From Takakia lepidozioides (Eukaryota > Plantae > Bryophyta): 64,000 nt of DNA. Under the pieces are notes generated by a model. It was not told the DNA's origin. It worked only from the letters and a program-made list of their open reading frames with translations, and did no database searches. Below, in pieces: positions 1-64,000 of the stretch. The stretch covers positions 39,060,001 through 39,124,000 of the forward strand of contig CM060731.1 of the NCBI GenBank assembly GCA_030704615.1, in the 5' to 3' direction. Made by a program: the position numbers and the translations under genes. Each line of letters starts with the position of its first letter. Positions within the stretch are counted from its first letter, which is position 1.

Positions 1-1318
1 TTGAAGCTCATGATTGATGTACTCAAATGCAGCTGGAAGCAACAAAAACACAGTACATGCACACGATTTCCAGTATCGACCATGTACTTACCTAAACTCC
101 AAATTCAGAAGCCGGCCATTCAAAACTGATTGTTGCTGCGATTGAATGCCCCCTCCCAAATCCCTAGCAGATCGCGCCCCTGAATCCACCAAATCTGCCG
201 CTGATTGCATTCCTAAACCCACCATATCTGCCGCCTTAGCCCATGCTAACCAGGAACGACAACGGGAGGAGACGGTTGGTATCAACAATGAGTAGAAACG
301 GCAAACCCTAACCCCAACCGGGTAGGGTTTATGAGGAAAAACCACCTTACGAAGACCTGGCAGGTCTGTTACAGGTGAAATTTTCCTACAACCTATAACT
401 GTCATGTAGGGTACCTGATAACCGGGTTGATGACCGGGTCAACCCTCTATACCAGTCCAACACTGGTATATACACGTTTGAGGTTAGATATTAATGGCGT
501 TTCATATTGCATCATCCATGTCTAATGGTGGTTGGTAATGATACATGCTTGATATATAACACATCAATATTTGAGCAATGTAGTTTGTTTGTTTACATTA
601 ACAGGGGATAGAGGCCCTGAAGAACCTTTATTTGGGGAAATAATTTAAAGCCCCATGCCCAACATAAAAGGCACACACACCAATGTCAGTGAAAGAGAAA
701 ACAACAAAACAACCGGGAGCCGACTTCCAGATAACAGAAAAAATCCAAAGAACTCATCATGAAAGAGAAGTTCATAAAAGAGCAGCAAGCCCACACCGAG
801 TCAGTGAAGGCCTAAGAGCCGGGTTCCATGGGCACTCCCGATCGCCCCCCCAAGCAAGTGCCACCAGGAGAGAATCGCCCCTTAAAAATGAGAGGGGGTG
901 GTTCCATGGACACCTTTCCATCCACCCCTCTAGAAATCTTGGCACCAATTGTCATGTTGGCCAAGACACTCTGAATTACAATTAATATAAATTTTGGATG
1001 AAGATGTCAAAATCATCCCCTCTCCTAAAATCTAACTTATTGTGGATAGAAATCATAGGATTATGTAAGGCTGTGGCCCATGCTGTAGGAAAGGACAAAG
1101 GTGTCAGTTAGGGGCGCCCTCAAACTCGATCTCCCTTGTGGACGGAGTGTTTTTTGCACCCCTCGATTCCGTGGGGGCGCCCCTTAGGGAATCTCCTATT
1201 TCGATCAATAGCGCCTCGTTAATCCTGGGGCCGATTAGGGGGGGGGGGTGGTGGCGCTTTCAGCTGCCCTTGGAACCCTGCTCTAATCGAAGGACAGTAA
1301 CTATGAACTAAAAAGACT

Positions 1319-1528
1319 CTAATGATCAACAACAGTGGAGCCTTGGAGCCTTTTCACTTCTTGAATTCGACCTGAGTCGGGTCTCCAGGAGAATGCGAAG
1401 TACCATAAACTAGCTCCTAGTATGTGGTTGACAACCAAAGCCTGGCCTGTTATGGATAAGTGCTTAGACCTCCAAAACCCCAAGTTTGTCTTGAAATTTG
1501 TTTTATTTGTCATGTTGAGATCTCCCAA
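1319..1528 (-). mobile_element. L1-type LINE ORF2 fragment (region just downstream of the RT)
   Basis: The ORF reads WRSKHLSITGQALVVNHILGASLWY, resembling the plant L1 'W..k.LS..GR..Li..vL.s...Y' segment. Short and isolated. Confidence 0.55.
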
Positions 1529-2713
1529 ACTGCAAGGTCTCCACCCGGGTTTTTAGTACCGCTGGAAAGCCCTCAATGAATTTCCAAATTGCAAGGTCTC
1601 CACCCAAGGTTTCAATGTTCAGGGGAAGGCCCGGAGGGAGTTCGGATTTAAGGGCACTAGGCCAAGGGCGGTAGCCCGAGGCTGTGCCCGAAAATCCAGG
1701 AACCCCAGACCCGGGAGGCCTTCCCCTGCATAAAGCGCGTGAAGATTTCGTGTGCGTTCCGCACTCCGGTGTTTGATCAGGGAACATTCCATGGTGGGTA
1801 TTGCCCTCCCACGTTTCAGGGGGCATTCCACCGTTGCGTATTGCCCTCCCTTGTCAAATGGGCTATTCTGCTCTGGGAGGAGCAGATATTAACAAAGAGA
1901 AAAATCTCAGAGTGCTTTATGTAGCTGGACAGCCCTTGATGTAGGGGTGCATCAAGGTGGTTTTGAGACAGTTATTAAGGTTTTAGCAATTTCTATGCTC
2001 CAGATGACATGGGTGTTAGTATTGTGAAAATAGCGGTTCTTAATGTTGGATATCAAGAGAGATAGCCTTTGTTAATCCCATGGTTATTAAAGCCGTGAAT
2101 CCAAATGGGAAATTTACCTGGCATAAGCCGCGGGTGTACCACATACATCCAAACATCACAAACCACCACAAAATTATCATGTTATAGCTTTTTACAAAGT
2201 GTGAGGCAAGCCTCAAGCAGACAAGACTGACTGGTCTTGGCTACCTCTATAGAAGAGAATATCACTGAAAGGAGCACACCTACTCATGCTTTACCCCACT
2301 CAATCAGTAGAATGATGAACATTATCAAAATTTCAGCTTTGAATTACTAGAGACTTGGACACCAGAAATGCATCGCTCACATACAAAAGTCGCCTGACCA
2401 GCCGTTAATATGCTACATTCATATCTAAGCACTCTGGAGCTACACGGCAACCCACAAGCTCGTGTCTTGTTCACAACCCCATGACTCCACAAACTGCTGA
2501 GAAGGTGCCTGTATCTGAAGAGATTGTCTTAAACCGCTGCATTCGGGTGGAAGTTACTTGCAGTAGTCACGGATCCCTCCATCAAGAGCTTCTCTGATCA
2601 GTGGTTGCAAGAATGCACTCAAACCTCCAGACTTCAGCCAATATACATATACCATGGTTCTTCCTACCCACAGCCAAGTTACCTCGTGCTGAGGGTGGGG
2701 CGAACTTTCAAGT

Positions 2714-4553
2714 TTAGACTATGACCATCGACTCAGGATCGGCCCCGGCTTTCAGTTGGGTTCGGCCTGCATGCAAGAACCTCGCCACCGAGTTTTCGGT
2801 GAAGAAATTGGCTTCTCCTACGGACAAGGACTGTTTCGATGGAAATGTTTGAGAGGCTCCATTCAAAGATCCGGCTAGTAAAACCAGCTCAGACTGAAAC
2901 TCTGTTAGAGTCGCCTGCTCATTTGCTGGTGTATGTCGCAGTGACCAAGGAGGGGTTGGCAGGACAGCTGCAAGAAGCAAGAAGCAAATCCATTGGTAAG
3001 CTCCAGTCGCAAACAAAGGAGACTGTAAGAACTTCAAACAGCTACTCACGAGGAATAACCATAAGTGGGCGAAGAGCGAACCTGGAGCATCCGTCCTTGG
3101 AGTAGTGCGCGTAGACACAATACTCTCAAATGTTCCAGCCCACTCATCACGCGCTGTCAAAGGACCAAAGGGGAGGTTGAAGAGCTTTCTCACTGTGGCT
3201 GGAATGGAGGAGTGCTCATAATGCGAATAAGGAGCCATAGGGCCAGACGCTTCATGCACAACTGCCAAAAAACACACACCACTAAATTGTCAGGCTGTTA
3301 ATCTTCTTAATTCTTCCATGTATTCGACTTCTTACTTCTGGATGCATGGAAGAAAGTGCCCTTCATGTGTGTATGAGTGTGTGAGTGAGTGAGTGAGTGT
3401 GTGTGTGTGTGTGAGAGAGAGAGACGGGTGGGGAGGGAGGCAGGCCTGTACAAAGGGACACTACGCACATACCAGTGCCTTTCTCAATCCAGGGAGACAC
3501 AGCGATTGTTGGAACTCGAACTCCCAGCCTTTTGAAGTCAAAGTTGTAAGGAGCGGGCCCAATGATACCATCAGGATTAGGGACCCCCGACACAGGGGTA
3601 GGCACATGGTCATAAAATCCACCGTGCTCATCGTAGGTGATCAGAAACAGCATCTGGTTCCACTGAGGACTAGCCCTCAGGGTCTCATAAACCTCTTTGA
3701 TCAGCAGCTGCCCTTGAGCGATATCATGGGACGGGTGATCGTCATTAGCAGGGGCACCGGCCATGTCAAAGTAGCGCGGCTCAAGAACAACGTAATTCGG
3801 GAGAGTGCCTGCCGCTGCATCAGCCTTGAAGTGAAGACCATACTCCTTGAAGTTGTTGGAGTACTTGATCTTTCGCATGTTAATGAAGAAGAGGGTAGAC
3901 GGGACACCTTGGTAGTATACGCCGAATGTGAGTCCTGCGTCGTCAACTGCCTCCATGATGGTTCTTTGTGGAACACCGGCAGCTAGCTGCTGTTGGTCGT
4001 TGCTCATCATTCCATGAGAGGTGGCTGAGTGCACGTAGAAGCGGTTAGGCTGTGTGGAAGCAGGCACAGATGAGAACCACTTGTCGAAAAGTGCGAAATT
4101 CATAGCCAGGGATGTGTGAACAGGGATCACTTCAGGCCTGAAGGCACTCATCACAGTTTTGGAAAAGCCGGGCATCATGCTCTCTGCCTGCGAAGCAAAT
4201 CCATCCATGGGAGGAGGGTCTGCAAATGTAAAGTTTGAGCCAAATATCTGCTGTGTCACCGCCTCGTACGAGTGGCCTGGGTCAGGGTCCACGAACTCTG
4301 CTATGTCAGAGATGAAGACAGGGGATGCATTAGACCCTCCTGTCGTGATAGGATTGAATTCATTACCACTCAGGCCATCCACCTCTGGATTGAGTTTCTT
4401 CAGAAATCCTAGCATGTGATCAAAAGAGCGATTCTCCATGACAAGTATCACGATAGTTTTAATAGGGCCTGTGATAGTCGTCTGACTGCTGATCGGCAAT
4501 GCATAACACAGTAGGAGGTGGAGGAGAAGAGCGACCAGGTGCACTCGCCCCAT
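2714..4553 (-). CDS. NPC: Non-specific phospholipase C (phosphoesterase family); 3 exons: 4553-3473, 3261-3082, 2967-2714
   Basis: Motifs ENRSFDHMLG, DPGHS, VPASTQPNR, DDHPSHD, YDEHGGFYDHV, RLGVRVP and YEHSSIPAT are present, with an N-terminal hydrophobic signal peptide. GT/AG borders join in phase (KGT-G|TT V, DAP-G|CT A). The start could be slightly upstream. Confidence 0.93.
3366..3424. repeat. (TG)n/(GAGT)n/(GA)n compound microsatellite in NPC intron 1
   Basis: Directly visible: tgtgtgtatgagtgtgtgagtgagtgagtgagtgtgtg...gagagaga. Confidence 0.9.
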
Positions 4554-7499
4554 TGTAGACCGCCCGGAATGCATGGCCCAGCAAGTCTTGACCACCAGAA
4601 CCCGGAACTGTGAAATGAGCAAAACGGTTTTGAAGTTTGTCAATACAACAAACATGCGGTCTTAAATATGAGACTAATCCCTCTCAACTCCGAAATGTAG
4701 ACTACTTAACAACTCGGCGAACAAGAGGTAGAGTACGAGGTACTTCAAATCAAACCAATGTGAAAGGATGTGATAGTGCGATGATGTAATGTGTTTAGAT
4801 ACTGGTCGAAGCTTCGGTGGCTTAAGTAGGAAAGAGTCTGCACTCCTAGAGGCACGAAATGACACTCTTAGTGGTGAACAATGCAGTGAGTCCACACATT
4901 ATGGGAGAACTACAGGTCTCGCAGAAGTCCTCAACGCTCAATAAGGATCCACAGGTCCTCTCTGAACCCAGCTCAGAGTCGGCAGTGTGAAGAATCTAGC
5001 GGAAGAGGCACTTGCAGGAATAATATGTTAAATACGTAGAGAGCCTCGACAAACACCTACAGATGCATGCTTGCCTCAGACCATCTATCAGCGCTGAAGT
5101 TCAAACGTTTAAACTGACCCTCATTTTGCAATGCAGAAGAACCAGAATTGCAACTAAATCAGCTCTGAAGTCACTTGGCGATGCAGGAACAAGGCGGACG
5201 ATAATACTGGAACGGAAAACTTGTGTCACATGATAACAGGCTTACCCGAACAACCGATGTGAGCTCCTCTATCACGGGTGGAACTTTGTAAGATCCCAGG
5301 GTTGCTAGAAGAACCACGAGCAGTCACAGGACTGTTCAAAGCTCCGACCAGCTGCACCACATGGTTCTGTTCTTTGACGATTCTCCCTCTCTCTCCCCGA
5401 AGTCACGAAGATCTTGTAAACCACGGAGGGAGGAGGGTCAGAGCAAATATCCAATTTCAGGCCTGCAAGGCGAGCTACAGTAAACACTTGGATACACTGG
5501 AAGAGCCTCGGAAGGCTGCTACAGGGACTGTGGAAAGCTGACGGGAGAGTGAAAGCTGCCATCGTAATTTGGGGGAGCCTTAAAGCCATCTCATCAGCAC
5601 AAGGGACTATAGAGGTTCTTTTGGCATTCTGGACTCTGTATGCGTAGATTATCTGACATGATGCTCGGTTTTGCACCATTTATTCCTTGCTCGCCATCTA
5701 CCAACCCCCCTGGGTTGGTACAGGAACCCACCTCCTTAAGGCTTGACAGCAAGACTCGAGCCATAACTCCAAGCATCGCATTAGTGATGGCCCTAACTCC
5801 TCTGACGTGGGACAGTCTGCCCTCCCTACATATTTAGCTCACGATGGGTCTTTATATTTAGATAGGGTTACCAGCTATAGAGGTAAGTTTAGTTCCTGAA
5901 GAAAGAGATTCAACTTTATCTACATACCGTATCAGGGATTCCATTTCAGAGCGTTATTTGTCTATGTATCTGTTCCAAGACTGAATCTTCGTCCCCATTT
6001 GTTGCAGTGATCACTTGACAAGTTCAGACTTCAGACTCTCACTCTCGTTGCCCAACAATCACATAGGGAAGCTGTCACTTCAAAGTTCAATAGCCTAGGT
6101 ACATGTGGATTCCACAAGTACAGTGGCTTTCGAGCTCAGTTCTAGAATTCCATGGTATTTTGAATTGCGAGGTGCATAGTACATGAGCCGCCAAACAAGC
6201 CTGATATCCCCTCATAAGATGTTCCCAAAGAATAAAATACCAATCTTGAAACCTATCCAATTTGTCGAGTCCTGTACGCTGTCACCCTCGGCTCTCAAAG
6301 AAGTACATAGCTGACAATGGTTTGTCAGGCCAAAAGTAATTTGGATGTTGGGAGTCTTAGCATTAACTCTTCACACGCAAAACTGCATTGATGACTGTAG
6401 AAAAGATCAAGCAGAAGTTAGTATGCACTGGGTACGAAAATTCAAAGCAGAGGCCCTGTGGTCCTGATTTGGCAACGTCGGGCATAAGATAACCAATATT
6501 TAAGTGAATCGAGTAGATCGAAGTGTAAGGGTCAACCGTGGAAGGTGACGTCCTCTTGACTGCATTCATGGCATCACTTGCTGGATGGCTTCGGCAGCTG
6601 TTCTTGTCCAGAGTCATTCATAACATCAACCCACTGCTTTTCGGAACGTGAGCTACTTTTTCCCCTGAAAACTAGATAGGTATGGGCGTCTAGGAACTCC
6701 TCTGCAAACAAGATCTTCTCCTTCGCTTCCAAACTCCATGCAAAGCCTTTTCCCCTCCAAGACTCTGGGGCTGGCCAAGGGAGATATACATAAGGTTTGA
6801 TTACCACAGCATCAATTTTTGCACAAATGTTAATGTTAATGGCAATGGAGGTCCCCCCACCCCCACCCATCAAGAGAGCTATGCTGGCAACTTTTTTGAA
6901 ATGCATGTAACTCATAAAATACATGGAGTTTTGGATACAAATTGCAATGGATGAAAGCCCTGGTTGCCACCTAAGTTTTCCTTCATTTATTTATAAAAAT
7001 AACAGGGGGATTGTAGCCCTGAAAATTTTATTGAAAAAAACAACCTTACAGGGAGCCATAAGGCAGATTACAGAGGTACCACTCAGAGCCAACATAGCAG
7101 AAAACAGGGGAAGAGGAATCAAGACTAGGAAGGAATTATCAATTCCTTGCTAAGTCGAAAACAGGGGGAAGTGAGGATTTAGAAGAGAGCTGATATGTCC
7201 AAACCAAACTGTCAATTCTATCTTGCAAGAAAAATGAGAGCAGGACCAAGGCTGCCATGAACAGCCTACATACTACCCCGTTTCCTTTTAGGACCCTCAT
7301 AAGTAAGCTGAGCTTTTGATTTTGCCTTCCTAGGGCAACTCCGCTTGTGTCTCCATTTTATTTCCGCATCTTCATTCTCCAGTGGAATATGTTTAGTGCT
7401 AGTTGAGCTGCCAATAGGCAAGGGGGGGGTGTCTTCCCACACAATCATCGTGTCTTCAATCCTCCTGCAGAAAACGAAGTCTTTCCCCGAAGAATTGTC

Positions 7500-9102
7500 G
7501 AACTTGTCAAAGAATTGGGGTCTTCAATTACTGTGACACCTGGAAAGAGCTGCAAGCAAGACAGACCAAGCTTTGCGAGCCTCAGGCCTAAGGTCTGAGT
7601 GAGCCAGATAAAGAACTTTCAGCATGCACGGCCTCTCTTTCTGATACACCACACAACACCTCGTTTTCCAAAGTTGCCAAAGGATAAACCCTTTGAGAGA
7701 CTCCCACTCTGGACAAGAACAGTGCATTCTCCCATTCTTTACATTGAGTAACAAGACAGAGGGAGAGGAATCCAAGTCAGAAGACTAGAAGGAGTATAGA
7801 CGAAGGGCCTTGTCCCAAACATATTCCATGTCTTCATCAGCAGCCAGGTTGCAAGAGACACATTGCGAGGGTGAATTTTCAAAATTGGCTGCCACTGGTA
7901 AAATTCTATTAACCATCTGTGTTTTTTCAAGGTGTCTCCCCAAACCAACTTCCACGGCACCACATGACTAGGCAGATGTTGCCATTTTTTAGACCATTTA
8001 CGGTCAAAACCTCTTTTGGGCATCAACAGCTTGTACCCCATCTTAACCGAATATTTAAAGAATGGGTCGTGTCCCTTATTCATCCATACCCACTCCCCTA
8101 GGTCAAACTGGAGCAGCTTAAGAGGGGCAGATAAAAACCAGCAAAAATTCTTACCATATTGTTCCAGATCCATCGGGAGCAATGGGTTGGGATTGCCTGA
8201 AATCTTACAGTAAACCCTTATTTCAAAGGAGTTGCAGCCTTCAAGAATACTCACTGACTTAGGATAGAGGAGGTTACCATCATTACTAACCTCAAAACCA
8301 ATACCATGTATACCAGAGTTATCCTTTGCAATTGCATAGATGGCCCTAGGTTTGGAGTCCACATAATACCCTAACCAGCCGGGAAGAGGCTGCAAGTGAG
8401 ATTCAGCACGTAGTCTTGTCCAATTGTCAGGGAGATCTCCCATAACTGCATTCCAGCCAGCATCAACCCTTTGCGTCGCTAGCTGCTGTGCTGCAAATTC
8501 AGGAGAGATAAGAGACAAAAAGATGTCATCCCAGAAATGCAGGATGTGGATCAAACTTGCAGCTTCCCATTCCGCCCACCGCTTCGAACAAGGAATCAGA
8601 ACCTCTTTATCTCAGTTGCAATTCCCAAAGAGAGGTTGTCTCAAAACCTGGCTGAAGGAGGAGGGACTTAGCTGAACCAGGAAGGGACGCAATTTGCACC
8701 ATGCCATCCAGATTGACTGCCACGCCCTTGAACCCAACCCCGGGTTTTCATTGAGCTTCCCACCTTGCATGATCCACCTCAATGAATGAGCCCATTTATC
8801 ACTAGAACGAGGTATCGCAGCCAGAAAATTCTGTCTAACCAATCGACTCTAAGGGCTGGAAGGTGTGTAAGAGCACGGGGAACCCACTTTGTAAGTAACT
8901 TGGCTGTGATTTGCGTTTGGGGATCCAGCACCCCCAGTCCCCCATTTTTTTTTTTTTTTTGTGTCAGCTGGTCCCAGCTTACCAAAGCTCTTTTGGAGGA
9001 GGTTGAGGGAGTAGCACCCCAAATAAAATTTCTTATGAGGGACTTCATTTTTTTAACAATGAGAGCTCCTGGTAGGATAAGTGCTTCATGGGATAGATGC
9101 AT
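7500..9102 (-). mobile_element. Decayed L1-type LINE, ORF2 C-terminal half
   Basis: Frameshifted ORFs give IRNFIWG...ALVSWDQLTQKK.NGGLG.LD (post-RT motif), YSVKMGY..L (zf-RVT-like region) and ILWQLWKTR. Confidence 0.75.
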
Positions 9103-9399
9103 GGTAATATTGCAATACTACCCCAATGTGCTTTCGGAAATCTCAGACCGGAGTAGTTAAGTGTGCTCGCATTTCTGGGTACACCTTCCATCTAGGACTT
9201 GTATACATATCACTCTGGCTGGCCTTATAAGAATCCATCTCCTTTTGAAACCTCGTTTCCTGGTCATTTAGTTCTTTTTGGCACCGGCCCTCTTCATCCT
9301 TAAGTTCTTTCTGGCGCTTTCTATTGTACATTTGCTCTTGAGCCTTCAATAGATCCTCCACCTTCTTGCCTTGAGCTTGTCGTGCGCATACATATCGCT

Positions 9400-9565
9400 A
9401 CACAACTACATCGCTGTCCAAAACCACACAACACATGTGCACACCACACACTAGTATACCACTAGTCCACCACTAGTCCAGCCACTAGTCCAACCACTAG
9501 GCTACAACTAGTCAGTCACTAGGCTGCCACTATGCTACCCACTATGGCAGTCACTAGTCCACACA
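9400..9565 (-). repeat. Probable 3' LTR start (truncated), rich in ACTAGT/CACTAG short repeats
   Basis: The minus strand reads AGCTAGGGGGGCGAT then TGTGTGGACTAGTG..., i.e. a purine tract followed by TG, ~260 bp after the pol stop. The distal end is not defined. Confidence 0.5.
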
Positions 9566-9566
9566 A

Positions 9567-9580
9567 TCGCCCCCCTAGCT
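9567..9580 (-). other. Polypurine tract (PPT) candidate
   Basis: + strand tcgccccccTAGCT = minus AGCTAGGGGGGCGA, immediately before the TG. Confidence 0.55.
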
Positions 9581-9825
9581 GGTGCTTAGGTCCCTCTAAG
9601 TCCAGGTAGCCACAAGATGTGATAGTGACCATAGCCTCACTAAGTCCTCCACCACTATCCCTACTACACTCAAACTCGATAGATCAAGAGGCCGGGTGCA
9701 AGAGTTGCCCCATCGTTAGTCGCCGTCTTGCAACCTGTGAATTTGAGCTTGGGATCTCATGTATTGACTCCTATGAGCTTGGCCTCCCATGTCTTGTTAG
9801 CTGCCTCCAGTCATGTCCACTGCCA

Positions 9826-9975
9826 CTATCCCAAGCAGTGTGGACACAACCAATCTCCGTCAGGAACCTTCTCAAGAGGTGGTGTCAAGCATCCCATATG
9901 CCAACCCCTTGAGCATCAATCACACACCAGCATGGTGGCTGCCCCTTTGGCAGACCCACAGAGCATGCACCTCAA
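9826..9975 (-). pseudogene. PHD finger (C4HC3) at the pol C-terminus
   Basis: Reading through the TGA at 9916-9918 gives CMLCGSAKGAATMLVCD*CSRGWHMGCLTPPLEKVPDGDWLCPHCLG-stop, a canonical PHD with all 8 Zn ligands. Confidence 0.92.
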
Positions 9976-11090
9976 ACCTGCAGGTACCACTGCCAAGTTT
10001 GGGTCAACTCTGCCATCGACATTGGGAAGGTGACATGGCGCACAATTACGCACATGGTCCTTCCAAGTCATGCCATCCCGACCCTCCAAGATCAGGACCC
10101 CTGAGGGCAACACCTCTCGAACCCTCAGAATAACCCGCCCTGCAGTAACATCCAAAGTCGTAGGAGCAGTCTGCTGCAAATAAACATAGTCACCAGGGCT
10201 AAACCTCCGAACCCCAGGACGATATCCTCCACCACGTATAGTGGCATACCTCAACGTATCACGGTGCTGTGCAATGGCAAGGTTCTCAAAAGCCATGGGC
10301 ATGACTTTCTTGAACAATTCTGCACGCTGATCACATGCACGTACCTACACGTCCGGATCGTCAAGGTTAAGGACTTGAGCAGTGTCCCTACGAATGGCTG
10401 CAGGCAAATCCGGCTCTCGGCCAAAGAGAAGGAAATATGGTGAGAAGGAGGCAAGTGATGCTTGTTTGCTGAACCTGTAGCCCATGGCTAACCAAGGACC
10501 TGAAGATCCCAATCTCCTAGGTGTCCCTTCTGCAAGCCATACTTGCGCAAACCCCTCTTTACCGTCTGAACAACTCTCTCTGCCAAGCCATCGGCCTCAG
10601 GATGATCCTGAGAAGTGGTGCGGTGGTCTATCAAGGCTTTATCATACAAAGCCTGAAACTCCCCCAAGAACTCTCTCCCTTGGTCCGTGAGTACCTCAGC
10701 TGGAGCACCAAATCGGCTAAGCACACGATCCAAGAATGCATACGCAGCCCCCTCACTAGCCTTGTCAGGCAATGGAACCAACTCAATCCACTTGGAGAAG
10801 TGCTCCACCATCACCAACACATATCTGTGGTGGCGCATAGTCAGTGGCAACGGTCCTACGAAGTCAAGACTCCACCTGTAGCCCAATCCCATGATTGGTA
10901 AAGGATGCAACTGTGGTGTAGGGGCGTTGAATGAAGCACGCACCCTGTCACACACCATGCACCTAGCCACGAACTGTTGCACCTCTGTATGCATACCACG
11001 CCACCAATACTGCCCCTGCAGTAAACTGTGAGTGCGTCGCACTCCAAAATGCCCCAATTCCTCATGGGCATGCCGCACTAACCGTGCACG
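9976..11090 (-). pseudogene. Gypsy integrase (HHCC zinc finger, DDE core, C-terminal region)
   Basis: AHEELGHFG...CMVC; SLDFVGPL; LTDQGREF; HPEADGLAER; downstream FSPGDYVYL. Frameshifts near 10.3-10.5 kb. Confidence 0.93.
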
Positions 11091-11984
11091 CTATGTGGGG
11101 TGAGGCACAATCCTCACCCGACCATCCTCCCACACTCGAAGTAGGTGTATCCCCTCCCACTTGAACCTCTTGGCTCGTTGCAGGATCCGATCCCTCTCCC
11201 TGGCAGTCACAGTGGCTGCCGTGTCTCCCGTGCGGAGGTAGTCCAACACAGCCGAATCCTCATGTATATCTCTGGCACCACCTGGCTCATCACTAGCCTC
11301 AGGGTCCTCAGACACTCCGTCTACAGTCATCCCTGTAGTAGGTCCAACCTGACCTCTCGATGCCAAGATACACAAAAATGCAGATGCGTGCCATCTCGGC
11401 ACCATCTCCTCGTCCGTCTCACCATGCCACTGAGCTCCAGTGTCATCATGTTGGCTCGTGCATGGATTGCGACTCAATCCATCCGCATCCCGATTGACCA
11501 AACCCGGTCGATGCACAACCTGAAAGTCATACTCCTGGAGTATAAGTGCCCACCGTGCAAGCTTCCCCGTAAGCTTGTCTGACTCCATCAACCACTTGAG
11601 TGGCTGGTGATCCGTGACAAGGGTGAAAAGATTGCCGTATAGACAGCACCTGAAGTGTGTTACGGCCCACACTGCAGCTAAGCACTCTCCCTCATATGAG
11701 CTGTACTTAGCCTCTGCAGCGTTGTTCGAGCGGCTAGCGTAAGCCACTACGAACTCTCTTCCCTCATCATCCACCTGTGTGAGCACCGCTCCAAGCCCCA
11801 GCATGCTCCAATCCATATGCAGCTGAAAGAGGCGCCCCCTGATAGGTCGTCTCAAGATAGGCGCCGAGGTCAACCTCGCCTTGAGCTCTTGAAAAGCTCG
11901 TTCCTGCTCATCTTCCCACTGCCACTCCTGGTCCACCTTGGTAGCTTGGTTAGAGCATTGCAATGGTACTAAATCCCTTGACAA
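11091..11984 (-). pseudogene. Gypsy RT connection domain and RNase H
   Basis: W....ERAFQELKARLTSAPIL; LGAVLTQ; VAYASR; YSSYEGECLA; LVTDHQPLKWL; ARWALILQEYDF; NRDADGLSR. In frame with the integrase through a single TAG at 11091. Confidence 0.93.
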
Positions 11985-12690
11985 AACCGTCTATAATAGT
12001 TTGCCAACCCCATGAAAGCTCGAACTCGGCTCACATCCGTGGGGCGTGGAATTTGTGCAAGGCCTCTACCTTAGTCTGCTGTACCCCCAATCCTCCAGGA
12101 TATATCATGTGACCCAGATACTCAATCTGGTTGTGGAAAAACTTGCACTTCCCCGGATGCAACTTCAATCCGTGCGCTCTCAAGCGCTCCAATACCACCT
12201 AAAGGTGTCTCTCATGCTCCTCCATCGTAACACTAAAGATGATGATGTCATCTATGTAGCACCGAGCAAAGTCCACCCCTGCTAGAATCCTATCCATGAC
12301 TCTCTGAAACTCTGCAGGAGCATTCTTAAGCCCAAATGGTAAGAACCGCCACTGATATAGGCAACATTGATGAATCCTTGTAAATCCAAAGTGCTAAAGG
12401 CCTTAGCATGCCCGATGGCATCAAAGATCTCCTCTGGTGTTGGCATGGCATACTTATCGGACTTGGTCTGACGATTTACAGGCCGGTAATCACCGCACAT
12501 ACGTCTCTCCGTCCAATTGCCATAGACATCCTTCTTGGCTGGCATCAATGTGGCTGAAGCATACTCTCCACCAGAGAGCTCCACCAAACCTGCCTCCCAG
12601 AGATCTTGAGTCCTCATCTGAATCAAAGACCTCTCCATGTCACTGTATCTATAAGGTCTCCGAAAGATTGGCGTGTCAGTGGCCACTCAA
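11985..12690 (-). pseudogene. Gypsy reverse transcriptase
   Basis: PIFRRPYR, RMCGDYRPVN, FSTLDL, LPFGLKNAP (shifted frame) and YIDDII at ~12241-12258 (+ gatgatgtcatctatgta). Frameshifted. Confidence 0.93.
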
Positions 12691-13203
12691 TACGGATCTC
12701 TTGACCCTTCAGTGCTCCCAAGTCCTTCAAACTAAAGGCAAAGCAATTCCTGTAAGCCCTCAGGAACCGCCGTATACGTCGTCTCTCTCCTCCGGTGACA
12801 ATGGGTCCAATGTCAGGCTCCCAATTGTCCTCCGTAACTGCAACCTTAAGTCCAGTGGGCTTAGAGGTAGAGGACGCGTCCAGTGGTTGCTATGTTGCAA
12901 CCTCTTGAGCAGTACTCCCTACCTGCTCAGTCAATGACAAGGCCTCATCCTACCCCATCATCTCATCCTCGAGGACCTCCTCAACCCGAGAAGAATCCCC
13001 AACCTCATCCATCACAGCCGCCTTGGCTGCCAACTCCCTCTGAACCTCGAGCACCTCCCACGTGTGCCATGGATGCATGCACCCCGTGGTCCTCACATGC
13101 TCGCCCCCACTCACTGCCTGTACCGTCTCGGTAGGCAGAGAGACCATTGAGGGAAGTGTACTCCGCACTCTGCGTTGCTCAGCCAGAGCCAAGCTGATAA
13201 TCA

Positions 13204-14150
13204 GGTCAAGCAATTGAGATCCATTGCTTGCCCCAACACTTGACGACGTGATGCCTCAGAAAGAGACGACACCGCCGTGGTACCAGTGGTAAAACCCATT
13301 GCCCGCTCACGCTCGTCAGCATTAGGCTCCACTAACTGCTGCAACTGAGCATCCCACATGAGGCCAGGTCCACTATCCCGGAAAGCATGCGATCCTGGGA
13401 AGCTGAGCAGTGTAGGTAATGCTGCTCGTGGTTGACCCACCTTGTTGACCACTGCCAAAGGCGAACGGTCATCGTGTCTCACACGCTGAGACTGCCTCCC
13501 TGTGTCCAGAATGTTATCCACTGTGAGATGTGCTGGCCGCTGCACCCCATCAAATGCACGCTTGAGCAGTGCGGGTGGCATCAAGTTAGTCCACCATAGC
13601 CGTGGACGATGAGCCCGTGACCCCACTGTAGCTGCATCTAGCAACACTGCTGACCCAAGCCACGACCGGACTTGATGCACACTGGCCATCACCCTGGCCC
13701 GAGAATCGCCCATCAGTGGCACATTCTCCAAGATGTATGCTGGAGATACAGCTTGATGAAGCTGCAAGTGGCGCAAAACCCGCACCATCTCCCAAAACAG
13801 ACCCGACCTCGAGTCTCGCAATCCATTGCCATGCCCGGCTGATGAATGCCCTTGGCAGGGCCAACCTGCCACTACCAGATCAATGGAGCCAACCCGCTCC
13901 AAATCCTGCGCCCCCAGCAACGAAATGTCTGCTGGCAAGGCCTGCTGATATCCACGAATTGCAGACACGACAACAACTCAGGGTACCGCTGCACCAACTG
14001 AGCAACATGGCGAAGTGAAACGCGTCGTGCAGTCTCATCCCTCTCCACATACAGGTAACGCCGAACTCGTACACCTGCTTGTAACACAGCAGCCAATCCG
14101 GTGCTGATCCCGCCAAACAAGTCCAGAAGACAAATGCCTTCATCCGGATA
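13204..14150 (-). pseudogene. C5 cytosine DNA methyltransferase domain (DNMT3-like) embedded in pol
   Basis: Motif I LLDLFGGISTG; II YVERD; IV DLVVAGWPCQGHS (catalytic PC at ~13855); SGLFWE; VI YILENV; VIII AHRPRLWWTN; IX ERERAMGF; X RRQVLGQAMD. One frameshift at ~13970. Confidence 0.92.
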
Positions 14151-14529
14151 CTGCCACACAATAGGTGTGGTGTCCAATGGAGACAATTGAGGTGGTCCTG
14201 GTGCAATCCCCACACTCTCCTCCTCTCTTGACGGTACAAAAGCCTCCACCCAGGCTTGTTGCACCCGTCGATCAGCATCCCGCTGCAAATCCTTGCTCGT
14301 GCCCCACAATGGAGTCTGAGCAACCATGGTAGGCAACTCCGCCATACCATACATGTCATCCTGCTCTCCCGGAGGTGGTACATCCTCTGAATGAGCATTG
14401 CCCTCAAGCAACTCTCTAGGCCAACTCACTGCCGCTGTGAATGCTGCTAGTGTCGGCATCTTGCCTCGCTGGGCAACCGCAACTCCTCCTATGAACGTCA
14501 CAGGGAGCTGCACACGCCGGCCCTCCCCT

Positions 14530-14880
14530 GACTGCCATGCAGGCCTATAGGAAGCTGACTCCTCCCAAAAATCCAGGGTGAAGCCCATGGGGTACAACAC
14601 TGCCCCACCAACCAGGACATCGTATGAGACTGCGTCTGTCACAATGGCCTTGGCTCGCATCACTGAGCCATCTGTAGGGTGATCCGGCCGTAGTCTGATA
14701 GCCAACTCACGCCGTGTCATGCCCCGAGCCTGCTCCGATCCTCCCAGAGACGTCTGTATCTGGAAAGGACAAGGCTCCATATCCGCCTCCGTGAGGCCCA
14801 AGCCTGCAATAGCAGCTCTGCCCAGCATCAATGGCTGAGCTCCCGAGTCCAACAAGACCCGCAGTGGCCGGTACCTCTTG
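14530..14880 (-). pseudogene. Retropepsin aspartic protease
   Basis: RVLLDSGAQPLML...SYDVLVG. It lies in the same reading frame (13872-15059) as DNMT motifs I-II. Confidence 0.85.
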
Positions 14881-15218
14881 CCTGCCGGTCCACTCAAACA
14901 GAAAATGCCATCCTGGTTGTCTAACATGACAACTCCAGGTGTCACCATGGCGCGCTCAATGGCTGGCCTAGCTGGCAGCTCCATCAACCTGGCAGCTGCA
15001 GCTTGCCATGGCGCCGCCGTGGCAGTCTTGACCCTCAAATCCGAGGATCCCTCCGGCACTACACCTCCACTATCTCCGCAGAAGATGAAGTAACCTCCCC
15101 ACTCTCACAGAGTGTAGCTGCCAGCCTGAACACCTCAGCTGGTTTACCCCCGGCGTCGCAATCATGGTAGCCGAGAACAATGGAGCCTGGCACACAGATG
15201 TGGCCGCTCCTAGCAGCA

Positions 15219-17080
15219 CTAGCTGCTAGCCTTGGCAACACTAGCCGGGACTTCGCAGCTCGTGGCACCCGTGGTGGCGTGGTGGCGTGGTGCTACCCGT
15301 GTAGCTCTCTCCAATGACATAGTAACCTCCGCCTCGGTAACCGTCGGGCGAGAACTAGGTGCCATGGATGGCGTCGACACTGTCTCCGCCAATGTGAATG
15401 ACTGAGGAAGCCTAGCCTGACGGCTTGCCTCCCCACGCTGTGGATCCAACTCCACCTCTGCACCTCGTGGCTCAGGAACTCGTGCTGCTCCTCGAGTCAC
15501 GGCTGCAGCAGACTCCACCTGCACTAGTGGTAGTGCTGCTCCACACATGAATCCCATGCCTCCCATATCTCCTCCCTCAGGAGCAGGAGGTGGACCATCC
15601 GGCCTTAGAGCCGGTACCACCTGAGCTGTAGCCATGGCAGCGAGCCTCTGCTCTAGCTGCTGAAGCCGGTTGGCCATGCCTTGGTCAACACCCTGACCTC
15701 CGCGTCCTTGGCCACGTTGAGCTTGCCCTTGGCCTTGTGGCTGGCCACCTCGTCCTCTCTGGGCTGCTCCACCTCGCCCCCGGCCACCATTGTTCCCTTG
15801 GAACTGGCCTGGGCGCAACTCAGGATGCAAACCATAACACTGGGCCTCTCCATGCCCGTGCTTGCCACAATGCCCACACTGCAACTGTGCCGACCCTTTG
15901 CCTCCCTCTGGGCAATCCTTCTTGACATGGGGTCCTCCACATGTCCAGCACACCACATCCGCCCGTTGTTGGCCAGCAAATGAAGGGAGAGACCCCTGCA
16001 TCTGAGGTCCTCTCTGCCCTTCCCTGAGCTTCACCTGAGCCCCCTTGTTGCCTTGAGCACGTTGAGGTAGTGGTTGGCTAGGAGCACCACTACCCCGTGG
16101 TGTCTCCTTAGCAAATCCCACCATGACCACTCGTTCCTCCACCATGTTGAGCTCTATCCGCTCTGCCACAAAAACACATTTGCTAAGGTGGGTTGGGCCG
16201 CTTGTAGGAGAGTTGCATCCCGCACCCTTCTCCTCAGCTCCTTGTCCAATATCCCATACCAGAATTGGACTGCCTGAGCTTCCGTAACCCCTTGGGTTAC
16301 ATTTATCAAGCGCCTCATGCGAGTGAAAGCCTCCCTCAAGCTCTCGGTCGGCTTCCGTTGGAACTCTTGCAAGCTCCGCAACTTCTCTGTCCTCACCCCT
16401 TGGTAGTTCCCTCTCAACTCTTCGAAGAACTCCACAACAGGGTTGAAGGCAGGCACGGGTGCTAGTGCTGGTGGGGTAGTGGCTTGGGTGGACGTCGTAG
16501 CTACTGTACCACCAGTCCCACTAGTTCCACTGCTACTTGCTGAAGCTGCCGGTGCAGCGGCAGGTGTAGCCATTGCCCTCGTGGCTCTAGTGCCCCTAGT
16601 GATGGAGACATAGTCGGGTGACCAGTACATCCTCCACTCCTCGATCTCAACCTCATGCCCCCGCCTGAACTCATGGTAATCATCCATAGGCGGCCCCTCA
16701 AGGTGCTGAAACAGCCCCTTCCATGCCATGAAAGGCGTAAATAGTTGTGGATTGCGCATTTGCTGCAAATCACACCAACTATCAAACTCTTGGATAAAAT
16801 CATCCAACTCGATGGTGCCCACCGCCCCAGAGTACCTTCGTGGCCCCTTGGTAGCTCCATACATCTCCTCCATTGTGTCCCACAACAATGGCAAGGAAAC
16901 AACTTGCACCGCCGGTATGAGTCCTCCTGATTCACAATCCGAATCAGAACCTTCCGTAGAAGACACAGGAGGTGAAGGTGGCCTAAACCGCACACCTCGT
17001 CTCGTGTACCCACTAGTATCGCTAGTGCTCGAACCGGCACTGTCCCCAGCAACTAGTGGCACCTCCGTGTTGACACTCAA
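15219..17080 (-). pseudogene. Gag (capsid-like region, two zinc knuckles, RG-rich region); frameshift at ~16160
   Basis: LDDFIQEFDSW; LQEFQRKPTESLREAFTRM (Retrotrans_gag-like); CWTCGGPHVKKDC; CGHCGKHGHGEAQC. Confidence 0.85.
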
Positions 17081-17769
17081 CCGGTCATGAACATGTCCCT
17101 AACCCCCTCTCCACAAGGTAACCGGGTAGAGAACCTGTTGCGGCTTATGGTTTGGAATACTAAGTTCCTAACATAGCCTACACCTGTACCTGCATCCACC
17201 GCAAGCACTCCTATGGTTGGCTGGTCATCACCTCCAACCTCACCACAGGAGAAACAATGATGGTTTGGCTGGTCATACCCCAGCCTCACCATCGACAGCA
17301 TGCTCTAGGACTGGCCGGTGATCAAATCCGGACCAATCACCTATAAAAACAAGCGCCCACACAAAACTAGCATGGCGCACAGTCAAGCATGCAGGTATGG
17401 AGGGGATCCAAACACAAGAAATCAGAACGACAACTCCCCCACACCAAAAACAACTCCACGGTGTTGCTCCTGCAAGGACACCCAGCCCAAACCCGGACTG
17501 ACTCTTGCCTCCACCTACGGAAAGGTCTTGGTCTAATGAGAGGGTGGAAACTACGAGGAAGAGAAGCTAAAGCAATGCCTAACCCCAGCATGCCCTCATC
17601 CCAACACTCTTCCTCTCCTCTCTTCCCTCATTTGCATGACCATGGGAATATCATGAAGATACTCCTCAAACCGCCCTCCACGAGCTTCAAAATTCGGCCT
17701 TCAAGACCACATGCCAGTCCTTAGGTAGTCCACCAGTGCCTCCACGAGTCAGCACAGGCCGTCCACAGG

Positions 17770-18330
17770 TCAACACGGGCCACCACAGACCAGCACAGGC
17801 CCACACAGCTCGTCACAGTCCCACAGGCCACTGGGCACAACCTGTCACAGCCCCTCATAGCCCGTCACAGCTCCGCACAGCCCGTCACAGCCCCACAGGC
17901 CACTGGGCACAGCCTGTCACAGCCCCTCACAGCCCGTCACAGCTCCACAGCCACTGGGCACAGCCCGTCACAGTCCGTCACAGCCCCAAAGGCCTCAGGC
18001 ACGGCCTGTCACAGCCCCTCACAACTCGTCACAGCCTCAAAGGCCTCAGGCACGGCCTGTCACAGCCCCTCACAGCCCCACAGGCCACTGGGCACAGCCT
18101 GTCACAGCCCTGCACAGCCCGTCACAGCCCCACAGGCCACTGGGCACAGACTGTCACAGCCCCGCACAGCCCGTCACAGCCCCACAGGCCACTGGGCACA
18201 GCCTGTCATAGCCCCGCACAGCCCCACAGGCCACTGGGCACAGCCTGTCACATCCCCTCACAGCCCATCACAGCCCCACAGGCCTCAGGCACGGCCTGAC
18301 ACAGCCCCTCACAGCCCGTCACAGCCCCAT
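17770..18330. repeat. GC-rich minisatellite of ~10-bp CACAGCCCGT/CACAGCCCCT/CACAGCCTGT units with CACAGGCCACTGGG or AGGCCTCAGG spacers
   Basis: Directly visible. It generates the spurious repetitive ORF 17736-18299. Confidence 0.92.
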
Positions 18331-18769
18331 CCATGGCCGCTTTGGCAGTTTAGCCATTTCTCCAAGGGGTTTAGCCACGCCAAGCTAGGGTTTGTGTCTC
18401 TTGGACTCTAAGCTTCTTTCCACCGAGCTATGGCGGCTGTGAGGAAATCAGCAAGGCATTCTTGCTCTTTCGGCTCCCACACATCACCATAGTAGCCCTA
18501 AGCCATGAGGTGGTTGCCACAAACCAAGCCTTCTTTCTCACTTAGCCTCCCCAAATACGCCACTAAACCCAATGGCAAACAACCAAGCCCTGCTGGTTCC
18601 CAGCCCTTGTGAGCATTCATTCAAGCACTCTCCTTGGCCATAGCATCTATCTTAGAGCCTATTCCAGCCCCCTACACCTGCTGCTTCAAGAGTTGCGCTC
18701 CCTTCAAGCTTGAAGTTGAAACCCCAACTCACATAGGCCCTACAAGTGCTTTTCTTTCACTCCAAGTGG

Positions 18770-19180
18770 AAACCAGCCCTAGACCTTCTTTTCTTGCACT
18801 CTAAAGCTTGAAAACAAGAGCCTCAATGGGCTGAAGGCATGCTCCACACATGCCCCACTCTCACCATAAGAGAATCAGCTCCTTTGCTTCATTTCTTGCA
18901 CCCACAAACCTGAAAATACAAGCTTCAGCAGGCTGAAAGCATGCTCCACATGCCCTACAGGAAAACCAGCCCCTTCCTTCCTTTCTTGCACTCCCACACC
19001 TGAAAGTGCAAGCCTTCACCAGGCTGATAGCATGCTCCACACATGCATTGCCCTCACATAAGGGAAGTCAGCCCTTCCCTCTTCCTTGCTTGCCCTCCAA
19101 GCTTGAAGATGGAAGCTTCAATGAGCTGAACACATGCTCCACACATGCAACCTCTTCACACAAGAGATATCAGCCCCCTA
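18770..19180. repeat. About four degenerate ~90-105-bp tandem repeats
   Basis: A recurring core TTCTTGCAC..TGAAA..AAGC..GCTGA..CATGCTCCACA(CA)TG..CAGCCC, with cores near 18839, 18940, 19031 and 19134. Confidence 0.75.
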
Positions 19181-21949
19181 TCTCGGCTCCTTGGCTCCTT
19201 GATGCTCTCTAAGACAAGACTAAGCACTCCACAGCCTTTGCCAAGCTCTTGAAACCCTAAGGCTTACATTTCCAGCCACAAGACACTTCTCTTGTGGTGC
19301 AAGAGCTCTTATCCAAGCTCTGAAACCCTAGGTGCACATTCCATGGCCTTGCCGCACCTCTTAGCTCCTGTTCCAGCCCTGCTCTTGCCATGACAAGAGC
19401 CCTCTCAATGCTGAAGCTCGAGATTGAAACCCAATCTCACCATACTCCACAAAGTGCACTGATTTGCCCTAAGCCAAATCAGCCCTTTCGCTTGGTCTTG
19501 CAATCCTTCACACAATGAAAGCTCGCATTCCCAAGTCCAGTTCTCAGCTTTGCCACCAAAGCCACTATAACCTGCTCTTGACTGGTCCTCTTCCCAATCG
19601 TGCTTGCTCATGCATATACACAATCTGAAACCATCAAGGTGCTCTGGAATTACCTGCAGCATGGTGCTTTCATCTCTGAAGCTGAAGATCGAATGCTAGG
19701 TCTACCACCTCGTAACCCACATCGCCTCCGCTTCTAACAACCAAGAGCTCCACGGTGCTCCTTGCATAACAACTTGGTTTCTCTCATTCTCAAACAAAAG
19801 CCACAAGTGCTACAACTAACTCGTATCTGGCACTCACAGATACGAGCTCATCTTTCTCGAGTGATAAAGAAGAAGAATACAAGCACGAACTCACAAATCT
19901 GAAGCATAAACTCATGCATATATAACCTCATCACTCAAATACAAGTCAAGCCAAGTGCACCCCACGCCATGGGGAATCCACACTACGGCGCCATAGCTAG
20001 GCGCGGTGAGGCTCAACTCGAGAAAGATGAGCCTTCCGCGCTTGCCGTGAAGATAACCACTCCAGGGCCTAAATCTGCCTTGACCCCTGGATTGACACTT
20101 GGGCCAATCCCAAATGTCAATATGTAAAAGCTAGCTATTTCCTAGCTAGTTTCACACTAGTGGTAAAATAACTTGACAAGCTGCCATCCAATTTTGAAGA
20201 GTTTGTTGCATATCAGACAAAGCATTTGACTCGGAGTGCAACTCAATGAAGGACAACTGCTGCGAGAGAATGAAAACCTGAATTTGTATATGGAACTGTC
20301 ATTTACAAGTCTTAGGACATTGTCGATGGTAGGGAGGACTTTCTTATATCTTTTTTTGGGCACTTGGGAGTGTCTTTGGTATTTGCTGCTGCTTGTTTAG
20401 TCCAAGACTTAGATGTAGAAGACGGGTGTTCTCTCAATGAATTGTTTGGACTACCTCTTCATGACGATATGTTTGGGCTTGAATTGGCAGTATCTAATGA
20501 TGATTCAGACTCTGATTTTGACCCTTTGGAAGAAGCAGAGACTAAGTAACCCATTCGTTATTGACAACCCGAATTTGATGGACTTCTGTGCAGACATTGG
20601 GTTCCCCACCCGAGAGCTGGGCTTGTATGACTTGCCAGAAGCTTGGAAAGGATGGGAGTCTCATGATTCATTTCTTGCAACTGGTCCTCAGCAAATCAGC
20701 ATAAAGAACCCCGTCTCCCTAATTGAATGTCCACCCACAATCCAAGCAGCCAACCAGTCCCACCCTGTCTACAATGTCTCCAGGTAAATGGATAACTTGA
20801 TACGGACAAAAGTTGTGTAATTCAATTAAATCAATAAGATGTTATGAGGTTCAAGCATTGCAACTGATCTAGAGCGCACTTGAGGTTTCCCACGCTTGCA
20901 ACTGACTAATTAAATTTGACCTTAAATTATGGTGGGTTGTATCAAAAGAGATCTGCAAAACGACATGAAGACAAAGCTTATGAAGACCAACAAAACTCAA
21001 TATGATAGAAATATGAGTAAAAACTCACCATATTGTTTGGAAGAAAGATGTCATGTTCGAGAAGATTATATGAGCCAATCCATACAACTCAATGCAATCT
21101 CAAACGTCTTCGAAGAGAGCAAAGTCATTAGAGATCAAAATCAGATAATTTACATATAATATTATGATAAAAGAGTTTTCATGAGCCATTGTATACTAAA
21201 TGTTGTGATTATCAAAGTTTTTCTTACATTCAATAGTGGATCTTGTATAGACGCATCATCTTACTAAAACTTCTTTAAGAGATTGTTTTTTGTCTTATTC
21301 CAACAAAGCCAAGACTTCATTAGGACAAAATATTAGATCATCAACATATAACGTTATGATGACAAAAGAGTTAGCATTCACATAGTAAATGTTGTAAATG
21401 GTCTATGACTTGCGGTTTTGTCTCCCTTGGAGAACAATTCTTTATGAAGCTAAAAATAAAAGTAAATTAAGCAACTCATCTTGCTATGACTCCGGTTTTA
21501 TCTCCCTTGCGGTTCGTTGGAAAACAACTCATTATCAAGTTAAAGATAAAAATATGATATCCAACATTTATGATATCCAACATGATGTGGGTTGAATCCA
21601 CAACCACTAGCGACTTGGTTTGTGCCCATACTAAATATTAAATCACTAGTGAGCGGGTTTGTGTCCATCTCACTAGGCTAAATGTAGGTTAAATGTTGGT
21701 TGTATTACTCTGACGATAATCATAGCAGTGGTCATAGTGAGTCTCACCTTCAGTTTGGAATATAGGAGATAATCAATATTATAATTATCTCGCTAAGTTT
21801 GGAAAAGATATGCTATAATGATCTCAGTTGTTTTTGGCATGGACCTTGAGTATAAATAGGGCAGAGCTGAGAGGATGGAACAATAGCTTGTCGAGTTCCT
21901 ATACTTAGTGGAGATTTTACGTAAATCACTTCATCTTTAATCATTATTT

Positions 21950-23650
21950 TCTTAGTGCTTTCAACATGGTACATAGCGAGGTTGGCAGTGAGAGAAACTT
22001 AAGGACTGGAGTGTCTGATCCACAATCTATAGGCATGAGTGCTTGTTAAAACCGAAAGTTTGAGTATTCGTAGTTGGCAAAGCCACATACAAATCATTGT
22101 GTCAATTTTGAGAAAAAAAACATTTTGTCAATTGACCTCCAATTGACTTTATCTTAATCAAGAGTTGTAGAACTTGAAGATGAAGGAATGAGGTTCAGTT
22201 CAAGACCACATTGATGAATTTCAAGCGTCTAGTGATCATTTGACCAACATTTGTCATCGTGTTCAACTGAAGATTTGACATTCATTTTTCTTGGAAGCTT
22301 GTCGCCTTCATATTAGACGTTGGTAATATCTCTTGGTACTCATATAATGATCTGATATCAAGGTGATAAACTTAAAGATCTTCATCTGAAACACACGATA
22401 ACTAATATTAGTCAAATGATCACTAATCATTTGAAGTTTATCAAAAGATGGTGTTGAGCTGAACTTCTTTCCTCCATCGTCATGTTGTACAACTATTGGT
22501 TAAGATAAAGTCAATTGACAACATGTAACTAAAATGTACGGATTATATAACCCTAAGAGTGGCATGTTATCATCAAGCATTAGAAAAAGAAGACTCTGGC
22601 TATGCCATCATGCGTAACTAAAAGCCCGCTTCACTTCGAAGTTATAGCCCTCTTTTAGGAACGAGCTCTATTATTAGTTGTGATGTTACATTCAATGATT
22701 AGTTGCTCTGAGTTTGGACCATGAAATAGATAACTTGGTTCTAACTCACGAAGAGAAAATGAAAGAAGAGATTGTCGAGAAACTCATAGAGGAGGTTACC
22801 ATTGAGAACCTCCAAATGTATCATTTGCTTATTTCATTCATAGTGATGAGCCTCAAAAAATTTCAAATGCATTGAAAAGTAAGAATTCTTCACACTAGAC
22901 AAAAGTCGGTAGCTCAGTATGATAGTGCACTTGGTTAGGGCATTGAGTGCCACCCGGATGATTCTGGGGTCAAATCTTGCTACTTGACGGGTGTGGTATA
23001 CTCTTCTCCCCATTCCTTTGGCGGTGTCCCACTTCTAGCCTCCATGGCACGGTGGCACGGTTACTGTGAAAGAGGTTATTTTCTCCTCTCACTATCAAGG
23101 GGCCTGATTTGTGAGCTGTTGCTCCCAGGTGTTTCTTAAAAATAAAAAATAAAAAAATCCCTACTTCAGTTGAATCTTCAAGATAATAAGACTTGGAGTA
23201 GTGTTAAACTTCAATTTGGACGTCAACCTGTTGGTTGCAAAATTAATGGATTTTCAAAGTTAAGCACAATGCCGATGATTACATAGCAAGACACAAAACA
23301 TGTGTAGTTGCAAAAGGTTTTCACATACTGAAGGTATTGATTACCATGAAATATTTTCCCTGTTGCACAAATAGAATAAAAAAAAGAGTCAATTCAAGTA
23401 TTTCTTGCATTTGTTGTTGTTGTTAAAAATCTTGAGATAGATCGGATGGATGCACGCACATTAGTTCTTAATGGAGATCTTATAGATGAAGTATATATAG
23501 ACCAGCCAAAGAGATTTGTTATAAAAGAGAAAGAGATGACCGTATTTGTATGTGGAATTACAAGATTAATGCATATTTGGCTGAAAAGTTTAAAAAGAAT
23601 TTTGCTTAATTTAAAGTGCATTAAATTGAAAAGAGGCATACCTATGTTCT
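21950..23650 (+). mobile_element. Highly decayed Ty1/Copia remnant (gag and RT fragments)
   Basis: ~22170-22250 LKMKE*GSVQDHIDEF (UBN2-type gag). ~23190-23370 RQPVGCK/WIFKVKHNAD/VAKGF/EGIDYHEIFSPVA. 23446 MDARTLVLNGDLIDEVYIDQP corresponds to the Copia QMDVKTAFLNG motif. Confidence 0.85.
22908..23157 (+). mobile_element. tRNA-derived SINE, copy 1 (inserted in the Copia remnant)
   Basis: A-box-like GTAGCTCAGTATG, B-box-like GGGTCAAATC, A-rich tail. Near-identical to 23946-24145. Confidence 0.75.
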
Positions 23651-23945
23651 ATGTATCTTGGTTTCCCAGTGTGGTATCCTCTGCTGGTGTTAGTGATTAA
23701 TGTCTGTCTCTAGGAACATCCCTTCGTCCCGGAAGACCGTCTTATGGCACTGTCAAGGTTAATTTTTCCTTGCTTAATTTGATTATCACCCTTGCCCGTT
23801 AAAAGCAAACAGAAAACCCCAGAAAAATGACAAGGAAAAAATAACCTTGCCAAGAGCTGGAGGTGAACAACGGATAAGATAAGAAAGACAAAGTTACTTC
23901 ACGGAGAACAACCGACAATGGAGACACTTGGAAAAGATACCAACA

Positions 23946-24145
23946 GTAGCTCAGTTGCATAGTGCACCGAGTGCCACCCAGATGATTCTGGGGTCAAATC
24001 CTGCTACTTGACGGGTGTGGTATACTCTTCTCCCCCTTCCCTTGGGCGGTGTCCCATTTCTCAGCCTCCATGGCACGGTTACTGTGAAAGAGGTTATTTT
24101 CTCCTCTCACTTTCAAGGGGCCTGATTTGTGAGCTGTCGCTCCCA
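23946..24145 (+). mobile_element. tRNA-derived SINE, copy 2 (3' tail cut at the inversion breakpoint)
   Basis: GTAGCTCAGTTGC...GGGTCAAATCC...gagctgtcgctccca, then an abrupt switch to Hsp70 coding sequence. Confidence 0.75.
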
Positions 24146-24958
24146 AGAGGAGTACCTCAAATCGAGGTCACATTTGACACTGATGCCAATGGGATTCTGT
24201 CAGTCACTGCTGTGGACAAAGGCTCTGGGAAGAAGCAGGACATCAAGATCACAGGCGCCTCAACTCTAAACAAAGATGATGTGAGTCCCATTGCCAGTTA
24301 GCTGCTTTTCCACTGAAAATTTTAGCCTTTTGACCAATGTTTCCATGATATTCTAAAGCAAAGCTGCTAAAAAGAATGAACTGTGGCATGATGTCTTATT
24401 TGCAGGTGGAGCGAATGGTGAGAGAAGCAGAGAGAAATGCAGCTGAAGACAAAAGCCGTAGAGAAGTCATTGACCTCAAGAACCAGGTAAAAGCTATTCT
24501 AAAAGTTTTTCCAACTGGAGTGACATTCACAGTCAGACTCAATCATGGGTCACATCTTGTCACGAAGTGGGCTACTACTGAACCTAAGTGACGATACTAT
24601 CTTGCTTCCTGTGCAGAGTGAGAGCATGGTATACCGAGCTGAGAAGCAGTTGAAGGAGCTGGGCGACAAAGTAGCTTCAGACCTGAGACACCGTGTAGAG
24701 GCAAAGGTGAATGAGCTTAAAAGCGCTGTGCAGACACAGGTTGCTGGAACCATCAAGAGAGCCCAAGATGCGTTACAGAGCGAGTCGGTGCAAATTGGGC
24801 AGGCGATTTATGGAAATGCTGGGCAGGGTGCAAGTCCAGCTGAACCAAACGCTGGGGCTGGAGGCCCTGGACCTTTCGCTGGAGCCCGCACCACTGGCGG
24901 TGGGCCTAAGGGCGATGATCCCGAGATCATTGATGCTGATTTCACAGATGCTCACTGA
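24146..24958 (+). pseudogene. cpHSC70: Plastid Hsp70 3' exons (inverted relative to the rest of the gene)
   Basis: [22 protein letters not shown]...[12 protein letters not shown]; VERMVREAERNA; SMVYRAEKQLKELGDKV; C-terminal IIDADFTD typical of stromal Hsp70. Introns intact. Confidence 0.9.
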
Positions 24959-25040
24959 AGATTTCCGGAGAGTGGGCGATGGCAAAATTTTGGTGTAAAT
25001 AGTGGCAAGAGGTGATGAAGATTTTGATGTAGATACATGG

Positions 25041-31218
<6,178 letters not shown>

Positions 31219-32779
31219 GGTAGTCCAGTACCTTCACAACACAATTGCAAGCAATTCCATCGCCTTAGTGACCAAATATGCGCCCGATTCTCCGCACAGA
31301 TTTGCGACCTTCATGTTTACACTGAACTCTATCTGAAACCTTCTATCTCTTTCCTTAGCATTATCGATCCCACACGCCCCAAATTTCGTATGCCGTGTGG
31401 TGAAAATCTGTTCCCAATTTCGTCCGTCTATCTTTCCAACCATGCACGCTTTGGCAGGGGAGGAATTATCAGCATTTCATCATCATTCCCTCTATAATAC
31501 AATGCTTGATTTCAGAGGAGACGATGCATGCACCCACACAATCATACACCAACTAGAAAAAACATGCAAGACGAAGACTCTTGACAGTGGAAGGACACAA
31601 AATTGGGCGCTCTCATTTTGTCCTTCAATCCCTCAGGACGTGTTGCTACTCTGGCCCTGTATCTGAGCGTGTTGACAGCTCGCAGGTACAATGCGCGGCC
31701 GAAAACATTGACGAAGATTATCTCCACAGAAGGTCCGCGTCAAATTTCGTCACGGCAAGCAAGCAGAAGGGAAGTACTCTCACCGCCAAACAACTGCTGA
31801 AGCAATCAATGTTAATTTCGACTTGTCAACGAGGCAGCAACAAAATTTGAAGAATTGGCTGTAAACCTGCAGTGTTGATGTAGTCTCTCTCAATTGACAA
31901 CTGTTCCAAGAAATCATCTGTGCCTCGTCAACGGTATAGCAAGCCCAATTGAAGAACTGTACGTGACGACTGATCTGTTTGCTACAGGTGGTGGATCTGG
32001 AAGAGAAGAAAGATTTAGAGGAGAGGTGAGAGCAATCCAGAAGAGCCTACCACTATTTGTTTGTTTACTGCAACCTAGCAACACTGCTTCTAGAATCTAA
32101 ACTAACTCTTGCGAAATCTTGCAAGTTTTCTGTATCATTTCCAACTTGGAGCGTGACATTGCGTGCGAAGGTTGCATGCTAATTAGCGCGATCTGCCTCT
32201 CGCTATCTTCCACATCAGAAGTGGGCTTCCACTTGGCGTACTCTTGGCACTGACAGGTTCAGTGCTGACTGGGTCTTGTGCGGGGTGTATGCAAGCCATG
32301 CACACATGGGCGAATTTCTAAATCACCAGAGTAACTAGGCTAGCACTAGGACCCACAACTTACATCTTCATCAGCTCTACAATGAAGACACACAGACCTT
32401 GGCACAGGCGAGTGGCCTGTGTGCAGAGAGGTTCTTGTGCACTTGGGAAGAGAAGGAAAGGGCCGGGGAACAACGAAGAGAACAAAACCTTCAAATGAAC
32501 AGGCAAGGCATTACATAATACACGGAAAACTCTGACAGTTCTAAAACGGCGATGGGCTCTCTTGCTTTGGCAAAACATACAAGGAAGGTGAGAATAAGGG
32601 GCATGACTCAGCACAACAGACCGTGTAATGTCCTTTGACCACATTTTCTCCATTGACTTCAACATGTTGCAAAGTCTCTCTCTACAAGAGAGCCAACGAA
32701 GAAGGCTGCAAGAGCAAATGTGGTGGATATGCAACAATAGCTTAGTTTAGCTTGCTTCTCTTTCCTCCCTTCTTTGTTC

Positions 32780-33920
32780 CCAGGTTTCGGGGTTTTTCTA
32801 TCCTATACCTCATGCTTCCTGTAAATCAGAGACGTGAAAGATATGGGTCATGAGTGATGCAAGGGAAGCTAGACTCCACAAATATTCAACGAAAAGGGAA
32901 AGCTATTTAAAAGCCAATTATCTGTATCTTTGGCAGAAGGGAATAGATATAGGAGAATCATCCGGGCCTCTCACACCACCAAGACCAGAAAGTTCATCAC
33001 CTATACCTGAAGATTCTAATTTAGATATCACACCTATTTATTCCTTACAAGAGAGATTAAAAGATCAAAAGATATGGTGGAAGAAGAACATCAAGTACTT
33101 AGGGGGGAAGATTTGAAGGGAATCCCTGGATTAAAGATTTGACATAATTTTTTTATCAAAGTTGGCATGGTACACCCACAGCAGGAACACCAATTTCTGA
33201 TACACCAACTAACGACAGGGAGGAGGATGAAGAAGGGCCATCGGAGAGTTCAGTCACTTCAACACCACTTCAGTTGAGTTATATGAGTGAGGAAGAAGAA
33301 ATCCAAGATAAGAACTTGGAAGATGAAAACAAGGAGGAGAACTTGGAAGACGAAGGGTATGAAGACGTAGACCCAACAGTTGACGTTGAGACTACAACCA
33401 GGACATCTCAACCTGTTGGACCTGGACCAAGTGGAGCACTTGGATCACAGGCCAACATAGGTGTCGGCTCAAGGGGATCGGGCGGGCAGCTTGGATCTGG
33501 CTCTCGGGGTAAGGAGTGTGGGAAGTAGTTCAATTGGTGTTGGGTGTACTGCAAATACAGGGGGGGCAATAGCAGGAAGTGCTCAGGGGCAGCACTTGGT
33601 GAAAGTTCAACCACAACCATAGTAGGTCCTCAAGGGCCAACACCTACAGGAGGACCAGCACCTGCAGTAGGGCAAGGAGTAGGCCCACAGATGGCGGCAG
33701 TAGCCCTAACTCGAGCGAAACCACCTTTCCCAATCTATGGAGGGAAATGGAATCCAGATGTACATGTCAATCAGTTTGAGAAAATGTGCATAGTGAACAA
33801 TGAGAATGATGATGATTCAAAGTTAAGACTATTCCCTCGTTCACTTATCAAGAGAGCAAGTGAGTGGTATGCTCGATTTCCTGATGACCATTTCCAAACC
33901 TGGGATACCTTAGCACAACA
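32780..33920 (+). mobile_element. Gypsy-type gag remnant
   Basis: PIYGGKWNPDVHVNQFEKMC...KLRLFPRSLIKRASEWY..FP....TWDTL (Retrotrans_gag-like), preceded by an acidic/G-rich low-complexity region with stops. Confidence 0.75.
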
Positions 33921-34252
33921 TTCCAGAACAGATTTGAGCTGTACAGGATTTCATCAACTGCAACATGTACGAGGACCAATGATCAAAGGTCTGGAGTTTA
34001 CAGTCTGTTGTAGCAAGAATGGAGTACTCGAAATTCCAGTAAGACAAGGACAATGAGATGAGGTCTACGATGTCAAAGATGTGTTGGATGCACAACCACA
34101 AAATAAGATCGCTAATCAAATGGAAGGCAATAAGAAAAAGCTAACTAAAATTGAATCAGTGGTAAATATTCTTCACTGTCAAAGTTTTTGTAAGATGCCT
34201 TCATTGAAGAATCTCAGGACGGACAACCAACTGTACATACTAGCCCCACTGT

Positions 34253-37200
34253 TCAGCTTTCTGAACTTGTATTCTCTTCCATTTTCAACTTCAGGTCCAG
34301 ACGCAGAAAGACAGGCCCATGAATGGTGAGGTTCCATCGTGGAAAGCTGAAGCCTCGTTCAATAAACCAGCCAGAGAAAAAATCAGTGAAAGGGATGCAT
34401 GTTCCAGCAACCTCAGCTGCTTTCAAGTCGAAGGAACCACTTGTTTTTGTGTCATAGTTTTGAGAGCAGTCTCTCTTCATTGCTATTGTATATTCCACGA
34501 ATCTGGAGCTAAAATTACAATCCACGAGTTTCCATACCGAGCCACAGCAAGGGGGTAGAACCAAGTTAATGAAGCACGTAAGTTGCTGGTTATAATTGGT
34601 TTTTACTTGCCCATGGCGAGCTTCCAGGTAGAACGCATATTTTTCCCCAAGGAAGAATGTGCGTGACTGGAAGCTCTGGCCCGTGCAGATGACCAACTCC
34701 AGAGGGAACTCAAAAAACACTTGGCAGCTGTCATCGTTTTGTTTTACTGTAAATGTCTTCGAGTTACCCCAGAAATTTTCTAAAATGGAATTGTTGCGGG
34801 GCCTGTACCGGCTGTGGTTTGTCTTCTTCCAAAGCATCTCCTGCTGGCGGGAGTGTGTGTAACTTTTAAATTTAAGCGCCTCCTGTATTAGGGCCTGGTT
34901 ATTTTCAAAAAAGGTGTCAGTACAGAGATTTCCACGGTCAACCAGTCTGCAAATCTTCATAGGGCCAGGATCTACAAAAAATTTGAACTCTGAGGAAGAC
35001 ATCATCTGGAGGACTTACCTCAAGCGATTTTTCTGCTAGTCGTGGTTGGTGGATCTCTTTCTAAGGCCAGTGTGATTAGCAAACGTATACTTCTTATACA
35101 CCTGTCCATCAGTATTCCTCTGCGAAATGTAACAGGAGTCCAGGTGGAAGGAATGCCTTTCTGGTATAGTGTCAATACCAACTGTTGCTTTCCAATCCAT
35201 TGCAGCCTGGATGCAAGTGCTTCGACAGTCTACTGTACTCCATACCCTGTTTGGCGAGCTTTGGCGGGATAGTAAGCTACAGGACATGGTTATGAAAGTA
35301 AGGCATGCCAACATTCGCAAAAGTGTGCACCACATCAACAAGTACATCTTCTCTTTCTCTGTTGCTCTCTTTCATAGCAACTGCAGGTGTGGTCCGACAA
35401 CCTGGAAACAAGCCCTACCTGGCAGGCCTCACTCTGCATCTGCGGATGCTTCGACACCACGTCGTCGAGAAACTCGCCGACAATCCAAGGGTACCGCACC
35501 ACCTCAGCAATCTCTTCAGCTGCCTGTTGTCTCTCCTTGGGATCCTGATGGTTGCCATCCAGCCACTCGATGAAAATTTTAAATACATCTTCCTCATCTG
35601 AGACCACTAGCGTGTCACTGTCAAGTACCACCTTCACGCCCTCAATAGAGAGGGAAAGGAAATCTTCCTTTTTCAGTGAAATGTCCTGGAACCATATGCA
35701 ACAAAGTCATGAATCGCTCCATAGATTTCAGAGTTCGTGAGCTGAAGCAAATCATCTCCCGCAAACTCTCCATTGTTTTTCCTCTACACCCACCCGCCAG
35801 ACTTCTTACCTTTCAAACCTAGCTCCTTTGGAAGTTTGCAACTCATATTTCTAGTTTGATAACCTGGTGCCTAACTAAACCTACGATGAGTAATTCTGGT
35901 AAGCAAACATACTGGGGCGTTGCAAAACCTTGACCCTCACATGGTTTCATAACTGTGCAGCCAGACTGATGTACACTCTTTTGGTCACCACCGACACTTG
36001 TATTGTTTGAATTAGTCATGCTCTGGGAATAGCAGTACAATTCCACAAACAGCAAAATCTGCATCATCCACCTGAGCAAATGTGTGCGTGCACCATTGGT
36101 CTATGCATGGTGACCATGTAAATCCATAAATCACAGAGGAGGCCCATTAGCTTGTCGACACCCCTTTCTCCCTGCCCCACACCTGGGTATTTTACAGGAC
36201 TTCAGTGGTTTTCTAACAAGACAGGAGCCTAGACATTAACTAATGTCTGCTGGGAGCATGCCTGAAACTGTTGAGCGAGGTAAGTACGGCAATGCTCCAC
36301 AACTGGTTGCACCGCACGGTCTGCCTTCAGGGATTCTGGGAGTCCCAAAACGAGCAGACAGTCATTCAACGTACTTGGAAACCGCTTCAACACTTTGGCC
36401 AGGGGCTCCATACATGAGGATATGGCAAAACGGTCTGCCAAACACAAGAGTGTGACTGTGCCCTCTGCATCAACTGGTTCAGCCAATCGCCCGGTGTACA
36501 TGTAGCGAATAAGCTCCTGGAGTCCCGCTTTCTCTGCAGGATGGACAATCGAATAGTAAACATATGGTTTGATTGATTCCTACATACCTACAAGAGTGGC
36601 TTCAGCCTGCAGGGAAAGAGAGGGAAGACTAAGTGCCTTACAGTGGAGAGAGGCAGAACCAACTACAGAAGAGAGTATAGTGTCCAGCCCGTACTAACCT
36701 ATGATTTTATCTGGCTAGGGTGTAGAACTCAGCATGACACTGGCATGTTGTCCCAGGACAGTTGTTGGTAACATGGATGGCATTGACATCATGGCACTAG
36801 AAAGCACAATGCTAAACCCAACACTGCTGTTTACCCCTTTACCTTAACACATTGAGACACATGGCAGGGATTGTACTGTCAAATACCATAGACGATAAAG
36901 GCGAGAATGTAGCCGTCTAGGTAGGTTAAAGAAGAAGACAAATGAAAACTTTACTATGTCCACAGGAGGGCCAGAGGGAGACCGAGCAGAGCATAAATCA
37001 GGTCTTAAGAGGTCTCAAGACTCGACCTTCCTCAGTGACTTGCACAGTGGCAACCCCAGAATTTGATTCACTCATGCCATTAGAGAAAAGTCTCATGAAG
37101 TAATCGGAGTGGGCAGCAAGTATGACCGAGCTCACATGGATCTTCTCAGTCTCTATTGCTGCTGTCTGATTGTCCCCATGCTCTCGTTTCCTACCTGCCA

Positions 37201-38049
37201 GTGCCTGCATCAACCTCAAATTACTGTAAAAGTCTACTTGCGGTCAAGGTTGTAAATCATATCATCCTAGAAGTAGAGACTCAGAGGATGGGTCTGACAG
37301 AAACATAGTTTATCCACCACATTGTGCGAAATATATCTGCAACAAGTCATGCAACAACTAGTAGCACTGTCACAGGCCACAGCAAAAATCACAGAGACAT
37401 TCCCACTACCTCAAGCAGCAAGACCTTGCTCCCCTTTTATAACAAGGTAATTATGAAGGAGAATCCCAATGTCTGTTATGTACTTTAAAGAGGCGGATCC
37501 CATGATGTCTGGGTACTTCAAACTTTCAGTAAGATGCCAATGCAAGGGTGGATGCTATTTCTTCAAGGGAATGCAATCTCCTTACTATCATCCTTGAGCA
37601 AATGGTAGAGGAGAACGTTTGTCAAACCTCCAGACAGCTGATTATTGTTCCATGCCTTGCAGCAGTGAGACAATTTGATGAGACATTCTGATGTTATATT
37701 AGTGACCAAAGGGTGCTCTATACTCTCTGGAGATTCTCTTCTCCCCAATTGCTGATACAGGAATGTTCCTTATCATCCAAATCAGGTGATTCTAATTGGC
37801 TCCAAATTGTAAGTACACTGTTTTCTTAAGTCTCAAGGGTCAAACGTGCAGAAAGCTGGGCCATAGGCAGGGAGAGGGAGAGATAAAAAGGTAATGCCGC
37901 AGGCATATTGTATTCACAATGCTATGGGCCACAAAACACAGGGGAGACAGTACCTGTAAGGAGTGGTCTTCGGAAGCAGAGGTTACTTCCAAGTGAAGAA
38001 TGCGGTCGGAGAAGAGAGGATTATCCAAGGCAAACTCAAAATTGACCAT
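34253..38049 (-). CDS. BTB/POZ-BACK protein (POB1/LRB-like), multi-exon; 3' part frameshifted, possibly a pseudogene
   Basis: NFEFALDNPLFSDRILHLEV; IHVSSVILAAHSDYFMRLFSNGMSES; LIRYMYTGRL...LADRFAISSC; VVLDSDTLVVSDEEDVF (BACK); C-terminal FFLG...FYL..VEYTIA. Frames do not join cleanly between 35.0 and 35.4 kb. Confidence 0.78.
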
Positions 38050-41000
38050 GATTCCCTTGACCCTTGGCTACCCCCCCCTCCTCACGCTGCAACGTTCGAA
38101 ACGAGGGGCAGCCAATACCTTGCTTCTTTCCCTAGTCCAAACGGGCCATGTCCTAAGCTACCCTGCGCTCCTTCGCCTCTGTTTCGGACAACGCTGTCAT
38201 CTCCATGACGATCACAAGAGAGACCATAAAGATCACACGCGCTTCTGCTATGTGATTAAGAATCTGTGACACTGACGTCGTAAACACACTCAGAAACACC
38301 ACCTGTGTCCCTAATCCACATGATAGCTTCAAACTGCCCCCACCCCAACGCCCGCTTGCTCAAAACTCAAGTAAAACTTACTGGTACTTCTCTCTTCCCT
38401 GAAACTGCCACTTTGCAATTACAGTGTGTCACTGCGTCTGCACAAAATGCTGCAACATCATCAAACCCAATTCAGTAAACGGCAAGGAAGCATTGTCAGC
38501 GGGAGAGATAGGGGGAACAAAGGAGGAGGGAGGTCCACAACAGCACTACAAGCGCGCACCAGTCCTATCCCACATTCAAAATGCTGTAATGGAAGGAGGA
38601 GGGAACTTGGTGACACGGACCCCTCCCTGCTCCCATAGACATGATATATGCAGGAAGGAGGCTGCAGATCATGATGGCTTCTCTCCTTTTCTTATCTGTT
38701 TTCTGTTTTTCTTCGAAGTCTTGAGAGTGATCATCGTACACCTCACTCTCATAGTTATGAATTGTCAAGTCTCTCCTCAATTCTGATGTATAAACCCCTA
38801 AACATCATCATTGAAGATGTCAAGATCCGAAAAGGCGCTCGAGATGTGCACAATACGAAAGGCATCAAAGAAGACCCAATAACCCTACGACCCATGAAAG
38901 ACAAACCATGGACTTACATTGAAAAGAGCCCTTAACATTTATCAAAGAACTCACCAAATTGGCGAGCGATCTCTTTTGGCACCATTTGAATGTGCACACT
39001 GAGATAGTTCCACGGAAGAGAAGAAGTGTAAAAACTGTTTTATTGCATTCAAATAAACAGTGAAAAACTAGCATTCCGGCTTGCAATGTCCATGTATCTG
39101 TTTTCCCCCAAACGAGTATTTGTTTCGGGTTGGAAGCCTACATGTAAGTATACAATGCAAGGAACTGCCAGGGAGTCGAAGGATAGGAGGGTGGCAGCAC
39201 AGTGCGGGATAACAAAGATGGACATAGATAGACGTGCAGTCTCGGGACCAGTGACTAGAGAGGGCTGCATCGTGATCGTCAATGACCTAATCTGAAAGGC
39301 TCAACCATCTTAGGCTGCAGCAAGGGCGGCAACCAAGCAGGGGGTTATGAACTTCAATCAATCCAATGCCACTCTTGCTTCTTTTGTGCATTTTTGTCGC
39401 ATTTGTAAGCATAATATGTTCGGACATCCATTCACAGAGTGTCGTTTTAGTTTTGGAATCTGCATCGGAATATGGGTGTGCAACTACACTGGAATCTCGG
39501 CCTTTTGCAAGATGACAAAACTATCTCGCGCCTATGTGTGAGGACAAGGGAAGCCTGTTACGCTTTGTTGGTTTTTGCATTTGCCTTTGCAGACATGAAG
39601 AGAACAACTCTCTGGCAACGCTCATCACTAGTGTTTTCATTCCAGTTTGCAAATCTAACGTTTCAAAGCTAGTTCTCCCAATCCGAACTATGATTCCCAG
39701 GAACCCAACAACAGGCAGATATGTGTAAAATGGGCAAAACAATGCCGGTTGCACCTGCCGCTTAAACTAACACTCCTGCAATGGTTGACCCATGTCAATC
39801 CTCACACAGAATACTCAGATGTCATACACTTCTGGCAGAATATCGAACATACATGCAAGATACTAAACTCGCTCATTCATCCAAAAGCTTTTACTTAGCA
39901 AAAGCTCGGCTTCAGACTTGCATGATGAATCAGATTGCCAGGTACGCTCTCCATCTGCTTAGGTGAACTCTCCTCCTTGGCTGTACTCTTTTGTTGGTTT
40001 TCTTCTCTTCACTCTATATACGGACGATTTTCTCATTCACTATGTAGTACTCTTTCCTTGCAGGGACGACTCATTTAGGACACTTTGCTTACCTGGCTCC
40101 CCCAATAATCTGTCAAGCACTTGACAGCCCAAACAGTGCAGGCACCCTTACCAGCTGAAAACAACGTACACCGTTTATTGGCTAGAGCTACTTCCTGGGT
40201 GTGGGATTGGGGCATTCTCATCTCACCCCCCTCTGATATCATCCTTTGAAATTAAACCCAGTGATAGTAACTACTGATCTGGAGCCCTTGAGCTACTCTG
40301 GGAAGGCATGCATTCAAACATGGGGTTTACCCCTATATTAGCTTCCTGATACACAATGAAACAGCTGATGAAAGGAGCTAGGAGTTTAGTACGAGGAGGT
40401 TGGAAAAAATTGCAGCATCCAGCTTTATGCACCCCACATCCCAGCATGCTTTCATGAAAGTTCTTCGCTCCCTACTGTCCTGGCTCTCACAATCATATTT
40501 TTCCACCTCCGTTAATTGAAGCAGGAAGGGTGCCGTAACATATGTTCTTCTGTGTCCCTAATTGGTGAGCTAATGGTATGTATCATAGTCATCTGCCAGT
40601 ACTGATCAGAGGAAACCATGGGGAAAGCCCTGCAGTAGCCCCACTTCACTAATCTCAAGCAATAGCCTTTGGAGATCGCGATACAACAGATTAGGAAAGC
40701 ACATGTCCCTGACTTACAGGTCTATCCTAGCATACCAGGACACAAGTCACCTATTCAGGAATCAATATGTATGTATGCAAGCACCTCATCACTTTCAACC
40801 TGATCACAACACCATGTGAGGCTCAATTCAGGTACATCCAAAGTAAATTGCGATTGATAGAATGTCTCCTGCAAGTATCCTGGGAGTATAGAACATAATG
40901 GGTGGACTCATCTGATCATAGCCACACACACTTTCCAGGCACAGCTTAGCAAATGTCTAATCTGTAGATATGGGCTCAAGAAACTGAGAATGCTGTGTCA

Positions 41001-41183
41001 AGAGCCTGTCCACATTCCCAGTGAAGGTGAAGAACCATGGCAATCATGGCTCACTTGTTTAGGTTTAACAAACAAAGCCCCAACTCAATAGCTTCCCAAA
41101 AAGAAAATAAATGACAGTGCAAAGTTTTGTTAGTGTTGTTTGGGATTGCAAACACACTTCAAAGAACTACCCCGTCTTCATCT

Positions 41184-42365
41184 TCAGCTGTGTAATGCAT
41201 TATCCCCACCCACACCAGTTGGGGTGTGCGGCGTATCACGAGGGCTCAAAAGGCCTTTAGGATTGTCAACTCCACCTTTCACAGACATGGGGAGGATGTT
41301 GGAACCTTTGCTAATCAACTCATGATCCAGGAAAACAACCACAACAGTTATATCGTCGTGGAAATGCCTTCGAATGCCTCGCTCAATTTTCTTTAAATCG
41401 GTGTACCTCATCTCGCGCTTTTTGGCAGCCTCATGGAGAGCAGCTTTGACAAGCCTTCTTGCTATGCCCGTGCGAGGATGGTTGTGCACAATGTCGACAG
41501 CCTCCTGATTGCTCAAATGCTCCCAGAGGCCATCTGATGCAAAAATTATAAACTGATCCTGTGGTCTAATCATGCGCACATTAATGACAGGGTCTGCACT
41601 CAAAACCGGTCTGCGAAGGGGCTCCGATAGTCGGAACCGAGCAAGCAGCGGCGCCTTGTTAAACTCAGCCTTCTTCAGGTATACGTCGCCAATCGATCGT
41701 GAGACCTGAATAAGGCCCTTAACCCGCCACACTCCATGCTTGAGCACCACGATGTGTGCATCATCAGGGTGCAAGGCGACAAGCTCCTGCCGTACTGCCT
41801 CAAGACTTGCATTGTGCTCTGCAGATATCTGCATTGCTACCATTGACCCAGTCGATCGCGAAAAGCTTCCCAACACAGCTCGGGAGTCGCCCAGGCTGGC
41901 GATATACAGCTTGGAACCCCATATCACTCCCACCAGACAGCACGATCCAACAGTAGCAATCTGTGGCTTTGTCAGCCACGAGTTCCGCACAAGACCTAGA
42001 AACTCTTCCTCTGTCTCCACAAAAGCCTTCCTAAGAACATCGATTGACACACCCTCTTGCTCCATCGCAAACTTCTGCAAGTGCGAATATAGACGCTCGT
42101 TGATGAAACGGGAAGCCTCAGGCCCACCATGCCCATCGTAGATACCCACAAACGTCCCATACGGTCCTGTCTCCACCTGGCTATGATCCTCCAGCAAAGC
42201 GTTGGCCTGCACTAATGCGATCGAAAATTCCCCAAAAGCATGCGGGGTGAGATCCCTGTACCACAACAACGCATCATGACGATCCGCCGCATCCGACCCC
42301 ATGCGCGCATAGCGCTGTACGGGGCGCCAGCACGCCAGCACCATCTTCATCACCCACGCCAGCAT
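41184..42365 (-). CDS. PP2C-D: Protein phosphatase 2C, clade D; intronless
   Basis: 393-aa uninterrupted ORF with [64 protein letters not shown] and [10 protein letters not shown]. Confidence 0.96.
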
Positions 42366-44785
42366 CCCTCATCTCAACCTCAAGAGCATTCCTCATCTCC
42401 CCTGCTCTCCATCTCAACACTCCTCAAATCCTCCTTCTCCACCACACTACCGCTCCATCGCCGCCACTCACCCAGCGCTGCTACCCTCCATCACCATCTC
42501 CCCGCACCATATACCTTGTATCTCTCCACCTCCACCAAGATCGCCCGCAGCCCCTCAACTTCACTCCTGCTCCCCGCAATTCCCCGCAGCAGCATAGAAT
42601 TCTCCCATATATCCCGACCACCTTCCCCCGTCCTCCTTCAAGCCATCTCAGACTCCAGATCCTCTCCCCCACACCCTCCCCATGACTTCTTCACCTCCTC
42701 AGAAGCACCCTCGTCCTGCGGGCTCCGCCAGGGTTACAACCTGACGCCATAGCCCCGACCTTCCTTCCTTCCTTCCTTCGCTCCTCAGCAGCGCGAGCAA
42801 GATGATAAGCCTTAACCACACCCCGCCGGGTGCCCGCCTGCCCGCTGCCTGCCCTTACCCCCCAAACCGCCGGGTACCCTTACACGGTTTCCATCACTCT
42901 CTCTCTGTTTACTCGGCTACCGCGAATCCAGTAACCCGTGAAATCGCAGGGTGTCCGCCATCCTTCATCCATCCGCTGGAGCTCGAGAACGGATGTGGAA
43001 CGACTTCATCCATTGATGCGGAACGGGTGAACGGGATGCACCCGTGCCGGGAAGAGCGAACGGTCAACGGACCGGCAAATATAACGCTTACAGTCTAACC
43101 ATCTCATTTTAAAATCTATACTACTACTTAATTTATTTTTATTTAATTTAGTTACTGCTATTATTTCTATTATTAATACAGCATATCAGGGTGCACCGTT
43201 CCGAGTCCCTTTCTGGTTAAATAATAATAACATGATATTAAATTACTCCTATCTGGCATTACTAAAACTTACTAAAAGCGCACCAGAAATATCTGTAATA
43301 CATATTCTTAAATAGTATTCTATACTAGAGTGACTGGCACGTGCCAGCGGAGGAGTGCTGGACAAGCCATAGGTGCATCCGAAGCTGCCATTTTGCACAC
43401 GCGGAGATAGCCTCGGGTGTAGAGCCCCAATATTGAATTATTGTTATTATCAATTCAATGCACAATTCCTGATGGCGACCTTCCACCAGCTTGAGTTTAA
43501 CTAGCGGCCGTTCATTCCGTTAAGTATCCATTAGTTAATGGACTGACAAAAAGTCATAGAGAAGCTTCTAGCCGTCTTCTTCGTCTCTAGGAGTCTGTCG
43601 ACTGCTGCTTCGTGGAAGCATTGCTCTGGCGCAGTCCATCGCGAGGCTGTTGTGCAGAGCAGCACCATGTTCATGACCTCGTTTTGGTGAAGTGCCAGGC
43701 ACTTGCGAGAGAATGGCAGCATGCTGTCTCTCCAGACTGTTTTGGCGCTGTCGAGGTTGGAGGAACTTGCTCCCCACCCCGACAGGTAGTGCTTGGATTC
43801 GTCCTCGGCTTCAGGGATTTTCAGCTGGAAGCAACATAAGTATTGCTCGCTTTTCAGGGTCTCTTTCCAGGTGTTGAAGTCAGACAAGAGATTACATAAC
43901 TGTGAATTGGTCGTCAGTTGTCACCTACATACCTGAGGTTACACATAGAAACTTTTCGTCCGGCCCTCCACTTATTAAAGCTATTGTGCAGTTATTGCAA
44001 TCGACGACAAGCTGCCCATGCAGGTTGGTGATGGGTAGGTAGCTGAGCACTTCACGTACCGGAGCACTTCACCACTTCACGTAGGGCCAAGTCTTCAGTA
44101 CTTACCTATATAGCTGTGATGAACAGCCTTCTGAGAATTTCAAAGTGTTAACTGATTCGAACTTAGCTTATCTTACCAACGAAACATATCAACCTCATGA
44201 AGGTGATTAGTGATTACCGACCATGGTGATATCTAGAGATCAGCATTACGTACCGCATCGACTTCGTTCATTCTACTTTTACATTAACACTATGATCAGT
44301 GGCAACAATAAGTTTGTGGACGATCTCACAACCGAAATTCCTCATCGCCAAACACAGTTCATGCTCGATTTGAAGGCACCAGAGGTCCTTTCGACTGTAA
44401 ATACATACTCTCTTAAGGGAATCTTTAAAATGTTCGCCAGGTAGGTGCCCTTCAGATTGTGACCCATCCAACATGATACGTACGTAATGGGTGGCACACG
44501 CAGCTCACACAAGCAACGTCATACATATGAGCGGAATTGTTCGAAAGGTGCCAGTCAACAGAGATTCTAGAATGATTCTTGACCTTATGCTTGTCTCTCC
44601 TCTCCGCCTCCTCCCTTGCAAATGGGTTGTCAATGCAGTTCGAAAAATGTGGAGGGGGATGCGGTGTGGATGGTCCACACCCTTTGGAGAGGCTCTCAGC
44701 ACAGGGCCAGGATTGCAAGCAGGACAAATTCAAGGCTTGTGAGGCCACCCACAGATGCCTCCATGACGTGCATGGCTAGACAGGC

Positions 44786-47700
44786 ATGCCCCAGATGCTG
44801 TCTTCTCCTTGCGGAGAACAGGCGGGAAGCCTCACTTTTTGCGGCAGATTACAAGACAAGGCTGTGAAGCCGGAATGGATATTCAGCTTGGCAGTGGCGC
44901 GCCCCAGACCCTTGCGATTGGCGGCAATGACGCCTCCCCAACTTCCAGGGAAAGGTCTGTACATGCAAATTCTTGCGCACTTTTTCGATACTCCACAAGG
45001 TTTGCTTTGGCTCCAAGCAGAGACTACAACCATCTTGGTCCAAAATGTTCCTTGATTGTGATACATGAGGTATCACGTGTGATCTTCTTTCCATTTGCTT
45101 CACCAGAGAGAGAAATTTGCGCTCATTTATATCGCAGCCGGATCCCTTGGGATAGTAGAACAATAGCAAGCAGGTTTTCCCGGTCTCGCGCATAGTAGCC
45201 CACGGAAATCCTGCTGGAAGTTCCTAAATCTGGACGGAAATTTTTCTTTTTGAGCGCTGTGAACATTGGGTATGACTTGTCCTGGTATTAACTAACAGGG
45301 TGAAGCCTAGTCTGCACATGGAGTGCTCTCCCATAGCAAGTGACAATCCGGTTATAGGATATTGTGTATGAATATGAGGGCAAGTATAGACATCATGCTC
45401 GAAATTCTTATGCTGCCGTAGCCAAGACAGACGCTGACACATGTGATTGTCATTGCCCCGCCTGTCGCACAGGGGGATGGGGAGAGAGGGAGAGATTTTT
45501 TCTGGAATGCCTACAGTAGCATTCCAAAGTAAGGCTCAAAGACAATTATAGCTGCTAAAGATCTATGTTCGAGTGGTGTTTGCATGCAGGCCAAACAATA
45601 ACCAGAGATGGGCTCTGGCCTTCACTGTGGTGGGACAACAGATTTGATAAGGTGAGACTATGTTCATTAGGACATCACAAAATTTTCCAAGGATGGCTTT
45701 GATTGAAGCTGGCCTGATGATATTCTGTAGACTCAATGGTATCTCTAGTTGCATTTATTTGTGCTGAGTCTCGAAAATGCACCTTACTTGTTGTGCTTCT
45801 TGTATGTTCTTCTTCCATGAAGTAAGGTTGCTCAAGATTATTCCCTGTCCTTTCAAAGAGGCTTGGAGATTTCGTGGTTTTAACCCGGTCTATGCGAGGC
45901 TGTGGTTGAAGCTACAGGTGCTCAGCTGCCAGCTGGTGGTTACAGAATAGTCCAAGATCCTCAGACTTCAGGCATAAGCATACAAAGGAGGCTCTTTGGA
46001 TTGAGGGTTGCTCAAACCCTCCATGGGTGAAAGCAGAACTAACTGCCATGTTACAAGGTCAAGCAGAAGGTGGTGATGTGTGGAGACTATGTCTGGGGGG
46101 ACGACTGACAGAGGCACTGCACATTTTGAACCAACAATGCATTACGGTAGACTCTGATACTTATGTCTTTCTCTTGCGGGAGTGCAGCAAAATTAAGAGC
46201 ATTGAAATGGGAAGGCAGGTGCACGCTCACATTACCCAAAGTGGATTCAAGCCAAACATCTTTCTACTCAACAATCTTGTCAACATGTATGCCAAGTGTG
46301 GGAGCCTATTGGATGCACGCCTAGTGTTTGACAGTATACCTGAAAGAACTTTGTTTACATGGACTATATTGATGGCAGGATATGCAAAACATGGGTGTGC
46401 CAAGGAAGCTTTTGGAATTTACAAGCAAATGATACAGCAAGGGGCAGCACCCAACAATGTCACATTCATTTGTGTTCTCAAGGCATGTGCCAGCCTAGGA
46501 TCCCTGGAAAAGGGCAAAGAGGTTCATGCTGACATCAGCAAAGCTGGAATCCCGTCTTATATTAACTTAGATAATACCCTTGTAAACATGTACGCCAAAT
46601 GTGGGAGCATGAAGGATGCACAACAAGTATTCGACAGTATGGCTGAACGAAATGTGGTCTCCTGGAATGTGATGATTGCAGGGTATGCTCAGCATGGGTG
46701 TGGTATGGAGGCTTTCGAGATGTATGAGCAAATGGTCCGTGAAGGAGTAACACCGAACAAAGTCACATTCACTTCTATGCTTAATGCGTGTGCCAGCCTG
46801 GCGGTGCTAGAGAAGGCGGAAGAGGTCCATGCTGACATCATGAAAGCTGGACTTTCATCAGATATGGATTTGGAGAATAGCCTTATTAACACATATGCCA
46901 AATGCGGGAACCTGAAGGATGCACGTCAACTGTTCAACAATATGGCTGAACGAAATGTGGTGTCATGGAGTGCAATGCTTGCAGGGTATGCTCAGCAAGG
47001 GTGTGGTAGGGAGGCTTTGGAGATGTATGAGCAGATGATAAGGGAAAGGGTGATGCCCAACAAAGTCACCTTCATTTGTGTTGTTAAGGCGTGTGCTGGC
47101 CTAGGAGCCCTGGAAAAAGGTAAAGAGGTCCACGTTGACATCATCAAAACTGGAATTGAACCAGATATCATTTTGGAGAATAGCCTTGTTCACATGTATG
47201 CCAAATGCGGGAGCGTGAAGGATGCCCGTCAAGTGTTTAACAATATGGCTGAACAAGATGTGGTCTCCTGGAATGGGATGATTGCAGGATATGCTCAGCA
47301 TGGCTGTGATAGGGAGGCTTGGGAGTTGTATGAACAAATGAGGCAGGAAGGGGTGATGCCCAACAAAGTCACATTCATTTGTGTTCTCAAGGCCTGTGCC
47401 AACCTTGGAGCTCTAGAAAAGGGCAAAAAGGTGCATAGTGACATCATTAAAGCTGGAATTGCCCAAGATATCGCTCTGGAGAATACCCTTGTTAACATGT
47501 ATGCCAAATGCGGGAGCATAAAGGATGCCTGTCAAGTATTCAACAATATGGCTCAACAAGATGTAGTCTCATGGAATGCCATGATGGCAGGATCTTCTCA
47601 GCATGGGTGTGGTAGAGAAGCTTTACAGATGTATGAACAAATGCTACGGGAAGGGGTGATGCCCAACAATGTCACATTCACTTGTGTTCTCAAGGCATGT

Positions 47701-48786
47701 GCTAGCCTAGGAACGCTGGAGAAAGGTAGAGAGGTCCATGCTGACAGCATCAAATCTGGAATCAAGCCAGATGTCATTCTTGAAAATTCCCTTGTTAACA
47801 TGTACACGAAAGTTGGGAGTGTAAGGGATGCATGTCAAGTGTTCAATAATATGGCTGAACGAGATGTGGTCTCATGGAATGTGATGATTGCTGGATATGC
47901 TCAGCATGGGCGTAGTAGGGAGGCCCTGCAACTATTTGAACAAATGCAGCAAAACTGCTTGAAACCGGATGATATAACGTTCATATGTGTCCTCTGTGCA
48001 TGCAGCTATGTGGGCCTTGTGGCAGAAGGCTGTCACTATTTTTCCATGGGTCAAGATCATGGCCTCACTCCCACAATTGAGCAGTTTGGCTGTATGGTGG
48101 ACCTTCTTGGCCGTGCAGGGCAGTTGAACAAAGCAGAAGACTTCATCAACAGAATGCCAATCGAAGCAGATGCTTCGGTCTTGCGAGCCTTACTTGGTGC
48201 CTGCAGAATTCATGGCAATGTGGAGGTGGCAGAACGTGCGGCCAAATGCCTTCTCAAGTTGGATCCGCAAGATGCTGCAACGTATGTGCTGCTATCGAAC
48301 ATCTATGCTGCTGCTAGCAGGTGGGAAGATACAGCAAAGGTGAGAAAAACAATGCAGGACAGAGGTGTCAGAAAGGAGCCAGGGTACAGCTGGGTTGAGG
48401 TGAACAACCAGGTGCATACATTCCATGTAGATGATAAATTGCATCCACAAATCAAGGAAATCCATGCTGAGCTGTACAGATTGTCTGGACAGATGAAGGA
48501 GGCTGGGTACGTGCCTGACACACGCTTTGTGTTACATGATCTGGTGGAGGAACACAAGGAATTTTCTCTCTGCGTCCATAGTGAGAAGTTGGCTATTGCT
48601 TTTGTGCTGATCAGCACACCACCTAGAACACCTGTCCACATCATCAAGAACCTTCGTGTGTGCGGTGACTGCCACACGGCCACCAAGTTTATCTCAAAGA
48701 TTGTTGGGCGAGCAATTATTTTACGGGATGCCAATCGATTTCACCACTTCCAAGACGGGTTTTGTTCCTGTGGGGATTACTGGTGA
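44786..48786 (+). CDS. PLS-class PPR-DYW protein 1 with N-terminal OSB-type PDF-like motif; exons ~44786-44954, 45590-45651, 45946-48786
   Basis: About six 303-bp P-L-S triplets, E domains, PG box (PGYSWVEV), HSEKLA, CGDCH and terminal DYW. The upstream exons splice in phase. The start codon is uncertain. Confidence 0.9.
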
Positions 48787-49906
48787 AACCATGAAAGTGT
48801 CACTGAAGATGAGGATGGCACTGTAACAATTTCTGATTATTTCATAAGGAAAGAGTGCACAAAAGAGTGACCAAAGAGTCACAATTTACCTGGGTGGTAA
48901 GCGCACATCAAGTATGAATGTGAACTGAATTCAGGCGTCTGTAGCAGGTGTCAATGCTCGGGCCGAGATCTGTCTTGGTCGTCAGTTGAAGTCTGAAAGT
49001 TTTGTACAAAGGGATCGAGTGGCCAAATAGACCAACTTGCTCCAAACATGCCATTTCACACTCATCTCAGACACCTGGATTGTGATTATGACAGGCATAG
49101 CTTACATGGATTTGTGATCTGTTTTCACTGCAGAAGAGAGATTTAGCTATCCCATATGGATCACACTCCAAATGAAGTGTTCATAAAAGTTTCATGCCTG
49201 CACTACGGTTCTAATGAAGTTCTTGGAAAGTAGAACAGTTTATAGATGTATCTGTGACCTGTTGCTGTTCCAATGTTCATGATTGGCTTCGTTCGCATCC
49301 CAGGACCTCCCTCCCAGAGTAGGAAGGTGCGCCCACTTCTATCACCTCTAAATGGGTGCCTCTTCTTCTTCTCCCTAGCCGGCGTTTTTTGGAAGAGAAA
49401 CACGTGGGAGCGACCGCTCTCAAATCAAGCCCTGCCCACAACAGTTTGTAGTGTAAAATCACTCATAACAAAAACTCTGCACAAACGACTAAACAGAAGA
49501 CGACAGACTCTAACTCTCTCTATGTAGAGCAAGGTGCCTGATTACCGAGATCCAAAACGAGATTTGCAGCAGCTGTGTTGGTGATTGCAATGCGATTGAG
49601 TAAGCACGCTTGGATCTTCGTTGCTATCATGGAGGTCTTCAGCAAGCTTCAAGAATGAATCATAGATTTTCTGGTCGACTTGTTTTAAGTTGTGAGGAGT
49701 GTGTTGACAGACCAAGCAATCACAGCAATTTCCTCTTCACTTGCAAATTTCAGGTATTCAGATATGTTGTCCTCGCAGCATGATGGTAAATAGGGATCAG
49801 AGCGAGCATAGGTATGGAGGCCATCGACTCTATTGGATGAGTTGCTGGTGCCGCCAGTCATCCATCTCTTGAGTCCTGTTTTCTGCGCTGTCTTCTTCTC
49901 TCAGAG

Positions 49907-52900
49907 ATGGCAGCGCGCTCGGGACTTGTCCTGAGCGCGCAGGGAGAGACCGTGTCCGAGGCCTTATCTCCTTGCGGTGAGCCGTCGGGCAGCTTGAAAT
50001 CATGCAGCAGATTATCGGGCCAGGCTGTGAAACTGAGCTGGGTAACCAGCTTGGCAAGGGTGGATATAGGAGACTTCAAAGTGATTCCACAGCCATCAGG
50101 GATACAGGATAAAGGTATGGACATGAAAATGTATTTGCATTGGGTCTGCTAACTTCACTTCGGAGCTATTCAGGCTTCATATTGTCCTTTTCGCAGTAGT
50201 AACTTCCATAGAATTTCACTTTGTTGGAATACATCGGCATTCCTATTCCTCCTTCCATCAGCTCCTTCAGTAATAATCTTTAGAGTATGTGGAATGTACG
50301 TTCATGTTATTTTCCATTCATGGCATGAGAGAGAGACAGAGAGAGAGAGGTACTCATTTACACTCCAGCCATTGTAGTCCCTGTGCGATACCCTGATTTT
50401 TAGGAACGGCACCGCGAGCTGATATGCACCATGTTCTTTATGGTGTTTGCATGTAGACAAAACAATGAGCAAAGATCAGCTCTGGAAGGAGTTCTTCTCG
50501 GATCCTTCACAGTGGTGGGACAACAGGTCGGTTAAGGTGAGGCTATCTTCATTTGGAGGTGCAAGAGGTTATCCTTGTAACAAAAATTGGCAAGGTGATG
50601 GTGTGTTGACTGCAGATGTATAGTCAGTTGTTTATATTAGTTAAATTTCTTTCTCGAGATAGCTCGCCGTATTTGAAATATGCTTGGAGTTGTGGTGGTT
50701 GCAGCCTGGCATATGCGAGGTTGTGATTGAAGCTATGGTTGCTCAGCTGCCCACTTGTGGTTTTCACAGAAAAATCCAAGATCACCAGACTTCAGGCATA
50801 GGCGCACAAAGGAGACTCTTTGGATTGAGCGTGAGTCGAACCCTCATTGGGTGAAATCAGAGCTAGCTGCCATGATACAAGGTCAAGCGCAATGTGGTGA
50901 TGTGAGGACACTTTGTATGGCAGGAAGATTGAAAGAGGCCCTGCACATTTTAAACCAAGAAGGCAATTTGGCAGACTCCAACACGTATGTTTGTCTCTTG
51001 CGGGAGTGCATCAACATGCAAGGCCTAGCAGAGGGAAAGCAGGTGCATGCTCACATTATTCAAAGTGGATTCAAGGCAAACACCTTTCTACTTAATACCC
51101 TTGTCAACATGTATGCCAAGTGCGGGAGCCTGGTGGATTCTCAGAAAGTATTTGACCAAATGCCTGAACGTGATGTGTTCACGTGGACTATGTTGATGGC
51201 AGGATATGTCAAGCATGGGTGTGGTAGGGAGGCTGTCGAGATGTATGATCAAATGATAAGGGAAGGAGTGAGCCCCAACAACGTCACCTTCATTTGTGCT
51301 CTGAAGGCGTGTGCCAGTGAAGGAGCCTTGGAGAAGGGCAGAGAGGTGCATGCTGACATTATTAAAGCTGGAATTGCACCAGATATCATTCTGGAGACTA
51401 CCCTTGCTGCCATGTATGCCAAATGTGGGAGCGTAGGGGATGCACGTCAATTGTTCGACAACATGGCTCAACGAAATGTGGTATCATGGAATGTGCTGAT
51501 TGCAGGATATGCTCAGCAAGGGTATGGTACAGAGGCTTTTGAGATATATGATGAAATGAAAAGGGAAGGGGTGACACCCACCCAGGTCACATTCATTTCC
51601 ATTCTCTCTGCATGTGCCAGCCCGGCAGCCCTGGATAAGGGCAAAGAGGTCCATGCTGACATCATGAAAACTGGTATTGTGTCAGATATCATCCTGGATA
51701 CTGCTCTTGTCGACATGTATGCTAAATGCGGGAGCGTGAAGGATGCACGTCAAGTATTTGATGGAATGGCCCAACGAAATGTGGTCTCATGGAGCGCAAT
51801 GATCGCAGGATATGCTCAGCAAGGGCATGGCAGGGAGGCTCTGGAAATCTATACGCAGATGGTACAAGAAGGGGTGAGGCCTGACAAGGTAACATTCAGT
51901 TCTGTTCTCAATGCATGTGCCAGCTTGGCAGTCCTGGAAAAAGGCGAAGAGGTCCATGCTGACATCATTAAAGCTGGAATTGTACCAGATATGATTCTGG
52001 AGACTGCCCTTGCTTCCATGTATGCCAAATGTGGTAGCATAAGCAAGGCACGCCAAGTGTTTGACAAGATGGCTGAACGAAATGTGGTCTCCTGGAATGC
52101 AATGATGACAGGATATGCCCAGCATGGGTGGGGCAGGGAGGCGTTTGAGATGTATGAGCAAATGATACAAGAAGGGGTAATGCCCGACAAGATCACATTT
52201 ATTTGTGCTCTTAATGCATGTGCTAGCCTGGCAGCCCTGGAAAAGGTTGAAAAGGTTAAAAAGGTCCATGCTGACATAAAAAAAGCTGGTCTTTTGCCAG
52301 ATACCATTTTGGAGACTGCCCTTACTGACATGTATGCCAAATGTGGGAGCGTAGAGGATGCACGCCAAGTGTTTGACAATATGGCTGAACGAAATGTGGT
52401 CTCATGGAATGCGATGATTGGAGGATATGCTCAACATGGGTGTGGTAGGGAGGCTTTGGAGATGTATGAGCAAATGAAACTGGAAGAGTTGATGCCAGAC
52501 AAAGTCACATACGTATGTGCTCTCAATGCATGTGCTTGCCTGGCAGCCCTGGAAAAGGGCAAAGAGGTCCATGCTGACATCATCAAAACTGGGATTCCGC
52601 CGGATATCATTCTGGAGACTAGTCTTGTTGACATGTATGCCAAATCTGGGAGCATGATGGATGCACGTCAAGTGTTTGACAACATGGCTGAACGAGATGT
52701 GTTCACATGGAGTGCAATGATTAGTGGATATGCTCAGCATGAGTTGGGTGGGGAGGCTTTGGATATCTATGAGCAAATGATACGGGAAGGGGTCAGGCCA
52801 GACAGAGTCACTTTCATTTGTGTTGTCAATGCGTGTGCCAGTTTGGCAACCTTGGGAAAGGGCAAACAGGTCCATGCTCAGATCATCAAAGTAGGGATCG

Positions 52901-53925
52901 CACCAGATGTCAATTTAGAGAATAGCCTTGTCGACATGTATATCAAATGCGGGAGTGTAAAGGATGCAAGCCAAGTTTTTGACAATATGGCTGAACGAAA
53001 TGTGATCACATGGAGTGCGATGATCACAGGATATGGTCATCACGGGTTTGGTAGGAAGGCCCTGCAACTTTTTGAACAAATGCGACTGGAAGGCTTACAA
53101 CCAAATGCCATCACATTTACATGTGTTCTCTCTGCATGTAGCCATGCAGGCCTAGTGAAAGAAGGCCATCACTACTTTGATTCCATGAGCCGAAATTATG
53201 GCCTGACCCCTACAGTGGAGCATTTTGGCTGCATGGTGGACCTTCTTGGCCGAGCAGGGCGATTGGATGAAGCAGAGGACTTTATTAACAAAATGCCATG
53301 TGAAGCAAGTGCTTCAGTATGGGGGGCCTTGCTTGGTGCCTGCAGAGTTCATGGCAACGTGGAGGTAGGAGAGCGTGTGGCAAAATGCCTTCTCAAGTTG
53401 GATCCACAGAAGGCTGCTACTTATGTGTCATTATCAAATATCTATGCTGCGGCTGGCTTGTGGTATGATACAGCAAAGGTGAGAAAGATGATGCAGGACA
53501 GAGGTGTCAAAAAGGAGCCAGGGCACAGCTGCATTGAGGTGGACAGTCGAGTCCATACTTTTATTGTGGATGATAAATTGCATCCACAAATTGAGGAAAT
53601 TCATGCTGAGCTGAAGAGATTGTCTGGGCAGATGAAAAATACAGGGTACATGCCTGACACTAGCTTTGTATTGCATGACATGGAAGAGAAGCAAAAGCAA
53701 TTTTCCCTTTGCCACCACAGTGAGAAGCTGGCCATTGCATTTGGGATCATCAGCACACCCCCTGGAACGCCTCTTCGTGTGATCAAGAACCTTCGGGTGT
53801 GTGGTGATTGCCACACAGCCACCAAGTTCATATCAAAGATAGTTGGGCGAGCAATCATTGTTCGGGACTCCACCCGCTTTCACCACTTCCAAGAGGGGGT
53901 TTGCACTTGTGGGGATTACTGGTGA
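49907..53925 (+). CDS. PLS-class PPR-DYW protein 2 with N-terminal OSB-type PDF motif; exons ~49907-50113, 50457-50536, 50770-53925
   Basis: About seven P-L-S triplets, PGHSCIEV, HSEKLA, CGDCH and DYW. The spliced N-terminus reads QLWKEFFSDPSQWWDNRSVK|KNPRSPDFRHRRTKETLWIE. The first exon and start are less certain. Confidence 0.92.
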
Positions 53926-56526
53926 ACTAGCAGCAATGCATGAGAGAAATTGTGTTTCCTTCGAACGGGGTGGAAAGGTCACAAATTTTGTCTTTCCTCT
54001 TTATGCATAGCGTAGGATTGAAAGCATTGACAATGTGTCATTGAATGCAACATCCGTAGCTGCCCCTTGGTTGAATCTCTGGAAACCTTGCTGGAACCAG
54101 AGTCCGAGTGGGTTGTACATCTATCCAACTCACCTACAAACATTGAGACAGGAAAGCGTAATCACACAACAAGAAAAGGGGAGTGGCATGATATGAAGCT
54201 ACTCACAGATTATCTCCCATTCATGTGTCAGCTGATATCTTCATGAAAATTCTGAATTGAAGACAAGCCTGATGGTTGAGATCTGAAGATAATGTTGCAC
54301 CTGATTTTTTTCCCCAAATTGTAGTAATTTAAAGACCATTGCATCCAAACTTGTGTGCGCAAGCCAGTGATTACACATAACCAACCAAATGACAGCAATG
54401 CCAACTGTCTAAGAATCTAATAAGGCTGGCATTTGGGTACGTTCTAACCTACAAGGCATGCATTTGCAACTACCAGCACACTTGTCAGCCATGGCTCAGG
54501 GGTGTTGCTCAAATCAGTACCCAACAACAGTTCAGGGAAAAGTTGAAGGTGAAGAACGCACGGTCCAAAGTGCTACAAGGCATTCTTATGGGAATTTTCA
54601 ATAATTGAGTCACATCTCCTGGCCATTACAAAAACTGTTAGAATCCACATTTTCAATGAATTTTTGGTGGATCTGACCTGCCACTGTGTATGGTAGTATG
54701 GCATCAGATACACCAAGTCATTCCCCTTTTATGTTGTACTCTGTGACGTGACATCTACTTATCTATCTGTGTGGTTTTGAACCTACAAGCACTTGAAAAG
54801 CCCCCAAGGATCATATGAGTGCTTACAATTTTCAGAGCACTGGGATCAGAACAAAGCTCATGATATCCGCAAGTCATACATCACTTCAAAAAATGGAAGA
54901 TTACATTTAGTTGGGATCTGTTTGTTTGCTTGCAATCTCATGGGCTTCAGCCATTGTCTCTTGGGCAATCAAACTGTATCAATAAGAGTTACTCCCACGT
55001 TGTGTCCCTTTAGTCTGATGTGTTGGGCTGATTCATGCCCCTCTGCAGTTGAAGGTCTCTTAACCTCTCAATATGTATGGAATGAAACTAGTAAGCCATT
55101 CTAGAAATACCATTGGCAACACAAATGCTGGGCAATGCCAAATGCGTTGCTGGGTCACGCTCTTTTGCGTGCAGACGCTTAAGCTTACGCTGGTTCTCTT
55201 AGCATGCTCTGGCATATAGTAGTCCATCTATCTGGAAATTGTGCATCAAAAGTCGTCGCTAGAAGAGCAGAGCGACGAGAAGTCCTTGTCTCCCAGGTTT
55301 GATCTTTAGGCCGGAGACTGAGCAGTGAAACCCACAAGTTGGATACACAAAAATAAGCAAGGGATGCACAAAAGAGATCTCAACAACAAACTGTAAAGAA
55401 TTTCTGAGAACCAAGGGAACATGAGAACTCCGAAGGCTCCGGCACTCTATCGCCAGAATCATTGGACCGTGTTTGTGGGGCCTGCGAAAAAGGTGCGTGA
55501 TGCAATTGTGACTTGTAAAAGCAGGTGGGCAGTCACATTCGCGTGAGTAAGTGTATCACTTCAACCATCCAGACTCCTTTAGTGTGGCAATCTGGGTGGA
55601 TCCAAGGCGAATCGATGCACTGGAGACGTGCTTAGGTAAGAATCAGACAGATGTTGGTGTTGAGAATTTTCCCGTCCTTGGGAGTTGGATTTCATAGGAA
55701 AGGCTACAGACTTTTGAAGCTTTCTGTTTCCGTAGACTGTACCAACCTGTGTCTGAAATTAGATGGCTTGTTAATACTTTCTTCTCTCTGGCCTCCAAGA
55801 CGACGGCTTTCATCGTAAATTGGGTGTTGCTGTTGACAATGTCGACCACATTGAAGTTTGAATGTTGTCGGACAATCGACAGTCGTTGCAAGTTTTCTTA
55901 TGAAAACTCTACCATCGTCCCACCCATCCTGTGAATCCGCGTCGGATATATGAACATCATCTCCTCTCTGAACTCCCAGGAGAGTCAGAGACAGGCTAAC
56001 TGGATTGAACAGGTTGAACAAATCAAACAATGCTCACAATTGTCGAGCATTTGTGACCTCATCTCAATATCGCATATCGCCTGCACTTGGTTAAATAAAA
56101 GGAAGGATCCATCAACATGAGGGGGAAAACTGGTTGCGGTTAGTGCTTGCCCTATTCTTGTAGAGGACTGTGATTAGGACCCAAAACTTCTTTCTTGAGG
56201 ACAGAACAGGAAGGACGGAAAATTGTAATGCCCAATTTCTCAAATTTTGTGACTGTTAGCAACTAATGAGAAGGTAAGTTGTCAAAAATTTGCAGGGGAA
56301 CACTCCATTTTACTCAGTGAGGGTGGCCTGTTCATCTCTGGAGTGAGAGAAGCTTATGGTAGTCTTTCATTGGTTAGCCTGTCAGACACAAGCTGGTTGA
56401 TCCACATATCTTGAAAGTCCTTTGAAGCAAGGGTTTTGTATCCTGTAGGTCTCAAAGCGGAGGCCGATTTAAGTACCTACAAGTGCATATTCCGAAGGGG
56501 GGGGAGAGAGAGGGTATCAGGACGGG

Positions 56527-59500
56527 GTGATGTCAGAGTTTGAGCTGCTTCTGCATGAAGATAGGAGGGAACAAGCTTCATTGCTTTCAAAGGAGGGAAG
56601 TTCAGGAAAAAAGGTGGAATATTTGGGCGAAGTTGATTCGACTTTCATCTGTCTTGGTAATTGGAGAGGTGTGGAATGTGAGGATGATCTTGGCCAGGGA
56701 CAGATCTCTCTACAAACAGGGAGTCATGATGCATGGGGTAAAGATGTTGGGCTTCGAACGGGCAAAGAAGTGATAGCATCTCGATCAAAGGGCACAAGTG
56801 TTGGAAAAGAACCTGGTACTGTTTCCAGCAAGATATTGAAGCAGAGTGGGCAGAAGTGTCTGAAGGAAGTGGATGCTTCAGGTATTTCAGGGTGCTGTGG
56901 GGCAGTGGGGGTGGGGGATGAAGGTGAGGATAGTTCTGATAGTCTGCCTGACCACCTGTTGATTGAGGTCCTGGTCAGGCTGGCAGTGACCGATTGGCCA
57001 GCAGCTGCATGTGTGAAGAAGAGGTGGGCCGCTATGTTCCAGGGGGATGGTCTTTGGCAGACAGCTCTGATCAAAAGGTGGCCACAGGCAGGTGGAGGGA
57101 AACGATGGCCTGGTCCCATTGGACGAGGATCCAGCAAACGGTGATTTTTCACAACTCAACCAGAACTTGTAGATTACACTCCTTCCTACTTGTGTGCATG
57201 CACTGCTTGTCCATGAGGTCAGCTGTGGTTCCTTATTATTGACCCTCCCTGGTCTGGATTGGGAGGAACTTGCATTTGGAAGGATTGATCCTAGTTCAGA
57301 CATAGGCTTGTGTAGGACTCGCAACACATACAAATTGAATGTGCCAGGATATTGGGGTGGGCAGACGCTATACAGCCTTGCACATGAGCAACAGTCTCTT
57401 CACACGTGATAATGCTGATGGAGACGTGGATGAGGTTGCGGGCCATGTGTATCTCTACCTGAAAGAGCAGCTGGAACTGGGGACTCCATCACTATCTTAC
57501 GGTTTGCTACATGGCACAATAATTGGTGTGTGCCTTTCCCCTTGCGAAGGAGGGGATCAGGGAGAGTGAGGGGCTAAGTGGCAAGTCTATGTACCTCATG
57601 GGTTTCTTTAAGAGTGCAATAGGGACAGAGCCATTAGTGGAGTCCATAAACAACACAAGTAGAGACAGCATTCATTTGACTTAACTTGCCCTAGCCTTGT
57701 GGACAAAGTCTCTGTTTGGGCAGAGCAGAAAAGTGGAGGAGAGCAAAATTGGCGGTCCTACCATCATGGAAGGCTTGTAGGACTTGCCTTTGAAAATGAA
57801 GTTGATTTGGGCCTTTCCAGATTCTCTTTAGAAGCTCTTTACAATAGCTTCAATTCATTGCAAGTATTTGCCATTTGGAGTCGAGGAGGGCCAACTTTTG
57901 TCTTGAGAAAGTAGAGAGAGGTGTGTGGGTGTACTGAGTTTTCTTGCAATAGCCTTCTAGCCATAGATCCTTGCCCATGTTTGGGCAGGGCAGGAAAGGC
58001 CGGAAGGGGCACAGGAGAGCAGAGTGGGCTATCACCAACAAGGCAGGCTCCTTCTAATAGTTAGAACTACTCATCATTATTCTCATCTTCAAGAACTTCC
58101 TCAAATGATTACTATTTCACAACAGCAATCTGGTGCACAGAATCAAACCATAAATCACAGAAATAGAGGGAGAGAGAGTGTGTGCGTGCGTAAAAGAGAA
58201 TAGGTAAGGTTGGTTCTTATCTAGTGCTTAACAACGCATTTTAGGGAAGGTCAGAAAATGACATTTGTGCTACCCATGACATGGTAGCCATTGGGTGTGC
58301 CTTCGATGTCGTGATTGTTGTGGGGATTACACGGAGAACCAAGCTTTATTTATGGATGCTTTTCAAAGCTATTTACACTTGGAACAACAGCATTATTATT
58401 GGGCACCAAGATGCTAGAAAGCTGGTGGCTATGCCGCACTGTCACGGTTTCTGAAATCTTCTCCCTGTCCTCTAGGAAGCCTATTGACATTGGGTGGACT
58501 TGAAACGGGAGTACATTAATGTCTCTGTGACTAAATGCCGGCCTTGTGACCTCGTGTCCTTGTTTGTTTCGACCTGAAGCGCTTTGCTTCAGGTAAGGTA
58601 GTGCATTGGATTTAGTTGGAGAGCTTGGGGCCTTTCCCTCTTTAGAATATGCCTACACGGGCCATTCCCTGCAACTCCCTGGAGTGTGATCTCTGAATGG
58701 TAACAAGCGGACTCCTACCGCTTGGGGGCAGCCCCTCCGCCCAAATTGGGCAGTCGTATGCTCTGTCTAGCATACTCGGCACTTGGGCTCGGGTTGGTTC
58801 CTGTGCTTAAACTTATGGCCTGCGAAAACAATCAAAAATTTAGCTCCTATCAACATCAACACTCCTCAGGGTGATCCCTGGGAATTGGTTACTTATGCCA
58901 AATCTAGGGCTTCATGTGTAGTTTTTGGGGTGAATCCCAGGATGGACGATGTGTCCTTTAAAACTACATGCTCTAGCTTAGGCTTGGATTTCATGGCTAA
59001 TGGTACCATCTCGAGACTTGATAACAGGGGTACGTTGAAGGTTGCAATGACCAAAAGTGCTTCTAATAGAGTCCCGCATCAATTCAATCTCAAAGAAGTT
59101 CGTCCCTTGACTGGCTGGAGAGCGGTCTTAGACATTGGTGATTCAATGGGGCGCTCTAGGAAGACAACCAAGGGCAACAACTTCAACTTGAGAGTTTCTA
59201 ATCGGTTTGATGCTCTGGATGAGTTTGAATCCAAACAGCCAGAAGGACAAGATGCCCCTAAGTGTACGGAACCTGAACGTCCTGAATCTGAAGGATTTGG
59301 TACTCTGAATGGTTTACCAATCCTCAAGGTTTACACAAGACGAACAAATTCTATACACGGGGTAATTGTCCCCAAGCCGTCAGATGGACAATCTGTCCCT
59401 AAGTGTGCAGAGCCTGAACGACGTGTAACTGAAGGATTTGGTACTCTAAATGGTTTACCAATCCTCAAAGTCTACACAAGATGAGCAAAATCTATACACG

Positions 59501-62500
59501 GGGTAATTGTCCCCAAGCAGTCTGACGGACAATCTGCCCCTATGTGTGCAGAGCCTGTGCGTCGTGTAACTGAAAGATTTGGTACCCTGAATGGCTTACC
59601 AATTCTCAAAGTTTACACAAGACGAGCAAAATCTACACATGGGGTAACTGTCCCCCCTTTGCAGAACGGTTGGCCGTCCAGGAGCAATCACAAGCTACCT
59701 AGACGACAAACAATTCACACGCAAAGGGCTGGCTTGCGGCTGGCCACTTTCAACTTCTCAGGGTTGACCAACCAAAGGAAACAACTTGAAGTGGGACAAG
59801 TTCTTCGGACTAATGATATTCATATCTGTGCTGGGTAAGAAACATGGGAAACGTCGGATAAACTGGTTGGAGATGTCATTGGTTATAAATGGGCAGGTAA
59901 GATGTGTACTCTCAAGGCAGCCTCTGCCAAACGCGGTCAAAAAGGGGTCGGATTCTTTGTCCGTGATTTCTTGTTTGACAATTGTGAAATTATCAACAAG
60001 GGTTTGAGGTACGAGCATAGTATCTGGCTAAAACTGAATTTGAAGGGCGGCATGAGTACAAAGGACCTCTTTGTTGGTTGTGTTTACATGCCCACAGAGG
60101 GGACCCTTAGTGCTGACGCAGACAAGGCCTTCGAAGATGTAAAGCTGGACTGTGCTTCGTTCCTTGCCAAAGGTCAGGTGGTACTATTGGGGGACTTCAA
60201 TGCCCGGGTGGGCAAAGGGATCCATCAGGACGATATCATTGGACCTTTTGGTGAGGACGAGCTGAATTCTAATGGCAGACGGTTAATTAACTGTCTAGAA
60301 GAGCTTCAGCTTTTGACCTTGAATAACAGGACAAGAGGTGACCAAGTGCAGTGGACTCGTGAGAAACCCCAAACTGGGGAACGTTCCATTGTGGACTATA
60401 TCATAATGGACAAAATTTTGTTCCCCCAGTGTGCCAATGTGTTGATCGACAGAACTGATATTGGTACCTCTGACCACTTCCTGGTTTGGACTGAGATCAA
60501 AAGGTGTTTTCCCACCACGAAGAGATCTGTGAAACGTTCGATTCGGAAGTGGCGCATAGAAAAATTCCACAATGAGGAGGTCAAGGCTGAGTACGTCCAG
60601 GCCTTGCAAGAGGCTCTCCCTCATTTTGTCCAATCGCTCCAAGAACTTCAGTCACGCTCTGTTAACGCAAGAAATGAAGTCGAAAGAGCAGTGGACTCTT
60701 GGGAGAGTTTCGTTTCCTCCGTGGCTGACAAGATCATTGGGAGGAAACTAATTGTCTGCAGTAGAGCAGTTAATTGGTGGACTAATGAGATTAAACTCAA
60801 GATAGCTGAGAGACGAGCCCTCTATAAAGAGTGCTGCAATTTGGAAACCAACAGAGAATTGTGGGCGAGGTACTACCAGCTCCGTAAAGATATCAATCAG
60901 CTTGTTAGGTCTCAGAAGAAATTATACTGGGACAAGTTATACAGTGAAATAAACTCAAACCACCATGGTGGTAATGACAAGAAATTCTGGTTGGCCCTTC
61001 AAAGTTTGTACAAGCCGAAAAACGGTCAGCAAGTACAAGCGCTGAAGACTACTAAAGGTGCAGTGGTGACTTCATCGGTTGACATTGTCAAAACCTTTGA
61101 AACTCACTACAGTATCCTTGGCAGAACTTCTAGGTCTAACAGTGAGGGGTCTTCTGCTGAATGGAGGGACACAGTTGGAAAAACTGTTCCTATGATTCAA
61201 AACAGCCCTGATGAACTGGAGTATATTTCAATGGCTTATAATGCTCCCATTAGTTCTTCTGAGATTGTGGAAGCAATTGAACATTTAAATGGATATAAAG
61301 CTGGTGGACCTGATGGAATTGTCAACGAGCTTATCAAGCACGGTGGCGATCCCATGATAGAGGCCCTAGTTCTCCTCTTTAACCTTATGTGGAAGACTGA
61401 AATGATCCCCTTTCGCTGGCGACAGGGGGTCATTGTCAATCTATACAAGAAGGGTGACAGAGAAGAACCGGGGAACTACCGTGGCATCACGCTCCTCAAT
61501 GCTGTTGGCAAGACATTCTGCAGAGTTATAAGTACTCGTCTCGAGGTTGATCTGGAGTCTAGAGGTTGTTTCCACGAAGGCCAAGCTGGCTTTCGGCGAA
61601 ACAGGGGCTGTGTGGATCATATCTTCACTCTAAGCCAGATTATCCAGGGAAGGAAAAAAGAAGGGAAACCCACTTATGTCTTTTTCCTGGATGTCAAAAA
61701 GGCTTATGACACAGTGTGGAGAGATGGCCTATGGTTCCGCCTCTGGTCTTGTGGGATCAAGGGAAAGATGTGGAGAGTTGTCCACAACTTGTATGCTCAC
61801 ACCAAAAGCTGTGTCACTGTTAACGGACAGAAGTCCAACTTCTTTGACATAGACCAAGGTGTAGCTCAAGGATGTACTCTCTCCCCTCTGCTCTTCAATG
61901 TTTTCATCAATCAACTCCTCGAGGATGTGGAAAGTGAGGGATTTGGGTTAAGGGTGGGTGATACCACCATACCAGCCCTTATGTTTGCGGATGACTTCGC
62001 AGGCATAGGGGAGACTCCAACCAATCTCCAGGAGTTGATTGATTGCGCGAAGAGATACTTTGATCTTTGGGGGCTAGAGGCTAATGTCAGCAAATGTGCA
62101 GTGGTAGCATTCAACGACAGAGGAGAGGGAGGAAGTGATCTTAAGTGGCAGTGGGGTAGCCAAGAGATCCCGGTCCTCCCTTCCTACACTTACCTGGGCG
62201 TTGAGTTCTCCTCCAATTGTAATTGGAATGCACATATCTGGAAAGTTGTTCAAACTGGCAAGGGCAAAGCTCTGGGGCTCACTAAATTTTTCCACTGCAG
62301 AGGGGTCAACTCTGAGGTTAAGAAAACCATGCTTTGTCGCGTTATTAGACCTGCCTTGGAGTACGGATCTGCTATATGGGTTGATAACTCCAACCAGGCT
62401 AAGTCTCTAGAATCCATTCAAGTGGGGGTGCTTAAGGAGTGTATGTCAGCGTGCTCCAAAACAGCCAATGTGGCTGTTCGGGGTGAGTTTGGCATTCCTT

Positions 62501-63661
62501 CCTTAAGCTCCTGACGAGATGAATTCAAGGTCAGATGGTGGGGTCAGCTGCAACATATGCCCAACACCAGATATCCTAAGTTAATCGACTCTATATCTTG
62601 GAAACAGGATCGCCCTGTCAAACAGGCTAAGTCCTGGCAGAAGAGAGTAGAAGAGATCCTCAAGGACCTGGACCTGGATCCGCAAGTCTTGACCCTGCTG
62701 GATAAATCTGACTTAGAGGCTGTAGTGTCCTCAGCCATGTCTGTTGCCATGAGATTGTCTGATGAAAATGAAGTTAGGCAGAAAACTTCCCTGAACTTGT
62801 TTCCAGTCTGTGACATGGGGGAGGACATCTTGGATGACCTCAAGGGTCTACCCACTCTCGGCACTAGACTGAAATTTAAAACTCAGGGCAGGAAGCCTAC
62901 CTTTGAACAGCAAACAGAAGCAGAGAGGAAAGGGAGAGTGCAATTGCCCGTTGTGTGGGCAATCTGAAGACAGTATTCATTTTCTGATACACTGTCCGGG
63001 GTTCTCTCATCAAAGAGGCGCTCTCTTCAAATCTATTAAGGGAATTGTGCCTGTACCCCTGTTTACCAACTTTGAAAGTCTCGAGGCTGAGCCAAAAGCC
63101 CAGGCCCTCCTGAGGCCTAGTTTTTGGGCAAATCACACACAGCAGATTGATGCTTGTGTGAAGGGATTTCTAGAGGATATCTGGAAAACCCGGATTAATT
63201 CTTTATATGGAGGTAAGTCTTACTACCAACGTCAGCCCCTGACAGAGGTAGGTTCTGTCCCTTTTGTTCCCGCTCAAACTGGGCGCGGGGTCAATGGCCA
63301 CAAGGCTACAGCAAACAACGTCTTATGAGTACAATCTGAAATCTGGGGTTGAATTCAATTACTTTCTTACAATTGTAAACCTCATGTTTTGAGCTTTCAG
63401 TCGCTGGAAGTTGGTAGGCCTCAAAAGTGAGCCCTTTAGGGTATAAGGAACATTACATCCAAACAGCCATCCATTGTGCTCAAAAAATACTCTTACAAGT
63501 AAACCTGGCTGGCTGTGAGGACAGACCAGTTTCTGGCATGTGGGAAGAAGAGCGACGAGGCACATGACCTGGCATCACAGATATGGGTAGCTGTGCTTGA
63601 CAATCTCGATGAGAGTGAGTGCACCTTTCACCTCCTCATGAGGATTGCTGAAGAATGGGAG
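56527..63661 (+). CDS. F-box protein; exons ~56527-57140, 57365-57525, 63525-63661; continues beyond the window
   Basis: F-box SLPDHLLIEVLVRL....WPAAACVKKRW. In-phase GT/AG joins KR|RRYTALH and HGTII|DQFLACG. The true start is uncertain. Confidence 0.8.
58516..63333 (+). mobile_element. Near-full-length non-LTR retrotransposon (APE endonuclease, RT, C-terminal CCHC), RTE/RTEX-like, within an F-box intron
   Basis: LRLATFNFSGL, GVGFFV, LLGDFNARVG, IVDYII, SDHFLV; NYRGITLL, QAGFR, FLDVKKAYD, GVAQGCTLSPLLF, MFADD, YLGV; CPLCGQSEDSIHFLIHC. The 5' boundary is approximate and the clade is inferred. Confidence 0.92.
59232..59655 (+). repeat. 3 x 141-bp (47-aa) in-frame tandem repeat in the LINE ORF N-terminus
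   Basis: GG(T/C)TTACCAAT at 59311, 59452 and 59593; peptide EGFGTLNGLPILKVYTRR..S.HGV.VP. Confidence 0.92.
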
Positions 63662-64000
63662 GTAATTCACTTCTGTGCATATTGCTTCTCTGTTTCAACT
63701 GTTTTCTGAATTCACGCCAACTGGTTGACCTGTGAATCCACTGACTCAGCCTTCCAAGTAGGCTCCAACTATATCCACATGAGGGCAAATAGTAAGCAAC
63801 TGAAGTGGGAACACCTGTGGATATGTTGGAAAGTAGTCCTTTTAAATTCCTAAATATTATCATTGGGTTGGGGGGAGGGTTTGTAGTTTCAGTGGCATAA
63901 AGCATGGGCTTGGTTCAGGGAGTGCTGGAATGTGAGACACCCAGTATAGGCCACCTGCAGATTGGTGCAGGGCCAAAGTTAAGCATTTCAGTGGGACAGA

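Follow-up and report, generated by a model that had tools for sequence, protein, structure and literature searches.

The stretch of DNA analysed here (the window) comprises 64,000 nt of the Takakia lepidozioides genome, CM060731.1 39,060,001-39,124,000, and its feature of interest is a Ty3/Gypsy element on the minus strand (Table 1). In coding direction the element has Gag with a CCHC knuckle, aspartic protease (PR), DNA methyltransferase (DNMT), reverse transcriptase (RT), RNase H (RH), integrase (INT) and a PHD finger. The Gag-PR-RT-RH-INT order with a DDE integrase is that of Ty3/Gypsy elements.

Table 1. Features of the element and its borders; coordinates are window positions, and a point in the strand column marks features recorded with no strand.
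Feature	Position	Strand	Evidence and remarks
Whole Ty3/Gypsy-type element	9378..20178	-	10,801 bp; termini TGTC...GACA; form A-internal-B, neither repeat duplicated
Target-site duplication, left, AGCT	9374..9377	.	junction reading
Target-site duplication, right, AGCT	20179..20182	.	junction reading
3' terminal repeat B, first part of the reverse-transcription LTR	9378..9569	-	extent inferred; 11-12 bp sub-repeats; directly behind the purine tract, like B1 in related loci
Polypurine-tract-like G run	9570..9576	-	192 nt from the 3' end in this copy
PHD finger C4HC3, final domain of ORF2	9835..9969	-	PF00628 E 4.7e-11, PDB matches, ligand conservation; ORF2 stop 9826-9828
Premature stop (TGA) within the PHD	9916..9918	-	private to the window copy
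Integrase C-terminal region: long helix, beta-rich SH3-like domain, conserved A-P-C-H linker	9994..10326	-	custom profile, AlphaFold model of homologue P0002, conservation
Integrase zinc-binding domain and DDE core	10497..11200	-	PF17921, PF00665; broken by stop 11091-11093 and a frameshift near 10497
RNase H	11469..11786	-	PF17917 E 5.6e-34
Reverse transcriptase	11960..12850	-	several frameshifts, one deletion, one stop
Amber codon, UAG-CAA-CCA, between ORF1 and ORF2; predicted readthrough site	12890..12892	-	same frame as the end of ORF1 and the beginning of ORF2; conserved in related loci
DNMT3-like C5 cytosine methyltransferase, final domain of ORF1	13207..14138	-	PF00145 E 2.1e-13; motifs I, IV, VI, VIII present; frameshift near 13971
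Aspartic protease	14526..14867	-	D-S-G at about 14849
Gag	15357..16873	-	CCHC knuckle 15837-15878; start codon 16873; PF03732 weak, E 9e-4; aligns to residue 1 of Marchantia P0123
Tandem array in the 3.3-kb 5' leader	17794..18329	.	10/42/52 bp periods
5' terminal repeat A	19988..20178	-	opens TGTCA like A of related loci; depth step; inner limit provisional

Loose contig ends fall at 9378 and 20178, and contig depth is 0.3-1.8 million inside the element against 108-144 outside it, with the DNMT and PHD parts equally covered. Summed contig depth is not a copy number, and the contrast suggests a very abundant family. The element was inserted into a decayed LINE-like stretch of a gene-bearing region, a single site which carries no information on targeting. 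By eye, this stretch (7739-9377, minus strand) resembles the C-terminal part of a LINE RT; its 290-codon frame has no Pfam match.

The rest of the window has its own content. Host genes code for a non-specific phospholipase C (3363-4661, minus), a PP2C (41184-42368, minus) and an F-box protein (56473-57144, plus). Two long open frames (45910-48786 and 50731-53925, plus) with 303-bp repeats encode PLS-type PPR proteins with E and DYW domains, which are typical RNA-editing factors of seed-free plants. A LINE with endonuclease and RT in an 891-codon frame lies at 59839-63328 (plus), and its 3' part recurs in decayed form at about 29837-30303 (minus). By eye, a Copia-like remnant and HSP70-like exons occupy about 23250-23600 and 24140-24500 (plus). 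A 99-bp direct repeat was found at 22923/23947 and an inverted repeat at 22140-22517.

A preliminary description of this DNA had proposed a PHD finger of the form C-x2-C-x11-C-x2-C-x4-H-x2-C-x14-C-x2-C, fused to the integrase C-terminus and split by a TGA. The finger has exactly this spacing and lies in frame behind the integrase C-terminal domain, and the TGA is present 90 nt before the natural stop. When the stop is read as X, the translation reaches 43 bits with PF00628 against a cut-off of 24. The finger matches 74 distinct PDB sequences, and all of the 60 listed are PHD-containing chromatin proteins, led by CHD4, PHF12, KDM5B/KDM5A PHD1, Lid, ATXR5, PHF21A, DPF3, BAZ2 and UHRF1.

The premature stop belongs to this copy only. 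In DNA run X1, one base of the codon at 9916-9918 differs from the window in 897,329 of 902,438 depth units; the same base differs in 308.9 of 316.2 units in run X6 and in 7.1 of 7.1 in run X8, the three runs of the comparison (run X7 has no cover at this codon). The base change is a transition of the CpG-deamination type, in agreement with the CGA>TGA origin that had been guessed. Intact copies neither keep the stop at 9916 nor lack the PHD, the two outcomes named beforehand as contrary evidence. The finger had also been thought to be hidden by this one stop, and here the damage proved much wider. A stop at 10345-10347 and the frameshift near 10497 detach the C-terminal domain and the PHD from the integrase core, further in-frame stops occur at 11091-11093 and 12199-12201, and the frame changes near 11942, 11983, 12060, 12380 (with a deletion), 12685, 13205, 13971, 15143 and 16168. 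The window copy is dead.

Is the finger, then, a functional part of the family? The eight zinc ligands are 98-100% kept among 142 homologues. In 55 pairs of 11 hand-picked sequences, the PHD had pS 0.77 (saturated) and pN 0.27, and the integrase tail 0.78 and 0.26; the resulting pN/pS ratios are 0.36 for the PHD, with synonymous sites saturated, and 0.33 for the tail. The PHD is under purifying selection by this measure, and it sits, as had been proposed, at the position of the chromovirus chromodomain. In a copy so heavily decayed, the finger might be imagined to be a coincidence of sequence, or a selectively neutral piece of host DNA that this copy alone picked up, but the E-value, the ligand conservation, the selection and the presence of the finger across green plants make the probability of such an origin practically nil.

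The AlphaFold model of the intact homologue P0002 (pLDDT 74) has the integrase core, the long helix, the beta-rich domain and a confident PHD, and its integrase matches those of foamy virus and Ty3. PF00628 is the sole Pfam match in the integrase tail, with no chromodomain match there. In the homologue alignment, a possible extra zinc knuckle precedes the PHD (C104 kept in 100%, H105 in 96%, H97 in 76% and C101 in 80%).

The distribution of the fusion was evaluated on two sets. The integrase-tail search returned 185 longer proteins, with PF00628 in 117 of the 120 listed, a proportion biased by the PHD in the query; the three listed homologues without PF00628 terminate within or before the finger. 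The named proteins among them belong to Marchantia, Calypogeia, Sphagnum, Klebsormidium, Pleodorina, Volvox, Tetrabaena and the JGI 'Chrzof1' models, and the DNMT search returned 117 proteins. The second set, 80 metagenome loci collected through RNase H/integrase peptide patterns, is less biased than the integrase-tail query. Of the 57 loci assessable for the PHD, 53 have it following the integrase tail; DNMT precedes RT in 30 of 37 assessable loci, and 20 of the 27 loci for which both flanks are available have both domains. The loci cannot be counted as independent, for at 80% identity they fall into 15 clusters, one of which holds 50 loci; among the clusters that could be assessed, 11 of 12 have the PHD and 8 of 10 have DNMT. 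Where examined, loci without PHD or DNMT look like truncations or deletions. In the copy represented by L045 and L048 (9407-10247), Gag, protease, RT, integrase and PHD are present and DNMT is missing, which looks like an internal deletion.

The family spans liverworts, Sphagnum, Closterium and chlorophytes. Judged from these sequences, an integrase fused to a PHD is the rule in it, from liverworts and Sphagnum through to volvocine algae. The co-occurrence of PHD and DNMT, which had been put forward as a check, holds family-wide, and by the same comparisons the PHD/DNMT3 pairing is standard in a green-plant-wide and partly described family.

For the DNMT of the intact Marchantia homologue P0123, DNMT3A/B/C rank first among 27 PDB matches; the DNMT3 relation is one of similarity ranking and not of a tree with host DNMT3. 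Among 132 domains the catalytic Cys is kept in 127 of 129 non-gap rows and the Glu in 129 of 132, and the two motif VIII arginines in 124 of 130 and 125 of 129. CpG depletion in the element (0.48) is no stronger than in the host PPR genes (0.34-0.35), and thus it gives no sign of self-methylation. The apparently great abundance of a DNMT3-carrying family in a land plant is a warning that bryophyte DNMT3 and PHD gene counts can include transposon copies.

The DNMT domain's position divides the family into two layouts. In type A, to which the window element and all classifiable named streptophytes belong, ORF1 is Gag-PR-DNMT and ORF2 is RT-RH-INT-PHD; DNMT ends ORF1 and PHD ends ORF2, about 1,000 codons apart and with a conserved stop between them. 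In type B, represented by 34 complete proteins and containing the named chlorophytes, the order is RT-RH-DNMT-INT-PHD, and DNMT lies 93-311 residues before the integrase profile. Altogether, PHD and DNMT share one polyprotein in 64 proteins, distributed over four DNMT-before-integrase-PHD and DNMT-RT-...-PHD layouts (34+25+4+1). The A/B split corresponds to one branch in the integrase tree (23 versus 64 rows, SH-aLRT 92; a quick, unrooted tree with 22 unclassified rows uncounted) and to one branch in the DNMT tree (43 versus 64 rows, support 99; FastTree, unrooted, 17 rows ungrouped). Alignment A3, whose DNMT rows aligned at 13-19% identity, was left out. Type-B proteins such as P0046, P0052 and P0085 have long C-terminal tails behind the PHD (median 130 residues), and P0081 and P0221 additionally carry PF01585.

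What is the function of the stop between DNMT and RT in type A? In the related locus L002, a single amber codon separates a 1369-codon frame from a 1047-codon frame that is in phase with it. A stop followed by YAR-YYV, 265-345 nt before the RT profile, was found in 24 of 30 DNMT-RT linkers (29 loci and the window) against 1 of 571 control windows; this is the relaxed form of the motif, and one match (L075) is doubtful. Of the 50 regions examined, many of which are cut short or frameshifted, 7 have the strict form, UAG/UAA-CAR-YYA in the RT frame. In more divergent loci the lone stop reads UGA-CGG (L050, L052) or UAG-GGG (L079). The contexts found correspond to readthrough types I, II and III (PMC3542737), and a lone in-frame stop in such a context is a feature of programmed readthrough. 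In the window there is a second stop at 12950-12952, 60 nt upstream of the amber codon. In four proteins (P0025, P0168, P0172 and P0174) DNMT runs into RT with no stop at all. We therefore regard the stop between DNMT and RT, with good confidence for a prediction from sequence, as a readthrough site.

Termination with reinitiation, or a separate RNA for ORF2, would give the same proteins by another route. The largest cluster of loci has UAG-CAA-CCC followed by an in-frame AUG two codons past the amber; this departs from CAR-YYA and allows reinitiation, and no stable RNA structure was detected behind the window amber (z -0.8). However, the AUG is absent there in the window, L001, L002, L009 and L055, three distinct known readthrough contexts are represented, some relatives have no stop to pass, and type I readthrough requires no RNA structure (PMC3542737). 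We consider this alternative rather improbable, and it concerns expression alone. If readthrough is true, the methyltransferase would be an abundant particle-level product, which bears on the question of why retrotransposons keep DNMTs. The conserved stop would also account for annotations in which such elements appear as two genes, 'DNMT' and 'pol'.

The ends of the element are also uncommon. No pair of full terminal LTRs, such as Ty3/Gypsy elements have, was found in the window, where the single-B form is present; the family as a whole has DIRS-like split direct repeats. Related loci have the form A-internal-B-(2 nt)-A-B or A-internal-B, with B of about 86-118 bp and A of about 285-460 bp. 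Among 33 sequences (32 loci and the window), 13 ends are long and 20 short, L002 being counted as short though it is long, and the G run is present in 30, mostly 90-120 nt before the end of B. A 4-bp target-site duplication, within the 4-6 bp of Ty3/Gypsy elements, flanks both end forms (window, L016, L023, L032 and L061) and is unmatched in L057. The purine tract precedes the first B (B1) only, which implies that the reverse-transcription LTR is B+A and that the inserted forms are its circular permutations. For the single-B form, permuted LTRs with circle integration and recombination between B1 and B2 fit this position equally well. By eye, divergent families seem to share a short non-coding motif located between the PHD and the purine tract (window 9730-9760, minus strand; L001, about 7940-7965; L002, about 8355-8385).

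If the PHD is retained by selection, what does it read? The cage Trp characteristic of H3K4me3 readers, whose column we take to be two residues before the zinc-binding His, is found in none of 130 fingers, and the window finger has Gly at this position. The role of this Trp in H3K4me3 reading is described in PMC5415848. The 130 fingers are those used for all signature counts, after 19 of 149 PHD-bearing proteins which were off pattern had been dropped; Asp follows the third Cys in 121 of them and the terminal Trp is present in 122. In alignment with KDM5B-PHD1, the window finger keeps the equivalents of L325, D328, P347, G349 and W351, which in KDM5B bind A1 and R2 of H3, and has no equivalents of D308 and E321, which contact K4 and T3 (PMC4225485). 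It therefore has the A1 pocket (Leu, Pro, Gly, Trp) and the R2-binding Asp that H3 N-terminus readers use, and it lacks the K4-binding acidic residue and the acidic wall. With the cage absent and the A1/R2 pocket kept, the PHD likely docks the integrase on free H3 tails.

The two layouts differ in this respect. An acidic residue before strand 1 was found in 3 of 22 type-A versus 55 of 58 type-B fingers, by a test of a 5-residue window and not of the exact column, while the pocket (Asp after the third Cys, P-x-G-x-W) is kept in 21, 19 and 22 of the 22 type-A fingers. The mean net charge of the PHD is -4.7 in type B and +1.3 in type A, and the type-A PHD forms the extreme C-terminus (median tail 7 residues). 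Neutralising the acidic patch of BAZ2A cut its H3 binding 17-fold (PMC5415848); because the acidic K4/T3 contacts are absent, binding by type-A fingers may similarly be weak or redirected. We predict that type B reads unmethylated K4 well and that type A grips the first residues alone, or has shifted its ligand.

Such a shift could have gone further. The land-plant PHD may have drifted from histone reading; its ligand could now be DNA, a different protein or its own integrase, with the palindromic B|A junction that forms both element ends as one candidate site. The loss of the acidic contacts, the change of net charge from negative to positive, the terminal position of the type-A finger and the unusual element ends would all suit such a role. 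Yet type A retains the A1/R2 pocket, which is needed for H3 N-terminus binding, and we hold a complete departure from histone reading to be fairly unlikely.

On balance, we favour the following explanation: the window contains a decayed Gypsy-DNMT3 copy, and the conserved integrase-terminal PHD would tether the integration complex of the family to nucleosomes through the free H3 N-terminus. Occasional ribosome readthrough would give DNMT at the level of Gag, and RT and integrase-PHD at a few percent. The protease would then release DNMT and integrase-PHD as separate proteins. Through the PHD, insertion would be biased to chromatin whose H3 tails are unmodified and probably directed away from promoters with H3K4me3, with K4 discrimination weaker in land plants than in green algae. 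DNMT would work on its own, and its simplest substrate would be the cDNA of the element inside the particle. Marking of cDNA by DNMT was proposed for DIRS elements by de Mendoza et al. (PMC5890265). It would follow from this scheme of readthrough and protease separation that the type-A reader and writer serve one element and probably not one machine.

The preliminary description had seen in the pair a possible means of targeting integration and/or methylation to a chromatin state, with the ADD domain that steers host DNMT3 as its parallel. In the methylation version of this idea, the finger would guide the DNMT in the manner of the animal DNMT3 ADD domain, and methylation would fall on the place of insertion or its flanks. 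The pairing of a histone reader with a DNA-methylation writer, on which this idea was built, is borne out by the 20 of 27 loci and by the 64 single polyproteins; the catalytic Cys and Glu are kept, and readthrough products would briefly hold both domains. A unit like DNMT3A is another matter. In type A, the two domains belong to different ORFs with the conserved stop, RT, RNase H and integrase between them, most DNMT molecules would lack the PHD, and the land-plant finger is also devoid of the acidic residues that read K4 in solved relatives. ADD-like coupling is thus quite unlikely for type A. It would be more plausible for type B, given the short distance of DNMT from the integrase profile; the acidic patch of the PHD is also kept there.

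A more extended picture than that of nucleosome tethering can be drawn only tentatively. This would be a self-marking clade, in which Gag-level DNMT3, loaded by means of readthrough, pre-methylates the cDNA, the integrase opens circular cDNA at the LTR palindrome and the PHD lands on H3K4-unmethylated nucleosomes. Between green algae and streptophytes, DNMT would have moved within the element, and the PHD would have been retuned in how it reads H3.

Parts of this system are already in print. The nearest relative is KnitGypsy-Dnmt3 (PMC5890265), the streptophyte 'Gypsy-DNMT3' of bioRxiv 10.64898/2026.05.21.726589, which like the window element combines Gypsy domains with an intronless DNMT3-like domain and DIRS-like split repeats; a DNMT3-related domain inside a Gypsy ORF is also what we found. 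In Klebsormidium, P0040, P0041 and P0067 are PHD-bearing homologues, and the KFL_ proteins are 50-55% identical over the query. In the integrase tree (SH-aLRT 92, quick tree), P0040 and P0041 share their side of the split with the window element, and we infer that the KFL_ proteins are the published KnitGypsy-Dnmt3 elements. The text and three supplement files of PMC5890265 do not mention a PHD, and its Fig. 4c and supplementary figures may show one. That paper describes an acquisition in K. nitens, whereas the family presented here is wider, with two DNMT positions and a readthrough-type stop. The KnitGypsy-Dnmt3 DNMT gave no methylation in yeast, a test which its authors call inconclusive (PMC5890265). 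The streptophyte and dinoflagellate cases are repeated in PMC12344493.

Histone readers in LTR elements have several precedents. The chromoviruses (Tcn1, Chlamyvir, Tekay, Reina, Galadriel and CRM; PMC6317226) share the RT-RH-INT order and a histone-reader module at the integrase C-terminus. In the window element, by contrast, the PHD replaces the chromodomain, a DNMT is added and the repeats are permuted. EpiLTRs (bioRxiv 10.64898/2026.05.21.726589) also unite a histone reader and a DNA methyltransferase in one LTR element, but with a chromodomain and with DAM and a DNMT4-sister enzyme, and their authors call Gypsy-DNMT3 a distinct acquisition. Phygy (PMC6317226) is likewise a non-chromodomain Gypsy of a seed-free plant; it is short, its interior is filled by coding sequence and it prefers NCGN targets, whereas the window element has a 3.3-kb leader and the target AGCT, and by eye only one NCGN (L020) occurs among the 3' flanks of the loci. 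The texts of PMC6317226 and PMC3350952 do not contain 'PHD'.

The PHD has its own precedents in Chlamydomonas, where we take REM1 to be a PHD-bearing Gypsy element. Gypsy-7a_cRei and other Chlamydomonas elements (PMC9940879, PMC8557442, PMC6673714) have a PHD in Gypsy Gag-Pol for which steering of insertion was proposed. Compared by description, Gypsy-7a_cRei has ordinary LTRs and no DNMT listed, and the legend puts its PHD before INT; its insertions fall between genes 2.6 times more often than expected by chance (PMC9940879). PHD fingers in retrotransposons are also treated in bioRxiv 10.1101/2021.11.30.470311, whose PHD-transposon fusion table may already show the PHD of this family. As to the finger itself, those of the KDM5-PHD1, CHD4, DPF3, BAZ2, UHRF1 and AIRE type share C4HC3, the absence of the cage Trp and the A1/R2 pocket (PMC4225485, PMC5415848), and unlike type-A fingers they have the acidic K4 and 'acidic wall' residues.

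Both a PHD in Gypsy Pol and Gypsy-DNMT3 are thus in print, each separately. We met no report of the PHD and DNMT3 pairing, of readthrough or of chlorophyte members in the literature covered, which did not extend to figures, most subscription papers and bioRxiv supplements. Apparently new are the readthrough site, the two DNMT positions and the matching shift of the PHD signature. If the tethering by PHD proposed here is right, PHD fingers join chromodomains as plant integrase targeting modules, and insertion bias can be tested against public chromatin maps, since the clade has copies in the tractable Marchantia.

The relation of the Takakia copy to those of liverworts has one further aspect. 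The window DNMT (13201-13977) is 67-75% identical to Marchantia and Calypogeia copies (among P0122-P0133), and the neighbouring host gene has its best named matches in a moss (70%) and a lycophyte (68%), with no named relative above about 70%. This combination would fit either a liverwort host or horizontal transfer.
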